From: a virus
DNA length: 64,000 nt
UHGV virus genome: UHGV-1383976
Direction: 5' to 3' (one strand)
The position numbers were made by a program, and so were the translations under genes. This document shows, one piece after another, positions 1-64,000 of this stretch (position 1 is its first letter; each line of letters opens with the position of its first letter). The notes under the pieces are model-generated. The model was not told where the DNA came from. It did no database searches and saw only the letters and a list, made by a program, of their open reading frames with translations.

Positions 1-338
1 AGCTATTTCATCTCCAATCTTATTTTTCTTTTTTAATTATAACAAAAATTGAGGAAGAAATCAAATTTCTTCCTCTAAATTCATTTTGTCGATTTGTCTT
101 TTATCTCTTGGTGAATGGTCAACGGCTGCACCATAGGCCCCTTTATGTCGATATGATGCGTGACCATTTTTGGCTTTAGTTTTCTTTGATTTTCCTGCTG
201 TTATGTATTTACTTATTTCACCGCTATTGGCAAAATAGCCGTCCTTTACATCGACAGCGCGCCCAGCATGATCAAGATGAGATAACAAATGGCGGCGGCG
301 TTCAATTTTTCTTTTTGCGAGCTTTGCGCATTTCTTCT

Positions 339-755
339 TTAGTTCGACTCATTTCCTATTTCAACTCTCATTAGTTCATTATTCCCAAAAGGAATTCCAC
401 TAAAAGAAATATTTGTTGTCAATCCTTTTTCAAATGTCTCTCTTAGTATTGTCAAATTACCTCGTCCTCCAGTAATATCATTTGTCGAATAAGACTGTTC
501 AATTGTTGTTAATTTTGGTTTTACAAATTGTGTAATATAGCAATTAAAACCTTTATATTTTGTCTTTATCTTTAAATAAAAAGGCTTTTCGTTTTCAAAA
601 TCAATACAGCTCATATCAAAATAAGTAGTTCCGCAATATGGGCATTTATTTAGTTCGGGTTCGATTGGAGCCGCGCAATTAGGACAGTTTATTTTCAAGG
701 CTTTTCTTCCTCCCAATTTGGTGGAACAAAATTTGTTGCAAAATCCCAAACCCAC
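339..755 (-). CDS. zinc-ribbon (CxxC...CxxC) protein, hypothetical
   Basis: ORF with CPNC...CPYC motif; the true start may be internal. Confidence 0.4.
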   Translation of the reverse strand: MGLGFCNKFCSTKLGGRKALKINCPNCAAPIEPELNKCPYCGTTYFDMSCIDFENEKPFYLKIKTKYKGFNCYITQFVKPKLTTIEQSYSTNDITGGRGNLTILRETFEKGLTTNISFSGIPFGNNELMRVEIGNESN

Positions 756-974
756 TTACCACGCCATACAAGAAAAAAGGTAGTGCCGCACGTATTATCA
801 ACATAAGTATCCAAAATGGGTTCAATTTTTTGTGTTTTTATATTCTTTGCTTTGAACATTCATTCCACCACCTTTTATTTTATTATATTATATCAAAATT
901 TCTTTTCAAAATCAAATTTGTAGAGTTTCGGTTATATTAGCCTACTTATATAAGTCAAAGGAGGGATGATATCT

Positions 975-1151
975 ATGGCTGATACCAAAAAAGCCCATGA
1001 ATGCCGTAATAGAATTATGGCATATGTTGCAAATAAACGCATTAATTATCGTGTATTAGAAACTCTGTTGGACAATCTCGAAGCGGCTATTATTACTGAT
1101 AATAAAACCGAAGAAACACCGATTCAACCGGAAGGCCCTTCAGAGGGATAA
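975..1151 (+). CDS. small hypothetical protein
   Basis: RBS aaggaggg upstream; internal ATG at 975 is better spaced than 966; followed by a terminator. Confidence 0.4.
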   Translation: MADTKKAHECRNRIMAYVANKRINYRVLETLLDNLEAAIITDNKTEETPIQPEGPSEG

Positions 1152-1156
1152 ATTAT

Positions 1157-1189
1157 GCGCCAGTCTTTTAATAAGACTGGCGTTTTTTA
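1157..1189. terminator. bidirectional rho-independent terminator
   Basis: hairpin gcgccagtctt/aagactggcgc followed by a T-run; sits between convergent genes. Confidence 0.55.
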
Positions 1190-1483
1190 TTTATCTTCAG
1201 AACTCCATTTGTTAAGAGTTTTTTGATCAACTCGCAAAATGTATAAATCATCATCCTCTCCATTTTTCTGAATGAGAAGTGTATTGATGCCAAATCTATT
1301 TAAATGCGGCATAAACAAATATAGTCCTTCCAAAGTAGTGCCACAGAAGTTCATATTACGCAGATTATGATAAATAAACTGGCGTGTTGTTTCGTTTTCT
1401 CTTTCCCAATCTATTCTTTCTATCATTCCCAACTCCTGAATTTTTGTTCTTGTTCTTTCTTGACGCGACGGCGTTTTACCCAT
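1187..1483 (-). CDS. hypothetical protein
   Basis: ORF only; overlaps the helicase 3' end. Confidence 0.3.
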   Translation of the reverse strand: MGKTPSRQERTRTKIQELGMIERIDWERENETTRQFIYHNLRNMNFCGTTLEGLYLFMPHLNRFGINTLLIQKNGEDDDLYILRVDQKTLNKWSSEDK

Positions 1484-2532
1484 AAAAGAAAGTCCTGAGC
1501 ACGTGTAATAGCAACATAAGCAAGACGTCCTTCTTCGACCATACCAAGCGGCGCTCTGTGAGTATAATAGTTCGGCTCAGGAATTGTTGCGCCTATTACA
1601 ACGACTTTCTTTTGTTGAAGTCCTTTTGAAGAATGTATTGTGAGGACTTTAACGGTATTCTGTTTCATTTTTTCTTGGAGTTGCCCAAGATTTACTTCCT
1701 TTTGCTTGAAAGTATCGCAAAAAATGCCGCGGCTTTCAAGATAAGATTTGACAGTTTCAAGCTGTGCATTAGTGCGAGTCAATACAAACCATTCACCAAA
1801 TTTACCATCTTGAAGTATATAATTTGCAACCGTTTCCAAATTGTAAAGAATTGTAATCTTTTTCCCCATTTCATCTCGCATTAGAGTAGAATTGTCATAA
1901 TAGCCACAATTCATCCGCTCAATAGCCCATTTTCCAAATTCGTGAATAACGCGCGCATTGCGGAAATTTTCAGATAGCTTATAAGTTGCTACTCCATCAG
2001 TTTGGCTCAAATTTACAATAAGGTCAGGATTACTGCCTGCAAATGCATATATCGTTTGCTTCTCGTCCCCTAATATTGTAAATCGTTTTGGATTTACCAT
2101 TTCCAGAATAAATTCAAACTGATGGTTATTACTATCCTGCGCCTCGTCAAGCAGCAAATGATCAACAGGAAAATTACTTACACAGCGCGGGTTTTGTTTT
2201 ACTAAATTGAATAGTTCATCAAAATCCTCACTTTCAATCGTCTCTCTGGTTGCAATTTGTTCAGTATGAAGTAAAAAGTTTGCAAATGAATGAACAGTGC
2301 CGCAAAATCCAATTTGTAAAGGTTCAAGGCGATTTATAATTTCTTGCGCCGCATTATTTGTAAATGTAATAGCCACAATATGTGAGGGCAATGTTCCCTG
2401 AGATACAAGCCACTTTATGCGTTCAATAAGACAAAAAGTCTTTGAAGTACCCGCGCTAGACATTACGACAACCTTGTCTTCTGGTGCGGTTATTATTCTA
2501 CGCTGTTGTTCTGTTATTTTTATTTCATTCAT
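1423..2532 (-). CDS. SF1 UvrD/Rep-like DNA helicase (short form)
   Basis: N-terminal UvrD-like ATP-binding region (AGTSKTF); C-terminal VLTIHSSKGLQ(x)VVVIGA motif. Confidence 0.7.
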   Translation of the reverse strand: MNEIKITEQQRRIITAPEDKVVVMSSAGTSKTFCLIERIKWLVSQGTLPSHIVAITFTNNAAQEIINRLEPLQIGFCGTVHSFANFLLHTEQIATRETIESEDFDELFNLVKQNPRCVSNFPVDHLLLDEAQDSNNHQFEFILEMVNPKRFTILGDEKQTIYAFAGSNPDLIVNLSQTDGVATYKLSENFRNARVIHEFGKWAIERMNCGYYDNSTLMRDEMGKKITILYNLETVANYILQDGKFGEWFVLTRTNAQLETVKSYLESRGIFCDTFKQKEVNLGQLQEKMKQNTVKVLTIHSSKGLQQKKVVVIGATIPEPNYYTHRAPLGMVEEGRLAYVAITRAQDFLLWVKRRRVKKEQEQKFRSWE

Positions 2533-3344
2533 TATCCTACTCTCTCATTCAATCCAAATTTTTTTGTATCATAAAATTCAGTCCAATATTTTTCGCGTTC
2601 AGTTAGCTTATCTTTTGAAACTTTTTCCAGCAATTCAAAAGTAAAGTTTTCAATCCCATCTTCCTCCATTATGGTATGAAGGCGCGAATGACTGATGGTG
2701 CCACAATGATAGGCAGACTTAGCGTGTTGAACCCAACGGTCGCGCACATTTGTGGATTTGCCTATATAAATTTCGCCTGTTTTTTCACGTGTGATTTTAT
2801 AGATGCCACTTGGTTGTTCTCCGTTTAAGACACGGCGTGTCATTTCAAGGACAGGTTTAGCACAATAAGTATCATAAATCATCTTGTCAATATCAATTCG
2901 ACGATTGAGCCGTGGAGCAATTTCTCGCAAAACTTGTATATCACTTAACGCTTCAGGAGACAAATTGATTTTGAAGAAGGTTTGTTCTTCGATTTTCTTT
3001 TTTTCACGACGTATATCTTCATTTAGAACTTCGCGGCGTTCACGCAAAGCGTCAAGAGTCTTTTGGACAATATCACATTGATATTGCGCGTCTTGCGTTT
3101 CTTGACTTATTTGTTCCATTCGAGCGTTATGTTGAAGTTCAACCTCATCAAGCTCTTGTCGATATTTTTCTCTTACTTCTAAGACATTGCGCGCTGCTTC
3201 GTCTATAATTTCTTTTTCTTTTCGTAAAACTAAATTTCTTTTATAATAGTGAATGTATATAAAGTTAACAATTATCAGAGCAGCTATTATGAATATGGCC
3301 ATCACAATTCCTCCTATATTTCTTACTATATATAAGTATAACAT
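2532..3344 (-). CDS. GIY-YIG nuclease fused to N-terminal TM helix and coiled coil
   Basis: C-terminal GIYKIT...EIYIGKS...RW..H...E...N GIY-YIG motif; hydrophobic N-terminus; long charged coiled-coil segment. Confidence 0.65.
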   Translation of the reverse strand: MLYLYIVRNIGGIVMAIFIIAALIIVNFIYIHYYKRNLVLRKEKEIIDEAARNVLEVREKYRQELDEVELQHNARMEQISQETQDAQYQCDIVQKTLDALRERREVLNEDIRREKKKIEEQTFFKINLSPEALSDIQVLREIAPRLNRRIDIDKMIYDTYCAKPVLEMTRRVLNGEQPSGIYKITREKTGEIYIGKSTNVRDRWVQHAKSAYHCGTISHSRLHTIMEEDGIENFTFELLEKVSKDKLTEREKYWTEFYDTKKFGLNERVG

Positions 3345-3350
3345 AAAAAA

Positions 3351-3388
3351 GGCTGGAAGTCAAATTTTTGACTTCCAGCTTATATTTT
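3351..3388. terminator. rho-independent terminator
   Basis: ggctggaagtcaaa/tttgacttccagc hairpin flanked by A/T runs. Confidence 0.55.
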
Positions 3389-3944
3389 ATGGGTTGGGTT
3401 CATCCTCTAATACTTGCCAACACGACATTCGTGTATAATATTTGTCTATATAACTATTACCTTTGAGCTTTTTATAGTCTTTATAAAGAGTATCCAATTG
3501 TTCTTTTACAGACATAGGAAAAATTCTTACATCTCGATAGGCATGATATATATCCATTATATTCGCGCGCAAGATATTCTTTTGGCTAATGGCTAGTAAA
3601 TTTATTTGTTCGCTTTGTCGAGTATTGGTTTCTTCAATTCTATCTAAGCGTTCATCAATCCCGTCAAGCCGAGTATCAATATTACCCAACTGTTTTTGTA
3701 TAGGGGCGAGTTTCTTTTCAATTTCTTTTCCGACTTCTCCTGCTCGTCTCTGTTTTATTTTACTCCAAAGACCTTGAAAGAAGCCAAATTTTTTACAAAT
3801 TTTTTCAAATCCATCGGCGACAAGGTAAATAGCTATAACTACGCCACCGATAAGTTCTGGTGAAAGTTCCATTCGCTCACCTCCTCGTCTTATAGAAGTA
3901 GCAATTAGAGCATTTATTATACAGAATTTTGATGCTCTCTCCAA
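3387..3944 (-). CDS. membrane-anchored coiled-coil protein, hypothetical
   Basis: TM segment then charged helical repeats. Confidence 0.4.
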   Translation of the reverse strand: MERASKFCIINALIATSIRRGGERMELSPELIGGVVIAIYLVADGFEKICKKFGFFQGLWSKIKQRRAGEVGKEIEKKLAPIQKQLGNIDTRLDGIDERLDRIEETNTRQSEQINLLAISQKNILRANIMDIYHAYRDVRIFPMSVKEQLDTLYKDYKKLKGNSYIDKYYTRMSCWQVLEDEPNP

Positions 3945-4324
3945 ACTTCATCATTATGCCAACGAGATTTCGCGCGATATTTATCCTGAAATAGTTCGTG
4001 CGCATTAGTAAGCGAATAAATATCCCAAAATGGGATGATATACAAGGGAATACAATTGGCTAGTGCATAACTGATTTTTCGGCGATCATGCTCTTGTTGT
4101 TTCAGTAAGCCACTACGACCGCCAAAGACTTCATAATAATGTTGTTGACCATTTACTTCGATAAGGCCGTGCGGCGTTGAAAAATCATAACGGAACCGAC
4201 CGCCGCGCAAATCCGTGTAAGATACTTCTTTTTGATAATCAATATGAGATTTTTGAAGTAAATCGCTTATAAAATTTTCATAATGGCTAGCCATTATATT
4301 TCCTCTATTTGACGCCACAAGCAC
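3917..4324 (-). CDS. possible Vsr/DUF559-like (PD-(D/E)XK) nuclease
   Basis: RYDFS...LIEVNGQQH motif, similar to the motif in ORF 14408..14839. Confidence 0.35.
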   Translation of the reverse strand: MLVASNRGNIMASHYENFISDLLQKSHIDYQKEVSYTDLRGGRFRYDFSTPHGLIEVNGQQHYYEVFGGRSGLLKQQEHDRRKISYALANCIPLYIIPFWDIYSLTNAHELFQDKYRAKSRWHNDEVWREHQNSV

Positions 4325-5403
4325 TCAGATTTGTCTTTGTCATCACGGAAGCGCACAAATTTAGGATGTCGCAACATTTTATCATCCGTTAGCTGCATTG
4401 CGCTTACTTCAATAACACGGCCAGCATAAGATTCGGGATGAGACTTTATTTCTTCAGTAAGGCCACTAAGAAAACCAATAGGATGAATCTTATCATTATT
4501 ATACACCGCGATTTCAAGACTGCCGGCCATTCCATAAAAGAATGATTTTGTGACAGGTTCATACTGCGCGCCTTTTGAAAATTCTTTATAAAAATTGCCT
4601 TTCTTGAACTCGTTAGTTTTAGTATCAAGCCAATACTCCCACGTTTCAATCTCTTTGCCAATATAAGTGCGGGTTGGCTTTGTATAGCGTCCAGTAAAGA
4701 AACAATCAATTGTGTCTTCAAGTTCCTTCTTTATTTTGAGGGAAATCTTAGTTGAACGTTTGCCCGGCTGGTAGATACCATTCTCATTTAGAATAACACC
4801 ACCCTCACCGCCAGCCGCAAGAGTGTCAGCTATCATATTCCACAGTTCCTGTCCCCAATAAAACCTTGCGGCAGTTGCATAGAGATAATGATTATCTTTT
4901 ACTATATCATCAATATGCGCTAAATAAGACATACGAACTTTTGCTGGTTGATTCATAAGAGATATGCCATCCCAAGCCAGTATATCAAAAGCATAAAAAT
5001 GAAGCTTATCATTTTTCTGGCGTGCGATTGCCTTGTCGGTAAGAGCGCCCATTACTTTGGTGACTTCGCTAGATCCTTCGTGTGTTGGAAAATAAATTTC
5101 ACCAAGAATACAGGTTCCAATCGGCAAGGCATCAAAAAATGATTGAAGTTGTGGGACGTGGTCGAGTTTATCAGCAAAATCGCCACTTACACCACGAGAG
5201 CGACTAAGTAGCATCATATTGTTATCTTCATCTTTTACAAATTTAGAGAAGTAGCCATCCATCTTACGAGCACCCATCCATTCACCAGAAAAGACGCGCT
5301 TACGTGCCTCTTCTTTTGGATCACCTTTATAGGACTTTGGATGAGCGTAATAACGCATTGGTTCCATCTCTTTGAAATTAAATCCATCTATATAGCCAAG
5401 CAT
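4294..5403 (-). CDS. ATP-dependent DNA/RNA ligase (covalent nucleotidyltransferase superfamily)
   Basis: KMDG (KxDG motif I), EGGVILN (motif IV-like), KISLKIKK (motif V-like). Confidence 0.6.
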   Translation of the reverse strand: MLGYIDGFNFKEMEPMRYYAHPKSYKGDPKEEARKRVFSGEWMGARKMDGYFSKFVKDEDNNMMLLSRSRGVSGDFADKLDHVPQLQSFFDALPIGTCILGEIYFPTHEGSSEVTKVMGALTDKAIARQKNDKLHFYAFDILAWDGISLMNQPAKVRMSYLAHIDDIVKDNHYLYATAARFYWGQELWNMIADTLAAGGEGGVILNENGIYQPGKRSTKISLKIKKELEDTIDCFFTGRYTKPTRTYIGKEIETWEYWLDTKTNEFKKGNFYKEFSKGAQYEPVTKSFFYGMAGSLEIAVYNNDKIHPIGFLSGLTEEIKSHPESYAGRVIEVSAMQLTDDKMLRHPKFVRFRDDKDKSECLWRQIEEI

Positions 5404-5439
5404 TTTGTGGCCTCCTATCTTTTCTTTTTTAGAAACATT

Positions 5440-5560
5440 CTTTTTGTTTATTTTTCTTGAAGTAATTTTTTCTTTTCTTAACTTATAAGTATTACTTATA
5501 AGTAAGACACATACATATCTTACTTATAAGTACAACTTACATTTTATATTATATATTTAT
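5440..5560. repeat. ACTTATAAGT palindromic motif repeats (intergenic)
   Basis: cttataagta repeated 3–4 times; the same motif family recurs at 52.0–52.6 kb. Confidence 0.5.
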
Positions 5561-5573
5561 AATACGCTTTGGC

Positions 5574-6143
5574 TTACGTGTTTACTATACCAGAATTTTG
5601 GAAAGAAGTCAAATTTTTGATAAATCGCTTTGCTTCAACTTCTAAGTCCTCAAAAGTTTGATTGTTGTCTATTATATAGTCATATTCATAGTTAAGGACA
5701 TTTGCATCAGCATGATTTGATGCCTTTGAAGCCTCCGCTGAATCGCGCCGTATAAGTAAGGTCGTACCATTTGTGGCCTTCTTGAGCTTGTCAATTTCGG
5801 CAGGTTCGCGCACATCTACAAAAATAAAACCTTTTCGCGGATCGATTTGATAGGACAGCAATTCATCTTCAAACTCGCGCACGTATTTCATTATATCACG
5901 GAAAGGCGCATTGTTGTATGCACTCATTAGATCTTTTAAGTCTGACAGAAATTTACGATCACGTGGTTCTTTTACACCTTGCCAACCAACTTTCGCGGCA
6001 ACCTCTTTTACCAGATCTACGCTACTACGCGCCCTATAATATGGGCCGAGAATAAAGCTACACATTTGTTCAAACGTAGTTTTGCCACTACTGGGCGCAC
6101 CATTTACTATAACCACATTTACGTGATTTTCAGCTATTTCCAT
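5574..6143 (-). CDS. P-loop kinase (polynucleotide/dNMP kinase-like)
   Basis: Walker A GAPSSGKTT. Confidence 0.5.
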   Translation of the reverse strand: MEIAENHVNVVIVNGAPSSGKTTFEQMCSFILGPYYRARSSVDLVKEVAAKVGWQGVKEPRDRKFLSDLKDLMSAYNNAPFRDIMKYVREFEDELLSYQIDPRKGFIFVDVREPAEIDKLKKATNGTTLLIRRDSAEASKASNHADANVLNYEYDYIIDNNQTFEDLEVEAKRFIKNLTSFQNSGIVNT

Positions 6144-6621
6144 TTACCATTTCTCCTTCAATTTTTTTTCGAGCCTTGACGGCAAGCTTATCAACTCGCT
6201 CATTATAATCTATTCCTATGTGCCCGCGCACTTTTTTCCATTGAATGCGAGCGTTTTCAAAGTAAGGAATAAGTTCTAGCCAAAGGCCCTTATTTGCAAC
6301 AGGCTTTTTTTGTGAGTTCAACCAATTGTATCTCTGCCACGACTTGTACCATTTCTGTTCATAACAATTATGAATGTAGGCGCTGTCAGTAAATATCACA
6401 CATTCATCGAAGCCAGTAAAAGGCGTTTGTTCTGTTAGATATTTCAGCCCTTCAATAATGCCGCGCATCTCCATTTGGTTGTTGGTTGCGCCAACCTCAC
6501 CGCCGCTTTGTTCAGCGATTATTCCTTTGCCTTTCTGAATCAATACAAAGCCCCAACCGCCAATAGCGCCATCCTTGCCATTTTTACTACAAGCGCCATC
6601 AGCCCAAAGCTCATACGTCAT
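6130..6621 (-). CDS. rnhA: ribonuclease HI
   Basis: DGAC...GGWG...TNNQMEM...FTDS.Y...WKKVRGH...NE.VD.LA, which matches the RNase HI catalytic motifs; RBS before MTYELW. Confidence 0.75.
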   Translation of the reverse strand: MTYELWADGACSKNGKDGAIGGWGFVLIQKGKGIIAEQSGGEVGATNNQMEMRGIIEGLKYLTEQTPFTGFDECVIFTDSAYIHNCYEQKWYKSWQRYNWLNSQKKPVANKGLWLELIPYFENARIQWKKVRGHIGIDYNERVDKLAVKARKKIEGEMVNGNS

Positions 6622-7078
6622 AAATCGTTGCCCCTTTCGCAAAATATGTATCATAAATGTCACTAAAAATATTTACATTGCTTACTCGATTAGAGTGAAG
6701 TTCAAAAGCAATTAGATCAAGCGGGTCAATTTTGACATCACCGCGTGGTTTAGCAAATGCACCAGCATAGCGGAAGTAATGGAATGACTTAGGCCCAAAC
6801 TCCTTCCAAACAAATTTGACAAATGCAAACCAATTTTTTGCGGGCAAATAAATTTTGCTATCTTTTGAGAAGATTACAGTTTTAAGCGCAAGGTGTACTA
6901 TAGCTTTGTAATTATTGTCAGCCGTGTCTACATTTACAGTGAACTGTATGTCACCACCCTGTATGTAATGCGAAAAATTTAGATAAGTAATCTGACAAAG
7001 GTAATCATAATAGTTATACTTATCATTTATGTCAGCAAATTCATCAGAGCGATCTTCTCCTGTTTTGAAATCATACAT
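6611..7078 (-). CDS. hypothetical protein
   Basis: ORF; head of the minus-strand operon. Confidence 0.35.
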   Translation of the reverse strand: MYDFKTGEDRSDEFADINDKYNYYDYLCQITYLNFSHYIQGGDIQFTVNVDTADNNYKAIVHLALKTVIFSKDSKIYLPAKNWFAFVKFVWKEFGPKSFHYFRYAGAFAKPRGDVKIDPLDLIAFELHSNRVSNVNIFSDIYDTYFAKGATIYDV

Positions 7079-7228
7079 AATAGAAACCTCCTTTTCCTAT
7101 TTTACTATATATAGTATAGCATAAAACTGCTAAAATTTCAAGTTTCCCCTCTTTTTTGTAAAGTAAGTCTTATAAATTTACTTCTATATGAATAGAGATA
7201 TTCAAATAATTTTGGGAGGTTTGACATA

Positions 7229-7513
7229 ATGGATATGTTAGCTCTTCTGCTTGCCGTTTCTATGATTGAGTGGTATATTATCGACAGAGCCAAGTCCGCA
7301 ATTTGGGACCAGCTTTCTTTTGGTAAATACATCACTATGGCGGTCAGCCTGATTGCGTCCTTCTGCCTTGCCTTTGCTTTCAAGCTTGATGTGCTTGTTG
7401 CTGTTGGCCTTGTTGAGGAAGTTTCCAATGCGGGTATTATCCTGACTGGTTTTGCACTGTCTAGCGGTAGTTCTGCTATCGCTGAGATTGTTGGCGGAAT
7501 TAGCGGTAAGTGA
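7229..7513 (+). CDS. small two-TM membrane protein (holin-like)
   Basis: strong RBS gggagg; two hydrophobic helices in 94 aa; terminator follows. Confidence 0.4.
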   Translation: MDMLALLLAVSMIEWYIIDRAKSAIWDQLSFGKYITMAVSLIASFCLAFAFKLDVLVAVGLVEEVSNAGIILTGFALSSGSSAIAEIVGGISGK

Positions 7514-7523
7514 TATAACAAGT

Positions 7524-7554
7524 GGGAGTAGAATTTTTCTACTCCCAATTTTTT
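7524..7554 (+). terminator. rho-independent terminator
   Basis: gggagtagaa/ttctactccc hairpin followed by a T-run. Confidence 0.6.
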
Positions 7555-7675
7555 CTATCCACACCTTTTATTATAATTATATAAAATATTTTGGGTTACG
7601 CTTTTAGCATAATCCAATTTTTTTATTTTTTCAAGTTTTTGAAATTGCTTATCCATTGGATTTTATGAAAAAAAT

Positions 7676-7704
7676 TTGATTTTTCAAAAAAATGATGATA
7701 TAAT
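7676..7704 (+). promoter_or_regulatory. family-A phage promoter (TTGATT-N17-TATAAT)
   Basis: member of a 15-copy conserved promoter family. Confidence 0.55.
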
Positions 7705-7735
7705 AAATATATAAAATGAGAAAGGAGATATGTCA

Positions 7736-9088
7736 ATGGTCAAAGTAGGATTGCGTTTTCTTGATAAAAATAATGACATTGGTAATAAAACATATTGGTA
7801 TATTGTAAAAGATAAAAAGGTTTGGGCAGACTTAAACAAAGCTGCAATGGTAAGCATTTCGACTCAAAATTCAACAGCATTTAAAATCACAAACGAGACT
7901 GGATATGGATATAGAGATGCTTGGGTTGTTTGGGTTGATATTGATACAGTAAAAGAGGGTGATGATAAAGAACTTGTTGTCATAAGCGAAATTAGAGGAT
8001 ATGATGACACAAGACCCAGAAAGAAGGTTTCTTTTCCTGTTTGGGGGATTTGTGGAATAAATAGGCCTGAGTGTTATGATAGTTATTTTTCCGAGCCTAT
8101 ATCGTATAACTTTGATGCTGGTTTGGATCTCACTGTAAACAATGGCGCATTTTATCTTAATACTTCTGACGGTTATAAGCCGCTCAAGGTTTCGTTTGAT
8201 GGTTCAATGTCTAATATGACGAACACTTGTGAGTCAGAGAATTCTAAACTTCAATCTCTTTTCGGTAGCTCTGAAAATATTACTCATACATTAACTGATA
8301 CTCTCACTACGTCTAATTTTGAAGACTTGAAAAATTTGATTTATGAAAAAAATTCATCTATAATAAATACACAAAATAAAAAGGAGAAAAATGAAATGAA
8401 TATGAAAATTTTTGACACTCAGTTCGGCAAAGTTGATGATGTAGCAATGTCTATCTATGGCGCGACTTTCAAGACCGTAGGTACTGATGGCCTTGCGCGC
8501 TCTATCGCATATGACCCTAATACTCAGGAGTATATCGACGTCCCCAATGAGATGATTATCGCAAAAGGCTCTTATTGTTATGCCATGCCTTGCACTGCCG
8601 ATAATCTTCATATTGGTGAGTATATTCGTCATAATGGAGCATGGGCACGTGTAATTGATGTTGATGATGCTGCGCGACTTGTAATTGAAAAGATATCGAC
8701 TCGTGAGGTAGCGACTATTCTGCCTGTACGTTCTATGTTTGGCTATTCTTTCTATACTAAGCTCATTACTCCATTCCAGAGTGGCTTTACGACTGCTGAT
8801 GCGGCTCATCCTTTTGGCGATATGCTTCCCTTCCTTATGATGGACGATGAAAAGATGGATGATATGCTTCCTCTTATATTGATGATGGGTCAGAACGGTG
8901 CGGCGCAGTTTGATATGTCAAATCCTATGATGCTTATGATGCTTATGAATGAAAAAGATGGCAAGGATTCTGATGTATTCAAAATGATGGCAATGATGTC
9001 TATGTTCAATCAGGCAAAGCCTGTTGTTAAGACCGATGCCCGCCACTGTGAGTGTGATTGTTGCGACACTGAAAGGAAGTCTTACTAA
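7736..9088 (+). CDS. hypothetical protein with Met-rich and Cys-cluster C-terminus
   Basis: ORF; C-terminus MMLMMLMN...MMAMMSMF...CECDCCD. Confidence 0.5.
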   Translation: MVKVGLRFLDKNNDIGNKTYWYIVKDKKVWADLNKAAMVSISTQNSTAFKITNETGYGYRDAWVVWVDIDTVKEGDDKELVVISEIRGYDDTRPRKKVSFPVWGICGINRPECYDSYFSEPISYNFDAGLDLTVNNGAFYLNTSDGYKPLKVSFDGSMSNMTNTCESENSKLQSLFGSSENITHTLTDTLTTSNFEDLKNLIYEKNSSIINTQNKKEKNEMNMKIFDTQFGKVDDVAMSIYGATFKTVGTDGLARSIAYDPNTQEYIDVPNEMIIAKGSYCYAMPCTADNLHIGEYIRHNGAWARVIDVDDAARLVIEKISTREVATILPVRSMFGYSFYTKLITPFQSGFTTADAAHPFGDMLPFLMMDDEKMDDMLPLILMMGQNGAAQFDMSNPMMLMMLMNEKDGKDSDVFKMMAMMSMFNQAKPVVKTDARHCECDCCDTERKSY

Positions 9089-9543
9089 TGGATAGTCGTA
9101 TTCAGTATTCGGTTGATTATGAAAATGGGGTTGTGCTGGCTTGGTTCAACCCCGACGAGATAATGAGCGACCTTATTGAGGAAACTATACATCTTGCTGA
9201 TAAGATGCAGAATTCAACTTTGCGTTGGGGCGTTGTGTTTGAGCAGTTTGAAAAGTTTAGAAAGCAGAATAAGACTGCTCTTGGCAATCTGTGCGGTAAG
9301 GCAAAGTGTAATATGGATGCGGGAGACAAGTTCGACGTTAAGATAGGTGAAGAGCTTGCCAAACGCCGTTTGCTTATAAAGGTAGCAAGCCTTCGCTCTC
9401 GTTGGTTTTGGAAGCTTGAGTTTATGGTGATGGATGATATGTTTCGTTTTATCGATCGGCAGTGTCATCATCAGAAGATCGCTTGTGATTATGATGAAGA
9501 ACTTATAAACTATGCCCCGTTTGGCAGTCAATCTTTACATTGA
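9088..9543 (+). CDS. hypothetical protein
   Basis: ORF start is coupled to the upstream stop. Confidence 0.45.
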   Translation: MDSRIQYSVDYENGVVLAWFNPDEIMSDLIEETIHLADKMQNSTLRWGVVFEQFEKFRKQNKTALGNLCGKAKCNMDAGDKFDVKIGEELAKRRLLIKVASLRSRWFWKLEFMVMDDMFRFIDRQCHHQKIACDYDEELINYAPFGSQSLH

Positions 9544-9552
9544 ATTGAAATT

Positions 9553-10110
9553 TTGAAAGGGGCGAGTGCTACGCGAATTGCAAAGAATTTAGATAACTAT
9601 GACTATACAAATCGGCTCAAAACCCGCAATCTTGATAATACTGATATGCTCGATTTCAACTGCGGTGGAGCCGCGCTAATGACGTTTGACGGATTTGTTC
9701 CTGACCATGAGCGTGATTCATATGAAGAAGGTATAGATGAAGATATCGAGGCCGGACTTGCGTCTTGGGAAATTATTGATAGGCTTCTTTGGCGTGATGT
9801 TGATGAGATGCTTCATCTATTTGCAGGACGTCTTCGATTGGCTGATGCGGGAGAACAACCACGAGAAAATGAACGTCTTATTGCGTATCGGGTAGCACTT
9901 TCTTATGAAAAAGATGGCGATACAGGCGCACCGTTTGATACCGACTTTCATTTCAAATATATGGATAGTGATGGGCAGTGGTATGAGAAAAGAGGGTTTT
10001 TCAATCCTATTGAGAAGTGCGATCTTTCTGCCGATTCAATTTGGGAATGTGGGCCTTTTTGCCCGCCTTATACATCAGATATTGTGTTTATGATGCTTAC
10101 GAAAATTTGA
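9553..10110 (+). CDS. hypothetical protein
   Basis: ORF; TTG start, weak RBS. Confidence 0.35.
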   Translation: MKGASATRIAKNLDNYDYTNRLKTRNLDNTDMLDFNCGGAALMTFDGFVPDHERDSYEEGIDEDIEAGLASWEIIDRLLWRDVDEMLHLFAGRLRLADAGEQPRENERLIAYRVALSYEKDGDTGAPFDTDFHFKYMDSDGQWYEKRGFFNPIEKCDLSADSIWECGPFCPPYTSDIVFMMLTKI

Positions 10111-10135
10111 TTTTCTTTCAGATTTTTTATATAAT
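10107..10135 (+). promoter_or_regulatory. family-A promoter
   Basis: TTGATT-17-TATAATATATATAGAAAG. Confidence 0.6.
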
Positions 10136-10168
10136 ATATATAGAAAGTTGAGAGAGAGGAGCTTGAAA

Positions 10169-10462
10169 ATGGCTAATCGTATAACCCCCGAACAGATAAA
10201 ACAAATCAATTTAGCTTATCTTTCGTGCCACACATATAGTGGTGCGGCAAAAGCAGCGGGTGTTAGCCCGTCAACAGCAAAGAAATATATCGATCCAAAT
10301 TTTCAAGCTCCGGATGCGAATATTGTAGCTAAAGTAGTAGAGCCGCTACCTATGAATACAATCAATCCGTTTGTGTGCGCGAGTGAAATTTTTGAAGCAA
10401 CTCAGTTATCTGACGCAGAAAAATCTGAAATGCCATTGTTTTGGAAGGAGATTTTGATATGA
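10169..10462 (+). CDS. hypothetical protein
   Basis: RBS gagagagga then ATG. Confidence 0.5.
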   Translation: MANRITPEQIKQINLAYLSCHTYSGAAKAAGVSPSTAKKYIDPNFQAPDANIVAKVVEPLPMNTINPFVCASEIFEATQLSDAEKSEMPLFWKEILI

Positions 10463-10740
10463 AAACTTGGTTTATGTATCGAGAGAATCCAGACGGGAAA
10501 TTTACAATAGTTCCTATTTATAAAAACTTTGGTGAAGATTGGAAAATAATGGGATCTTGGGCGGTGCTTCCCGCACGGCTGTTTGGATTGAGTTGGGCCG
10601 ACTATTTACGTTATTGTAGGCAGTGTGGCGCCGATGTGCGAGGTAAGACGCATCAGTATCCCATTATTGCGTGGAATGAAAAGAATAATGAATTTTTAAA
10701 TGAATTGAATAAACGCGCGAATCAGTTAATTAAAATTTGA
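10459..10740 (+). CDS. hypothetical protein
   Basis: RBS ggaaggag then ATG. Confidence 0.5.
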   Translation: MKTWFMYRENPDGKFTIVPIYKNFGEDWKIMGSWAVLPARLFGLSWADYLRYCRQCGADVRGKTHQYPIIAWNEKNNEFLNELNKRANQLIKI

Positions 10741-10765
10741 TTTTTCTAAAAAATTTGTATATAAT
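10737..10765 (+). promoter_or_regulatory. family-A promoter
   Basis: TTGATT-17-TATAAT. Confidence 0.6.
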
Positions 10766-10785
10766 ATATATACAAAATAAGAAAT

Positions 10786-10871
10786 GCGGGTGTGTCGGAA
10801 TGGGTAGACGATATGGACTTAAAATCCATTGGCGGGATGCTGTACGGGTTCGAGTCCCGTCACCCGTACCA
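10786..10871 (+). tRNA. tRNA-Leu(TAA), type II
   Basis: manual fold: anticodon arm atgga-cttaaaa-tccat; T-arm acggg-ttcgagt-cccgt; long variable arm; CCA encoded. Confidence 0.7.
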
Positions 10872-11054
10872 AATGATAATAAGTAGTGCAGTGAATTCTT
10901 CCTAAGCCAATGTGTATGGTAGGCCAATCAAGATAATTAGGGTTAAGTATTCATGGGTCATGCACGGCTCTGCTTATTATCATTACCAACTGTCGTTCTC
11001 AATAGCGACTTAGAAGCAATTCTCAAAAAGTATCAAAAAGAAAGGAGAAAAGGG

Positions 11055-11957
11055 ATGTCATTTTTCGTAAGGACAGCAACTGATCGGTATGGGGATACAA
11101 ATAGTTATCCTCGTTGGGGCAGAATAGTGGGATGCGCTATAGGAGCACTACTTGTTCTGATTATAATTCTCTCTTGTTTCACCAAAGTTCCTACTGGTAA
11201 TACTGGTATCGTCACTACATTTGGTAAGGTTGAGAATTATACGCTGGATTCAGGTTTTCATCTAAAGGCTCCATGGCAGAAGATAGTTAAGATGGATAAT
11301 CGCGTTCAGAAGCAGAGTATTGATTTGATGTGTTTTTCTTCTGATATTCAGGAAGTATCTATGACTTATACAATTAACTTCCAGATTAGTAAGAGTGATG
11401 CAATGACGATTTATTCTACCATCGGAACTCATTATTATGAAACCGTTATTATGCCTTGTATTACTGAGTCAGTTAAGACAGTTTGCGCACGATATACCGC
11501 TGAAGAGTTAGTGGGCATGAGAAGTGAACTTGCTTCAGCAATAGAGGCAGATCTTTCTGAGAAGCTAATTAATTACAACATAGAGCTTGTTTCTACCTCT
11601 GTTGAGAACATGGATTTTACTGATGTCTTTACTGATGCTGTTGAAGCAAAGCAGGTTGCAGCACAGAATAAGCTCACTGCACAGACTCGTGCCGAGCAGG
11701 AAGTTATTGAAGCCGAAGCGGCGGCTAAGGTTCAGGTAATTCAGGCACAGGCTGATGCAGATGCCATGGTTGCTAAGGCCCAAGCCGAGGCAGAAGCAAC
11801 TCGGATTCGTGCAGAAGCTGAAGCAGAAGCCAATGCAAAGGTCGCAGCGTCTCTAACAAATGCACTAATTGATTATACTTATGCGCAGCATTGGGATGGT
11901 AAGTATCCTACCTATTATGGTGGTAACGGTACAACTCCTGTTATCGATCTTAGATAA
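11055..11957 (+). CDS. SPFH/band-7 (prohibitin/HflK-like) membrane protein
   Basis: N-terminal TM, SPFH core, C-terminal Ala/Glu/Gln-rich coiled coil. Confidence 0.7.
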   Translation: MSFFVRTATDRYGDTNSYPRWGRIVGCAIGALLVLIIILSCFTKVPTGNTGIVTTFGKVENYTLDSGFHLKAPWQKIVKMDNRVQKQSIDLMCFSSDIQEVSMTYTINFQISKSDAMTIYSTIGTHYYETVIMPCITESVKTVCARYTAEELVGMRSELASAIEADLSEKLINYNIELVSTSVENMDFTDVFTDAVEAKQVAAQNKLTAQTRAEQEVIEAEAAAKVQVIQAQADADAMVAKAQAEAEATRIRAEAEAEANAKVAASLTNALIDYTYAQHWDGKYPTYYGGNGTTPVIDLR

Positions 11958-11995
11958 ATAAATGAGCTGGCATCTCAATAAACTGCCATTAATAT

Positions 11996-12071
11996 GCCCA
12001 GATAGCTCAGCAGGTAGAGCAGAGGATTGAAGATCCCCGTGTCGCTAGTTCGATTCTGGCTCTGGGCACCA
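11996..12071 (+). tRNA. tRNA-Phe(GAA)
   Basis: manual fold: acceptor gcccaga/tctgggc; anticodon loop ttGAAga; CCA. Confidence 0.65.
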
Positions 12072-12242
12072 TTTGGGATTGTTTACTGTTTCTTGTTCCC
12101 TTAATTGCAAAAGTGCATGAGTAGCAATTAAAAAACATCTAAGCGGCGTGTATCGTTGGTCATTCGAGGGCTATGTCAAGGCTTAAAAGACCACAGTCGA
12201 TTGGGGTTGGTAAACCTCCTGCGGGGAAGCTTCCATTATTAT

Positions 12243-12325
12243 GGGCGAGTGGTGGAACTGGTAGACACAGTAGCCTTAGGAGCTACCACTTCAGTGTAGG
12301 GGTTCGAGTCCCCTCCCGCCCACCA
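12243..12325 (+). tRNA. tRNA-Leu(TAG), type II
   Basis: anticodon arm gtagc-cttagga-gctac; T-arm agggg-ttcgagt-cccct. Confidence 0.65.
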
Positions 12326-12445
12326 TAAGTCTCCAAGAGGATGGATTCCGGCTAAACTACCACCGGCGCACAATGTGTGATATGTGGCTTTGTCATTTGT
12401 GGAGACTATAATAAATAAAAACGAAAGTAAGCCGTTTTGAAATAT

Positions 12446-12530
12446 GGGGGATTGGTGAAATAGGTAGACACGTGGCACTCAAAATGCTATGGCGAGAGCC
12501 GTATCAGTTCAAATCTGATATCCCCTACCA
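12446..12530 (+). tRNA. tRNA-Leu(CAA), type II
   Basis: anticodon arm tggca-ctcaaaa-tgcta; variable hairpin ggcgagagcc; T-arm atcag-ttcaaat-ctgat. Confidence 0.6.
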
Positions 12531-12553
12531 TTTACACAATAAAAGGAGATAAA

Positions 12554-13138
12554 ATGTCAAAGAATTTTTACATTAGTGACACCCATTTTGGACACGCTAA
12601 CATTCTGAGATTTGATAGACGCCCATTCAATTCTGTTGAAGAAATGAACGCCGCGCTCATCAAGAATTGGAATGACGCAGTTGACCCGAATGACAATATT
12701 TACATACTGGGCGATTTTTGCTGGGGCAAGTCTGATGAATGGATTGATATTTTGTCTCAGCTCCAAGGCAACAAATATCTTATTGCAGGCAACCATGACT
12801 TGCGTAATCCTCCTTCTACTGTGCGGCGGTTCTTTCAGGATTGGCGCGACTACAAAGAAATTTCTAACAACGATCGTAAGGTTATAATGTGTCATTATCC
12901 GATTCCATTTTACAAGTCAGATTACAACTCAAACACTTATATGTTATTTGGTCATTTGCATACAACATTTGAGAATGAATATCTGGAAAATTTGCGATAT
13001 CAAATAGAAAATGATCCTTATGAGCGGCCAGCCAAAAATCTTTGTCAGTTTTATAACGTCGGCTGTATGATGCCGTGGATGGACTATACACCGCGCACAT
13101 TGGATGAAATTGTAGATGGATTTGCTAAGTTCCATTGA
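12554..13138 (+). CDS. calcineurin-like metallophosphoesterase
   Basis: DTHFGH, GDF, GNHD motifs. Confidence 0.65.
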   Translation: MSKNFYISDTHFGHANILRFDRRPFNSVEEMNAALIKNWNDAVDPNDNIYILGDFCWGKSDEWIDILSQLQGNKYLIAGNHDLRNPPSTVRRFFQDWRDYKEISNNDRKVIMCHYPIPFYKSDYNSNTYMLFGHLHTTFENEYLENLRYQIENDPYERPAKNLCQFYNVGCMMPWMDYTPRTLDEIVDGFAKFH

Positions 13139-13150
13139 AGGGGAATAGGC

Positions 13151-13702
13151 ATGGCAGTAAATAAAGGATATTTAACAGCAAAAACAGATAAAGAGTCTGA
13201 TGAAGTATATACACCAGCATATGCTGTTCGACCTTTGGTTAAGTATTTGCGATTTTTTGAAAAAATAAAGGGGCATCCAATAAAAATTTGGTGTCCTTTT
13301 GATACGCAAAGCTCGCAATATGTTCAAGTGTTTAGAGAAGCTGGTTTTGAGGTTATTCACTCTCATATTGAGGAAGGGAAAAATTTCTTTTTCTACGAAC
13401 CCGATGAACGGTATGATATTATTATTTCGAATCCACCTTTTTCACAAAAGGACAATGTTTTGAAACGTTTGTTTGAGTTAAACAAGCCATATGCGATGTT
13501 ATTGCCAATTCCAGCCTTGCAAGGGCAAAAGCGTTTCCCTTATATAAAAGATGGACTACAATATCTTGGTTTTGATAAGAGAATTAATTATTATACTAAT
13601 GCAGATTTTTCTCAAGTGCAAAAAGGGGTTTCTTTTGGTTCTTGTTATTTGTGTAAGCAATTTCTTCCAAGAGATTTAATTCTTGAAGAGTTGGAAGCGT
13701 AA
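13151..13702 (+). CDS. phage Dam-like N6-adenine DNA methyltransferase
   Basis: DEVYTP and IIISNPPFSQ motifs. Confidence 0.6.
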   Translation: MAVNKGYLTAKTDKESDEVYTPAYAVRPLVKYLRFFEKIKGHPIKIWCPFDTQSSQYVQVFREAGFEVIHSHIEEGKNFFFYEPDERYDIIISNPPFSQKDNVLKRLFELNKPYAMLLPIPALQGQKRFPYIKDGLQYLGFDKRINYYTNADFSQVQKGVSFGSCYLCKQFLPRDLILEELEA

Positions 13703-13707
13703 AAAAT

Positions 13708-13795
13708 GCGGGATGAACTCAGACGGCTCTGAAACCGGTCTTGAAAACCGTGGGCAGGCAAAACCTGTGGGGATCGACACCTCCGTCCCGCGCCA
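13708..13795 (+). tRNA. tRNA-Ser(TGA)-like, type II
   Basis: acceptor gcgggat/gtcccgc; anticodon cggt-cttgaaa-accg; non-canonical T-arm (tgggg-atcgaca-cctcc). Confidence 0.5.
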
Positions 13796-13799
13796 ATAT

Positions 13800-13885
13800 G
13801 CGGAGTAAATTTAGAAGGTCTAAAGCTCCCCTGCTAAGGGATGCGTGGTGAAAACCATGGGGTTCGCGTCCTCTGCTCCGCGCCA
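13800..13885 (+). tRNA. tRNA-Ser(GCT)-like, type II
   Basis: acceptor gcggagt/gctccgc; anticodon tccc-ctgctaa-ggga; T-loop lacks A58. Confidence 0.45.
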
Positions 13886-13973
13886 GCCCCATCTTCAGTT
13901 CTATAGCTGGTGAAGATGGATAGGCGATGAAGTATAGCAATAATATGGCATGAGAACTATGATAGTGTTTCAT

Positions 13974-14061
13974 GAGAGCGTAACTCAGTCGGTAGAGTTT
14001 TATAGCGTGAAGGGATATGCTATTGAATGCCCTTAGTCGCCAGTTCGAATCTGGCCGCTCT
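13974..14061 (+). ncRNA. tRNA-like element with aberrant anticodon region
   Basis: good acceptor (gagagcg/cgctctc), D-arm (tagagtt), and T-arm (gccag-ttcgaat-ctggc); ~17 extra nt where the anticodon arm should be. Confidence 0.4.
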
Positions 14062-14091
14062 CATTAAAAATATATATGAAGAGGAATAGTT

Positions 14092-14346
14092 ATGGCAATT
14101 AATATCATTAGTAAAGGAATAGATTTAAATAATCCTACCTATGAAACACAGTGTCCTCATTGTAAATGTGTGTTTACCTATCAAGATTCTGATACTACTC
14201 AAAAACCTACTGGTAGATATTATAAAGATTTTGAGGAGTATTTCATTAAGATGGATGATTGCAATAGGAAAGAAATTGCTGTGTATATTGATTGCCCTTG
14301 GTGCCATGAAAGAAACCATGTGAAAGATAAATATGTAAAAATATAA
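14092..14346 (+). CDS. small zinc-finger protein
   Basis: CPHCKC...CPWCHE. Confidence 0.5.
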   Translation: MAINIISKGIDLNNPTYETQCPHCKCVFTYQDSDTTQKPTGRYYKDFEEYFIKMDDCNRKEIAVYIDCPWCHERNHVKDKYVKI

Positions 14347-14385
14347 TAAATGGCTCAGTAGCTCAGAGGCAGAGCGTGCGGCTGT

Positions 14386-14852
14386 TTACTTGACCTTATC
14401 ATTCTTTATGAAAAAGATAATGAATAGTAAGCAAAAAGGAAACATTACAGAACTTGAAACAATGTTAGCATTTCTAAAACTTGGTTATAATGTTTTAACT
14501 CCATATGGAGATTGTGAGAGATATGACTTTGTTGTAGATGTTAATGGAAAATTTATTCGAGTTCAAGCTAAAACATCAAATACTGAAGATGATGGTGCAT
14601 CATTTAAATTTTCTTGTAGAAGTTGCAATAGAAAAGATGGTAAAATTGTGCATCATATATATTTAAGCGAAGAAATTGATTACTTCGTAACTACTTTTAA
14701 TGGAAAATGTTATTTAATTCCAGTTGAAGAGTGCGGAGCTGATAAAAGACTTCGTATTCTTCCAACAAAAAATGGACAGGTAAGAGGTATTACTTGGGCA
14801 AAAGATTATGAATTGGAGGAAGTAGTAAAGAATTGGTAAGCTGATGTGTAAG
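14386..14852 (+). mobile_element. insertion (candidate intron or homing-endonuclease cassette) in the tRNA anticodon loop
   Basis: flanked by a U (5') and a G (3') if the anticodon is GTC; ORF fills almost the entire insert. Confidence 0.45.
14408..14839 (+). CDS. Vsr/DUF559-like PD-(D/E)XK nuclease (putative homing endonuclease)
   Basis: ERYDFVVDVNGKFIRVQAK motif; located inside the tRNA; ATG preceded by an AT-rich leader. Confidence 0.5.
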   Translation: MKKIMNSKQKGNITELETMLAFLKLGYNVLTPYGDCERYDFVVDVNGKFIRVQAKTSNTEDDGASFKFSCRSCNRKDGKIVHHIYLSEEIDYFVTTFNGKCYLIPVEECGADKRLRILPTKNGQVRGITWAKDYELEEVVKNW

Positions 14853-14899
14853 CAACCGCAAGGTCGAGATATCGTAATTCTCCTGAGCCTCCATATTAT

Positions 14900-14975
14900 G
14901 CGCCATTAGCTCAGTTGGTAGAGCATGGCACTTTTAATGCTGGGGTCTGCGGTTCAAGTCCGCAATGGCGCACCA
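14900..14975 (+). tRNA. tRNA-Lys(TTT)
   Basis: acceptor gcgccat/atggcgc; anticodon loop ctTTTaa; T-arm tgcgg-ttcaagt-ccgca; CCA. Confidence 0.7.
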
Positions 14976-14995
14976 TAAATTTTGGAGGAAGTAAA

Positions 14996-15256
14996 ATGAA
15001 GCTGACAGAGAAAGGGACAATTGTATTTGCCGCTGCGTTAGAGCATTGTCCCAATGAACCTTTTACAGCGGCCAGTTTATCAACAAAGTGTGGCCTTCCT
15101 ATTTCTGCAGCTACACTCAATGGTATCACCAATCAGGGACTTATGACTCGACTTGGCGGTTCGCCCGTTAAGTTTGAGTTAGTTTCTAACGCGAAAGACT
15201 TGTATAACAAGGCGCGCGAAGGCAAATCGGCGAATGAAAATTTAAATAAAGCGTAG
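14996..15256 (+). CDS. hypothetical protein
   Basis: RBS ggagg + ATG; ends with TAG, in frame with the downstream Dam-like ORF. Confidence 0.45.
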   Translation: MKLTEKGTIVFAAALEHCPNEPFTAASLSTKCGLPISAATLNGITNQGLMTRLGGSPVKFELVSNAKDLYNKAREGKSANENLNKA

Positions 15257-15322
15257 GTTGCGAAAAATGATGAGTTTTATACTCAATATCAAGACATTGA
15301 AAAAGAGATTCTGCAGTATGAC

Positions 15323-16099
15323 TTGCGTGGTAAAAAGGTTTTATGTAATTGTAATGATGGTTTGACAAGTGAGTTCTTAAATTATTTTGTCAATAATTTT
15401 GATTGTCTTGAACTTGATGAACTTGTTTGTTTGACTTATAATAAAGATGGAAAGGCATATAAGTATACCAAGCGTCCTAAAGTTGACCTTATGGTTGAAC
15501 CACTCATCGGTTCTGGTGCATTTGATTCACAGGAAGGCCGAGATGCTCTTGCCGCTTGTGATATTGTTATAACAAATCCTCCCTTTAGTCAATTTCGAGA
15601 TTTTGTCAATTTGATTTTGTCTTACAAAAAAGATTTTTTGATAATTGGCAGTAAAAATGCTATTACCTACAAAGAATTTTTTCCACTTTTAATGAGTGGT
15701 AAAGTTCATATTGGCAATTTCAATGTTTCTACTTTTAAACAGCCAGATGGTACTGATAAAAAATTTGGTAATATCGGTTGGTTTACGACTCTTTCTGTTG
15801 TAAAAGCGGCACAACCAATTCCTTTAACAGCAACCTATGATCCGCAAAATTATCCTACTTATGATAACTTCCGTGCAATTGAAGTAAGTCGCACAGCTAA
15901 TATTCCTAAGGACTATGATGGCGTAATGGGGGTTCCTATTTCATTTCTGGACAAATTTTGTCCTACTCAATTTAAAATTGTTGGATGGAGTCGTCATAAT
16001 GACGAAGGAATGGATGGCGGATACTGGACGGGTGGTTGTGCTGATGCTACTATAAATGGTAAGCAAGTTTATCGCAGAATTTTGATTCAGAAAATTTGA
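15323..16099 (+). CDS. Dam-like N6-adenine MTase paralog (start uncertain)
   Basis: IVITNPPFSQ motif; the homologous DEFYTQ motif lies upstream (15269–15286) in frame, right after the TAG. Confidence 0.5.
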   Translation: MRGKKVLCNCNDGLTSEFLNYFVNNFDCLELDELVCLTYNKDGKAYKYTKRPKVDLMVEPLIGSGAFDSQEGRDALAACDIVITNPPFSQFRDFVNLILSYKKDFLIIGSKNAITYKEFFPLLMSGKVHIGNFNVSTFKQPDGTDKKFGNIGWFTTLSVVKAAQPIPLTATYDPQNYPTYDNFRAIEVSRTANIPKDYDGVMGVPISFLDKFCPTQFKIVGWSRHNDEGMDGGYWTGGCADATINGKQVYRRILIQKI

Positions 16100-16124
16100 T
16101 TTTTATTAAAATTTTCGATATAAT
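16096..16124 (+). promoter_or_regulatory. family-A promoter
   Basis: TTGATT-17-TATAATATATATAGAAAG. Confidence 0.6.
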
Positions 16125-16339
16125 ATATATAGAAAGTTGAGAGAGAAACTTCCAGAGGTTGCGAATTAGCTATTCAATACAAAATCTCTCAAAATGATAA
16201 GGTTTTCGGTGTTTTACTTATCGGTTTTCTATGCAAAATGGTTCTAACAAGCCAGCGTGCGCGCGAGTAAAAGTTGTTAATAAGCGGTTGGCATACGTGA
16301 TAAGCCGTTGCCCCAGCGAGAAGATTTAATAAATCTTCT

Positions 16340-16699
16340 TTGTTGGTGGTGTTTAATAAAAATGCGTCAGTAGCAACCCAGTGGTATGATTTGATTATAG
16401 AAAAAGATGATAAATTTGAAACAGTACAATGTAAGTGTACTGGTTCTCAGAACAACGTCATTAGTCTAAAGTCTTGTGGCGGTACAAAAGGTGAAGCTTA
16501 TGACAATGTTCTTAATCATTCTGGGCTTGATAAATTATTTTGCGTGGATATAAATGGTAATATGTACGTGATCCCGATGTCAGAGGTTGTGGCATCTGGA
16601 AATACTAAGCAAATTACTTTACGTACTGAACCCACAGCAAATAATCAAGGTTTTCAAACTCATAAATTTCGAGTTCAATTCTCGTTTCAAGCGTCGTAA
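16340..16699 (+). CDS. hypothetical protein
   Basis: ORF with TTG/GTG starts only. Confidence 0.3.
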   Translation: MLVVFNKNASVATQWYDLIIEKDDKFETVQCKCTGSQNNVISLKSCGGTKGEAYDNVLNHSGLDKLFCVDINGNMYVIPMSEVVASGNTKQITLRTEPTANNQGFQTHKFRVQFSFQAS

Positions 16700-16750
16700 A
16701 CCCGTTTCCTTCGAGAGTAACTGGATCGACACCAGTCTGACGCACCATTT

Positions 16751-16824
16751 CGGGAATGTGGTGTAATGGTAGCACACTTGATTTGGGGTCAAGGAGAGTG
16801 GTTCGAATCCAACATTTCCGACCA
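16751..16824 (+). tRNA. tRNA-Pro(TGG)
   Basis: anticodon arm cttga-tttgggg-tcaag; T-loop ttcgaat; CCA. Confidence 0.6.
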
Positions 16825-16828
16825 AGAT

Positions 16829-16915
16829 GCTGAGTTCCCATAGTGGTCGATTGGAGCGGTCTTGTAAGCCGCAGACTTCGTGTCCGCATCAGTTCGAATC
16901 TGATACTCAGCTCCA
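16829..16915 (+). tRNA. tRNA (anticodon TGT, long variable arm; Thr-like/atypical)
   Basis: acceptor gctgagt/actcagc; anticodon gcggt-cttgtaa-gccgc; 15-nt variable arm; T-arm atcag-ttcgaat-ctgat. Confidence 0.5.
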
Positions 16916-16919
16916 CTAT

Positions 16920-16995
16920 AAGGGAGTAGCCCAATAGGTAAGGCAGCAGTCTCCAAAACTGAAGATTAAAGGTTCGAGTCCTTTCTCTCTTGCCA
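16920..16995 (+). tRNA. tRNA-Trp(CCA)
   Basis: anticodon loop ctCCAaa; T-arm aaagg-ttcgagt-ccttt; CCA. Confidence 0.6.
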
Positions 16996-17029
16996 ATAAT
17001 TTCATTTTTCAAATTTCCTTTCTTAAAAT

Positions 17030-17059
17030 TTGACTTTTTCAAAAAATCTTGATATAATA
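17030..17059 (+). promoter_or_regulatory. family-A promoter driving the noncoding region
   Basis: TTGACT-18-TATAAT; downstream transcript is ORF-free. Confidence 0.55.
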
Positions 17060-17079
17060 TATACATAAGATAAAGAAAA

Positions 17080-17805
17080 GAAAAAGTCAAAAGGAGGACA
17101 ATGCTAGTGCCACCTACACGTGGTGTCCTCTGTTTTCGCTAAGAGCGCTGGCATATATCCAATTAAATAATACTAACTCAGTGAAGACGGAATTCGATGT
17201 TCCGGCTGAGAAATTCCAGCTAGCACAGCAGAAACGAAACAAGGATACTTGTGGATACTGGACTGAGAGGCCATCGAGAGATGAGCCGAAGTAGAGCGGT
17301 CGCTCAAGTGGGAAGAAGAGCAGGAATTGTGCTGAGTGAATCGCAAGCAAACGCAGCCGTGGAGTGGCGAGCGCAATAGACAGCTTGGTGAATAGCCAAG
17401 CCGAACCCAAGTTAGGTCTTAGTTGGTGCCTGTGGCAATCCTTGGGAAAACCAATAAGCTCGTTCCGTTGAGACGACAGGGAATGTGAAATCTGTCTTTG
17501 ACACTCTACAGCATCCGAGTAGCGGAACACAACGGGGACTTATAGAAAAGATGGTCAGTAATAATAGAAATTGCTATTTTATCTTTCTGAACATCCCGTG
17601 AAAGGTAGAGGTAATCAACCCTCTGGCGGATTAGGCGACATTAGACACTTGGGCTATCCAAGAGTAACAAGTCAATGTTGTTGCTGGGGTAAGAAGTGTA
17701 TGGGCGACGGCCTGTATGCTCAGACTTATCTCCCGCGTGGCAGAATATGCTTGAAGGTTTATCGAGGTAGGGCGAAGGCCCAGTAATATTTAGTTGGATT
17801 TATAT
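17080..17805 (+). ncRNA. candidate large structured ncRNA (~700 nt, GC-rich, ORF-free)
   Basis: no credible ORF on either strand; GC content clearly above flanks; promoter upstream; tRNAs on both sides. Confidence 0.45.
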
Positions 17806-17806
17806 G

Positions 17807-17878
17807 GCAGGACGAGAAGGTTCTCCATTTGGCCTCATAAGCCAGATTTCGTGGGTTCGATTCCCACTCCTGCATCCA
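17807..17878 (+). tRNA. tRNA-Met(CAT)-like (short D-arm)
   Basis: anticodon ttggc-ctcataa-gccag; T-arm gtggg-ttcgatt-cccac; CCA; 4-nt D-loop. Confidence 0.45.
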
Positions 17879-17881
17879 TAT

Positions 17882-17956
17882 GTCGTATTGGTGTTAGTGG
17901 CAGCACGATAGCCTTCCAAGCTATATGGAGGAGTTCGAGTCTCCTATACGACTCCA
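17882..17956 (+). tRNA. tRNA-Gly(TCC)
   Basis: acceptor gtcgtat/atacgac; anticodon atagc-cttccaa-gctat; CCA. Confidence 0.65.
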
Positions 17957-18102
17957 TTTTAGAAATGTCTTGAACGACAGGAGGTTTTGCTTATGGATAT
18001 AACAAAATCTAATGAGGACTGCGGTCCAACGAACAGGACAAAGAGTTGGGCCTCTCTATAAAAAGGCCCTCGTAAGAAAATTTGGAAAGGAAGTAAAGTA
18101 AA

Positions 18103-18516
18103 ATGAAGTATTATAGTGATGTTCTTCATACGCTGTTTGATACTCAGGATGCGCTTGAGGAAGCCGAAGCGAAGAAAACCGCGGCAGATGCTGAGAAAGT
18201 ACATGCAAAAGAAACGGCTAGAAAACGTAGAGAAGAAGATAAAGAACGTTTCCTTGAGTTGAGAAAGAAGTTCAATAAGATCAGCACTGAGTATGACAAG
18301 ACATCTAAAGAGTATATGGACTATGCTGATAAGATGATGCAGGAGTATTCATTAGATGCTGTGCTGGATTGGCTTTCTGATGCTTTTCTTTATGATTGTG
18401 CCACAGCTAAGACGAAAGCAGATGCATCATCTACCACAACTGCTACCACGAAAACTGCGCGGGAGCCTGAAAACTTGGGAGAAATTCTTGCCCGTATTTT
18501 TGAGGATATGCGCTGA
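18103..18516 (+). CDS. hypothetical charged coiled-coil protein
   Basis: RBS + ATG; ORF. Confidence 0.5.
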   Translation: MKYYSDVLHTLFDTQDALEEAEAKKTAADAEKVHAKETARKRREEDKERFLELRKKFNKISTEYDKTSKEYMDYADKMMQEYSLDAVLDWLSDAFLYDCATAKTKADASSTTTATTKTAREPENLGEILARIFEDMR

Positions 18517-18519
18517 GAA

Positions 18520-19080
18520 TTTTGAATAAATTGGCGCGATTGATTATCAAATCGTCCCACGGAGTTGAAGCTAAAACGTTAGCGGTGAATATGGCCATTC
18601 CCGCAAGCTCGGCGGTTTGTTAGGCAACCGCGCGGATGTAAATTATTGATAGGAAACTTTGGTTTAATTTACTCACTGAAGTTCTCCAAAAGTCGAACTA
18701 GAGCCTAAACTGAGTTCGCAGTGCTGAGGCCGGCATACGCTCGGAGAGGATGCGTTATTGAGCTAATTGGATTAGTGTCAATGTGAGGCAACGGTGGCCA
18801 ACTCTTAGAGAGCCACGCGACAGAGTTATGCTAAAAGGCAATGCCCAGTATCGGTGCCACTAGGGTTGATAGACAAGTAGTAAAAGTCAGGTGAAGACAA
18901 TACCGGCTGACATAATTGGGACGTAGTCATAGGCGTAGGCCGTGCCAAAACTAAAAATCAAAGTGTGCGGCACACGAAACCCAAGTCAGATGCGGGCGAT
19001 TGAAACGGCGCCCTCAACCCATATAAGGTTTTACAAGAGATTTTCCTTGTGTTAGACTAAAAAATCTCTTTTTTGTATAA
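18520..19080 (+). ncRNA. candidate large structured ncRNA (~560 nt, GC-rich, ORF-free)
   Basis: no ORFs; GC-rich; immediately upstream of tRNA-Gln. Confidence 0.4.
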
Positions 19081-19084
19081 ATTT

Positions 19085-19159
19085 AGAGGTATAGTGTAAT
19101 TGGCAACACATCGGCCTTTGACGCCGTATTTATAGGTTCGAGTCCTGTTACCTCTGCCA
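19085..19159 (+). tRNA. tRNA-Gln(TTG)
   Basis: acceptor agaggta/tacctct; anticodon loop ctTTGac; CCA; terminator follows. Confidence 0.6.
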
Positions 19160-19266
19160 ACAGTTCCACATTAGAAAAACCTAATGTGGACTTTTTTATA
19201 TATATCAGCTACAAAAAATCTACTTAGAAATGCGGGCAACCGCAAAACACATCAAAGGAGGAGCCT

Positions 19267-19890
19267 ATGGAAGAATTAGGTCTGTTTTTGGGTTTGGGAG
19301 ATGATGCTAACTATCAGCTTGCTAATCCAAGCCTGTTAGCGTATTACAAAGAACTCAATGAGCGTCGTCTCTGGCTCGATTGCGAGGTAGATGATGAAGC
19401 GATAGGTGATATGTGCCGCCAGATTATTCGCTGGAATAAGGAGGATGACGCAATAGAACCTTCGAAGAGGAAAAAGATTATTATCTATTTTGTCAGCCCC
19501 GGTGGCAGTTTAGACAGCTATCTATGGCTCAAAGACGTAATAAATCTGAGTATTACTCCGATAGTTGGTATTATGATGAGCCGCACAGCTAGCGCGGCTG
19601 CTCTGATATATCTTCATTGCCACGAACGCTATGCTCTTGAGAGTTCAAAAATCTTGTTCCATTATGGTTCGATTTCTCTCGCACAAGACGCCGCAAATGC
19701 GATTGAGGCGGTAAAAAATTATGAGCAGGAAATCAAAAAGTTTGTTGACGTAATTCGTGAGCACTCTGACTTTTCAGATGATTATATTCGTGATAAGTTG
19801 GTCAAGGATTGGGAACTTACGGCTGACGAAGCTCTCGAACATGGCATTGTTCAAAAAATAATAAGCGATATCAGCGAACTCTGGAACTAA
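19267..19890 (+). CDS. ClpP-like (S14/crotonase-fold) serine protease
   Basis: YFVSPGGSLDSY...SRTASAAALIY resembles ClpP INSPGG...AASMGA. Confidence 0.55.
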   Translation: MEELGLFLGLGDDANYQLANPSLLAYYKELNERRLWLDCEVDDEAIGDMCRQIIRWNKEDDAIEPSKRKKIIIYFVSPGGSLDSYLWLKDVINLSITPIVGIMMSRTASAAALIYLHCHERYALESSKILFHYGSISLAQDAANAIEAVKNYEQEIKKFVDVIREHSDFSDDYIRDKLVKDWELTADEALEHGIVQKIISDISELWN

Positions 19891-19901
19891 GGAGGTTTGT
19901 T

Positions 19902-20222
19902 ATGGATAAATATACTGGCTATTATGAGTGGCATCCATCAGAACAAGGACTTGAGGATTTTTATTCTGGCCTTTTTACACCTGCAGGGATGGGCTTGGTT
20001 GAAAACCAGTATTTGATTATCTATGACTCCGAAGATAAGGTTATAGATAAATATTTTTGTAAGAACAATGAATTTGAAAAGGTTCATTATATGGCGCTTC
20101 AAAGCGATTACTGTGGGGTTATCAAACCACGCAATGTATATCAGGAATTGGCTATTCATTCCCTTATGGATAGACGTGTTCCCGTAAAAGTTTTGGGTGG
20201 CGTCTTTGGCTCGGGTAAATAA
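19902..20222 (+). CDS. phoH: PhoH-like ATPase, exon 1 (ends inside the Walker A GGVFGSGK)
   Basis: ORF stops immediately after GSGK; continuation found at 21150. Confidence 0.55.
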   Translation: MDKYTGYYEWHPSEQGLEDFYSGLFTPAGMGLVENQYLIIYDSEDKVIDKYFCKNNEFEKVHYMALQSDYCGVIKPRNVYQELAIHSLMDRRVPVKVLGGVFGSGK

Positions 20223-21149
20223 CTTGCCCCTTCTTAGGGCGACCTAAGAATGAAAATCGCGTGAATTGCTGGAAGCCTAAGCCGCAAGGTATGGTAATCA
20301 GCAGCCAAGCCGTTTTAGCAACGGAAGGTTCAACGACTATCCCGGCAGGGAGTAGGGAGCAATCCCGAAGCGCGCGACAACTTTTGTTTTGTTTTTATTT
20401 TAATAAAGGAGGTGAGGTTATAAATAAGTGGACAGATGAACAAAAAGCAGAAATTATTGATGATTATACCAAAAAAGGTATGACTTTGGCAGAGATTGGA
20501 AAAAAATTTCATTCTAAAGGAGATACAATTAGTAAATATCTAAAGTCTTGGGATATTCCCATCAATCGTAGAAAGAAAAATCGGCTTATGAATGAAAAGT
20601 TTTTTTCTATAATTGACTCAGCTGAAAAGAGTTATTTTCTGGGCTTGTTATTCGCTGATGGTTCAGTTGTTTTAAATAGCGAGCGGGCGCCATATGTTTC
20701 TTTAGAATTAGTAGAAAAGGACAAAGAAATATTAGAAATTTTCCGTTCATTATTAAATTGTCAAAATGACTTATACTACAATAAGCGAGATAATCGGAAG
20801 AATGGAACATATACTTTTGGAGTAAGAAGTCAATTACTAGCTGATGATTTAGCTAAATTTAATATCATTCCAAATAAAACTTATGAAACAACCCAAGTAA
20901 TTTTCCCAGAAAATTTTCTTATTGATTTTCTAAGAGGGTATATTGATGGCGATGGCTCTATTTATCAAAATGTTTATAAGGCCGTTTGGAATGGACAAGA
21001 TGCTAAACGAATTATAAACATTCTCTATTTAAAGAACGATGGCATTGCGCTCTCTCGAAAACGAGAACGAGCTAAGTTAGCTCAACAAAACAAAAGTTGA
21101 TGATATAGTCTAATCCCTTTTTAAAAATATCGGGAAACCGAGGGTATAA
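20223..21149 (+). mobile_element. putative group I intron with LAGLIDADG homing endonuclease
   Basis: interrupts PhoH between Walker A and downstream motifs; ~180-nt structured non-coding 5' part. Confidence 0.55.
20420..21100 (+). CDS. LAGLIDADG homing endonuclease (two motifs) with N-terminal HTH
   Basis: LGLLFADGS and LRGYIDGDGS; no canonical start after RBS aaaggaggtga; frame open from 20261 through intron RNA. Confidence 0.65.
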   Translation: MNKWTDEQKAEIIDDYTKKGMTLAEIGKKFHSKGDTISKYLKSWDIPINRRKKNRLMNEKFFSIIDSAEKSYFLGLLFADGSVVLNSERAPYVSLELVEKDKEILEIFRSLLNCQNDLYYNKRDNRKNGTYTFGVRSQLLADDLAKFNIIPNKTYETTQVIFPENFLIDFLRGYIDGDGSIYQNVYKAVWNGQDAKRIINILYLKNDGIALSRKRERAKLAQQNKS

Positions 21150-21683
21150 ATGAAGGATCTTCTAATGAGCGGGGCTTGTTTTAGCTTTATCGAAAAAGGT
21201 ATTTTTGAAAAACTTGTTTATATACGCCCCAATATCACGCTTGAAGGAGTGCCTGATATTGGCTACCTCAAAGGCGGAATGGACGAAAAGCTTGAATGGA
21301 CTTTAGCTCCATTATGGGATAAGTTCGGTGGCCGCGAAGCTACTCAAAATCTTGTTGCTTCTGGCAAGATTGAGCTTGTAGCCTTACCTTTTATCAAAGG
21401 TCGCAGTTTTGAAAACAGCATTATTTATGTCAGTGAAGGCCAGAACATTACTCGTAAAGTCGCTGGCAATATTATTAGTCGCGCTGGTGAGGGCACTGAA
21501 ATTTGGATAAATGGCGACTATCACAGTCAGACCGATCGCAGAATGTTTGAGGTTGATAATGGTATGCGTGCGATGGAGGAAACCCTGAAAGGCAATGCGC
21601 TCTATGAAACTATTTATCTTCCTATTACAGAGCGTTCTGCTGTAGCTCAACTTGCTGGAATTGTTTGTAACACTGAAAATTGA
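21150..21683 (+). CDS. phoH: PhoH-like ATPase, exon 2
   Basis: IIYVSEGQNIT and IWINGDYHSQTD match PhoH DEAQN / TGDxxQxD motifs. Confidence 0.55.
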   Translation: MKDLLMSGACFSFIEKGIFEKLVYIRPNITLEGVPDIGYLKGGMDEKLEWTLAPLWDKFGGREATQNLVASGKIELVALPFIKGRSFENSIIYVSEGQNITRKVAGNIISRAGEGTEIWINGDYHSQTDRRMFEVDNGMRAMEETLKGNALYETIYLPITERSAVAQLAGIVCNTEN

Positions 21684-21780
21684 GCAACTCTTTTTTAGAA
21701 TGAAGTTTCACTAAATCTACTTACTATTGCCACAGGTCAGTTAGTTCCGTAGTGGCAGCGGCATTGAAAGACTAACTGTT

Positions 21781-21815
21781 TATATATCGTGAGGGGCAAT
21801 CGCCCCTCTTTTTTT
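21781..21815 (+). terminator. rho-independent terminator
   Basis: gaggggcaatcgcccctc followed by a T-run. Confidence 0.6.
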
Positions 21816-21838
21816 ATATCTAAAAGGAGGGCTTGTAG

Positions 21839-23530
21839 ATGGGAACGGTTTATAATGATGTATTACATACTTATTCGCCTTACGGCCCGAATAATTATAT
21901 GCCGCGCACAGGTCGCTACAAATTTAACCAGCGGCACAATTATGAGAACAATATAAAAGCTTTGCGAGAAAAAGAGAATACTTTTTATAGCGCCATACTA
22001 GGGACAACGGTTTCTTCTTTTGGAGAATTTGTGCGGCAAGTCAAAGAAAAACTGTCAAAATTTCAGCAAGATACAAATGCTTTGCGGCAATTAGATAACG
22101 ATAGGCTTACTCAAGCGCTTTACCGTAAATATGGTTTTTCTACAAAAGGGCAATGGGATCAAGACGCTACTTTTTCTCGTCTTGTCGTTAAATTGGACGC
22201 TTCTGTTGCTGAGAACACCTTGAATACTTATATTAAAGAGATAGAAAAAACTGTTATTGCTGAACTCCAAAAGATAGGCCAAGTTGGGAAGGCTGATTTA
22301 AAGCTATCAGTTAGTGGCAATTTGAAGGCTGGCACACTTACTATAGATTTTGGTCTTGACAAGGGCGCAATTGAGAAAAAACTAGACGAAACTGGCTTGC
22401 TAAAAGGTGTTGTCAATGCCGCAATGGGTCGTAAGTTGAAAGTCGAAGCACAAAGTCTTGAATGGTTTAAAAACCAAATTTTGAATGATCCAAATTTGAT
22501 AAGCTTGACAACTAATAAAAAAGAATTTGTTTGGGAAGCTAATTCAAAACTTAGGACAAAAGATAGAGAAGGCAATGCGAATCCTTTTGCGATAAGTAAA
22601 AAAGGCTTAGCAAAAAAGAATATTAGTCAACAGCAACAAATTGAGGAAGAAATCAAATCTTTTATAATGGCTACAATTGGCTATGGTCAGACATCGCAAG
22701 ATTTTCAAAATGTTTTTCAAGAAGCTTGGCGCACACAAATCTCTAGCCGGAAATTAGGTATTGCAGGATATACTTGGAATGGTGCAATAGCTAATATAGT
22801 TGGCGCTTTTGGTGAGTTTCAAACTTATGTTTTATTCCAATACATCTCACATTTGTTTGGGGGAAAAGCGCAAGGTAAAATAGCTGACGCTTTTGCTAGT
22901 GGCGAACAAATGAAAGCCGATATCCAGTTTTTCCAAGGGTTTGGCATCCAAGTAAAAAATTATTCTGGCTATGGTTCTGAACTAAAGGAACTTAAATTTA
23001 ATATTCATCCAAATAAACTTATTCAATATCCGCAAATCAGCGAATGGATTGGTTCAAGTTTTTCAGAATATATTGCAAATTACTACTTCAATAAAGATAT
23101 CAATCGCACGCCATTTGCGAGCATTATTGATGGACTAAAGCGAGCTTTTGCTGAAATAGCTTCAATGGGAACAACAGATGATGTGCCTGACACCGTTTGT
23201 CTTTATAATTTAGGTGGTGGTTATCTAATTCCAGCGTCAGATTTACTTGAGCAAGTTTATTTACGGTCTTATCGCTTAGACGATACTCAAGTTGCGATTA
23301 CATCCGCTTTTGAAGGCTCTACAAATAAAGAGTTTCATAAAAAGAAAAAAGGAAAGGATGGAAAACAACAAGAGCCAACTTTTTTGAAATACTGGGAAAG
23401 AGATGGAGAAAGCTGGAAGCCAAAAGATGAAAACAGAAACCTCTACGCACAAATGCTCAATTCAAAAATTTCAATCCGCGCGGTAGTTCCTTATGAACAA
23501 TTTCTCCGTGAGGGTTATAAATTATGGTGA
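21839..23530 (+). CDS. hypothetical protein (563 aa)
   Basis: RBS aaaggaggg; long ORF. Confidence 0.55.
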   Translation: MGTVYNDVLHTYSPYGPNNYMPRTGRYKFNQRHNYENNIKALREKENTFYSAILGTTVSSFGEFVRQVKEKLSKFQQDTNALRQLDNDRLTQALYRKYGFSTKGQWDQDATFSRLVVKLDASVAENTLNTYIKEIEKTVIAELQKIGQVGKADLKLSVSGNLKAGTLTIDFGLDKGAIEKKLDETGLLKGVVNAAMGRKLKVEAQSLEWFKNQILNDPNLISLTTNKKEFVWEANSKLRTKDREGNANPFAISKKGLAKKNISQQQQIEEEIKSFIMATIGYGQTSQDFQNVFQEAWRTQISSRKLGIAGYTWNGAIANIVGAFGEFQTYVLFQYISHLFGGKAQGKIADAFASGEQMKADIQFFQGFGIQVKNYSGYGSELKELKFNIHPNKLIQYPQISEWIGSSFSEYIANYYFNKDINRTPFASIIDGLKRAFAEIASMGTTDDVPDTVCLYNLGGGYLIPASDLLEQVYLRSYRLDDTQVAITSAFEGSTNKEFHKKKKGKDGKQQEPTFLKYWERDGESWKPKDENRNLYAQMLNSKISIRAVVPYEQFLREGYKLW

Positions 23531-23536
23531 TTCAAA

Positions 23537-23791
23537 ATGCTCTATTTTGCGCAATGCGGCGACCCTATCAATTATGAATCCTTTATTGTCGATGCCGAAA
23601 GTCTTTCGGATGTTGTAGAATGGATAAAGGACTTTTCTTCAATTGATGAGGAGCCGCAAGACGAAGACCAAACATATGCTTCTGCTATATCTGGACATTT
23701 GTGGTATAACATTGAACAGTTTGACTCTCGTAATGAGGAACATTCTGATGTCTTATCACAAATGAATGGAATCCCACTCTGTATAGAGTAA
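23537..23791 (+). CDS. hypothetical acidic protein
   Basis: ORF. Confidence 0.4.
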   Translation: MLYFAQCGDPINYESFIVDAESLSDVVEWIKDFSSIDEEPQDEDQTYASAISGHLWYNIEQFDSRNEEHSDVLSQMNGIPLCIE

Positions 23792-23796
23792 AAACT

Positions 23797-23824
23797 TGAT
23801 TTTCGACGAAATTTTCGTTATAAT
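23797..23824 (+). promoter_or_regulatory. family-A-like promoter
   Basis: TTGATT-16-TATAAT. Confidence 0.45.
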
Positions 23825-23857
23825 AAATTGTAAAAAGTTTTACTGGGAGAGATACAT

Positions 23858-24184
23858 ATGGAAGCTAAAAAAGACATAAACGTTTCAATATCCAAAGAAG
23901 ACTTTATCGGCTTATTGATTTCAGCCGTTGAATATGACGATTGGATAGATATGTTGGATAAAAATGGAATTTCTTTCAACGCTCCTGCGCTCGATGGCGT
24001 AACTCGTAAGATAATAGACTTCTTCGAGAGAGTGCTGGATGACGATGAGGGGGTAATAAAATACTACCTTTGGGGTATTGCTGGTGGGCATTATAAATCT
24101 GAAAAGAGAATGATAACTCGCACAGGCAAACCCATACTTATTGAAAGTGCGGAAGATGTTTGGGACTATCTTACAAATAAATAA
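23858..24184 (+). CDS. hypothetical protein
   Basis: RBS gggagag; terminator follows. Confidence 0.5.
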   Translation: MEAKKDINVSISKEDFIGLLISAVEYDDWIDMLDKNGISFNAPALDGVTRKIIDFFERVLDDDEGVIKYYLWGIAGGHYKSEKRMITRTGKPILIESAEDVWDYLTNK

Positions 24185-24281
24185 GACATTTACAGTCGTG
24201 AGAAATCACGGCCTGTTTTTATTGGACTAAAGAACGGTTTTAGCTACTTTACAGAAGAGAAAATCTGTGAGGTGAGAAACA

Positions 24282-24611
24282 ATGGTTCGTGGTGGCACAC
24301 ACCGTCATAATTTCTATATTCCATTCGACGCGGCGCAAATTGAAAAAGTATTTGTGTCTTATTCTCAGAATGGAGAAGTAGTTTTAGAAAAATCAACAGA
24401 TGATTGCGTATTCAACTCTACCAAAAATTGCCTTCAAGTTGATTTATCTCAAGAGGATACTTTGTCTTTTGCCGCGCCCGGAATTATTACGACACCAGAA
24501 CGGAGCCTCGTGATTATTCAACTCAGAGTCTTATTGGCAAATGGACACAGTTATGTATCCGCACCAATCAAAGAGAGATTGTTTGATGTTCTGAAAGGAG
24601 GACAAATCTAA
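24282..24611 (+). CDS. hypothetical protein
   Basis: RBS gaggtgag. Confidence 0.5.
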   Translation: MVRGGTHRHNFYIPFDAAQIEKVFVSYSQNGEVVLEKSTDDCVFNSTKNCLQVDLSQEDTLSFAAPGIITTPERSLVIIQLRVLLANGHSYVSAPIKERLFDVLKGGQI

Positions 24612-24778
24612 TGCTTAGAACTATTGATGAAATAGAGCACATTAGTGAGGACTATCAAGTCAAGTTCTATGATTATGAGAAGACTTTCTATGGTTCAACC
24701 TCCAATCCTGATGAATCCGATGATAACGTCATTATATATGATGGCGGCGGCGTCTCTGGCTGGACGAAGGAGAAATGA
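24611..24778 (+). CDS. small hypothetical protein
   Basis: short ORF coupled to neighbours. Confidence 0.3.
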   Translation: MLRTIDEIEHISEDYQVKFYDYEKTFYGSTSNPDESDDNVIIYDGGGVSGWTKEK

Positions 24779-25158
24779 TGGCAAGAGTAATAAAAATCAC
24801 ATTTCAACTGCGCCGCGGCCTGCACGATAAATGGATTGAAGAGAATCCAATACTCAGTGAAGGAGAGCCGGCCTTTGAGACAGATACCTTCCGTCTGAAA
24901 ATTGGCGATGGCAAAACCGCGTATCAGGCTTTACCTTATATTGGTGGAGATGGGAGTGAGGATGACGCCCGCGTGGTAAATGCGGATACTCACTATGATT
25001 TTCCATCTATAGGCAAAGCCAATACGATATATAAGGCGGACAAAGAAAGAACTCTCTATCAATGGGACGAAGAAACATTGACTTATGTTTCACTAAATTC
25101 TTTTGAAAATGTAAAAATTATCCACGGAGGGAACGCTGATGGCTACGACTACATTTAA
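24775..25158 (+). CDS. tail-fibre N-terminal-domain protein (HylP-like motif)
   Basis: RRG..W..NPIL.EGEPAFETDT..LKIGDGKT.Y..LPY. Confidence 0.5.
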   Translation: MMARVIKITFQLRRGLHDKWIEENPILSEGEPAFETDTFRLKIGDGKTAYQALPYIGGDGSEDDARVVNADTHYDFPSIGKANTIYKADKERTLYQWDEETLTYVSLNSFENVKIIHGGNADGYDYI

Positions 25159-26392
25159 CACTCGCATAGTCCTGCGCAATGATAGCACAGCAAAATGGCT
25201 TGAGAACAAAGATCAAGTTTTACTCAAGGGCGAACTTGGTGTCGAATTCGAAGCTGATGGCGGTGTCAAGATAAAAATTGGCGACGGTGCAAAAACTTGG
25301 GAACAGCTCGAATATTTTGGTGGGGCAAGCGCCGCGCAAGTATTTCAGGCCGAGTCTGCAAACGCTGCAGGCGACCTTGCTGCTATTACTACCGCAGTAG
25401 GCAGTGCAAAACTTCAATCTGGCGATTTCGCTATTGTGAGCCATGATATTGATGGCACGCATAAATCTTATACAGCCTATGTTTATGATGGTGAAAGCTG
25501 GAAAGCAATGGACGGCAACTATGATGCGTCCAATGTTTATTTCGGCGATAACATTACAATGGCTGGTTCTTACAGCCAAATCGGTAATTTGACCAAAACT
25601 CAAAATGGTACAGCAACTTTTGCTGTCAAAGGTAAGTCTGTTGCTGAAGCTTTTACTCAAATCTTCTCTAAGAGACTTCAGCCCGGTGCTCCTACTCAGC
25701 CGTCTGTTAGCTTGACCTTTAGCCAAGCAAAAGCTTATGAAGTCGGTACTACTGTCACTCCGACTTGGAGCGCGACTTTGAGCACTGGTTCTTATACTTA
25801 CGGCCCTGCTACTGGTATTACTGCTATGGCTTGGGAAATTAGTGATACGGCTGGCAACACCGCTACCACAGCAAGCGGCTCTTTTGATGCTATTACTGTT
25901 GCTGATGGTACCAACTACAAGATAACTGCTAAAGCAACTCATGGAGCCGGCGCGGTTGCAAATGATAACCTTGGTAGCCCGTCTAGTCCAGAAGTCAAAA
26001 TTGCGGCTGGTTCTAAGAGTAAAACTTCTGATGCAATCACTGGCTACCGCAATACTTTCTATGGTACTAAAACTACAAAGGATGCACTTGATAGTGCGGC
26101 GATTCGTAGCTTGTCTAACAAATCCAATACTGCTTGGGCCAATGGCAAGTCTTTTACCGTGCAAATTCCTGTTGGTGCAGTTCGTGTTGTTTTTGCTTAT
26201 CCTGCGACGCTGCGTGATGTCAACTCCGTAAAGGATGTTAACGGTTTGAACGCGGAGATCAAGAGCGCATTTGCTAAATCCACTATTGCTGTTGAAGGTG
26301 CAAATGGTGCAACTGCAATTGACTATAAGGTTTATACGACTGATTTCGCTGAGCCTGTCGCAAAGGCAAACAGCTACACTATCACAATTTGA
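25139..26392 (+). CDS. tail fibre / receptor-binding protein paralog
   Basis: shared N-terminal motif; Thr/Ser-rich beta-rich body. Confidence 0.6.
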   Translation: MATTTFNTRIVLRNDSTAKWLENKDQVLLKGELGVEFEADGGVKIKIGDGAKTWEQLEYFGGASAAQVFQAESANAAGDLAAITTAVGSAKLQSGDFAIVSHDIDGTHKSYTAYVYDGESWKAMDGNYDASNVYFGDNITMAGSYSQIGNLTKTQNGTATFAVKGKSVAEAFTQIFSKRLQPGAPTQPSVSLTFSQAKAYEVGTTVTPTWSATLSTGSYTYGPATGITAMAWEISDTAGNTATTASGSFDAITVADGTNYKITAKATHGAGAVANDNLGSPSSPEVKIAAGSKSKTSDAITGYRNTFYGTKTTKDALDSAAIRSLSNKSNTAWANGKSFTVQIPVGAVRVVFAYPATLRDVNSVKDVNGLNAEIKSAFAKSTIAVEGANGATAIDYKVYTTDFAEPVAKANSYTITI

Positions 26393-26410
26393 TAAAGGAG
26401 GGAAAATATA

Positions 26411-27706
26411 ATGGCACTGACATTTGGTACTCTTGATTTTGCTGTTGCTTTTAGCCGTCAGACGGCATTCCCTCTGGACGCTAAAAGTTATTTTGAAAGT
26501 TTAGAACTTGCTCAAGCAGCCGCGGCAACTGCGCAAGAAGCGGGCAGTTCTGAAACCGTTTATTATTTCGGTCAAACTATCGCTGTTGTTGAGAACAGTG
26601 TTGCGACTCTTTATGTAATACAACCAGACAAAACCTTGAAAGAGGTTGGCGGTAATATTGCCATCAATGAGAATGTATTTGTCAAGAGCGACGACAAGCT
26701 CGATCTCGTTGGTTTTTCGAGTGCTGTCGCTGGCGCACAACTTGTCAAAGGTGCCGATGGTAGACTTAGTTGGGTAAAGCCTGATACTACTACTGTTGAA
26801 GGCCTTTCAACAAGCGTAACGGCCCTTGAACATACTGTCAATGGTTATACTGATGATGGTGGCGTTGTTCACGAGGGGCTTGGCTCTAAGGTTTCTACTT
26901 TGGAAACCAAGGTGGGCAATATCTATACAAAAGCCGAAGTCGATGCAAAAGTTTCCAGCGTTATGCGCTATAAGGGTAGTAAAGACACTTATGCAGAGCT
27001 GCCTTCTGAAGGAAATGAAATCGGCGATGTTTGGAACGTTGTAGGCGCTGATGCTGCAAATGGCGTGCGCGCCGGTGATAATTTTGCTTGGAATGGTACT
27101 GGCTGGGATAATCTTGGTGGCGCGGTTGTTCTTGATGGCTATGCAACCAAAGATGACCTCAATGGGAAAGTTGACAAGGTTGAAGGCTCTCGTTTGATGA
27201 CTTCAGCTGAGGGCGAAAAACTTGCTGGTATAGCGACCGGCGCGGAAGTCAATGTTGTAAAGTCTGTTGATGATGTAGAATTTACACTTGATGAGAACGG
27301 TAAGCTCAACATCAAGGCTCTTGGTCAAGACAAAATAACAGGTCTGGCTGATGCGCTCGCTGGTAAGGTTTCTACCGAAACTGGCAAAGGGTTGTCCTCT
27401 AATGACTATACCGATGCTGAAAAGGAAAAATTAGGGGCAATTGAGGCTGGCTCTCAAGCAAACATCCTTGAGGCTATTTCCATTGGCGGCACTGATGCTC
27501 CGATTAGCGAAAAGAAAGTCGATATTCCTGTTGCTACTGCTGAGAAACTTGGCGTTGTCAAGAGTTCTTCCGCGAAAGACCAAATTGCGGTTGGTGCAGA
27601 CGGCATTATGTCTATCAATACGGTAAGTCTTTCTAAGATAGTTCAAGCAGCTGATGAAACTCTCATCATAAATGGCGGTAATAGTGGCCTTACTATAGGG
27701 GAGTGA
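26411..27706 (+). CDS. tail fibre protein paralog
   Basis: GKGLSSNDYTDAEKEKL repeat motif. Confidence 0.6.
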   Translation: MALTFGTLDFAVAFSRQTAFPLDAKSYFESLELAQAAAATAQEAGSSETVYYFGQTIAVVENSVATLYVIQPDKTLKEVGGNIAINENVFVKSDDKLDLVGFSSAVAGAQLVKGADGRLSWVKPDTTTVEGLSTSVTALEHTVNGYTDDGGVVHEGLGSKVSTLETKVGNIYTKAEVDAKVSSVMRYKGSKDTYAELPSEGNEIGDVWNVVGADAANGVRAGDNFAWNGTGWDNLGGAVVLDGYATKDDLNGKVDKVEGSRLMTSAEGEKLAGIATGAEVNVVKSVDDVEFTLDENGKLNIKALGQDKITGLADALAGKVSTETGKGLSSNDYTDAEKEKLGAIEAGSQANILEAISIGGTDAPISEKKVDIPVATAEKLGVVKSSSAKDQIAVGADGIMSINTVSLSKIVQAADETLIINGGNSGLTIGE

Positions 27707-27711
27707 TATAA

Positions 27712-29187
27712 ATGGCAAACACTACATTCAATACAAGAATACAGAATAAAATAGACACTTTTGCAAATTGGCAAACCAACAACCCTAAGTTGTTGAATGG
27801 CGAAATTGCAATTGTTGTCGTCCCAGCAAAAGCTGGTGCCGTTGCCCAAGAGCCGGCCATTTTGTTCAAGGTTGGCGATGGCGTAAAGTTATTCAAAGAA
27901 TTGGGCTGGGCAAGCGGTATTGCGGCTGATGTTTATGATTGGGCGAAAGCCGCCAGTAAGCCATCCTATAGTGCGGACGAAATTGACGGTTTGGAAGGTT
28001 ATATTGCTGGCCAGATTCAGGACACTGACACTCAATATAAGATTGAGGTTGATGCGGATGATCCTCATAAGTATTACCTATACTCTAAGAGCAAAGGTGG
28101 TGCTTGGGGGACTACTCCTATAAGCACCATTACCATTCCTGCCGATAAGGTTTATACCCTTGTTGAAGGTACGGCTAACGGTACGGTAAAGTTCGATGGA
28201 ACCGATGTAAAAGTTCATGGCCTTGGCTCTGCAGCTTATACTGATTCTACAGCATATGACGCGAAAGGCGCGGCAGATACGGCATTAGAAGCTGCGAAAG
28301 AGTATGCTAATGGCAAAGACGTATCTATTGCTGAAGCTAAAGCGGCTGGTGATAATGCAAAAGCAGCTGTCGATGCTCTGAGCGAAAAAGTTGGTACTGT
28401 TCCTAGTGATAAGACTGTCGTTCAAATGATTGCAGATGCGAAAACTGCTGCAACTTATGATGACACTGCAATCAAAGCATCAATCAAGACAAATACTGAC
28501 GCCATTACTAAGTTAAATGGTGCGGATACTGTTGAAGGTTCTGTTGATAAGAAGATAAAAGATGCAATCAATAAGTTTGCAACTGATGTTAGCGATAATA
28601 GTACAATCGACACATTCAAAGAGCTGATTGATTATGCGGCTAGCCATCAAGGTGAGTATTCTACCCTGTCTGCTGAAGTTCAAAAGAACACGACCGCAAT
28701 AGCAACTTTGAATGGTGATGGCGCGGGTTCTGTCACTAAGGCCATCAGCGATGCAGTTGATGCTGCGAAAACTGAACTGCAGACCAGCATTGGCGGTAAG
28801 GTCGATAAGGAAGAAGGCAAAGGGCTTTCTACTAATGACTATACGACAACTGAGAAGACTAAGCTTTCTAAAATCGCTGAAGGCGCACAAGTCAATGTCA
28901 TTGAAGAAATTCAAGTCAATGGAACAAAAGTCGCTCCTTCTGGTAAGAAAGTCAATATTTCTGTCCCGACTGGCGCGCTGGCAAGTAAGAGTGAAGTGGC
29001 TAAAACGGACTTGGCCGCGGCTCTTAAAACTGAAATTGAAGGGAAGGTCAATTCAGCCGATTGTGGCGATATTATTTCTCATAACGCAAGTGAGTTTGCT
29101 GTCGCTAATCACAATCACAAAATTGAAGACTTAACTCAAACAGATTATATAATTTTTAACTGCGGTTCTTCTTCTACGGTAATATAA
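27712..29187 (+). CDS. tail fibre protein paralog
   Basis: N-terminal motif + GKGLSTNDYTTTEKTKL repeat. Confidence 0.6.
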   Translation: MANTTFNTRIQNKIDTFANWQTNNPKLLNGEIAIVVVPAKAGAVAQEPAILFKVGDGVKLFKELGWASGIAADVYDWAKAASKPSYSADEIDGLEGYIAGQIQDTDTQYKIEVDADDPHKYYLYSKSKGGAWGTTPISTITIPADKVYTLVEGTANGTVKFDGTDVKVHGLGSAAYTDSTAYDAKGAADTALEAAKEYANGKDVSIAEAKAAGDNAKAAVDALSEKVGTVPSDKTVVQMIADAKTAATYDDTAIKASIKTNTDAITKLNGADTVEGSVDKKIKDAINKFATDVSDNSTIDTFKELIDYAASHQGEYSTLSAEVQKNTTAIATLNGDGAGSVTKAISDAVDAAKTELQTSIGGKVDKEEGKGLSTNDYTTTEKTKLSKIAEGAQVNVIEEIQVNGTKVAPSGKKVNISVPTGALASKSEVAKTDLAAALKTEIEGKVNSADCGDIISHNASEFAVANHNHKIEDLTQTDYIIFNCGSSSTVI

Positions 29188-29191
29188 ATCT

Positions 29192-29236
29192 ATGAAAACC
29201 CGCCTCGTTTTTAAAACGAACGGGGCGGGTGTTTCT
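29192..29236 (+). terminator. rho-independent terminator
   Basis: aaaacccgcctcgtt/aacgaacggggcgggtg hairpin. Confidence 0.5.
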
Positions 29237-29254
29237 ATTTTAGGAGGTTTTTCA

Positions 29255-30139
29255 ATGGCTCGTGAATTTCTTTCAAGAATACAAAATAAACGAGACACTA
29301 GTGCAAACTGGACAAAAAATAATCCTGTAATTCTCAATGGCGAAATTATTCTGGTTGATACAGCGGAAGGCGAACTTCGCGCGAAAATTGGTGATGGGAC
29401 TAAAACTTATACACAGTTGCCGTTTTCTGACGAGGCATTGAAAAGCCTCATAAATACGGTAGCGCAAAATGTAGCGGATAATACAACGGCGAGGCATAGT
29501 CATAGTAATAAAGATGTGTTGGATAAAATTACAGGAATTGTTACGAAAGATAATGTTAACAAGCCCGCGCATACTAGTGATCTTGTTGACTATTCAGGGT
29601 TTCAAGCTGGAAGCCAGCAAATTATAAATCAGATTCCTACTAAAACAAGTGATATTACTAATGATAGTGGGTTTACAACTGAAACTTATGTAAACACCAA
29701 AGTAGCTGGTATTGTAAATTCCGCACCTGAAACTCTCGACACTCTAAACGAACTTGCGGAAGCCCTTGGTAATGACCCAAATTTTGCAACTACGATGGCA
29801 ACTGAGCTGGGCAAAAAGGTTAATGCTGAAACAGGCAAGGGCTTATCTACAAATGACCTAACTACGACCCTCAAATCACATTATGATACAGCTTACACGC
29901 ATAGCCAAACCGCGCACGCGCCTTCAAATGCGGAGCGTAACGTAATTGTCGGTATTCAGAAGAATGGAACAGATATTAGTGTAAATGCCTCTACTCGTAA
30001 GGTAAATATCACCGTTCCAACAAAGACATCTGAGCTAACTAATGACAGCAGTTTTATCAAAGGCCCTTTTCTAACAGAGGGTGAGATCGATACGATTTGC
30101 GGAACGGCTGTGGCAAATGCATCTAATTTGACTTACTAA
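29255..30139 (+). CDS. tail fibre protein paralog
   Basis: RBS taggagg; N-terminal motif; GKGLSTNDLT repeat. Confidence 0.6.
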   Translation: MAREFLSRIQNKRDTSANWTKNNPVILNGEIILVDTAEGELRAKIGDGTKTYTQLPFSDEALKSLINTVAQNVADNTTARHSHSNKDVLDKITGIVTKDNVNKPAHTSDLVDYSGFQAGSQQIINQIPTKTSDITNDSGFTTETYVNTKVAGIVNSAPETLDTLNELAEALGNDPNFATTMATELGKKVNAETGKGLSTNDLTTTLKSHYDTAYTHSQTAHAPSNAERNVIVGIQKNGTDISVNASTRKVNITVPTKTSELTNDSSFIKGPFLTEGEIDTICGTAVANASNLTY

Positions 30140-30161
30140 TTGGAGTAAAGGAGGAATATAA

Positions 30162-31025
30162 ATGGCACAAACTGAGAAACCTTTAGGCACGACAGGCGCA
30201 GCACGCCTATGGCATAATTTTATACAAAAATTAAATACTGTAAAAACTGAGCTTCAGGCAGATATTGACAATAAGGTTGATAAAGAAACTGGCAAAGGAT
30301 TGTCTTCTAATGATTATACGTCTGGAGAGAAATCCAAACTTGCTGGTATTGCCGCGAATGCAAACAATTATAGTCTGCCCAAAGCAGGGAGCTCTCTTGG
30401 TGGTGTTCAAAGTGGTGGTGACGTGTCTATTGCAAATGGCTTAATTTCTTATGAGTCTACAATGCCTATAGCAAAAGGCGGTACTGGAGCGACAAACGCT
30501 GCGCAAGCCTGTACGAATTTGGGGGCTTTACCTACGGCTGGTGGTACAATGACTGGCCCACTCAAGTTGACCAAAGATGTTCACTATGGTGCGACTGAAC
30601 CTTCTCATCCAACCACTGGTCAAATGTTCTTGAAAGAAGTCAATGTTGCACAGCTTGTCTATCCGGTTGGTGCGATTTATATGTCAACTGTTGCAACTAA
30701 TCCAAGTACGCTGTTTGGATTCGGCACGTGGGAGCAAATCAAGGACACATTTCTACTTGCGGCTGGTAACACCTATACAGGCGGTTCAACAGGCGGTGAA
30801 GCGGCGGTAACACTAACAACAAAGCAAATACCTTCACACAACCACGCAATCTTTTATCCTAATGCAGGCGCTGGAAATAATTATGCCCCGATTGGATACC
30901 CGAACGTAGGTAGTAAAAGTACCTTTTGGGCAGTCGGTTCCTATACAGGAGATGTTGGCGGTGGAGAAGCCCATAACAATATGCCTCCTTATTTGGCAGT
31001 TTATGTTTGGAAGAGAACGGCATAA
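30162..31025 (+). CDS. tail fibre protein (Phage_fiber_2-like GGTGA..A..NLG repeat)
   Basis: GKGLSSNDYTSGEKSKL + IAKGGTGATNAAQACTNLGAL. Confidence 0.6.
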   Translation: MAQTEKPLGTTGAARLWHNFIQKLNTVKTELQADIDNKVDKETGKGLSSNDYTSGEKSKLAGIAANANNYSLPKAGSSLGGVQSGGDVSIANGLISYESTMPIAKGGTGATNAAQACTNLGALPTAGGTMTGPLKLTKDVHYGATEPSHPTTGQMFLKEVNVAQLVYPVGAIYMSTVATNPSTLFGFGTWEQIKDTFLLAAGNTYTGGSTGGEAAVTLTTKQIPSHNHAIFYPNAGAGNNYAPIGYPNVGSKSTFWAVGSYTGDVGGGEAHNNMPPYLAVYVWKRTA

Positions 31026-31039
31026 GGTAGGTGTTCTAA

Positions 31040-32095
31040 ATGGCACAGATATCTTACCGTGTTGAAAATACGATTTATAGTTGGAGCACAACATCATATC
31101 TAAACTATACAACATCATATAATTCATTAACAAATCAAACTACAGTTACTTTTGAAAGTTGCGATCAGTCCTATTGGGGCACAGCGAACTATGGTACAAG
31201 TGTCACGACAAATATTACAGTCACAGCGGTTGATAATGCTTCTAGTGTGGAGACTTCTTATCTTAAAATTGATGGATATACAAACGGCGGTACGAAACAA
31301 TTTATTGGAACCCCATCTCCTGCTTCTGTCGTGGTGACGCACTCATCAGCAAGTGGTGCGAAACGGGTCAAGATTGATGTTTCTACAGCAATTTTCGTAG
31401 CAATGAGCGGCCGTATCCAGAAAACGGCAAATGGTTCTGGCACAGCAACCGTCACTTCTGGCACTCACTATCCTGAGCGAATTTTATCAATTAGTGCTGA
31501 AAATGCAACTGTAACTTGTCAACGTACAAGTTCGCCTGCCGGCGCAGGAACTGGCATATTAACAAATGGCGCAACGATTTATGACAGCGATGTTTTGAAA
31601 TTTACCTTTACGCCAGCAGCTAATTATACAATTAAGACACACACTGTAAATGGAGCTATATTTACATCTGGCCATTCGCATACTGTTAATGGCAATGTCA
31701 CTGTTGTAGTAGTTGCTGAACCGTCAATTTTTACATTATCTCTCAACCATGATAACGGTGTAAATTTAACGGTCAAACGAAATGGCACAGTCTTAGCAAA
31801 TGGAGCGGTATTGAATAAAGGAGAGGTTTTGACTGTTACTTATAGTTTAAAAGATGGTAACACGACCTCTATTCAAGAAGCGACCTTAAACGGTTCCCCA
31901 ATTTCGTCTGGTGCAACTCATACTGTCAATGGCAGTGTTGTTATTCGAGTTTATTCCCAAATGAAACAAACTCAATGTATGGTTTATCAGGCTGAAGTGT
32001 ATAATGGCTCAAACTGGGCAAATGTGGGTTTAGTTGAATTCTATGACTCGAAGTGGAAATATTATGGATACTTGGGTGCCGGGTCCGGTGTGTGA
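31040..32095 (+). CDS. Thr/Ser-rich adhesin-like tail protein
   Basis: ORF in the tail-fibre module. Confidence 0.45.
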   Translation: MAQISYRVENTIYSWSTTSYLNYTTSYNSLTNQTTVTFESCDQSYWGTANYGTSVTTNITVTAVDNASSVETSYLKIDGYTNGGTKQFIGTPSPASVVVTHSSASGAKRVKIDVSTAIFVAMSGRIQKTANGSGTATVTSGTHYPERILSISAENATVTCQRTSSPAGAGTGILTNGATIYDSDVLKFTFTPAANYTIKTHTVNGAIFTSGHSHTVNGNVTVVVVAEPSIFTLSLNHDNGVNLTVKRNGTVLANGAVLNKGEVLTVTYSLKDGNTTSIQEATLNGSPISSGATHTVNGSVVIRVYSQMKQTQCMVYQAEVYNGSNWANVGLVEFYDSKWKYYGYLGAGSGV

Positions 32096-32142
32096 ATAAA
32101 AATATAAGATAATTGAGATTTTACAAAAGGAGATCAATTCAA

Positions 32143-33138
32143 ATGATAGGCGTAGACCTAAATCAATATCGTAATCTACCTGATTACGCACAACTTAAAA
32201 AGGATGGTTATGAGTTCGCCATTATAAAACTGGCAACTGGTGTAACCTTTACTAACCCGCTTTTTCAAACCCAGTTTAGTGGTTGTAAGTCAGCCGGCCT
32301 AAACATCGGCGTTTATACTCGTGCCGACAAGCAACCTACAAGCGGCGCACAGGAAGCTGCCTATGCACTCAACATACTAGGTAATCGTCATGTAGATTTC
32401 CCCATCTACTATGACGTAGAGGGAGAAACACTAAATCTTTCAAAAGACAAGCTGACTCAGCTGGCTCTTGATTTTGGTAAAGCAATAAAACGCGCAGGAT
32501 ATCGCTGGGGTATTTATACATCCCGCGCACATTTCAAATGCTTTGACCTTGACAGGCTGAAAGAAGCTGGCGCATCTATATGGTGCGCCGCCTATGATAA
32601 TCAAGCTGGTATGGAGTGCGACATTTGGCAAAAGTCAGATAAAGGCTCTATTACAGGATATTCTGGACCAGTTGATGTAGATGTTTTATATAATGAAAGC
32701 ATAATACAGAAGGAGGAAAATAAAATGAGTTTGAATTTGATAAAATGTTTTCAAACACAAGGCGCGTGGTATAATCAAACCACAAATGGAACTCCTGTTG
32801 GGGTATGTTGGCACGATACCGGCGCTGGTAACCCAACATTGAAGCGCTATGTCCAGCCATCTACTAATGACCCCGATTATAATTATTTTATAAACCTTAT
32901 CGGCAAGAACAATAATGGCAATCACTGGAATCGTATGGCCGCAAATCAGGCAGGATTGAACGCTTGGATTGGTCAACTCGCGGATGGCAGTGTTGCTACT
33001 GTTCAGGCTGGCCCTTGGGAAAAGCGTCCTTGGGGTGTTGGCTCTGGCAGATACGGTTCACTTAATGGTGATAAGAATGTGCCTAATGATAAGTTTTGGA
33101 TCCAGTTTGAGATTACATCGTTGCTAGTCTCCGCGTAA
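32143..33138 (+). CDS. endolysin exon 1 (GH25 muramidase + N-terminal half of amidase_2)
   Basis: IGVDLNQY...GYEFAIIKAT (GH25); VCWHDTGAGN...GSLNGD (amidase_2 front half). Confidence 0.65.
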   Translation: MIGVDLNQYRNLPDYAQLKKDGYEFAIIKLATGVTFTNPLFQTQFSGCKSAGLNIGVYTRADKQPTSGAQEAAYALNILGNRHVDFPIYYDVEGETLNLSKDKLTQLALDFGKAIKRAGYRWGIYTSRAHFKCFDLDRLKEAGASIWCAAYDNQAGMECDIWQKSDKGSITGYSGPVDVDVLYNESIIQKEENKMSLNLIKCFQTQGAWYNQTTNGTPVGVCWHDTGAGNPTLKRYVQPSTNDPDYNYFINLIGKNNNGNHWNRMAANQAGLNAWIGQLADGSVATVQAGPWEKRPWGVGSGRYGSLNGDKNVPNDKFWIQFEITSLLVSA

Positions 33139-34182
33139 AGCGATTTGCGTGTAAAAATACATATCGAATTGCTGGAAAACCGTAAAGCTATTCTTGCTAC
33201 AACGTAAGGATGAAACAAGCCTAAGCGTGAAAGCCGCGAAAGCAGAAAGAAAAGAATAGATGGCGTATGGTTAAATCCTAAGCGCTATATAATTGGCAAT
33301 CAGCAGCTAAGCCTTGAATAAAGGAAAGTTCAACGACTAAGTGCCTTGCAAGCGATTGGCAAGGACAGTGGTATGCGGCTCATTGAGCCGAAGATATAGT
33401 CTGTGCTTCGAGAGAAATCCGAAGGAGCGAAAGCTCAGTGCGGGGTAGCGCCCAAAAAGTTTATTTTGAATGGAGAAAGAAATGACTTATAAAGAATTTA
33501 TTGACAATATTTTAGAAGAACGAGGACGTTTTTCGTGTGGAGAGGAATATCACGAGAGGCATCACATTCTTCCTAAGTGCAAAGGCGGCACAGATGATAA
33601 AGAAAATTTGATTGACTTATTTGCTAAAGAGCATTTTATTGCGCATAAATTGTTAGCTGAAGAAAATCCTGAAGATATAAGTTTGGTTAGGGCTTATCAA
33701 TGCATGACAATAGCTAGAAATCCAAAAACTGCACGATATATTGCTTCTTCTGAAGAGTATGAGGAAGCAAGAAAAATGTTTTCAGAAGCTCTCAAAGAAT
33801 TATATAAAGACAAAACAAAGCATCCAAGCTATGGCAAACATATTAGTGAAGAAAGAAAACAACGAATTAGTGAAGCCAATAAAGGAAATAAGTATTGCGT
33901 TGGCCGGAAAGTTTCAGAAGAAACACGCAAGAAAATAAGTGAAGCCAATTCGAACCCTTCCGCCGAAACGCGTGAAAAAATGAGTCAATCTCAAAAGAAG
34001 CTCGCACGGTGGGATGGAGCAAAGAATCCTAAAGCTCGAAAAGTTGTTCGTCTTTCTGATGGGAAAGTTTATGATTGTATTAAATATGCCGCCGAAGAAA
34101 ATAATATTCCTCTCTCCACTTTCAAAAGTAGATTACACAAAGGCAAAGGCGATTTTGTGTATTTCGAAGACTATCAAAATAA
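33139..34182 (+). mobile_element. putative group I intron carrying an HNH endonuclease
   Basis: 330-nt GC-rich ORF-free 5' segment + HNH ORF; splits the amidase_2 domain. Confidence 0.55.
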
Positions 34183-34192
34183 ACAGCACTAA
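33470..34192 (+). CDS. HNH homing endonuclease with NUMOD-like repeats
   Basis: HHILPKCKGGTDDKENL..HF.AH HNH motif; repeated ISEE/EANKG modules. Confidence 0.7.
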   Translation: MEKEMTYKEFIDNILEERGRFSCGEEYHERHHILPKCKGGTDDKENLIDLFAKEHFIAHKLLAEENPEDISLVRAYQCMTIARNPKTARYIASSEEYEEARKMFSEALKELYKDKTKHPSYGKHISEERKQRISEANKGNKYCVGRKVSEETRKKISEANSNPSAETREKMSQSQKKLARWDGAKNPKARKVVRLSDGKVYDCIKYAAEENNIPLSTFKSRLHKGKGDFVYFEDYQNKQH

Positions 34193-35265
34193 ACACAAAC
34201 AGATGTGACGATTACGCACACAACCAACCTTGTCGCAGATCTTATTTTGAACAAGCCTATCAGCAAGCTGTCGAATTTACTGCCTACATTTGCCAACTCT
34301 ATAACATAGACCCGTTTGGCACCGCCAATTACCGTGGCCACGATATTCCGACAATTTGTTGCCACTATGATAGCTATAAGTTTGGTTTTGGTTCCAATCA
34401 CAATGATGTCTATCAATGGTTCAATCGTTTTGGTAAAACTATGGATGATGTCAGACGCGATGTTGGCGCACTAATGGGTAAGGTTGTCGTTCCTGATACT
34501 CCCGACCCTGTCATTCCTTCTCAGCCATCTCGGCCTTCTAACCCTTATCCGACACTTAGGGTTAGCGCACATGGCGTTGCCGTCAAAACTGCGCAACAAC
34601 GTCTTATCGCACACGGTTATGATGTTGGTTCCGCTGGTGCTGATGGCTGGTTTGGTGAAGGTACTCTCAAGGCCGTCAAGAGGTTTCAGTCTGATAAGGG
34701 TCTTACTGTTGATGGCATAATTGGCTCTGCTACTTGGACAGCGCTAAACAAAGAGCCAGAGAAGAAAGAAGAACCAGTGCAGCCTGTGCAACCAAGTGAG
34801 CCAGCTAAGCCTATCCAACCATCCACTAATCGTCCGACAATCGGCGTTGGTGATAGTGGAGCTTACGTAAAAGAAGCCCAAACAATGCTGAAAAAGCTGG
34901 GCTATAACATTGGCTCCTATGGTGCGGATGGTGTGTTCGGCAACTCTACCAAAGGTGCAGTTCTCAATTTCCAAAAGAAGAGCAACCTCGATGCTGATGG
35001 CATTGTTGGCCCGAACACTTGGGCCAAACTCGATAAACAAATTGCCGCGCTATCTGATAATTCGACTAGCTCTAGTGGAGTTCCATTCCTTGTTCGAGTC
35101 AATTCAAATGCCCTTAACATTCGTAAAGGCCCCGGTACTAATTATGCTATTGCTCGTACTATAACCGACCGTGGCACCTACACAATAGTTGAAGTATCTG
35201 GTGATTGGGGCAAACTCAAGAGCGGCGCAGGCTGGATAAATCTGAATTATACTACCAGAGTTTGA
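34183..35265 (+). CDS. endolysin exon 2 (amidase_2 C-terminal half + 2×PG_binding_1 + SH3)
   Basis: frame open from 34183: RGHDIPTICCHYDS (amidase_2 Zn site); two PG-binding repeats; SH3b. Confidence 0.6.
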   Translation, partial: TALNTNRCDDYAHNQPCRRSYFEQAYQQAVEFTAYICQLYNIDPFGTANYRGHDIPTICCHYDSYKFGFGSNHNDVYQWFNRFGKTMDDVRRDVGALMGKVVVPDTPDPVIPSQPSRPSNPYPTLRVSAHGVAVKTAQQRLIAHGYDVGSAGADGWFGEGTLKAVKRFQSDKGLTVDGIIGSATWTALNKEPEKKEEPVQPVQPSEPAKPIQPSTNRPTIGVGDSGAYVKEAQTMLKKLGYNIGSYGADGVFGNSTKGAVLNFQKKSNLDADGIVGPNTWAKLDKQIAALSDNSTSSSGVPFLVRVNSNALNIRKGPGTNYAIARTITDRGTYTIVEVSGDWGKLKSGAGWINLNYTTRV

Positions 35266-35267
35266 TA

Positions 35268-35302
35268 CACGACACTCCTGTTTATCAGGAGTGTCTTTTT
35301 TT
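35268..35302 (+). terminator. rho-independent terminator
   Basis: acacgacactcctg/caggagtgtc followed by a T-run. Confidence 0.6.
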
Positions 35303-35311
35303 GAATGAAAT

Positions 35312-35340
35312 TTGATTTTTTTAAAATAGTATGCTATAAT
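35312..35340 (+). promoter_or_regulatory. family-A promoter
   Basis: TTGATT-17-TATAATATATATAGAAAATG. Confidence 0.6.
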
Positions 35341-35372
35341 ATATATAGAAAATGAGAAAAGGAGCTAATGAA

Positions 35373-35624
35373 ATGACTTCAAAAGAATTGGTAATAAAGG
35401 TGCTTGATAATCATGGCTGTCAGGATGTATATGCTATTGCGCGCGATGCCAAAAGATTATTCAAGGAAGACATAACTCCTTCTTCCGCTGGCGCGGCCCT
35501 CCGTTCGTTGGCAAAAGAAGGTGAGGTTGGCTCCTCACGAGATGGCAATGGCCGCACAATTTATTGGCTGGCCCGCACAAATAAGTACCATTGGGATGGG
35601 TATCTAAAGGGGGAGAATGAGTAA
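35373..35624 (+). CDS. hypothetical (winged-helix-like) protein
   Basis: RBS + ATG. Confidence 0.45.
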   Translation: MTSKELVIKVLDNHGCQDVYAIARDAKRLFKEDITPSSAGAALRSLAKEGEVGSSRDGNGRTIYWLARTNKYHWDGYLKGENE

Positions 35625-35996
35625 GTGAATTACAAGAATCGCGGTTATGATGTTTGGGAAAATGGCAAGATAATTTATAATGATGTTCAGATGGATTTTG
35701 TTGTTAAACTGATGCAGGAAAATGGTGCACCACTGGTAGTAACGCCGCACAGTGAACTGGTTGATCTTGGGACTGGACGATGGCCGCACAACCTATCGAA
35801 TGAAGAGCTGATTCAGGAAAATTCTTCTCTCCTTGATGATCTAATGAAGGCTCAAGACGATCTGGCTGATACTAACGCACAGTTAAGCGAAGCACAGGCC
35901 GCTCTTCATTATATGAGACACCTTTATGAGCAGCTAGAAAGTAAGTATGCGGAAGTCAAGCGTGTATATAAACAAATGGAGGAGGCACTAAAATGA
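35625..35996 (+). CDS. hypothetical protein (GTG start)
   Basis: RBS gggggag. Confidence 0.45.
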   Translation: MNYKNRGYDVWENGKIIYNDVQMDFVVKLMQENGAPLVVTPHSELVDLGTGRWPHNLSNEELIQENSSLLDDLMKAQDDLADTNAQLSEAQAALHYMRHLYEQLESKYAEVKRVYKQMEEALK

Positions 35997-36349
35997 GAAC
36001 GTTGAATCGCAAGAAGGCATTACGAAAAGTAAATAAAGTTGTGCGTGAACTCAATGAAGGAATGAGACGAGATAATCTGTGGCGTGGCCGCTTTTGGATT
36101 AGACAAAAAGAATTTTATGCTAAGCCTTATCCTGATAATTCTGGGCTTCAAGGCGTTGTTGTTCTTGAATTCCACGACCTCAAGACAGGATACGTTAGTG
36201 ATAAGATTTTTGACTTGATAAATTTTGAAGCCCCTTTTACGTGGCATATATGGCGCGATCTCAATACATTTATAACAGAAGAATGTGATGTATGGCGAAA
36301 GGAAGGTCGTGAAGCACTTTACTCTGATACGACTATATATAGAAAGTGA
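35993..36349 (+). CDS. hypothetical protein
   Basis: coupled ORF. Confidence 0.45.
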   Translation: MRTLNRKKALRKVNKVVRELNEGMRRDNLWRGRFWIRQKEFYAKPYPDNSGLQGVVVLEFHDLKTGYVSDKIFDLINFEAPFTWHIWRDLNTFITEECDVWRKEGREALYSDTTIYRK

Positions 36350-36358
36350 GAAGATGAA

Positions 36359-37564
36359 ATGCTTGATGTAAAAATTTTTGCACGTTGTATTGAACAGACC
36401 GCTGAAGAGCAAATATACGATTTAGCCGCCTCGTCGATAGGAGAAAACGCGCACATACGAATAATGCCGGATGCGCACGCTGGTAAGGGATGCGTAATTG
36501 GAACTACTATGTTAGTAAAAGATAAGATTTGCCCTAATATTGTTGGCGTTGACATTGGATGCGGAGTTACTGCTGCAAAAATTAACTGTCCTTTGATCAT
36601 GGATGAGTTAATGTTTTTGCGCGAACGCCTTGTAGATGGCGCAATACCATCAGGAAGCACTATATACAACGAATTTAGAGATTGGGATCCTTTTTTTGAA
36701 CTTGGCGCAACTATCCTTCGTAAGTTGAGATGTAAGGAAATTTACAATAAGTGTGAAATTGATTATTTTGCTAAGTCTATGGGAACACTCGGAGGCGGAA
36801 ATCATTTCATTGAAATAGACGAAGACTCCGATGGCAATCATTGGATTGTTGTACATACTGGCTCGCGCAATTTGGGCCTTCAGGTAGCAAAGTATTATCA
36901 AAACAGAGCAGAAATGCGAATTCTTGAAGAATATACTCACAAGCGTAATGCAGCTATCACTACGCTGAAAGAGGAAGGCCGCCAGCGTGAAATTTCAGAG
37001 GTATTAGCCTCTATCAAAAAAGATGCGCCATCTAAGTTTGATTATTTAGTAGATAATGACTATAATAACTATCTTCGCGATATGGCACTTTGTCAGAAGT
37101 GGGCAAAATATAACCGAGCAAATATTATTTATAACATTGCTGCAATTTTAAATCGCAAAGTTACAATGACAGTTGAGTCAGTTCATAACTATATAGATTT
37201 TTCAACTCAAACACCTATCCTCCGCAAGGGCGCAATTTCGGCTAAGTATGACGAGATTTGTCTTATTCCACTCAATATGCGGGATGGTACGCTACTGTGC
37301 CGTGGAAAAGGTAACTCTGATTGGAACTTATCAGCTCCACATGGAGCCGGACGACTTATGTCTCGCGCTCAGGCAAGAAAAGAATTATCTTTAGACGAGT
37401 TTGAAAAATCAATGGACGGCATTGTGTCAAACGTTTGTGCAGAAACCATTGATGAAGCACCTTTCGCTTACAAGAATTGGGAAGAGATTGAAGAAGCTGT
37501 GCGGCCTACCGTTGAAATTATTGACCACTGGAAGCCAATTTTCAATTTTAAGGCGATGTCTTAA
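36359..37564 (+). CDS. rtcB: RtcB RNA ligase (3'-phosphate/5'-OH)
   Basis: MPDAHAGKG, GVDIGCG, GGGNHF.E, HTGSR.LG, HNY, RKGA, SAPHGAGR motifs. Confidence 0.8.
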   Translation: MLDVKIFARCIEQTAEEQIYDLAASSIGENAHIRIMPDAHAGKGCVIGTTMLVKDKICPNIVGVDIGCGVTAAKINCPLIMDELMFLRERLVDGAIPSGSTIYNEFRDWDPFFELGATILRKLRCKEIYNKCEIDYFAKSMGTLGGGNHFIEIDEDSDGNHWIVVHTGSRNLGLQVAKYYQNRAEMRILEEYTHKRNAAITTLKEEGRQREISEVLASIKKDAPSKFDYLVDNDYNNYLRDMALCQKWAKYNRANIIYNIAAILNRKVTMTVESVHNYIDFSTQTPILRKGAISAKYDEICLIPLNMRDGTLLCRGKGNSDWNLSAPHGAGRLMSRAQARKELSLDEFEKSMDGIVSNVCAETIDEAPFAYKNWEEIEEAVRPTVEIIDHWKPIFNFKAMS

Positions 37565-37569
37565 AAAAT

Positions 37570-37598
37570 TTGATTTTTTATAAAAATTAAGCTATAAT
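37570..37598 (+). promoter_or_regulatory. family-A promoter
   Basis: TTGATT-17-TATAAT. Confidence 0.6.
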
Positions 37599-37629
37599 AT
37601 ATATAGAAAATGAAAGTGAGGGAAAGAAA

Positions 37630-37974
37630 ATGAAAAAAATTCTGATACTTACAGCCGAAGGCGCAACTCAGTATTTTATTCGTCAGAGTGCGACTGTGCG
37701 GCGGTGTGATAAAAGTGAGGTTCTTTCTCTTATGCTCAAGCCGCACTTGTTTAAAGTTGAAAGACGCCGCGTCAATGGAGGAGACTTGTGTGCGAATGTC
37801 TCACGTGATGTAGATAAATCATCTAAAAGACATTTCGATAAGACGTGGTATGCGGCATATGTATTGACTTGTTTCAATTGTTTGTTCCTTGGTTTCAACA
37901 ATTCGCTTCCCGACGAAGATTGTGAGCATTTTGATACGTTATGGGAGTATGCTAAAACAGGTAAAGTGTCATAA
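37630..37974 (+). CDS. hypothetical protein
   Basis: ORF. Confidence 0.45.
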   Translation: MKKILILTAEGATQYFIRQSATVRRCDKSEVLSLMLKPHLFKVERRRVNGGDLCANVSRDVDKSSKRHFDKTWYAAYVLTCFNCLFLGFNNSLPDEDCEHFDTLWEYAKTGKVS

Positions 37975-37988
37975 AGGAGGTATATCTA

Positions 37989-38231
37989 ATGAGTAAAAGT
38001 CCAGCACTTGTGCATCAAATATTACGCGACTGGCGCGAGGAAAGTAAAAGTCCTCCTTTTTCATATAGTTTTAATTGGGCAAAAGGTCAGATCGATATTT
38101 ACACAGCGCGGCCCGGCCTTTTGATTGGCAAGGGTGGTTCATTGGCTGAGAAGTATATTGGAAAAATGAAAGCCGCATACCCTTCTTTTAATATTCGACT
38201 TCATGAACTTGAATTGCATTATGTTAAATAA
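37989..38231 (+). CDS. hypothetical protein
   Basis: RBS aaggagg. Confidence 0.4.
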   Translation: MSKSPALVHQILRDWREESKSPPFSYSFNWAKGQIDIYTARPGLLIGKGGSLAEKYIGKMKAAYPSFNIRLHELELHYVK

Positions 38232-38246
38232 GAAAGGAGTATATCA

Positions 38247-39083
38247 ATGATAAATCCGCAGGAATATGTAAATAAGGCATATCAGCTTGGCGAAAAGGTT
38301 TATGGTAATCGTCTTATATTCGCCGCACATTACGGCTCTTTCAATTATGGCCTTGCCGATGAGGAAAGCGATTGTGATGTCGCTCTTATTGTAATGCCAT
38401 CAATGGAGGAAATTGTAAGGTGTGAAAGCTCCAACACTCCATTGAAGCACGTTCCTGAAGGCGACATTGATGTAATTGATGTTCGCACTTTTGTTAGACG
38501 ATTGGCTAACGCTGAGCTTAATTCTCTTCAGTATCTTTATGCGCCTTATCACAAGTGGAATGAATATTGGAATGATACTTTCGCGTCTCTTCACGGCAAG
38601 TTTCTTTGGGATATTGCTATGATAAATCCGTATGAACTTTTCTATAATATGCGGGGTGTAATAGCCCGCGCAAGTAAGCGAATGGATAATGTTAGTGAGA
38701 AAAATCCCTTTAGTCCATCTTGCTCTAAAGCTATTTATAATGCAATGCGAATGATCGACCTTGCGAACGCATTCGCTGATGATATTGAGGAAAATGGTCT
38801 TGGCACTTATAACGACATCAATATATTTTCTTGGGAGTATGGTGTTCATAGTAGGAAGGACTTGATGGCAATGAAACGCGGTTTATATTCATACACAACC
38901 GCCCGCGATTGTATTGATTCGTGTATGAAAGAAATTGATAAGTTCCATGATATATTTATCAATGAGGACAATGAAACCATAGCTTTGGATAATCGTGCGG
39001 TACAGCGTCTTGAGCGAATGATTGAAGGCGCTCTCATTAAACTTTACTTCAATGAAGCGGCTACACCAAAATTTTGGTCATAA
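38247..39083 (+). CDS. Pol-beta-superfamily nucleotidyltransferase
   Basis: GSFNYGLADEESDCDV (GS...DxD). Confidence 0.6.
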   Translation: MINPQEYVNKAYQLGEKVYGNRLIFAAHYGSFNYGLADEESDCDVALIVMPSMEEIVRCESSNTPLKHVPEGDIDVIDVRTFVRRLANAELNSLQYLYAPYHKWNEYWNDTFASLHGKFLWDIAMINPYELFYNMRGVIARASKRMDNVSEKNPFSPSCSKAIYNAMRMIDLANAFADDIEENGLGTYNDINIFSWEYGVHSRKDLMAMKRGLYSYTTARDCIDSCMKEIDKFHDIFINEDNETIALDNRAVQRLERMIEGALIKLYFNEAATPKFWS

Positions 39084-39087
39084 AAAT

Positions 39088-39116
39088 TTGATTTTTTCTC
39101 GAATTTTCGATATAAT
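39088..39116 (+). promoter_or_regulatory. family-A promoter
   Basis: TTGATT-17-TATAAT. Confidence 0.6.
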
Positions 39117-39143
39117 ATATATAGAAAGTGAGAGAGAAATATG

Positions 39144-39221
39144 GGCCGGATAACTCAGATGGTAGAGAACCAGTGCGGTTAGGCGCTGGAGGAGGCGGTG
39201 GTTCGAATCCACCTCGGCCCA
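39144..39221 (+). tRNA. atypical tRNA-like (7-bp anticodon stem, 6-nt loop GGTTAG)
   Basis: perfect acceptor ggccgga/tcggccc and T-arm ggtgg-ttcgaat-ccacc; non-canonical anticodon arm. Confidence 0.4.
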
Positions 39222-39224
39222 ATT

Positions 39225-40073
39225 AGATATGAAGGCGACATACAGTTATTATAGTCGCCGGACGTACTGCTCCGTCCATTACGAACAGAGCAGCCCCGCA
39301 AAACGAGGGTGAGAGTTGAGTTTGTTGGTTTTACTTGAAACCGCCGTCGGGGTAAGTGGCGTTACATCTTACCAAAAAAATCCGTCTGACTGCAGTAAGG
39401 GCGGTTGGTTTGTAGGTTTGCCAATAGGTATAAGTCTAGATACCAATAAAATACTTACCAAAGAGGAGTAATATGGCTGAAGTCCTCCAGCGTGGTTGAT
39501 ATGTTGAAATGCCTAGGCCACGCACATATGTCAGTTTAGTTTAACGAGGGAAAACAACGCCCGTCAAGGCGTAATTTCGGGTTCGAGTCCCGAAACTGTC
39601 CTTGGTTTGACAGGCCAAGAAATTTGTCAGGTGCGGCCCTTTGTCGCCGGTCGAGACTCCGTCCGGAAATGAGCTACGTCTAAGTAAGAAGCGTGAACTT
39701 AGCGCTGATGTGCGTGATGCATCGGTTGCGTGTCCAAAACACGACAGGTTTGGTTGAGTTTTCTACACAAAATTCAATTGGGTCAGGCCGCCCACAGGAT
39801 GGCCGCGGGTTCCACTCCCCGAACGAAAAACAATCGGGAAATCTCTTGTTTTTCTCAATTTTGTTAGTAGTTAGTCGCATTGATGAAATTGCTTTTTGGA
39901 GTAAAGTTGTGAGTAGCTAAAGAAATGACAATTCTTTTTCTACTCAAAAAGCCAAGTATCCGCCTCTGCTTGGACATCCGCGCGAGGTTGCGTGTTGATG
40001 AAAAGCGTGGAAGGCAGTTATATAATGGGGACTGCCGCATAGTTGGTTTAGGAGAGTTGCCAGCTACGGAAAT
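39225..40073 (+). ncRNA. candidate large structured ncRNA (~850 nt, GC-rich, ORF-free, with tRNA-like modules)
   Basis: no ORFs; embedded T-arm-like cgggttcgagtcccg; same transcription unit as the flanking tRNAs. Confidence 0.45.
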
Positions 40074-40150
40074 GGCGCATTGGACGAACTGGTAGAGTCA
40101 CCACCCTTTCAAGGTGGAACTTAGGGGTTCAAGCCCCCTATGCGTCACCA
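40074..40150 (+). tRNA. tRNA-Glu(TTC)
   Basis: anticodon ccacc-ctttcaa-ggtgg; T-arm agggg-ttcaagc-cccct; CCA. Confidence 0.65.
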
Positions 40151-40176
40151 ATAATTTTCATTTTTATATTCCCTTT

Positions 40177-40210
40177 TCTTAGAGTCCCGCGTAGATTAGC
40201 TACGCGGGAT
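40177..40210 (+). terminator. rho-independent terminator
   Basis: cccgcgtagattagctacgcggg followed by a T-run. Confidence 0.6.
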
Positions 40211-40239
40211 TTGATTTTTTAAGAATTTTTATTATAATA
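40211..40239 (+). promoter_or_regulatory. family-A promoter
   Basis: TTGATT-17-TATAAT. Confidence 0.6.
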
Positions 40240-40272
40240 TATATAGAAAGTGAAAAGAAAGGAATTTTAAAA

Positions 40273-40569
40273 ATGATAAAAGCAATTATTCTTGATGATG
40301 GTTATCATTCCAACGATGTGGTAATAAAGTTTGGGGAAAATTATAAGAGTGTTTCTCTTGTATATTTTTTGAATCTGCTCTGTAAGCGTCATGACTCTGA
40401 TTATGAAGTAAAAACCATTCATTTTGAGGATATTGGGGATGATGCCGTGGCGGAATGGTTTGAAATTCTAAATAATATGAGCTATTGTTCGTCTACTGTT
40501 CAGTCTTGCGAGGAGTTTGAGAAGCTTTGGGAGTCTGACGAGGTTGTAGATGGAATAGATGTGTATTGA
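40273..40569 (+). CDS. hypothetical acidic protein
   Basis: ORF. Confidence 0.45.
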   Translation: MIKAIILDDGYHSNDVVIKFGENYKSVSLVYFLNLLCKRHDSDYEVKTIHFEDIGDDAVAEWFEILNNMSYCSSTVQSCEEFEKLWESDEVVDGIDVY

Positions 40570-40584
40570 GAAAGGAGAACTCCA

Positions 40585-40902
40585 ATGAATCTTTGGGTTG
40601 ATGATATTAGAACTCCGCCCTTTGATAGCTATGTGTGGGCACGTTCTGTAAATGAAGCCATTACCGCTATCAAATCCTATGAGAGAAATTTCACTGGCGG
40701 CGACACTATTTTTATTAGTCTCGATCATGATGCTGGCGATTTTGCGAAAGATGGCGGAGATTATATTCATATTTTAAACTGGCTTGAGCGAGAAAAAATC
40801 GTAGACACTGGATATTTTTTTCATCTTCATACTATGAATCCTGTGGGAAGAGAAAATATGGAGAGAATTATTAGAAAAAATGGATGGAGGTTAGTGAAGT
40901 AA
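40585..40902 (+). CDS. hypothetical protein
   Basis: RBS aaggagaa. Confidence 0.45.
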   Translation: MNLWVDDIRTPPFDSYVWARSVNEAITAIKSYERNFTGGDTIFISLDHDAGDFAKDGGDYIHILNWLEREKIVDTGYFFHLHTMNPVGRENMERIIRKNGWRLVK

Positions 40903-41249
40903 TGGATGCTTTGGAATTTTTTCGTGAGAGAAGACGTATGTGTGTGTCTTTTGGCAACGTTTGCTCTAGTTGTCCTGCTAATGCAGAGGGTTATTGTATA
41001 GCCTTTGATGAGGATGAGGAAGCTGTCCCTATTGTTGAAAAGTGGTCTGCTGAACACCCACGCAAAACAAGACAAAGTGAGTTTTTAAAAATATATCCTC
41101 ACGTTTTGATAAATAAAATTGATGGATTTATAGAAATATGCCCAGCAGATTTGATACCTGATTATAGGGATGATACCGGACATTGCAATAGACGTAATAT
41201 TTATTGTATAGATTGTCGCCGCGAGTTTTGGCTACAGGAGATAGAGTGA
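40884..41249 (+). CDS. Cys-rich hypothetical protein
   Basis: ORF. Confidence 0.4.
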   Translation: MEVSEVMDALEFFRERRRMCVSFGNVCSSCPANAEGYCIAFDEDEEAVPIVEKWSAEHPRKTRQSEFLKIYPHVLINKIDGFIEICPADLIPDYRDDTGHCNRRNIYCIDCRREFWLQEIE

Positions 41250-41250
41250 T

Positions 41251-41775
41251 ATGGAAACAGTAAATTGTCTTCGCTGTGATTTTCGTCATAAGGATAATGG
41301 AAACTGTACTGCTGTCTGGGGATTTTGTACCGCGGTAGCGGCTGCACACTGCCCGATGTTGCGGAAATATTTAGATACGGGATTGACCCCAGAGCAGTGT
41401 GAAAGCGCAAAGGCTATCATTAAATCTGCCTTTAGCGATGATTCATCAAAGGAAGAGCGAATTCGTGAGCTACTAAAGGCCGACAAGGACGGGCGCATAG
41501 AGGTGCTGCCGTGCAAGGATTGGCTCAACATTGTTTTTGGGGATCAAGTTTTGTTTTGGGGAATTGATAAGGACTACATGAAGAACCCAATTCGTGAGAT
41601 TTCCGTATATGGCGCTGAACGCATCGGGTGGTATGACGGCTATGAAACCGTATATTTGAAAGGAACGGACGAAAACGGAGAAGCATGGGAGTTTTATCCA
41701 GAAGACATTGGAAAGACCGTATTCCTGACCTACAAGGACGCGAAGAAAGCATTGGAGGAGATGAAGGATGATTGA
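41251..41775 (+). CDS. hypothetical protein
   Basis: ORF. Confidence 0.45.
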   Translation: METVNCLRCDFRHKDNGNCTAVWGFCTAVAAAHCPMLRKYLDTGLTPEQCESAKAIIKSAFSDDSSKEERIRELLKADKDGRIEVLPCKDWLNIVFGDQVLFWGIDKDYMKNPIREISVYGAERIGWYDGYETVYLKGTDENGEAWEFYPEDIGKTVFLTYKDAKKALEEMKDD

Positions 41776-41959
41776 ATTAATACCTTGCCCGTTCTGCGGC
41801 GGTAAGGCAGAATGGGATAAGGGCAAAGCGCCTCAGTGTTCACAGTGTAAAGCGACAATACCATCTGCTGGGGGTGTATTTCGAAAATATTTTGATAAGA
41901 ATTATAGATACCGCCAATATATGGCTGGGCTTTGGAACAGGAGGGTTGACAATGGCTGA
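41768..41959 (+). CDS. zinc-ribbon protein
   Basis: CPFCGG...CSQCK. Confidence 0.35.
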   Translation: MIELIPCPFCGGKAEWDKGKAPQCSQCKATIPSAGGVFRKYFDKNYRYRQYMAGLWNRRVDNG

Positions 41960-42161
41960 CTATATTGAACGTGAAGTTGTTAAGGGGCTACTCAATATTA
42001 ACTATGGTGGCTATCTTGATGCCGTAGATCGTATCCCTGCTGCAGACGTTGCCCGGTGGTGCATGGGCGGTGGATTACGTGGGAGGCGGCAGGTAACGAC
42101 ATACCTTCGCCACACAGACATGAATGCTCGGTCTGCCACGACGCTGCGCAGGTGCTTATAA
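41952..42161 (+). CDS. hypothetical protein
   Basis: RBS ggaggg; GC-rich. Confidence 0.3.
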   Translation: MADYIEREVVKGLLNINYGGYLDAVDRIPAADVARWCMGGGLRGRRQVTTYLRHTDMNARSATTLRRCL

Positions 42162-42418
42162 ACGGTATTGAACTGCTCTCTGATTACTGCCCTAACTGCG
42201 GTGCGAAGATGGATGGTGACGCGAAATGATATGCCTTATAGTTTTTGCCGCACTTGCTTGTGCAGTAGGGGCGACACCACCAGCAACGGCCGCTGACATG
42301 ATGGCGATAGGCGTGTAGGTGCTGTGCGACATTGAATTGCTCAAGCTGATTTTTGGGAGAAGTTAATGGTGAGAGCCTAGTATGAATTCCCGGACATTAT
42401 GAAAGAAAGGATTAAAAT

Positions 42419-42688
42419 ATGATTATTTGTGCAGCGATTAAAGATACACGAACTGGTGCGATCTTTGGAGGAATTCGTCGTGGCAGCATTTATTCTGCGA
42501 TGCATGATGCAGGCATAATCCCTCCTCATGCAGCCGCAATTGAGGGATTCCTTGATGAGAGGGGAACTTTTTATGATAGATATGAAGCATATATTGTAGC
42601 TATGAATAATGGTCAAATGAGTGCTACGACTCGTCAGCACAAATGTGATAAAGGTGAGAAAGAATTATATTCGGAGGACTTATATTGA
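42419..42688 (+). CDS. hypothetical protein
   Basis: ORF. Confidence 0.4.
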   Translation: MIICAAIKDTRTGAIFGGIRRGSIYSAMHDAGIIPPHAAAIEGFLDERGTFYDRYEAYIVAMNNGQMSATTRQHKCDKGEKELYSEDLY

Positions 42689-42724
42689 TGGCAAGGATAG
42701 ATTTATGGGACTAAAGGGGACAAA

Positions 42725-43030
42725 ATGAGTAAATGTAATTGTTATCACGAAAGATCAGAGCGTAGATATATTTTTAATACTTTTACTGGGATGCCAGAAA
42801 CCTCATATCTTAGCACATATGGAGTCTGCTATGGCACAAAAGAATGTGATGTATGTGGTTGTGAGGGTGATGAAACTAGATGCAGTTTCTATCCCGAAAA
42901 GCGCGAAAAAGCCATTCAAGCCAATATTATGGCTTTTGAGAAACCAGCTTGTATTGACTGCCCATCTAATCCTAAGAATGGTGGAAATGGAATTTGCGCC
43001 TGCATCTTAGGGCAGGATGTAATTTATTGA
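42725..43030 (+). CDS. Cys-rich hypothetical protein
   Basis: ORF. Confidence 0.4.
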   Translation: MSKCNCYHERSERRYIFNTFTGMPETSYLSTYGVCYGTKECDVCGCEGDETRCSFYPEKREKAIQANIMAFEKPACIDCPSNPKNGGNGICACILGQDVIY

Positions 43031-43039
43031 GGTAAGAAT

Positions 43040-43240
43040 ATGAAACAAACAATTGAGTTAAATGCAAAAGATATCGAGCGGCTAATTGCAAAAGAGTTTG
43101 ACGTTAAAGAAGAACAAGTAATTGTCTCGCTCAGCAAAGTATATAGTGGATATGGAATTGGCGAGAATAAGGATTATGAGATCTGTGCTCTGATAAATAT
43201 GGGTGAAAATTATGACAGGAACAATAAATTGTATATATGA
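43040..43240 (+). CDS. hypothetical protein
   Basis: ORF. Confidence 0.35.
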   Translation: MKQTIELNAKDIERLIAKEFDVKEEQVIVSLSKVYSGYGIGENKDYEICALINMGENYDRNNKLYI

Positions 43241-43522
43241 AACCCCATGTGATGGTGTTCAAAGTGGGATAAGAAGTGTGATAAAAAGACGCCAGAGCGG
43301 GGACAAAGAGTTAAGTGCCATCCTATTGATGATGCGTTTACTAATAAAATGTGTCAATCAGAATCCGACCATGAGTGGGAATGTATTGGAATATCTACAA
43401 TAGGGACGGATTATATATGTAGAAAATGTTTTGCTCGAAAAAATGTCCCATATGAATCAATATAAAACTAAGGTTCCACGCATAATAAGTTGAATTTATC
43501 AATTGACTTAGAAGCGTGGAAC

Positions 43523-43551
43523 TTGTTTTTTTATAAAAATTGAGTTATAAT
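43523..43551 (+). promoter_or_regulatory. family-A promoter (TTGTTT -35 variant)
   Basis: preceded by a terminator hairpin; -10 TATAATATATATAGAAAATG. Confidence 0.55.
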
Positions 43552-43583
43552 ATATATAGAAAATGAGAAAAGGAGAATATAAA

Positions 43584-43940
43584 ATGAGAGAAAATTTGGA
43601 ATATATGATAAGTGCAATCAATGCAGCCACGATAAGTGCGGTTGCACATAGGTCCAATGGACTGATAGATAACAATTATGACCGTGCGCAAGAAATTAAG
43701 TTTCATCTTTGGTCTGTATGCGATCGTATAAATAGAGATGAGGGTGAAATAGTAGCTTGGGTTGGATTTGTTCCTGTTTATGAGATAACCTTTTTTTCTA
43801 TGCGGGATAGTTCTTTTGGTAATACATTAATACATAATCGTTCTAAGATTTATCTTGGAGAAGTTCCTCTTATCAGATTTGATAATGACGGTATCGAGAA
43901 ACCGACGACTATTTTTAGATATAAGGGAGAACTTATGTGA
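43584..43940 (+). CDS. hypothetical protein (paralog of 44933..45268)
   Basis: shared AHRSNG...F(F)xM.D.SFGNT...LIR..NDGI motifs. Confidence 0.5.
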   Translation: MRENLEYMISAINAATISAVAHRSNGLIDNNYDRAQEIKFHLWSVCDRINRDEGEIVAWVGFVPVYEITFFSMRDSSFGNTLIHNRSKIYLGEVPLIRFDNDGIEKPTTIFRYKGELM

Positions 43941-43970
43941 ATTTTAAAGCGGAGAATGGAGGAACAATAG

Positions 43971-44495
43971 ATGGCGGCTATAAAATTTGAGATTGATGGA
44001 AAGACTTATGATTTTACTTCGGAGAATTTTTGGGAGAAGTTTGTAATTGATAGCAATGGTAATATTATTCTGAAGCCAAAGGCGGAGATAAGAAATCCTT
44101 TTGAAAGAGTCGGAGAAGATAATAAAAAAGTCTTCTATGCTATGGATTGCTATGGTGGAGTTGCAAAACTTCGAGAGGGTGTTGCATGTATCGCGCCAGC
44201 CCTTTATGAAGTAGCTAATTATTGTACTGATGATAAACTTCTTCGACGGCGCGCTCTCTACGAAAAGCTTGAACGGTGTTTGTGGCGTTTTTCTATGGAG
44301 AATGGTGGAAGCGGAGATTATTATCCTGTTTTGAATAGAGAAACTCGTGAATGGTCTATTACTTATACGGAAATTCAAAGATTTGGGCCTTCTTTTAAGA
44401 CTTATGAGGTTTGTGGGCGTGCAATAGATGAAGTAATAAAACCGACATTAGATGGAATTGCCGAAGAGGAAATCTTTTCTTGGAAAGGGATATAA
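43971..44495 (+). CDS. hypothetical protein
   Basis: ORF. Confidence 0.5.
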   Translation: MAAIKFEIDGKTYDFTSENFWEKFVIDSNGNIILKPKAEIRNPFERVGEDNKKVFYAMDCYGGVAKLREGVACIAPALYEVANYCTDDKLLRRRALYEKLERCLWRFSMENGGSGDYYPVLNRETREWSITYTEIQRFGPSFKTYEVCGRAIDEVIKPTLDGIAEEEIFSWKGI

Positions 44496-44500
44496 TCTAT

Positions 44501-44767
44501 ATGTATCATTGTGAAGTATGTAGACATCATATCAACTTAGATTTAGATGCAGTGCCTACAAGGTGTGTTGACCCTGTAGCAAAATATTGTCAGGGTTGCA
44601 AATATGGCTGGATAAAATATCCAGATTGGGTTGAAACAAGAGAAGATCTCGATGGATGTTATTTCGATTCTAGCTGTATCTATGGGTTAGAAGGCACTCA
44701 GCCTACAGAAGAAGAGCTGGAAGAGTTCTATAGATGGTGGGATGAATGGAATGAGGCACAGCTATGA
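44501..44767 (+). CDS. hypothetical Cys/His-rich protein
   Basis: ORF. Confidence 0.4.
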   Translation: MYHCEVCRHHINLDLDAVPTRCVDPVAKYCQGCKYGWIKYPDWVETREDLDGCYFDSSCIYGLEGTQPTEEELEEFYRWWDEWNEAQL

Positions 44768-44928
44768 AAGTTAGAGAGCTAATTGAAAAATTAGAATCGT
44801 ATGCTAATAAATATGGAGATGATATTCCTGTTCGTACATTTGATTTAAATAGAGATATGTGCGATATAGATGAGGTTGAATTTAATCAGGGTTATGACTT
44901 AGAATATTATATTTATTTAGGAGCTTAA
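44764..44928 (+). CDS. small hypothetical protein
   Basis: coupled ORF. Confidence 0.3.
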   Translation: MKVRELIEKLESYANKYGDDIPVRTFDLNRDMCDIDEVEFNQGYDLEYYIYLGA

Positions 44929-44932
44929 AATT

Positions 44933-45268
44933 ATGAACGAACATTTGGAAAACATTATATATTCAATTAATCACGCAGTGGCTAAAGCGGCGATTCATCG
45001 GTCGAATGGAATATGGGATATAGAAAAAACTTACCATCGTGGGATAGATATCGCATTTGACCTTCGTTCAATATGCGAAATTATCAATAAAGATGTTGGC
45101 GAAGAACTTGTGGGAATAGAGACAACAAAGGTTTATGAGGTAGAATTTTTCGATATGCACGACGATTCTTTCGGTAATACAATTCAAGGCAATAAATCTA
45201 CTATTTGTATTGGAATGCTGCCACTTATTAGATATGAGAATGATGGAATACGTGGCGCGTGGGCATAA
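44933..45268 (+). CDS. hypothetical protein (paralog of 43584..43940)
   Basis: paralogy. Confidence 0.5.
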   Translation: MNEHLENIIYSINHAVAKAAIHRSNGIWDIEKTYHRGIDIAFDLRSICEIINKDVGEELVGIETTKVYEVEFFDMHDDSFGNTIQGNKSTICIGMLPLIRYENDGIRGAWA

Positions 45269-45923
45269 GCACGGGTATAAGTTTGATGACCTTTATAATA
45301 CTGATGAACAGCGTTATTTTTCGAAGCTCCGCAATTTTTTGACAAATTATAATCTCAAAACTGGCACGTATCCAACTGTCATAATTACAGGAGAGTGCGA
45401 TCCATCTCAGAATATGAGATGGGCAACTAAAGTAGCCAATGAGTGTAGTAATTTAGGTTGTAAAGTTGAGTTCCAGACGCACAATCTCTCCCTGAAAGAA
45501 TGCGATATACCGCGCGCGATTGATGTTTTGTCTTACTCCATAACGGATGCCCGTGAATATCTGTCGGCTTGGCGTTATGCAAAGCCCGGCTGGTGTCTCA
45601 ACCGTATGGTAATGATTCTGCGTGATGGCTTTGAATTTTTGAATAAGGATAACTTTTCTCCGATGGGCTTTGACCAGATTACGTTCAAAGCACTGAATTA
45701 CGGTGAGAGCGATGCTATCAATAAGTGGATTGATGAACACACCCCAGCATCTATTGATAATTTTTATGAGATAATGGAAAGCCGCAATGGTTCTACTCTT
45801 TCTGTGCGAGTTGATACTACCTGCCAGAAGGCTGAGGGGCGCTATTATGTCTTCCGTAGCGATGGCTATGTCTATGACAGTTGGGAAGCGACGATTCCTC
45901 TTGCGGATTGTAATATCCATTAA
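45239..45923 (+). CDS. hypothetical protein
   Basis: ORF; start uncertain. Confidence 0.4.
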
Positions 45924-45944
45924 AAGCAATAAGAACATTTAAAT

Positions 45945-45973
45945 TTGAAAATCCTCAAAATTTTTGCTATAAT
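45945..45973 (+). promoter_or_regulatory. family-A-like promoter
   Basis: TTGAAA-17-TATAAT. Confidence 0.5.
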
Positions 45974-46004
45974 TATTATAGAAAATAAGGAAAGGAAATA
46001 TAAA

Positions 46005-46244
46005 ATGGACAAGAATGATTGGATTCGATATCAAAAGGCGCAGCCGCTAAATGGAGAAAGAGTTTGGGTTTTACCTTATAGCCCCTATGTTCCGTGGCCA
46101 TATCTTGATCTGGTAGAGCTGTGTGAATATCAGTGGAACCAGTTGGTATGTGATTTTGAGTGGGTAGTTCTCCGTACTGGAGAGAGGTTGAAAACAAGTG
46201 AAATGGATTATTGGTGCACGGTTAGTGTGCCAGAAAGGTGGTAA
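46005..46244 (+). CDS. hypothetical protein
   Basis: RBS aaggaaagga. Confidence 0.45.
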   Translation: MDKNDWIRYQKAQPLNGERVWVLPYSPYVPWPYLDLVELCEYQWNQLVCDFEWVVLRTGERLKTSEMDYWCTVSVPERW

Positions 46245-46248
46245 AATA

Positions 46249-46497
46249 ATGCTGAGATTCAAGGCAACTTATTGGGATGAATTTATGGGTGAGAGTGGCG
46301 ATGAGCATACTGTCTGGGGCGTTTGCGAGGGGCCGTCTTTCTTTGAAGCAACAAAGCGCATTGAGGACGCGTTTGGCAAGGATCTCCTGAGTGTTGAGGT
46401 TATGGCTGGGGACGATTATGAAGATGAGATTTTTCTGATTGATTCTGACAATGAAGGCTGGCTCAGGGCGGCGCTTTCAAACATCCAAGAGAGATAA
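46249..46497 (+). CDS. hypothetical protein
   Basis: RBS aaaggtgg. Confidence 0.45.
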   Translation: MLRFKATYWDEFMGESGDEHTVWGVCEGPSFFEATKRIEDAFGKDLLSVEVMAGDDYEDEIFLIDSDNEGWLRAALSNIQER

Positions 46498-46537
46498 GTA
46501 AAACGAATACAAAACAAAATTGAAAGGAATTTGTAAG

Positions 46538-46990
46538 ATGAAGAAGATTATATCCACAATTTGTCTAATTCTTTTGTGTGCAGTTATGCTTGCACTGATG
46601 ACTGGTTGCGGTGCGACCGCCGCACAGACTATTGAAACGGAAAGCGCGGCAACGCCCGTTCCTATGACTCCAGAGCCGACGCCTTCTACCACGCTTAAAT
46701 CCATCAATGATCCTATTGCTGGCGATTGGATTATGTATCAGGCTGAGGTAAATGGTGTCGCTGTTGGCCCTGAAATAATTGTTGATTGGGGCTATACTTT
46801 GACAATTGATTCTGATGGTTATGCGGTTCTTATAACAAGTGATGATACCATTTATAGTGTTGCTGAATATACAAAGAGTGATGGCCAGTTTGATTGGTAT
46901 GATATTGGCGCGATGGCTATTATTTATGATACTAAGAATGATGTGCTTGCACTAACTAACTACTCTGATATATTTTATTACGCTAGATAA
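46538..46990 (+). CDS. lipoprotein
   Basis: signal peptide + lipobox LMTGC. Confidence 0.5.
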   Translation: MKKIISTICLILLCAVMLALMTGCGATAAQTIETESAATPVPMTPEPTPSTTLKSINDPIAGDWIMYQAEVNGVAVGPEIIVDWGYTLTIDSDGYAVLITSDDTIYSVAEYTKSDGQFDWYDIGAMAIIYDTKNDVLALTNYSDIFYYAR

Positions 46991-46993
46991 TTT

Positions 46994-47048
46994 CTTCATA
47001 TGGTTCCCGCACAAGTAAGTCTTTTCGTAAGACAGAAAGTGCGGGAAC
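46994..47048 (+). terminator. rho-independent terminator
   Basis: ggttcccgcac...gtgcgggaac followed by a T-run. Confidence 0.6.
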
Positions 47049-47077
47049 TTGTTTTTTTATAAAAATTGAGTTATAAT
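47049..47077 (+). promoter_or_regulatory. family-A promoter (TTGTTT variant)
   Basis: -10 TATAATATATATAGAAAATG. Confidence 0.55.
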
Positions 47078-47106
47078 ATATATAGAAAATGAGGAGGGAA
47101 AATAAA

Positions 47107-47334
47107 ATGAAATATAGAATGACAGTGTATGATAGGGAAGGCAAGTTCTATACATCTACTATCTTGCACCCTAATATTGGAACGCTTGGTCAGTATTATA
47201 CATTTAGAGAGCTGGTTGAGAACGAAACGATACGCACTATTTGCCCTAAGATGATGCGTGTTTTTACACCGATTAGTGATGAGGGATATGATAAGATTGA
47301 AGAATCGTTCGTGCTGATGCCAAAGGAGGATTGA
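47107..47334 (+). CDS. hypothetical protein
   Basis: RBS ggaggg. Confidence 0.45.
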   Translation: MKYRMTVYDREGKFYTSTILHPNIGTLGQYYTFRELVENETIRTICPKMMRVFTPISDEGYDKIEESFVLMPKED

Positions 47335-47335
47335 A

Positions 47336-47575
47336 ATGAAAGAAGGATGGATTTGCCCTAAGTGTGGGCACGTTTGGAGTCCTGATATATGGGGCTGTCA
47401 GGATTGTAATAAGGCGTCTGTTGGGCGGGTAAAAATATCGGCCTCGTGCAAACATCACTTTATATGGGATGGTCCGGATGGCGATGGTTGGACGTGTTCA
47501 ATATGTGGGGCGCATACAACTTATATACCTCTTACTTGTGAAGGGTGGGATGAACTTGAAAGAGAACTCTCCTAA
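47336..47575 (+). CDS. zinc-ribbon protein
   Basis: CPKCGH...CQDCN...CSICG. Confidence 0.45.
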   Translation: MKEGWICPKCGHVWSPDIWGCQDCNKASVGRVKISASCKHHFIWDGPDGDGWTCSICGAHTTYIPLTCEGWDELERELS

Positions 47576-47707
47576 GTCTGAAACAGCAATGCTGCACGAC
47601 CAGTTAGCTCAGTGGTGCGCGCTCCGTAAGAAATGCCAGAAATTCACAAACAAGAAAACTTACACGCGGAAAGAGAAACATCGTAAGCGAATTGAAGATA
47701 GCGAAGC

Positions 47708-47736
47708 TTGAAAAAATAAAAAAATCTTGATATAAT
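47708..47736 (+). promoter_or_regulatory. family-A promoter
   Basis: TTGAAA-17-TATAAT. Confidence 0.55.
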
Positions 47737-47760
47737 ATATATAGAAAGTGAGGGAAGAGA

Positions 47761-48315
47761 ATGAAACATTACAAGATTTACGGCGCGACTTGCTACAGCT
47801 TTGAAGCTCCAGTAGGCAAAGACCAGATTGTCAGAATTGAGTTTATGCCGGAGGAGGACGATACGGAGGACGTTTCGACTTTCTATATTGGACTGCTTGT
47901 TTATGATAAGCGTAAACGTAATCATGCTCTCAATCGCTGGATTGGCCTTGTCAATTTGGATGAGGATGGGTATGTGCGTGGTGATGAGTATCCAATAACT
48001 GGTAAGCATCAGCTTGAAACCTTTGCTATCGCGCGCAAGTTATTTCTTGAAGGGATTGAAGCCGTGCGGAGTGTGTATTGTTCTTCTTCTCTTACCTTTA
48101 TTGTTGAAGCAAGCGAGGAAAAGCGCGCACGAGTATATGATAGATTTTTGAGCCGTTATGGGTGGCGGGCGCATGGCGCCAATGATTACGCCGCTCAGAT
48201 TGGATGTAGTTTGAAATGGAGTAAGTATTATCTCCCCAAAGACTGGGACGAGCTTTTGGAACGTGAAAGCAGTTTTGCTAAAAAGGAGAATGAGTATGTC
48301 GAACTCGAATATTGA
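47761..48315 (+). CDS. hypothetical protein
   Basis: ORF. Confidence 0.5.
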   Translation: MKHYKIYGATCYSFEAPVGKDQIVRIEFMPEEDDTEDVSTFYIGLLVYDKRKRNHALNRWIGLVNLDEDGYVRGDEYPITGKHQLETFAIARKLFLEGIEAVRSVYCSSSLTFIVEASEEKRARVYDRFLSRYGWRAHGANDYAAQIGCSLKWSKYYLPKDWDELLERESSFAKKENEYVELEY

Positions 48316-48462
48316 TTGGTACATTAGTGTTAGTTCGCTCAAGGATGTATTGGATGAACTAGCCATTGATTACGCTATGTATGATGACGCTTTACAGGCA
48401 ATATGCGATCTTTCTGACCGGATAGACGCCATGCTTGAGTGAGATAAGATTGGAGTGGTAAG

Positions 48463-48783
48463 ATGATAAATGAGTCTGAAAGATGTTATACAGCGGCTGA
48501 AGTTGGTAATATGATTTCTACCGTTGAATATCATTATGGTGATGAGTGGGGACCGAATGGAATTACGGCACTGGAGGATATGCTAGGTATTGATCATTTT
48601 GGTGATGAAGTAGCCGAATGGGCACACACTGACCACTTGCCGCAAGGTTATATTAGTATCAGTGAATTGCTCAAAAAGATGATAGAAATTAAACAGCAAG
48701 ATTTGAATGTAAAAAACTTTGTAAAAATATTGACGACTTGGGTTCTAACAAACCAAAATAATACGGTGGTGATAATGAAATGA
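48463..48783 (+). CDS. hypothetical protein
   Basis: ORF. Confidence 0.45.
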   Translation: MINESERCYTAAEVGNMISTVEYHYGDEWGPNGITALEDMLGIDHFGDEVAEWAHTDHLPQGYISISELLKKMIEIKQQDLNVKNFVKILTTWVLTNQNNTVVIMK

Positions 48784-49238
48784 CAAAGGAAGTCCGGGAA
48801 GTCCTCGCGGAAGTCTTCGCAATCGCATCTGCATTATTGCTATTTTCTGCCCTTGCAGCTTGTCTAATACTGACAAGTTGCGGCGGGCAGCCTGAAGAAA
48901 AGAATTGGCTTGTTCAGTCGTGGGCGCAGATTCAGGGCGTTTGGGAAAGTGAATCTTACACTGACCAGAATGGTGAGATACATTCATTGGTTTATAGTGA
49001 AATGCATGAACTAATGATAAGCGGGGATTCAATTGTTTCAACTTATTGTGGCAGCTCAAACACTGGCCGCATTTGGCTATGGGCGATTGACGATGAAACA
49101 TATATTTATCACACGACTATTGGTTTGACGATTGGATTTACGGAAGACACTTTCGGCGCGACGCCTGATGGTAGGAATGTTGTATGGTATTGCCGCGCAA
49201 GTGAGTCAGAAACTGGATTCGAAATGTTTAATAAGTAA
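48780..49238 (+). CDS. lipoprotein
   Basis: signal peptide + LILTSCGG lipobox. Confidence 0.45.
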   Translation: MTKEVREVLAEVFAIASALLLFSALAACLILTSCGGQPEEKNWLVQSWAQIQGVWESESYTDQNGEIHSLVYSEMHELMISGDSIVSTYCGSSNTGRIWLWAIDDETYIYHTTIGLTIGFTEDTFGATPDGRNVVWYCRASESETGFEMFNK

Positions 49239-49279
49239 AGCGGGCCATGAATTCCAAGTAAAAATTATAAGTTGAAAAT

Positions 49280-49309
49280 TTGATTTTTCCTCAAATTTTC
49301 GCTATAATA
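49280..49309 (+). promoter_or_regulatory. family-A promoter
   Basis: TTGATT-18-TATAAT. Confidence 0.55.
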
Positions 49310-49385
49310 TATATGTAAGATAAAGAAAGAAACAAAACAAAATTAAATGGCGCGTGCGGCCATACCGACGAGAAGGAGAAAGAAA

Positions 49386-49760
49386 ATGACTACTAGAGAG
49401 CTTTATGTTGCAGTTATCAATGGTGAGATGAATGACGAGATGGTTGAGAAGGCTACCGCTCTTCTGGCTACTATGGACAAGGCAAAGGAAACCGCGAAGA
49501 ATAAGCCCAGCAAGGCCGCTCTTGCCAATGAGAAGTATCTGACCTATCTCAAGGCAAATGTGCTGACCAATGAGGGCAAGATTGGTTCCGAGCTGGCCGA
49601 TGCGCTTACCGCGGCTTTTGCAGAGGACTTCAGCGAGAAGCCCTGCTCCGCTACTAAGGTTGCGAGCATCCTCAAGGCCAGTGTCGCTGACGGCACTGTC
49701 GTCAAGGAGAAGACCAAGATCGACAAGAGCGAGCGCACCACTTACGCGCTGGCTGAGTAA
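49386..49760 (+). CDS. GC-rich winged-helix-like protein (paralog of 59395..59766)
   Basis: RBS aaggaga; aligns with the second GC-rich gene (TRELY/TAREFY...KDG..V.EK). Confidence 0.5.
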   Translation: MTTRELYVAVINGEMNDEMVEKATALLATMDKAKETAKNKPSKAALANEKYLTYLKANVLTNEGKIGSELADALTAAFAEDFSEKPCSATKVASILKASVADGTVVKEKTKIDKSERTTYALAE

Positions 49761-49802
49761 GACCAGTAGCACCTATAAGTGCAATTGCCTTAGAAAGTAA
49801 AT

Positions 49803-49845
49803 AGAATACGCGCTCTGTCAATTTGACAGGGCGCTTTTCTTATAG
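49803..49845 (+). terminator. rho-independent terminator
   Basis: cgcgctctgtcaa/ttgacagggcgc followed by a T-run. Confidence 0.6.
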
Positions 49846-49970
49846 GGGAAGGCAAGGCCGCACAAACTAGTGGACGCACGTATAGGTTCGAGAGGAGTCG
49901 TCGCTAGGAGCCACGAAAAATTTGAGAAAAACGTATGTGTGAAGAACTATATTCTAGGAGGGATTTTGAA

Positions 49971-50321
49971 ATGAATTTGATTACAATTAGTAAAGCTGGA
50001 GACAATGAAGAACTTTGGACAGATAACTTAGATACATTTGAAATGTTTTATGGATTGCATATTCCAAAAAATACAAATTGGATTGAAGCTGCAAATGAAC
50101 TGACTTATGATGCTTTCAAAGTCTGGATGTATTGCGCGGCTTATCCTTTTGATAAAGAATTGGATGAAGGAATTACAAAATGGTTGTTCAATATGGATAG
50201 AGAAGATTTTTGTGCGGCAATCAATGAGTTATCTTATAAAGGTTATTTGAGAATGGATATTGGTGGTTTTCAATTTAGCCGTGATGGAAGTTGGAAATTT
50301 GCTCAGGATTCTGAACATTGA
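49971..50321 (+). CDS. hypothetical protein
   Basis: RBS taggaggg. Confidence 0.45.
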   Translation: MNLITISKAGDNEELWTDNLDTFEMFYGLHIPKNTNWIEAANELTYDAFKVWMYCAAYPFDKELDEGITKWLFNMDREDFCAAINELSYKGYLRMDIGGFQFSRDGSWKFAQDSEH

Positions 50322-50419
50322 TATTTGTGTTCGGAAATCCGCACATGAAAGAAGGTGAAGCTTAGGGAACGTGTTTGTGCCAAGTGTAAAGTTTATAGTT
50401 TATAGTTTATGAGGTGTCT

Positions 50420-50629
50420 ATGAAAATGGATGATATAAAAGATAAGGTGAGGAGTAAGACTAAGTTATTCAAATGTTATAGTTCAGATTTAGCGGGGTAT
50501 TTATGTCTAAAAGGGTTCAAAATAATATCTACATCACCAAATAAAACAAAACCACAATATAATACTTTTTCTTTTTTTGATACACCTGAACTGCACTCAA
50601 CAATAGATGATTATATGAATAACAGATAA
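50420..50629 (+). CDS. hypothetical protein
   Basis: ORF. Confidence 0.4.
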   Translation: MKMDDIKDKVRSKTKLFKCYSSDLAGYLCLKGFKIISTSPNKTKPQYNTFSFFDTPELHSTIDDYMNNR

Positions 50630-50679
50630 ATGTTTTACTTTGTGCCAAGTACCAAGTACCAAGTGCAGGAGGTTTACCC

Positions 50680-51441
50680 TTGGAATATGATTTTGAAAGC
50701 CGCAAGAAAGATACGGCTATTGTGAATTTGACAGATGCTTTGAATGTAATAGATCTTTATGAGGATGGAGATTTAGAAAAAGCTCTTGAATTAGCTATTG
50801 GTTTATTAGCCCTAGGATTTGGGGCGTCATTTGAAACAGATGACAGAGAAATACAAAGGTTATTACGTAGTCGAGAATATACATCTGCGCGGGATAACCA
50901 AAAATATTTGAATGTAAAGAATACCAACGCCGCGCGTCAAAGAAATAAGCTTCAGGTTGATGAAATTCTTGATATGCTTAGTAATGGTGCGAAGCAATCA
51001 GTTATGGCTGATTCATTAGCTATACCTTTGGCTACTTTGAAGTATCGAATAAGAGTGATAAAGGAAAAATATCCCGAAGAATATAATGAAGCAATAGAAA
51101 AGTGTAAAAAGTATAAAAAGTATAATGAAGTATCAAAAGGTTGGCGGAATGATAAGGTAAATGATAATGATAAGGATAATGATAAGGTAAATGATAAAGA
51201 TAATGAAAAAGAAGAAGTAGTTGATTCTGGTTATTTTATCAATGGCGATGGTTATATAGAAAGTTTAGGTTTTTATCTTGGAGAAAAGTATAATAAACTT
51301 TGGACTGATTCAGAAAAAATTCGTACAGCTTATTTGAAAAGTCATTTTGATTTTACCGATGAGCAAATTGCTGACATAAATGAGATGGTTGAAGAAGAGA
51401 ATGAATATCAACGCAATGGGGCTGTTGATTTAGGATTGTAA
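50680..51441 (+). CDS. HTH-containing putative transcription regulator (TTG start)
   Basis: region resembling sigma region 4 / LuxR HTH (GAKQSVMADSLAIPLATLKYRIRVIK); KDNDKVNDK repeats. Confidence 0.45.
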   Translation: MEYDFESRKKDTAIVNLTDALNVIDLYEDGDLEKALELAIGLLALGFGASFETDDREIQRLLRSREYTSARDNQKYLNVKNTNAARQRNKLQVDEILDMLSNGAKQSVMADSLAIPLATLKYRIRVIKEKYPEEYNEAIEKCKKYKKYNEVSKGWRNDKVNDNDKDNDKVNDKDNEKEEVVDSGYFINGDGYIESLGFYLGEKYNKLWTDSEKIRTAYLKSHFDFTDEQIADINEMVEEENEYQRNGAVDLGL

Positions 51442-53460
51442 AAAAAGTATAAAAAGTATAAAAAAGATAGCTTTGTGATTTTTTAGTTTTTTTATATGCT
51501 TACTCAAAGGTGCGGCCGCTGTGTAAGTTGAATTTTCCAAAAATTTGGAATGGGTATAAGTCTAACTTACCGTGATGACCTTGCGCGATGGCAACGCTGC
51601 ACCTGTAAATAAGGCAATTGTGCAAGTCAAGTCAAATGTCAAGTCGCTTGTTTCATTTGACATTTGACTTGACACATTTGACATTTGACTTGACAGTGTT
51701 GTTTGGTTTTGATATTTACCTTACTTACAATCTTACCTACACGTGTGTCTTCACCAATTTTGGTAGGAACGCCGCCCTGTAAGTAAGGTAGGAATTTTGG
51801 GATGTTAGAATTTTCCAGAAATTCGGTAAGTGCGGCGTGTTAGAAAAATTCTAGAAATTTTGGGACGTTGAAATTTTCCAAAAATTTCACCGTTGATGGA
51901 GTAAGAAAAATTGTGAAAAATTTGTGAATTTTTCAATTGGACGAAATTTTTAGGACTGCGAATTTTAGGAGAGTAAGTAAGTCTCCTACACTTTATATTG
52001 TAAGTAAGGCAGATAAGTTAACTTATAAGTAAAATATATAAGTAAGACTTATAAGTAAGACTTATAAGTTAACTGTGTGTTCTACTTATAAGTTAATTGT
52101 ATGTCCTACTTATAAGTTAACTGACAGCCCAACCTATAAGTTAACCTAGCGACAAACGGACCCAAGTCCGCCTCGCGGGAGGGAGTACAAGCTCCACCTA
52201 TAAGTCAACTGAATTCCAAACCGCGCGCCCTACTTATAAGTTAACGGGAGGGCATTGTGTGCGGGAAAGCAACTGAGCCAGCGTGTGTGTGTTGTTGTAC
52301 TGTAGCTCTCAACTGCGTAGCCAACCTATAAGTTAGCGAACACGTAAGCGAACGCCCACTCCACAACGCTTGGAAACCTAATGGTCGAGGCCTTGTGCGG
52401 GGTATGGGGAGGCGTTTTTATGACAAAAAAGGGATGGTAGTGCAAACTTTTATACAAAATCAAGTTTTTGATTTCACTATCCCAACACAATATCTTGTGG
52501 TCGACGGTTAGACGGTCGAACAGTTAGCTAACCTATAAGTAATACTTATAAGTAGGGCCTACTTAACCTTTTCTCCAATTTTTGGGGAAATTTTTTTATG
52601 TCAAATTTTGGAAACAAAATGGCGCGGCACGATTGGTTCATCAAAAATATTCTTGCCAGAAATTACCCGTAATTCCACAATTCAACTTATTAATAGTCTT
52701 GTTCGCGCACGTGTTGCCAAAACTTTTCTAGAGTCCAATCCTTCTCTCAAAAAATTTTTCGTGGCTCAGAACGAATAAAATCAGTCGTGATGGTGCGGCA
52801 ACGTTCCAGATGGGGCTTACAGGCGCGCCTTGGAAAATTTTACCAGCCGTGGTAAATTTTGGGAAATTTGTAAAATTTTGGGAACAGCTGCTAGACTGGC
52901 CGGTCGCCGCGATTCGTATCTCGCGTCATCTTTGTGCGGCCAACTCAATGGTCAGAAAAGTTGCTTTTTTTTACAATGTAGCGTTTTGTGATTTGTCATA
53001 CAATAAAAACAGAAATCGCGTATGGAAAATTTTGGAAGCACCGCACAATTATTTCCAGCTTTTCGTTTTAGCTGTTGGGTATATGAAAAATTTGGCGGCC
53101 TCGGTTTTAGGCGGTCTGGCTTTTCCAGCTTTCTCCAGCTTCTTCCAAATTTCCAAAATTTTCCAGCTTATGGTTCAGCTTTTCCAGCCGCTACAGCTGC
53201 AGCTTTTTCAGCTTTTTGACGTCGGCCCTTACGTATCGCCACAGGTGCGGCCACACAAGTAGGTATGGCCTCGCCACGGGATTACGCGCGATTGGTAAAT
53301 TCTGTAAGAAATGGTAAAATTTGGAAGCCGTGGTACTTATTGGATGAATTGTCAAATTCTGGACGAATTGTCAAATTCTGGTAAAAGAATTACCAAATTT
53401 TGGTAAAAAGAATTGTCAAATTCTGGTAAAACTTGAAAATAAAAATTTAGACTACGTTAG
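51442..53460. repeat. 2-kb repeat-rich noncoding region (multiple repeat families)
   Basis: large palindrome GTCAAGTCAAATGTCAAGTC...GACTTGACATTTGAC (51628–51700); TTTTCCAAAAATTT family; ~12× (C)CTATAAGTTAAC (51995–52560); TTTTCCAGC tandem (53090–53225); 3× GAATTGTCAAATTCTGG (53320–53425). Confidence 0.7.
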
Positions 53461-53466
53461 TCTAAA
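53446..53466 (-). promoter_or_regulatory. palindrome TTTAGACTAcgTAGTCTAAA (copy 1)
   Basis: 20-copy inverted-repeat family. Confidence 0.6.
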
Positions 53467-53502
53467 ACAAAAAAACAAAAGGAAGATTTTTCAATCTCCC
53501 TT

Positions 53503-53694
53503 TCATTTCTCATATCTTTCATAACCTATAACTTGAATTTCTTCATCTTCACCATTCACGCGTTTTATATAATAAATATTATTTTCATATTTTACAAGCA
53601 TAATTCTTACATAATCAGCATCTTCGGCGCAAGTTGAAAAAAGTCTTTCATCTTTTATAATTTCACCGTATCTAATAATTTCGTGTGAATCCAT
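53503..53694 (-). CDS. small early protein
   Basis: RBS aaaaggaga; own promoter and terminator. Confidence 0.45.
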   Translation of the reverse strand: MDSHEIIRYGEIIKDERLFSTCAEDADYVRIMLVKYENNIYYIKRVNGEDEEIQVIGYERYEK

Positions 53695-53714
53695 TTTTAA
53701 ATTCTCCTTTTCAT

Positions 53715-53781
53715 TTAGTAATTGTATTATACACCAAAATTCTAAAATGTCAAGCATTATTTTAGACTAACATAGTCTAAA
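53715..53781 (-). promoter_or_regulatory. palindrome (53761–53781) + TTGACA-N-TATAAT promoter
   Basis: minus strand: palindrome, ~20 nt, TTGACA, 16–17 nt, TATAAT, RBS, ATG. Confidence 0.6.
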
Positions 53782-53801
53782 AACAAAAAAAGGAAGATTT
53801 T

Positions 53802-54161
53802 TCAATCTTCCTCGCTCTCGTCTTTCTTCTTTGCTTCACGCTCGGCGGCTTTCGCTTCACGGCGTGCCTTATCGCGTGCTATCTTCTTCTCTTTCTCCGC
53901 GGCTTTCGCGGCGGCCTTCTCCGTCTTTTCAGCAAGTTTGAGCGCGTAGCCCTCGCGCCGTGCGTAGCAGTCGTCTCCATCCTCATCCTTCGGAATTTTT
54001 ATGACTACCTGCACACAACCTTCTTCCCCATCATCGGCAACGACAGGGAAACTAAATACACTTGCCCCTTCAAGTCCTACATCTTCGCCCATTTTCTGCG
54101 CATAGCTCATAAAAAATTCTACAAACTTCGCACGAAGAACATTAGCATTTTTAACAGTCAT
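53802..54161 (-). CDS. early protein, family A copy 1 (acidic; KIPKDEDGDDCY)
   Basis: paralog of 55717..56058. Confidence 0.5.
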   Translation of the reverse strand: MTVKNANVLRAKFVEFFMSYAQKMGEDVGLEGASVFSFPVVADDGEEGCVQVVIKIPKDEDGDDCYARREGYALKLAEKTEKAAAKAAEKEKKIARDKARREAKAAEREAKKKDESEED

Positions 54162-54204
54162 TTTCAAATTCTCCTTTTCTTATTTTGTGAGTAAAGTATA
54201 TCAC

Positions 54205-54270
54205 CATTTTCTATAAAAGTCAATAGTTATTTTTTCAATAATGCCGCGCGATTAGACTACCGTAGTCTAA
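54205..54270 (-). promoter_or_regulatory. palindrome (54252–54270) + TTGACT-17-TATACT promoter
   Basis: as above. Confidence 0.6.
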
Positions 54271-54287
54271 CTTTTATAAAGCAGGAA

Positions 54288-54533
54288 TTACTCCTGCTCA
54301 GTCATTTCATCCTCGGCAGTATCTTCTCTCCAATAAGAGCATTCCCCATCGAATTCGGCTTCTTCAAGGATATAAACCAAACCATCTCTTGCTTCTCGAA
54401 AATCCTTTTCCCATTTGCCATCTTCCTGACTGTATGCATACAGATTATCAAGAATCTTTGCGGCGTGCTTCAAGGCTTCTTCTTCTTCCGAACTAAGAAC
54501 ATACTTCTTTGAAATGCAAGTGCGAACTATCAT
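54288..54533 (-). CDS. early protein, family B copy 1
   Basis: paralog of 56190..56420 (LDNLY...G.WE.DF.EA.D). Confidence 0.5.
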   Translation of the reverse strand: MIVRTCISKKYVLSSEEEEALKHAAKILDNLYAYSQEDGKWEKDFREARDGLVYILEEAEFDGECSYWREDTAEDEMTEQE

Positions 54534-54574
54534 TTTTAAAATCTCCTTTTCATAATTTCTGAATAAATTATAAC

Positions 54575-54632
54575 ACAAATTTTTTGAAAAGTCAAGTTTT
54601 ATTTCTTTTGATTTTAGACTAAGTTAGTCTAA
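54575..54632 (-). promoter_or_regulatory. palindrome (54613–54632) + promoter
   Basis: as above. Confidence 0.55.
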
Positions 54633-54674
54633 TTATGGGATTTTGTGAAAAATTTCACAAGTTGAGTCAAAAAA

Positions 54675-54696
54675 GGAAACGTTTTACAACGTTTCC
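54675..54696 (-). terminator. rho-independent terminator
   Basis: ggaaacgtt/aacgtttcc hairpin. Confidence 0.5.
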
Positions 54697-55556
54697 ATTT
54701 TATTCAAGAAGGCTTCAACTGTTCCAAGTTCGCGGAAGGGAAAATATATAATTCCTATTTCATATTTGCCTTTTGTCCGTTTGTGAATTTCCGCGAAAAT
54801 TTTGCTTTCAATTTCTGCGTCAGAAAGTGCGGTATGCTCTTCATCAAAATCAAAATTATTTTCCAAAAAGCGAAAAGATGTTTCTGCACTTGTCTTGAAA
54901 TATTTCCCGCTTGCCGTTATCCAATCATTATTGACACAAGCCTGCTTGTATTCATCATTATTGAGTAAGTGCCGCGCCGACAAGCCCCACAAATCAAACA
55001 AAGGATAGGCAACGCCATGAAAACGGAAAACTTCGCTTTCAAATTCTTTGCGGCTTTCGTATCTTCTGCCATTTGCGATATACTCACAAGTGCGCTCTTG
55101 CAGGGCAAGCCAAGAATGAAACTGCGCGGAATAAAGATTATTTATGTAAAGCTCTGTAAATGGAATTGCTTTCTTGAAGTCAAACATTGAATTATACGCG
55201 CCTACGGCGGAAACTTCGGACAAATCGCGCTCAAGAACTGATACCGCGCGCTTCCAGTCGGTTAGCTCAATTTCGTCGCGCTCCAGCCGTTCAAGATAAA
55301 TCGGGCGTTTGCTTGCATAGTATGCGGTATCAAAAACGGCAGGAACGCTGAAAATCTCACTTATCAGAAAACTGCGGCGGCGATATACATTTCCTTTTGC
55401 GTCAATTATCTGCCATCCTAAATCATAAATAAGCGGCTTCGCAATAGCAACTTTCTGCTTCGCGTCGGCGGGCAGGTCTGCGGCGCATGGTAGTGTAGCA
55501 GTTTCACAGTCAAGAATCATGTAGTATTTGCGGCGGCGGTCGAGTCTCTTTTCCAT
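54684..55556 (-). CDS. DEDDh 3'-5' exonuclease (DnaQ-like)
   Basis: Exo I LDCETATL, Exo II YNSMFDF, Exo III HTALSDAE. Confidence 0.65.
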   Translation of the reverse strand: MEKRLDRRRKYYMILDCETATLPCAADLPADAKQKVAIAKPLIYDLGWQIIDAKGNVYRRRSFLISEIFSVPAVFDTAYYASKRPIYLERLERDEIELTDWKRAVSVLERDLSEVSAVGAYNSMFDFKKAIPFTELYINNLYSAQFHSWLALQERTCEYIANGRRYESRKEFESEVFRFHGVAYPLFDLWGLSARHLLNNDEYKQACVNNDWITASGKYFKTSAETSFRFLENNFDFDEEHTALSDAEIESKIFAEIHKRTKGKYEIGIIYFPFRELGTVEAFLNKMETL

Positions 55557-55599
55557 TTTTTTCAATTCCTTTTCATATGTTGTCAAGGGTTCGTCTTCG

Positions 55600-55693
55600 C
55601 TCCCTTGCAAGTATTATTATAGCACCACCGCGCAAGAAAGTCAATCGTTAGTTTTTTCACAAGCCCCAATTTTTAGACTAACTTAGTCTAAAA
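55600..55693 (-). promoter_or_regulatory. palindrome (55672–55693) + promoter
   Basis: as above. Confidence 0.55.
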
Positions 55694-55716
55694 AATCCAT
55701 AAAAAAGGGAACTTTT

Positions 55717-56058
55717 TCAAGTCCCCTTTTCGGCCTTTTCGGCCTTCTTCGCTTCGCGGCGCGCTTCATCCTTGGCAATTTTCTTCGCCTTTTCGGCGGC
55801 CTTCTCTTTGGCCTTCTGTGCTTTCTTCTCCTGATTCATGGCGTACTCTTTACGGCGGCTGTAGCAGTCGTCTCCATCCTCATCCTTCGGAATTTTTATG
55901 ACTACCTGCACGCTTCCTTCCTCTCCGTCATCAGCGACAACGGGGAAGCTGAAAATATTTGTGGCTTCAAGGCCAACATCTTCACCGCTTTCCTGTGCAT
56001 ACTCCATAAAAAACTTTATAAACTTTGCCCGCATTGCATTAGCATTTTTTACAGTCAT
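55717..56058 (-). CDS. early protein, family A copy 2
   Basis: paralog of 53802..54161. Confidence 0.5.
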   Translation of the reverse strand: MTVKNANAMRAKFIKFFMEYAQESGEDVGLEATNIFSFPVVADDGEEGSVQVVIKIPKDEDGDDCYSRRKEYAMNQEKKAQKAKEKAAEKAKKIAKDEARREAKKAEKAEKGT

Positions 56059-56094
56059 TTTTCAAGTCTCCTTTTCATTTAGTAATTGTATTAT

Positions 56095-56156
56095 ATCAAA
56101 AGCCGCGCTAATTGTCAATAGTTTTTTTCTGTAAATTTAGACTAAGTTAGTCTAAA
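56095..56156 (-). promoter_or_regulatory. palindrome (56136–56156) + TTGACAAT promoter
   Basis: as above. Confidence 0.6.
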
Positions 56157-56166
56157 AAATATAAAA

Positions 56167-56181
56167 GCGGGATTCTCCCGC
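56167..56181 (-). terminator. rho-independent terminator
   Basis: gcggga ttc tcccgc with a T-run on the minus strand. Confidence 0.55.
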
Positions 56182-56189
56182 ACTTAGGG

Positions 56190-56420
56190 CTAGTTAATTG
56201 AAGTATAATTTTCTTCCCAGAAAGTTCCCATATCATTCTGCTTTAACTCGTTTATAAGATAGTGGATACTATCGTTCGCTTCCTGAAAGTCGCCTTCATA
56301 CTCTCCATGTTCTTCACTCTTATTATAAAGATTGTCAAGAAGCTCTGCGGCCTTGTGGAGTGTGTTTATATCTTCATCTGAAAGAAAATAGCGTTTAGTA
56401 GAGTAAGTCTTGATAATCAT
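56190..56420 (-). CDS. early protein, family B copy 2
   Basis: paralog of 54288..54533. Confidence 0.5.
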   Translation of the reverse strand: MIIKTYSTKRYFLSDEDINTLHKAAELLDNLYNKSEEHGEYEGDFQEANDSIHYLINELKQNDMGTFWEENYTSIN

Positions 56421-56459
56421 TTTCAAAATCCTCTTTTCTTATTTTGTAAGTAAAGTATA

Positions 56460-56521
56460 GCACAATTTTTTTAAAAAGTCAAGTTTCTTTTGCTTGTGGA
56501 TTTAGACTAACTTAGTCTAAA
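56460..56521 (-). promoter_or_regulatory. palindrome (56501–56521) + TTGACT-17-TATACT promoter
   Basis: as above. Confidence 0.6.
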
Positions 56522-56548
56522 CGCATATAAAAAGACTGACGTTTTCTG

Positions 56549-56776
56549 TCAGTCAATTTCAAATACTCCGTCAATGGGAATTACTTCATGAAGTTCATTG
56601 AATGTTGTAATATCTCCATCACAAAGGCGAACTGCGTTCCATTCATTATAGTCGCTATCTTCAATAGAACTTATTTTCATATAGATACTATCTATTTCAT
56701 CAGAAAGAGCGAAGCAATCTCCGCGATTAATCATTCTATATTCTACGGACTTATTGAACTTTCTACGAATTTCCAT
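56549..56776 (-). CDS. small early protein
   Basis: RBS aaagggga. Confidence 0.45.
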   Translation of the reverse strand: MEIRRKFNKSVEYRMINRGDCFALSDEIDSIYMKISSIEDSDYNEWNAVRLCDGDITTFNELHEVIPIDGVFEID

Positions 56777-56814
56777 TTTTATTTCCCCTTTCGTTTTGTA
56801 AATATATAATACCA

Positions 56815-56871
56815 TATGCCGCACGATTTGTCAACAAGTAATTCAATCTGTTTTAGACTACAGTAGTCTAA
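56815..56871 (-). promoter_or_regulatory. palindrome (56852–56871) + promoter
   Basis: as above. Confidence 0.55.
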
Positions 56872-56880
56872 CATTAAAAA

Positions 56881-56896
56881 GACGCCTTATGGCGTC
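56881..56896 (-). terminator. terminator hairpin gacgccttatggcgtc
   Basis: GC hairpin flanked by A/T. Confidence 0.5.
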
Positions 56897-57209
56897 ATCG
56901 CATTATTTGTTCAAAAGATTCAGTATGCCCACATTCATTACAAGTGTAATAATATGTTGTACTCATTGCTGACTTTGCCGCGGCTGTAAATTCATAAGTG
57001 CCGCCACATTCACAAATCCCTTCGTTCCATCGTTCTGCTTGTCCCTCGTTTTGATGACAAAGTGCAAGAGAGATTCCAAGAGCAAGCGCAAGAGCAAGAA
57101 TTATACTAAGAATTTTCCCTATAATAGTATTACAATTTAAAACCATAATTGGGGCAATACAAATAAAGAGAAGCCCCCAAAGAATATAAAAGTAGATACT
57201 TTGAAACAT
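56895..57209 (-). CDS. membrane protein with C-terminal zinc ribbon
   Basis: 2 TM + CECGG...CNECGH. Confidence 0.45.
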   Translation of the reverse strand: MFQSIYFYILWGLLFICIAPIMVLNCNTIIGKILSIILALALALGISLALCHQNEGQAERWNEGICECGGTYEFTAAAKSAMSTTYYYTCNECGHTESFEQIMR

Positions 57210-57244
57210 TGAATCAATTCCTTTCTTAATTTTGTAATTGGATT

Positions 57245-57299
57245 ATAACATAAAATTGCGCGCTTGTCAATCCCCCCCTTTAGACTACATTAGTCTAAA
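57245..57299 (-). promoter_or_regulatory. palindrome (57279–57299) + promoter
   Basis: as above. Confidence 0.55.
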
Positions 57300-57316
57300 A
57301 AGAAAAAGAGGAAGTT

Positions 57317-57520
57317 TTATTCTTCCTCGTCAAAAATACATTCAGCAATAATTTGATGGTAATACCTCATTTTGGATTGCCAAGTGAAATATAAATCACT
57401 AATGCGTTGAAGCTCTTTACTATCTTCTTCATCTAAAATATTTTTTCGTGCGCGGTGTAAATCAGCCGAAAGAGAAAGCAAATCATCTGCAATTTTTTCT
57501 ATGCGTTCAGAATATTTCAT
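57317..57520 (-). CDS. small early protein
   Basis: RBS aaaaggaag. Confidence 0.45.
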   Translation of the reverse strand: MKYSERIEKIADDLLSLSADLHRARKNILDEEDSKELQRISDLYFTWQSKMRYYHQIIAECIFDEEE

Positions 57521-57554
57521 TATTTTAATACTTCCTTTTCTTATTGTGCCTAAA

Positions 57555-57610
57555 GTATATCATAAATCAAAAAAAATGTCAAGTCTTATTTTAGACTAAC
57601 TTAGTCTAAA
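57555..57610 (-). promoter_or_regulatory. palindrome (57588–57610) + promoter
   Basis: as above. Confidence 0.55.
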
Positions 57611-57619
57611 ACCCGAAAC

Positions 57620-57641
57620 GGAAAAGTCAATTTGACTTTCC
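57620..57641 (-). terminator. terminator hairpin ggaaaagtcaa/ttgactttcc
   Basis: hairpin + T-run. Confidence 0.5.
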
Positions 57642-58094
57642 CAAAATTTTCAGAATTTCTAACATTTCCTTTTCACTGAATGAATTTTCTCCCCATTCTT
57701 CACGATTGCGCGCTTCATCATCGAAAAGAATTGCATTTTCGTCATAGAATGAACATACAGTTGACTTCGGTGTTCCATAAGGAACAACACAAATTTCATC
57801 AAAGTGAACACTTTTCAAATGGACAGAAAGCCATTTCTTTTTTGCCGTCTCAATTTCTGCAAGGTATGCCGCGCTTGCTGTCTTGCTTCCCCAAGAAACA
57901 ATACAAAGTTTATATCCCATCTTCTTCAATTTGTTCAACTGTCGCGCGAGTATGCGCATATTGCCGAGTGGGTCTGCGTGCAGATAAGGGCCGACTAATT
58001 TCATTTGCAAATTGTCAAGCCAATTAGGGAACGAATAAAAATCAACTATTGTACCATCCATATCGAAATAAAGTGCAGGCTTGCGATTATACAT
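57627..58094 (-). CDS. HAD-family 5'(3')-deoxyribonucleotidase (NT5C / T5 Dmp-like)
   Basis: N-terminal FDMDGTIVDF HAD motif I. Confidence 0.65.
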   Translation of the reverse strand: MYNRKPALYFDMDGTIVDFYSFPNWLDNLQMKLVGPYLHADPLGNMRILARQLNKLKKMGYKLCIVSWGSKTASAAYLAEIETAKKKWLSVHLKSVHFDEICVVPYGTPKSTVCSFYDENAILFDDEARNREEWGENSFSEKEMLEILKILGKSN

Positions 58095-58129
58095 AAAACA
58101 TAATTTCCTTTCTTATTTTGTAAAATAAG

Positions 58130-58195
58130 TATAACATAATTATGCGGTTTTGTCAAGTTGCTTTTGCTTGTGATTTTAGACTATCTTAGTCTAAA
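58130..58195 (-). promoter_or_regulatory. palindrome (58175–58195) + promoter
   Basis: as above. Confidence 0.55.
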
Positions 58196-58211
58196 TTTAT
58201 TCAAAAAAAAT

Positions 58212-58228
58212 GGGCGGATTCCCCGCCC
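58212..58228 (-). terminator. terminator gggcgg attcc ccgccc + T8
   Basis: hairpin + T-run on the minus strand. Confidence 0.6.
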
Positions 58229-58253
58229 GATTTTCATTTTTATTTTTCCTTTC

Positions 58254-58526
58254 TTAAATTTCTACAGAAACTTTTTCATATCCATCGGCGTCGAAATCAT
58301 CCCATGCGACGTCTTCCATTTCTTTCATAAAGTCAGCGCGAACGCCTTTCTTTTCGTCTTCACTCATGTAAAACAAGCAAAGATGAGAATAATTTTCAAA
58401 AAGCCAATCGCTAAAATTATCGTCGCTTACCGTGTTAGGGTAGTATTCATTTTCTATGGTTTCTTGCGCTTGCTTTTCATTGAGAATTATACCTTTCTCC
58501 CAATTCACATAAAGATTAGCTAACAT
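58254..58526 (-). CDS. small acidic early protein
   Basis: RBS + ATG. Confidence 0.45.
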   Translation of the reverse strand: MLANLYVNWEKGIILNEKQAQETIENEYYPNTVSDDNFSDWLFENYSHLCLFYMSEDEKKGVRADFMKEMEDVAWDDFDADGYEKVSVEI

Positions 58527-58564
58527 TTTATCAATTCCTTTCTTGTTTTCTGTGTCTATTATAC

Positions 58565-58623
58565 TATATGATTTTTAGTTTGTCAATAAGTTTTTCTTTC
58601 TGTTTTAGACTAAAGTAGTCTAA
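58565..58623 (-). promoter_or_regulatory. palindrome (58604–58623) + promoter
   Basis: as above. Confidence 0.55.
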
Positions 58624-58683
58624 TTTTATAAAAAATCTAAAAGGCGGGAGTCCGTCCTTTAGTTTTAAGTTTATTAAAATTTC

Positions 58684-58830
58684 TTAAATTCTTTTTAGCA
58701 AATGCCAAGAACCAATACGGAAAACTACGCGATAAATGCGGCGTCCAATGCGAACCCATTCGTTTCTTCGGAATTTATTGTTTAATGCTCCACCGAAATC
58801 CCAACCGCAGTAACCGAAAATTTCATTCAT
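58684..58830 (-). CDS. small basic early protein (48 aa; not in ORF track)
   Basis: hand-translated MNEIFGYCGWDFGG...; own promoter TTGACA-17-TATAAT + RBS aaaggaag. Confidence 0.35.
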   Translation of the reverse strand: MNEIFGYCGWDFGGALNNKFRRNEWVRIGRRIYRVVFRIGSWHLLKRI

Positions 58831-58864
58831 TGCGTTCACTTCCTTTTCTTGATTACATTATATC

Positions 58865-58920
58865 ACATTTTTAGAGAATGTCAATAATTATTTTTTGATA
58901 TATTAGACTAACTTAGTCTA
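58865..58920 (-). promoter_or_regulatory. palindrome (58902–58920) + promoter
   Basis: as above. Confidence 0.55.
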
Positions 58921-58944
58921 AATTTTTAAAAAAGGGAAGATTTT

Positions 58945-59250
58945 TTAATCTCCCCTTTTATCATAACGGAGCACAAGTTCAAAATCATCATAACTGTCTA
59001 TATAGTGTGCAGTTTGTGGTTCAATTCCAAAGTCCTCGCATACATCCACGGCGGGGGTATCTTCAAAATAATAACAGGTGTCGTGGAAGCTGCTAGTTAT
59101 ATCAATAACAGGAAGTTTATTATTCTCGCCAACTTGACTACCAACAATAAGAAATTTCGGCTCACCTGTTTCATTGCTTCCATGAATTGCATAAAGATTT
59201 TTTATTCCAGTCCGTCCATTTATTACTTTATTAACTTCAAATCTAACCAT
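58945..59250 (-). CDS. small early protein
   Basis: RBS aaaaggaga. Confidence 0.45.
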   Translation of the reverse strand: MVRFEVNKVINGRTGIKNLYAIHGSNETGEPKFLIVGSQVGENNKLPVIDITSSFHDTCYYFEDTPAVDVCEDFGIEPQTAHYIDSYDDFELVLRYDKRGD

Positions 59251-59284
59251 TTTCAAATCTCCTTTTCGTTTTGTGAGTATATAA

Positions 59285-59346
59285 TATCATATATTGTATA
59301 GTTTGTCAATAGAATTTTCAGAAATTTTTAGACTAACTTAGTCTAA
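59285..59346 (-). promoter_or_regulatory. palindrome (59327–59346) + promoter
   Basis: as above. Confidence 0.55.
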
Positions 59347-59364
59347 CTTTCCCCCTAAAAAAAG

Positions 59365-59385
59365 AAATGGGATTATCTCCCATTT
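59365..59385 (-). terminator. terminator aaatggga ttatc tcccattt
   Basis: 8-bp stem + T-run. Confidence 0.55.
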
Positions 59386-59394
59386 CTCTTCGGT

Positions 59395-59766
59395 TTACTT
59401 CTCAACGAAATAAACCTTGCGCTTGCCCACCTTCGGGAACTTGCGCTCTTCCACGCTGATAAGGCCGTCCTTCACAAGTCCACGCGCAATCGCGCCCGCC
59501 TTGTTGTGCGTGACTTCAAGAGCTTCGCCGAGTTCGGTTTCCGTCAGACCGTCACAGCCATCAGCCGACAGTGCTTCGATAATGCCCGCGCGGATAGGCG
59601 CGTTCTCAGTTGCGGACTTCTCGGCGGCCTTGCTCTTGCGCGTATCGTTCCGGCGGTCGAGACTTGCGAGAGCTTCCACGCAATATGCGTTCAGCTCGTC
59701 AGTCAGGTCGTACTTCTCCATCATGGTGGTGTAGAATTCGCGTGCAGTCATCTTCTTGTCGTTCAT
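59395..59766 (-). CDS. GC-rich winged-helix-like protein (paralog of 49386..49760)
   Basis: marked GC excess vs neighbours; aligns with 49386 protein. Confidence 0.5.
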   Translation of the reverse strand: MNDKKMTAREFYTTMMEKYDLTDELNAYCVEALASLDRRNDTRKSKAAEKSATENAPIRAGIIEALSADGCDGLTETELGEALEVTHNKAGAIARGLVKDGLISVEERKFPKVGKRKVYFVEK

Positions 59767-59839
59767 GGTATTTCCTTTCTTAATGGCGCTAAGGTCGCCG
59801 CCCTTATTAGTGAGGGACTTTATCTCCCCTTCACGATTA

Positions 59840-59907
59840 TTATTATATCACAATATCGCGGAAAGTCAACAATTATTTTTCTGGGATTTAGACTAACTTA
59901 GTCTAAA
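59840..59907 (-). promoter_or_regulatory. palindrome (59887–59907) + promoter
   Basis: as above. Confidence 0.55.
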
Positions 59908-59922
59908 TTTTATACAAAAAAG

Positions 59923-59938
59923 AGCGGGTTCCCCGCTC
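59923..59938 (-). terminator. terminator gagcggg ttcc ccgctc
   Basis: hairpin + T-run. Confidence 0.55.
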
Positions 59939-60158
59939 ATTCTTCGATTATAAGTTTATGTTTTACTTCGCAACATATTTCATTGTTATCGACAAAAAAC
60001 AGTTCTCCATTGTCAAGATACATAGCATTGCCTTCATCTGTTGTATCAGTTTTTATGAAAAATTCATTAGGATCGATTTTCTTTACAAGAACAGTCCCGC
60101 GCGGAAAGTAGTCAAATGTTTTATTCTTCTTTTCATTGCGCAAATCTTCAATTATCAT
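59937..60158 (-). CDS. small early protein
   Basis: RBS gaaggaga. Confidence 0.45.
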   Translation of the reverse strand: MIIEDLRNEKKNKTFDYFPRGTVLVKKIDPNEFFIKTDTTDEGNAMYLDNGELFFVDNNEICCEVKHKLIIEE

Positions 60159-60199
60159 TTTTTTATTCTCCTTCAAAAATTTATTTATTTTTTACTGTG

Positions 60200-60271
60200 C
60201 TTATATAATATCATATATAATGTAATTTGTCAATAAAATTTTCAGAAATTTTTAGACTAACTTAGTCTAAA
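60200..60271 (-). promoter_or_regulatory. palindrome (60251–60271) + promoter
   Basis: as above. Confidence 0.55.
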
Positions 60272-60297
60272 ATTCCAGAAAAACCAAAAGGTGGAAA

Positions 60298-60687
60298 TTA
60301 CTTTCCACCAATTGGGCACACGGTTAAGCCGTGTTCTTTAAGGTATTGAATTGCTTTTTCTCCGTCATGGTATTCAAGAATTTGTTGAATTGATGGATGT
60401 GCTTCATCATATTCATTAACTACTACAATATCAATTTCGGGATTTTTCTTTTCTGTTGCAATAGGAAGAAGGCTATCATAATAGCCAAAACGTCGAAGAC
60501 CTTTTCTATTAGTTTCTACCGCAACATCGTTTGTCAAACAGTTATGATGTGCCCATTCGAGCAAATCCCAACTACCGTATTTTATAGATTCTTCTGGAAT
60601 TTCATCGGCAAGTTGGAAATTCGTGCGGCGATTGCACAAAATTTCTTTATTGTAAAAGATAGTTATAAACCGGTAGAACGCTTTCAT
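60298..60687 (-). CDS. hypothetical early protein
   Basis: RBS ggaaaggaag; second gene of a two-gene unit. Confidence 0.45.
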   Translation of the reverse strand: MKAFYRFITIFYNKEILCNRRTNFQLADEIPEESIKYGSWDLLEWAHHNCLTNDVAVETNRKGLRRFGYYDSLLPIATEKKNPEIDIVVVNEYDEAHPSIQQILEYHDGEKAIQYLKEHGLTVCPIGGK

Positions 60688-60905
60688 TTCGTTGCTTCCT
60701 TTCCAATGCCAAATATAAGCTTTACAAGCCACAAAACAAGCCACATCAAAAATGCGGTTTTGGCGCTGAAGGCGAACGCGATAACGCCCAGCTTAGTGAG
60801 CGCCCACCACAGCACCCAAATAAGCCCCAAGGTGATACCTGCGCTAATTGCAGACAAAAGCGTAACAATGAGAATTCCAAGAATTACAGCAATCGTTTTA
60901 TTCAT
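60684..60905 (-). CDS. small membrane protein (2–3 TM)
   Basis: hydrophobic; RBS ggaaaggaa. Confidence 0.4.
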   Translation of the reverse strand: MNKTIAVILGILIVTLLSAISAGITLGLIWVLWWALTKLGVIAFAFSAKTAFLMWLVLWLVKLIFGIGKEATK

Positions 60906-60939
60906 TTTATTAATTCCTTTCCGGTTTTGTGAGTCAAGT

Positions 60940-61002
60940 ATAACACATAAATTTTGGTTTGTCAATAGATTTTGGAAGAAAGGTTAGACTAAGGTAGTCT
61001 AA
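60940..61002 (-). promoter_or_regulatory. palindrome (60984–61002) + promoter
   Basis: as above. Confidence 0.55.
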
Positions 61003-61020
61003 ATTTTGAGCGGGAACTTT

Positions 61021-61332
61021 TCAGTTCCCTTTGTTCCAATCTTCAGAAATGCGATCAAAGACTTCTTCAGACGTAAGCCAACCCTCAACAGAATCGCCAT
61101 TGCGAGTCAGGCCCATTATTTCGAGAAGCCCTTCTTCATGCCCATAACTGCCGCTATGGCAAACTGCGTCACAAATCAATTCATCTCCGTGGCCGTAATA
61201 CCGCACAGAGGGCATCCCCCAAATATATTCTATTCGATAGGGAATTTTTGCCTCTTGCAGAAACCACTCAAGCTTGCCCATTTCAATATATTCTATTTCA
61301 ATTCCATACGAGTCCTTCTTTATTAATTCCAT
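61021..61332 (-). CDS. small early protein (Cys/His-rich)
   Basis: RBS aaaaggaga. Confidence 0.45.
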   Translation of the reverse strand: MELIKKDSYGIEIEYIEMGKLEWFLQEAKIPYRIEYIWGMPSVRYYGHGDELICDAVCHSGSYGHEEGLLEIMGLTRNGDSVEGWLTSEEVFDRISEDWNKGN

Positions 61333-61374
61333 TTTTGAAAATCTCCTTTTCTTATTGTATTTATATAATATCAC

Positions 61375-61431
61375 AAAATTTTTCGTAAATCAACCCACAA
61401 AAATTTCCAATTTAGACTAAGATAGTCTAAA
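61375..61431 (-). promoter_or_regulatory. palindrome (61411–61431) + promoter
   Basis: as above. Confidence 0.55.
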
Positions 61432-61460
61432 AACTCTGAAAAAGTTTGAGCTTCATCGGC

Positions 61461-61640
61461 TCAAACAAATTCTGCAAAAGAGCGTTCCACAGCTCCTGCA
61501 TCTTCACGGCAGCACTCAATCCTTATCAGGTTATCGCCTAGGTGCTCTACAAAGCAGGGGATGTTAGCTTCCAGCAGATTCATTGCTCGAATAAATTCGG
61601 GCGCGTTCGCATCTTCAACATAAATTTCCTTTATATACAT
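61461..61640 (-). CDS. small early protein (59 aa; not in ORF track)
   Basis: hand-translated MYIKEIYVEDANAPEF...; RBS agaaaggaa; terminator gtttgagc/gctcaaac. Confidence 0.35.
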   Translation of the reverse strand: MYIKEIYVEDANAPEFIRAMNLLEANIPCFVEHLGDNLIRIECCREDAGAVERSFAEFV

Positions 61641-61679
61641 TTGGTAATCAATTCCTTTCTCTCAATTTCTGTATTCATT

Positions 61680-61744
61680 ATATCACAAATTTTCTATAAT
61701 GTCAAATCCATTTTCTTTCCAATTTAGACTATGATAGTCTAAAA
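61680..61744 (-). promoter_or_regulatory. palindrome (61723–61744) + promoter
   Basis: as above. Confidence 0.55.
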
Positions 61745-61783
61745 CAAAATTTTTGTAAAAAAATGAGCGGGAGTCAATCCCGC

Positions 61784-62065
61784 TCAATTCCAGCCGCGCA
61801 TTTTCCAGCACAGAGCATTGCCCGGCTGCCCGTAGCAGATGTTCGGATGCAGGATAACCTCGCCTTCGAGGATTCCGAGCTTTTCGTAGAATTCCTCAAT
61901 CAGCACATCGGTAGCCTCAATGCGCGCCTGCTCCAGCGTGTCGGCTGATGGAGCTTCCAGCTCTCCCCAGCTAATAAGGATACTATTCACAATCGGCGGC
62001 AGGCGGTGAGCGTTCGCGGCAACGTAGGCGCAGAGTTCGTTGTAGTTTATGGCGGTAGTAGTCAT
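61784..62065 (-). CDS. hypothetical protein (GC-rich)
   Basis: ORF; RBS. Confidence 0.45.
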   Translation of the reverse strand: MTTTAINYNELCAYVAANAHRLPPIVNSILISWGELEAPSADTLEQARIEATDVLIEEFYEKLGILEGEVILHPNICYGQPGNALCWKMRGWN

Positions 62066-62099
62066 TGGAAAATCCCCTTTTCAAGTATGCCTAATTCTA

Positions 62100-62160
62100 C
62101 CACACATTTGCGGAAAGGTCAATGGCAGAAAATTTCCAATTTAGACTATCATAGTCTAAA
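62100..62160 (-). promoter_or_regulatory. palindrome (62140–62160) + promoter (last copy)
   Basis: as above. Confidence 0.55.
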
Positions 62161-62209
62161 TCGCTAGTTTGTGAAATAACTAACGAACTTTTCCAAGAAA
62201 AAGGAACGG

Positions 62210-62542
62210 TCAAATGACCGCTCCGATTTTCCCCATTTTCTGCCATTTTGTAATTGTTTTCCAGTTTTCTGACGCTTGCCGCACAAGCGATAAAGGCGCG
62301 TTTTTGTCGTGCGCGCTGTATATGTCATTGATTTGTTTGACTGTCGCAGGATAGAACGTTATCAAAATACCGCGTTTCCCGCGCACAAACACTATTGCGC
62401 GGTCGGTAATGTCAACAGTTGCGCGGCGTTCGCTGTCATAGAATGATTCATACGTCTGCCCGATACCAAGTTCAGATATGAGAAGCGCGCGGTCGGCACG
62501 CTCTGAACTAACGTGCCGACTTGCGCGCCGTGCTTTATACAT
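62210..62542 (-). CDS. hypothetical protein (GC-rich)
   Basis: ORF; terminator hairpin 62203–62226. Confidence 0.4.
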   Translation of the reverse strand: MYKARRASRHVSSERADRALLISELGIGQTYESFYDSERRATVDITDRAIVFVRGKRGILITFYPATVKQINDIYSAHDKNAPLSLVRQASENWKTITKWQKMGKIGAVI

Positions 62543-62626
62543 TGTGCGTTTGGTCGTAGAGCATACCGCCTATTAAGCCGACAGCTCCAAGGAAGGCAAG
62601 GATAGCGAAACCAAGTGTAAAGTACA

Positions 62627-62902
62627 TCATTCGCCCTCCTTCAGCATTTGGAACTTGTCATACAAGTCCCAGCTTACATACACGACCAGTTCAGGCCAAC
62701 GGGGGCTATCATAGCTCAAGCGGGCGCTCAAGCTTGCGACTGTTGCCGTGTCCAGCTCATCTTCAGACCACCAGCGGCCATATACGCTGTATCCGTCCTG
62801 CCCGTTGTGAGTCGCGTTTTCTAGCCGATAACCAGTCGTTGCTTCATACACGCAGATATGGTTATCCTGCTGGTTCAGGCTTTTTAACTGTCCAAGTGTC
62901 AT
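62627..62902 (-). CDS. hypothetical protein (GC-rich)
   Basis: ORF. Confidence 0.4.
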   Translation of the reverse strand: MTLGQLKSLNQQDNHICVYEATTGYRLENATHNGQDGYSVYGRWWSEDELDTATVASLSARLSYDSPRWPELVVYVSWDLYDKFQMLKEGE

Positions 62903-62960
62903 TTTAATGTTCTCCTTTCTAAAATTGGGCGGCTGATTAGAGCCGCCCTTGTTCTTCTTG

Positions 62961-63662
62961 TCAAACCGTCTCCGGCAAAGTCATTCCGTCAAATTCGCGG
63001 ATATCGTAGACAGCTTCCGGATTGTAAACATAGCCATAGTTTTCAGCGTACCATGCAAGGAACTTGTGCCATCCTTTATTGCTGGTCTGAATGGAGCGTT
63101 CTTCTTTCGGTCTGCCATGCTTGTCGAAGCCCGTCAGCGTTCTAATCTTGCCGAACTTCTCAAGCCCTGCAAGGAAAAACCACACAGGCATGAGAAGCGC
63201 AGGTGTATGAACTTCCGGAGCTATTCCGGTGAGCTTGGACGGCTTGCCCGTCCAATCAAGACGATAAACCACGAAACGCGGCTTCCCGTCATTCTTCTGA
63301 TATTGCAGGCCACGGTAAAGGCTTTCAACACGTCCGCCGCAGGTTTTGCACTCAAGCGGGCAGAAAACCTTCTGTCCGTCAATCATTACCTGCACAGTGT
63401 TATCCACGTAGCCGTCAAGCGCTACATCCATTTTCTGACTGCGTTCGCGCGTCATTTCAAGCTCAAAAGCGCGGCCACGCGCGCCACAGTTCACGCCTTC
63501 AGCAGGCGCAAGCCCTTCCGACTCTTCCCAGCGCTGAAGATAATAGTTAAGGTTCTTCGCGCGTTCAATCTGGTATTTGTTCATATGCAACTTCCTTTCT
63601 AAATTTGTTGTTTGTTCCCGCTCTGCGGCGTCCACTCCGCGCGGGCGATGTTCAATTTTCAA
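62961..63662 (-). CDS. hypothetical protein (GC-rich, 233 aa)
   Basis: ORF; promoter TTGACT-17-TATAAT at ~63700–63740 with half-site TTTAGACT. Confidence 0.45.
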   Translation of the reverse strand: MKIEHRPRGVDAAEREQTTNLERKLHMNKYQIERAKNLNYYLQRWEESEGLAPAEGVNCGARGRAFELEMTRERSQKMDVALDGYVDNTVQVMIDGQKVFCPLECKTCGGRVESLYRGLQYQKNDGKPRFVVYRLDWTGKPSKLTGIAPEVHTPALLMPVWFFLAGLEKFGKIRTLTGFDKHGRPKEERSIQTSNKGWHKFLAWYAENYGYVYNPEAVYDIREFDGMTLPETV

Positions 63663-63934
63663 AGTTCAATCTTTGCTTTGGGGCTTGTCTCTTGCCCCTT
63701 TGCAATTATGATTATAGCACTTTCCGCGCGAAAGTCAAGGATTTTTAGACTGAAAAATCACACAAGAAAACACTTATTTTTCGGCCCGTTTTTGTTCAAA
63801 ATGACGGACAAACTATTACCAAACTTTTACTAGAACTTTCCTAAAATTTACAAATGACAAATTGTGAAATATTTAACAAGCTGGGGCGCCCATATTTTGG
63901 TAAATGGGCTTCCAGTTTCTTCCAGTGGGTCGGG

Positions 63935-64000
63935 GCCTCCAAACAAATTTGCAAAAATTTCAAAATTCAAATTTGCAAAAATTTCAAAATTCAAATTTGC
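63935..64000. repeat. tandem direct repeat CAAATTTGCAAAAATTTCAAAATT (≥2.5 copies, continues past the window end)
   Basis: exact 26-nt period. Confidence 0.6.

Follow-up and report, generated by a model that had tools for sequence, protein, structure and literature searches.

How a phage controls a run of very small genes, each placed behind its own promoter, and what kind of region such a run represents, are the questions raised by positions 53448-62158 (minus strand) of the window, by which we mean the whole 64,000 nucleotides analysed from the gut or rumen phage UHGV-1383976. All plausible ORFs from 53503 to 63662 lie on the minus strand, and the original prediction described about 20 tiny single-gene units here, each with its own promoter and terminator. 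The results showed an operator-tagged cassette array in which 19 transcription units with 20 ORFs are followed by a terminal operator; the predicted layout holds for these units, except that unit 4 carries two ORFs instead of one and that in three units (ends near 54.64, 61.00 and 62.16 kb) the terminator motif is weaker or somewhat further upstream of the next palindrome. After refinement of the start codons, the 20 ORFs of the palindrome-bearing part encode 48 to 290 aa, and 13 of them have a pI below 5, in agreement with the mostly acidic character proposed earlier. In addition to its terminator, every unit is equipped with a strong RBS and a sigma-A promoter that is near-consensus and carries an extended -10, and the cassette reads, on the minus strand, intrinsic terminator, 21-bp dyad operator (TTTAGACTA-N3-TAGTCTAAA), A/T-rich spacer, TTGACA-17-TGnTATAAT, AAAGGAG and one small ORF.

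The most non-random feature of the region, absent from the original prediction, is the palindrome set. TAGACTA-N3-TAGTCTA is found in 20 perfect copies, every one within 53448-62158, against 0.13 expected for the 64 kb window, and the rest of the window holds no copy even when 2 mismatches are allowed. The operator arms (2 x 8-9 bp) are perfectly invariant with maximal information content, the 3-bp centre is free and of low information, and the spacers flanking the operators share a mutual identity of only 43%. Each operator is located just after a terminator, whose T-tract usually abuts it or lies close before it, and upstream of the next -35. The same operator and architecture were found in five IMG/VR contigs, and more distant relatives keep the design with a variant operator, which is TAGACGT-N3-ACGTCTA in the loci L018, L020 and L021 and in at least 100 metagenome contigs, and TAGGCGT in L026.

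The distance from operator to -35 is quantised in 10-bp steps, i.e., it is helically phased. In the window the spacer is 19 bp twelve times (among them units 1-5, 7-9, 13, 15 and 17), 20 bp twice (units 10 and 14), 9 bp twice (units 11 and 19), 10 bp once (unit 12) and 29 bp twice (units 16 and 18), so that the operators are centred near -53, -63 or -73. Pooling six type-A genomes gave spacers of 9 (18 times), 19 (40), 29 (5) and 11 (7), and among 374 unique type-B operators, which form an independent set and of which 250 have a strong promoter within 60 nt, the spacing peaks at 8-10 (137), 19-20 (25), 29-33 (45) and 39-42 (17). The palindrome looks like one master switch over the whole gene set.

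On the minus strand of 53.7-63.7 kb, 16 promoter sites match TTGACA-16/17-TATAAT at 11/12 or better, 14 of them with the extended -10 TG; 15 belong to palindrome-tagged units and one to an upstream operon, in comparison to about 6 such sites in the remaining 54 kb with both strands summed. The rest of the genome is served by a second, different promoter class, no member of which occurs in the array. A hairpin closes nearly every unit (-10 to -25 kcal/mol by folding), usually with a T-tract next to it. The analysis supports the view of the region as a regulatory class of its own, in which tiny and mostly orphan genes stand under individual host-type consensus promoters.

All units are on the minus strand, and the promoters of units 2, 8, 9, 12, 15 and 19 match at 12/12. 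Unit 1 (61764-62158) consists of an operator at 62142-62158, a promoter at 62122-62094 (TTGACC-17-TAGAAT), an ORF at 61784-62065 (93 aa, pI 4.5) and a terminator at 61764-61786; for the following units the elements are given in the same order. They are unit 2 (61444-61741) with 61725-61741, 61705-61677, 61461-61640 (59 aa) and 61444-61466; unit 3 (61012-61429) with 61413-61429, 61393-61365 (TTGATT-17-TATTAT), 61021-61332 (103 aa) and a hairpin at 61012-61029; and unit 4 (60290-61001) with 60985-61001, 60965-60937, two ORFs at 60684-60905 (73 aa, hydrophobic and probably a membrane protein) and 60298-60687 (129 aa), and 60290-60309. Unit 5 (59922-60269) has 60253-60269, 60233-60205, 59937-60158 (about 73 aa) and 59922-59938, and its cassette and the unit 7 cassette share 89% identity (repeat family D3). 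The winged-helix gene forms unit 6 (59363-59905; 59889-59905, 59869-59842, a structured leader of about 75 nt at 59767-59840, 59395-59766 with 123 aa, and 59363-59387), which is followed by unit 7 (58930-59345; 59329-59345, 59309-59281, 58945-59250 with 101 aa and pI 4.6, hairpin at about 58932-58957), unit 8 (58640-58920; 58904-58920, 58884-58857, 58684-58830 with 48 aa and pI 11.3, about 58643-58660) and unit 9 (58212-58622; 58606-58622, 58586-58558, 58254-58526 with 90 aa and pI 4.1, 58212-58228).

Unit 10 (57612-58193) comprises 58177-58193, 58156-58128, 57627-58094 (155 aa, HAD-superfamily phosphatase) and a hairpin at about 57615-57640, and unit 11 (57308-57608) comprises 57592-57608, 57582-57554, 57317-57520 (67 aa) and 57308-57328. 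The ORF of unit 12 (56881-57297; 57281-57297, 57270-57242, 56895-57209 with 104 aa, 56881-56896) has a hydrophobic N-terminal half followed by a Zn-ribbon-like motif, CECGG...CNECGH. Next come unit 13 (56534-56870; 56854-56870, 56834-56806, 56549-56776 with about 75 aa, PHROG 7832 of unknown function, 56534-56554), unit 14 (56167-56519; 56503-56519, 56482-56454, 56190-56420 with 76 aa, 56167-56181), unit 15 (55702-56154; 56138-56154, 56118-56090, 55717-56058 with 113 aa, 55702-55731) and unit 16 (54675-55690; 55674-55690, 55644-55616, 54684-55556 with 290 aa, DEDDh/DnaQ-like, 54675-54696). The array ends with unit 17 (54272-54631; 54615-54631, 54595-54567, 54288-54533 with 81 aa and pI 4.3, hairpin at about 54275-54296), unit 18 (53790-54269; 54253-54269, 54223-54195, 53802-54161 with 119 aa, 53790-53813), unit 19 (53470-53779; 53763-53779, 53753-53726, 53503-53694 with 63 aa, 53470-53511) and, after the last terminator, a terminal operator copy (53448-53464) which has no strong promoter behind it and adjoins four 22-23-nt repeats, GAATTGTCAAATTCTGGTAAAA (53346-53431). 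This terminal arrangement is also present in relatives, e.g., L018 at 14429.

As to the proteins, the predicted paralogous pairs were recovered, namely the ORFs of units 18 and 15 (53802-54167 and 55717-56058) at 77% identity and those of units 17 and 14 (54288-54578 and 56190-56426) at 41%. The unit 10 ORF, earlier called a Dmp-like 5'-deoxyribonucleotidase, carries motif I (FDMDGT) and matches PHROG 2643 "5'-3' deoxyribonucleotidase" (E = 1.4e-9) and, below the cut-off, Pfam Hydrolase (E = 5e-4); it is a HAD-superfamily phosphatase, and motif I (DxDGT) is all that it has in common with T5 Dmp. By its motifs the unit 16 ORF is a DEDDh/DnaQ-like exonuclease, as had been suggested: D16, E18, N122, F125, D126, H241 and D246 are invariant, it matches PHROG 20187 (E = 9e-31) and Enterococcus phages of the Herelleviridae type encode distant homologs, one annotated as exodeoxyribonuclease, although Pfam and PDB sequence searches returned no match. 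The unit 15 ORF belongs to a core family whose members combine a long K/E/A-rich helix with an acidic alpha-beta3 domain and which occurs in 43 of 101 related loci; the AF2 model of this ORF (pLDDT 90) has no PDB fold match.

Upstream, the gene block extends beyond the array into a four-ORF operon on the minus strand (62203-63738, GC 46-48%) without the palindrome, with a promoter at 63738-63711 (TTGACT-16-TGcTATAAT), ORFs at 62961-63584 (207 aa), 62627-62902 (91 aa), 62535-62630 (31 aa, hydrophobic) and 62210-62542 (110 aa, pI 10.1), and a terminator at 62203-62224; a Pfam search gave no match for these ORFs, and the operon is kept only in two close relatives. The predicted bracketing by repeat-dense noncoding DNA was verified on both sides. 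On one side, 2.0 kb between convergent gene blocks (51442-53447) carry tandem or dispersed repeats, CATTTGACATTTGACTTGACA, ACTTATAAGTTAAC (24-nt period), GCTTTTCCA and four copies of GAATTGTCAAATTCTGG, are 80-81% identical to close relatives and gave nothing in Rfam and tRNA searches. On the other, 63739-64000 is the start of a divergent intergenic region (about 0.45 kb in all) with a 24-nt tandem repeat at 63944-64000, and the genes past it in relatives point the opposite way.

In Firmicutes phages, early, host-takeover regions are recognised by individual host-type consensus promoters, and it is by promoter type only that we call the present genes early. Comparable systems include the SPO1 host-takeover module (PMC10531801) and the RNA-seq-verified Kayvirus early promoters, TTGACW / TRTGN / TATANT (PMC7698491). 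The analogy to the T5 pre-early, first-step-transfer (FST) region holds in so far as an early host-takeover-type array is likely, but the analysis lends no support to gene homology or to a terminal position. A tblastn comparison (E <= 0.1) matched none of the array proteins to the T5 FST region or to the terminal redundancy of SPO1. In two close relatives the array lies mid-contig, between divergent genes (58-69 kb of 125.8 kb and 62-71 kb of 132.4 kb), as it is likewise internal in ENA contigs. The sole hint of a terminus is that two distant relatives have contigs which end no more than 30 nt apart in flanking repeat DNA, and a search for a terminal-repeat copy of that break sequence found none; an injection-stop role for the flanking repeats would be pure analogy. 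Neither the T5 FST region nor the SPO1 terminal redundancy contains an invariant, helically phased operator, so that the regulatory design here is of a different kind.

We propose that host sigma-A RNA polymerase would fire all units right upon DNA entry, and that a dimeric winged-helix-type protein would sit on every operator, on the same helix face as polymerase. From this class-I-like position it may contact polymerase through the alpha-CTD or UP-element zone and switch the whole set together; early promoters of phi29 offer a precedent in carrying Spo0A sites (PMC2731898). Placed at -53 to -73, the operator is unable to occlude the core promoter, and simple repression therefore does not go without saying. 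The core promoters are already near-consensus, so that negative control is the most likely sign and, if a protein does bind, somewhat favoured. It would serve to shut off early, probably toxic, genes once the early phase ends, either through over-stabilised polymerase, as for phi29 p4 at A2c, or through UP-element occlusion; for T5, the sequence record states that pre-early gene shut-off needs A1. Sitting immediately behind every terminator, such a protein may also stop read-through and thereby keep each gene an independent unit, and pure insulation is a possible role of the operator, as is activation.

For the binder, a phage winged-helix protein of the family of ORF 59395-59766 is the leading candidate, at a little under an even chance. 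The AF2 model of this ORF (pLDDT 87) has a winged-helix C-terminal domain with MarR, TFE and ArsR-like proteins as best PDB folds, the ORF is 98% conserved in close relatives, and the family is the most widespread of the array (47 of 101 loci). Operators are depleted at the winged-helix genes' own promoters (7 of 25, in comparison to 174 of 290 other strong promoters) and the gene has a private structured leader whose hairpins show compensatory changes, a pattern that fits a regulator outside its own regulon. A second paralog (49347-49760, plus strand, 137 aa; hmmsearch E = 3e-10) has a promoter of the other class (TATAATATATATGTAAG at 49303), and equivalent paralogs adjoin the arrays in L018, L020 and L021. 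However, the recognition helix is highly variable across phages with an identical operator, near-identical DNA-binding domains go with different operators (P0039 in L021, TAGACGT; P0034 in L026, TAGGCGT), and L024 has the protein but lacks palindromes at four promoters. A host BlaI/MecI-family repressor is a further candidate, at odds somewhat below those of the winged-helix protein. The type-A palindrome is identical to the autoregulatory operator of BlaI/BlaR1-type operons (Penicillinase_R 2e-23, Peptidase_M56 1e-46) in 11 or more genomes of likely host bacteria, mostly Lachnospiraceae, where the identical 19-bp site overlaps the -10, but no more than 65,536 forms are possible for a dyad whose arms are 8 bp long, so that a match to some bacterial operator may be chance, and none of 31 single-copy type-B sites among the metagenome matches listed lies next to a BlaI-like gene. 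That something else occupies the operator we hold to be about as likely as the host repressor.

The palindromes also mark homology breakpoints. Between close relatives, 14 of 24 homology-block ends are no more than 30 nt away from the centre of an operator, in comparison to 3.3 expected under random placement (maximum 11 in 2000 trials), and the cassettes thus double as shuffling junctions, like the PeSLs of T4, at which ORFs are gained, lost and swapped between related phages. In general, the analysis suggests, with better than even confidence, that the array is a set of co-ordinately controlled early, host-takeover-type genes carried in interchangeable cassettes.

Between 63.7 and 53.45 kb, all credible ORFs were found on the minus strand, and the GC skew flip at 52-53 kb marks the point where this array block and the plus-strand block meet head to tail. 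After start codons were refined, the palindrome-bearing part of the block was found to hold 20 ORFs of 48-290 aa, and 13 of the 20 products have a pI of less than 5. The consensus scan returned 58 promoter-like sites between 50.5 and 64 kb in comparison to 34.5 expected, and terminator-like sites numbered 35 in comparison to 12.5 expected. On the minus strand from 53.7 to 63.7 kb, 16 promoters matched at least 11 of the 12 consensus positions, 14 of which carry the extended -10 TG, and the remaining 54 kb of the window holds about 6 sites of this quality with both strands summed. The ORF, promoter and terminator scans thus confirmed the original prediction of an array of tiny minus-strand genes with their own promoters and terminators. 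Nearly all of the units read in the same order along the minus strand: hairpin terminator (usually running into a T-tract), dyad, A/T-rich spacer, TTGACA-17-TGnTATAAT, AAAGGAG, and ATG. The dyad usually abuts the preceding terminator or lies within a few bases of it, and three units have a weaker terminator motif, or one placed slightly more upstream of the dyad that follows. The block opens with a four-ORF operon (promoter 63738, terminator 62203) that carries no dyad; an isolated half-site, CAGTCTAAAAA, was observed at 63740-63760, 7 nt upstream of the -35 of this operator-less first operon.

Comparison of the array with 50,697 phage records by megablast gave zero matches, the one match from a Pfam search of 23 array ORFs and their neighbours was to HAD and fell below the threshold, and the PHROGs assigned to the array ORFs were mostly families of unknown function, while the distant protein relatives that were found belong to Enterococcus Herelleviridae-type phages and gut phages. 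Elsewhere the window is clearly phage, with a helicase, an ATP-dependent ligase, RtcB and tail proteins. It also carries, on the plus strand, a ROOL RNA at 17153-17800 (272 bits), which has a sigma-A-like promoter before it at 17030, and two group I introns (20207-20482 and 33075-33424), as well as 15 tRNA genes (10786-19159 and 39142-40150), two of which have odd anticodon loops. A second promoter class was noted on the plus strand, AAAATTTGATTTTTT-N12-TATAATATATATAGAAA (TTGATT-17-TATAAT, followed by an invariant ATATATAG), with 23 matches in comparison to 0.6 expected. Exact copies are at 10130, 16119, 35335, 37593, 39111, 40233, 43546, 47072 and 47731, and copies with one to three mismatches are at 7699, 10760, 17053, 49303 and other positions. 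The exact copies and most of those with one or two mismatches lie outside the array, and the three-mismatch matches inside it (54556, 56795, 58547, 61666) are TATAAT boxes of the array promoters. This motif is about 85% conserved in a distant relative (locus L018, 14600-14700), and it probably marks promoters of another temporal class, or ones that require another factor.

The main finding, which the original prediction had missed, is that this region is an operator-tagged, helically phased, shuffling-prone array of putative early cassettes. The palindrome shared by the intergenic regions first surfaced in a repeat search, and the pattern search located 20 perfect copies of TAGACTA-N3-TAGTCTA (in full TTTAGACTA-N3-TAGTCTAAA; here called type A) in comparison to 0.13 expected by chance, all of them within 53448-62158. 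No dyad with two or fewer mismatches was found elsewhere in the window, and half-sites outside the array occur at chance level only. Across the arms the information content reaches its maximum, no constraint is seen on the three bases between them, and the spacers between dyad and promoter are mutually only 43% identical. Invariant arms around a free centre would be the expected footprint of a putative symmetric protein dimer, and duplication or gene conversion would not be expected to leave such a pattern. The spacer between dyad and -35 is 19 nt in 12 of the 19 units, 20 nt in two, 9 nt in two, 10 nt in one and 29 nt in two, and the dyad centre therefore falls near -63, -53 or -73, on one helix face throughout. 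This is the arrangement of class-I-type sites, which lie upstream of the -35 at distances differing by whole helical turns, and the helically phased position of the dyad between terminator and promoter points to a putative bound regulator. The 20th copy (53448-53464) stands after the last terminator without a promoter and abuts four repeats of 22-23 nt, each with a TTGACA box.

Several other elements were observed in the intergenic DNA. The four repeats directly after the terminal operator occupy 53346-53431, and their TTGACA boxes have no -10 partner; analogous CAAATTTTGAC repeats are found at the same position in relatives (L018, about 14446-14540), and the repeats might act as iterons or as an RNA polymerase sink, or might be bound by a further protein. 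Behind the exonuclease gene, in the gap from its terminator to the operator that follows, lies a perfect, Rex-box-like palindrome, TTGTGAAATTTTTCACAA (54643-54660), and a related TTGTGAAAAA is present in the 29-nt spacer of unit 16, at about 55660. The spacers of units 5 and 7 (60234-60252 and 59310-59328) read AAAATTTCTGAAAATT(T/C)TA, which is one mismatch from the CodY box consensus AATTTTCWGAAAATT, and the cassettes of these two units are duplicates with 89% identity.

Five IMG/VR contigs, all of a single metagenome (3300045988), were found to carry the type-A dyad plus one base on each side (TTAGACTA-N3-TAGTCTAA) more than once, namely 158127 (125.8 kb, 18 copies), 159271 (132.4 kb, 19 copies), 181059 (74.9 kb, 23 copies), 169513 (122 kb, 8 copies) and 167376 (94.8 kb, 5 copies), the first two of which are 85-93% identical to the window. 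Pooled over the six type-A genomes, the spacings were 9 nt (18 times), 19 nt (40 times), 29 nt (5 times) and 11 nt (7 times). More distant phages, which were reached through homologs of a 123-aa array protein, have the same cassette design with a different dyad: type B, TTAGACGT-N3-ACGTCTAA, in loci L018, L020, L021 and L025, and type C, TTAGGCGT-N3-ACGCCTAA, in L026. The scan of metagenomes for the TAGACGT-type dyad returned at least 120 contigs, most of them with arrays. The type-B matches listed contain 374 unique dyads, 250 of which have a strong promoter within 60 nt, and the spacings of these 250 promoters among the matches listed peak at 8-10, 19-20, 29-33 and 39-42 nt. Since this independent set shows the same spacing peaks, helical phasing is a property of the family. 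The IMG/VR scan for the type-C operator gave chance single matches only. Most of the single-copy type-B pattern matches among those listed came from an unrelated repeat, AGACGTCSGACGTCT, which occurs in a variety of non-phage metagenome contigs, in many cases as several copies close together (L096, L099, L106, L111, L127, L140, L151 and others).

The overall picture we consider the better supported, with fair though not high confidence, is an early cassette array in which one dimeric winged-helix-type regulator switches all units together. The host sigma-A polymerase would transcribe every unit simultaneously after DNA entry, and a dimeric winged-helix-type protein at the dyads would contact the polymerase from a class-I-like position, so that the whole set would be switched. 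With core promoters that are near-consensus as they stand, the sign of control would most probably be negative. The p4 protein of phi29 represses the strong A2c promoter while bound upstream of it, and the T5 record notes a dedicated shut-off of the pre-early genes which needs A1; the proposed negative control parallels both. A protein bound just past each terminator may also insulate the units from each other. The reuse of one repressor specificity at many promoters of one phage is known from the C1 regulon of P1, a temperate phage-plasmid whose operators are asymmetric and overlap the core promoters; unlike these, the sites described here are symmetric and lie upstream of the core promoters, and the window showed no lysogeny genes. 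The p4 sites and the Spo0A control at the early promoters of phi29 are documented (PMC2731898). As in phi29, a dimeric protein would here control strong early promoters of a Firmicutes phage from a position adjacent to the core promoter or upstream of it (PMC2731898), but phi29 has 3 early promoters with varied site arrangements, in comparison to 19 promoters with one exact site and quantised spacing in this array.

As to what binds the dyad, a phage winged-helix protein is a reasonable candidate that we place somewhat short of an even chance. The product of the ORF at 59395-59766 (unit 6, 123 aa) is the most widespread array protein and was modelled as a winged-helix (wHTH) fold with H-H-H-beta-beta topology (AF2 pLDDT 87); Foldseek matched it to MarR, TFE and ArsR-like wHTH structures with probability 1.0 and weak E values (2e-3 to 1e-2), and the PDB sequence search gave nothing significant. 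THNKAG and PKVGKRK are invariant in its closer homologs. A second wHTH paralog (49347-49760, 137 aa) lies across the non-coding region, under the other promoter class. Family-wide, a dyad is rarer at promoters of the wHTH genes, where it was found in 7 of 25, than at other strong promoters (174 of 290). A conserved 5' leader precedes the wHTH genes (59767-59840 in the window, minus strand), standing before both paralogs in L018, L020, L021, L024, L026, L149, L175, L116, L205 and L143. It consists of hairpin 1 (GAGGACAGGAACCUC type), GGGU, and hairpin 2 with a conserved ACCNA loop, the stem of which shows compensatory changes (AGUG/CACU, AGCG/CGCU, GGUG/CACC, UGCG/CGCA), and RNAalifold found double changes in 6 of the 9 pairs. 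The leader is a candidate autoregulatory RNA element, and the dyad-poor promoters together with this private two-hairpin leader suit a regulator. The specificity of the 123-aa protein did not co-vary with the array operator: the recognition helices differ widely among phages which share one dyad, L021 and L026 pair near-identical DNA-binding domains with different dyads (TAGACGT and TAGGCGT, respectively), and L024 has the wHTH protein and no dyads. A third wHTH ORF (49935-50321, plus strand) was rejected as the binder, being a variable accessory gene with no counterpart in type-B phages and an hhalign probability of 26%. This gene adjoins the non-coding region, its relatives have a BlaI-like 'RRTTYY' helix, and contig 159271 carries two divergent tandem alleles of it (L003, 5151-5510 and 5531-5908), one with the helix RRTTYY...DLKDKGYL.

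A host BlaI-type repressor as the binder is a more doubtful proposition, and so, to the same degree, is something else altogether. The scan of 185,579 species genomes for the type-A dyad gave 68 loci, which is about the chance expectation, and at least 11 of the 68 form one conserved class, mostly Lachnospiraceae, which includes five Lacrimispora genomes, Hungatella, a Eubacterium, Scybalomonas, and MAGs labelled Lachnospiraceae, Paenibacillaceae and uncultured bacterium. In this class, the gene for a 120-aa Penicillinase_R-family protein has the dyad across the -10 of its promoter, and in the locus that was checked the next gene encodes an M56 BlaR1-type peptidase (Pfam Penicillinase_R 2e-23, Peptidase_M56 1e-46), so that the 19-bp phage dyad is identical to what would be the autoregulatory operator of a Clostridia BlaI/BlaR1-type system. 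A 45%-identical homolog has an analogous dyad, GTTTAC-N5-GTAAAC. The early transcription of the phage could accordingly be gated by the host, an explanation we hold possible but rather unlikely and which differs from the main one in the binder only: the dyads would be operators of a host BlaI/MecI-family repressor which is present at DNA entry and is inactivated by a BlaR1-type sensor protease, and the state of the host would decide the firing of the whole early programme. Besides the site identity in at least 11 genomes, BlaI-family proteins are dimeric winged-helix repressors that bind such dyads, and a host binder would account for the switching of operator type among phages whose own winged-helix proteins are near-identical. 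There is also a precedent in phi29, a virulent Firmicutes phage which has host-factor sites inside its early promoters and uses host Spo0A sites to suppress the lytic cycle (PMC2731898).

No BlaI homolog turned up when the window and about 120 phage loci were searched, which favours a host repressor, but these cover about half of the phage genome and a BlaI-like gene could exist in the other half; the IMG/VR search gave one unrelated contig. The link to BlaI was seen for type A only, since among the type-B matches listed none of the 31 single-copy matches in metagenomes lay beside a bacterial blaI gene. The geometry differs as well, as the bacterial BlaI/MecI/CopY operator is a single site over the -10 of the repressor's own promoter, while the phage has 20 sites, placed upstream of the -35 with centres at -53 to -73. 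The MAG bins with phage fragments are an Acutalibacteraceae and an unclassified Clostridia bacterium, which also speaks against this explanation, and the type-A match may be a coincidence, which is conceivable because a dyad with 8-bp arms allows only 65,536 forms. That the host-takeover programme of about 19 promoters in a large virulent-type gut/rumen Clostridia phage is wired to a host BlaI/BlaR1-type repressor operator is put forward tentatively, as a claim we would rate at about one chance in a few. If it were true, host envelope/antibiotic-type signalling would decide whether infection proceeds or becomes dormant, and different phage lineages would have adapted their full sets of roughly 20 operators (types A, B and C) to the repressor that the respective host carries. 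The reverse could also be the case, with a phage factor that copies the BlaI specificity silencing the host blaI-blaR1 regulon while it shuts the phage's own early genes.

The cassettes double as recombination junctions. When the window was compared with its two close relatives, contigs 158127 and 159271, 14 of the 24 ends of homology blocks fell within 30 nt of a dyad centre and 19 of the 24 within 60 nt, in comparison to 3.3 ends expected within 30 nt for random placement and a maximum of 11 in 2000 trials. The gene content is mosaic, and only four protein families recur across 101 dyad-bearing loci: the winged-helix family (47 loci), a DEDDh exonuclease family (44 loci), a 113/121-aa family (43 loci) and a HAD phosphatase family (31 loci). 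The PeSLs of T4-type phages are composite terminator/promoter motifs which mediate such shuffling (PMC2839356, PMC4122927), and the array is similar to them in having terminator-plus-early-promoter cassettes between small variable ORFs, with indels and replacements bounded by the cassettes (PMC2839356, PMC4122927). It is unlike them in phage lineage and host phylum, and in having an additional, perfectly conserved and helically phased dyad between terminator and promoter; PeSLs have no such operator, and the conserved element here is the dyad and not the PeSL stem-loop. Neither a T4-like lineage nor the PeSL consensus was recognized, the array having no megablast match to any phage record. The clustering of breakpoints at the dyads, the high mosaicism and the PeSL precedent could be taken to mean that the dyads are mainly recombination or mobility signals, PeSL-like or the target of a site-specific enzyme, which have no transcriptional role and owe their uniformity to cassette spread or gene conversion. 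We regard this as improbable: conversion would homogenise the 3-bp centre and the flanks, but the arms were found invariant with a free centre and unrelated spacers, the 10-bp quantised distance to the -35 would be left unexplained, and 17-21 bp is short for homologous exchange.

The original prediction had likened the region to the first-step-transfer (FST) DNA of T5, as a terminal stretch that is injected first and is flanked by repeats acting as an injection-stop signal, and it had named a Dmp-like deoxyribonucleotidase and a DnaQ-like exonuclease among its genes. The orphan genes of small size, their host-type promoters and the adjoining 2 kb of repeat-rich non-coding DNA were borne out; the pre-early region of T5 likewise has small early genes with a repeat-rich non-coding stretch beside them, and the array includes a candidate HAD-motif nucleotidase. 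The tblastn searches of all array proteins gave no match at E <= 0.1 in T5 1-11000, with homologs of dmp, A1 and A2 absent, or in SPO1 1-13300 (gp37-gp60), and the dispersed dyad is absent from both the T5 FST and the SPO1 terminal redundancy. T5 pre-early DNA has few promoters (two sites with at least 11 of 12 matches in the FST, and five in the SPO1 terminal redundancy), polycistronic units and no dispersed operator. The array is moreover internal, with genes on both sides, in at least five long contigs, and beyond the right end of the window the relatives carry divergent genes. A T5-like first-step transfer is thus hardly probable, even though two contigs from distant relatives break off in the corresponding repeat region, at points within 30 nt of one another. 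These breaks, at the start of contig 169513 (L006, 1-43) and the end of contig 167376 (L017, 14237-14307), lie in repeat-rich DNA beyond the array, the latter folding back as TCTCTTCTTCGTCC GAAG GACGATGAAGAGA, and could be a real terminus or an assembly break; the IMG/VR search found the 169513 end sequence only there and at the 167376 end, with no second copy and no evidence of a DTR.

The putative HAD ORF (57627-58094, unit 10) has motif I as FDMDGT, a Pfam Hydrolase score of 21 bits, which is below the cut-off of 26.4, and a match to PHROG 2643, a family annotated as deoxyribonucleotidase, with E = 1.4e-9 over residues 49-137, while PDB matches were found only at E > 0.1. With T5 Dmp it has only the 10-aa motif I (DxDGT) in common (E = 0.15). 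In the exonuclease ORF (54684-55556, unit 16) the motifs Exo I (DxE), Exo II (Nx2-3[FY]D) and Exo III (Hx4D) are conserved, and D16, E18, N122, F125, D126, H241 and D246 are invariant in seq comparisons of 7 sequences down to 29% identity. The DEDDh motifs agree with the DnaQ-like label, to which neither Pfam nor the PDB sequence and profile searches added a significant match. The core family of about 115 aa (55717-56058 and 53802-54161), seen at 43 of the 101 loci and often with 2-3 paralogs per phage, combines an acidic alpha-beta3 domain with a 45-residue K/E/A-rich helix; the AF2 model of the 113-aa member is confident (pLDDT 90), and Foldseek found no PDB fold match for it.

In function the region would seem to resemble the host-takeover module of SPO1 more closely than the T5 FST. 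Similar to the early regions of SPO1, Kayvirus and other Herelleviridae, it belongs to a Firmicutes phage of about 125-135 kb and is a cluster of some 20-24 small genes, most of them orphans, which are divided among many short units that have terminators and strong sigma-A promoters of the early type, and the SPO1-type early genes are thought to disable the host (PMC10531801, PMC7698491). The dense cluster of small orphan genes, the many short units, and the sigma-A consensus promoters and terminators were all found in the array. The SPO1 module differs in lying within a 13-kb terminal redundancy, in having no sequence homology to the array, and in having no invariant dyad before its promoters, its early shut-off being achieved by gp44, gp50 and gp51 and by sigma replacement and not by a common operator. 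The evolutionary behaviour resembles that of the T4 PeSL regions, and the operator sets the array apart as a distinct variant.

A role of the dyad as a nucleic-acid structure, either an RNA hairpin or a DNA hairpin promoter like the N4 early promoters, which are hairpins with 3-nt loops used by the virion RNA polymerase, is very improbable: a 9-bp stem with a 3-nt loop is formally possible, but the dyad comes after the T-tract of one unit and before the start site of the next, so that it is largely untranscribed and a role at the RNA level was rejected, it is followed by A's and not T's, a full consensus sigma-A promoter comes next in fixed phase, and no virion RNA polymerase was seen in the window.

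Early host-takeover regions are the main reservoir of anti-host and anti-defence proteins, and the way in which they are timed and silenced is known in just a few model phages. In the present array, what appears to be a simple regulatory logic can be read from the sequence itself, with one invariant dyad on one helix face before every putative early promoter, and the phage family concerned, as yet uncultivated, is widespread in gut and rumen (more than 100 metagenome contigs). The dyad provides a 21-bp probe for fishing out the regulator and a rule for spotting early cassettes in metagenomic phages, and the cassettes would be a natural set of strong, insulated and co-regulated expression units for Clostridia. 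The breakpoints at the cassette boundaries carry the PeSL shuffling principle from T4-type to Firmicutes phages. The exact match to a host BlaI operator, together with the choice among candidate binders, is the reason that the array merits experiment, and with this operator identity, found mainly in Lachnospiraceae, the gating of phage infection by a host signalling repressor becomes a testable possibility.
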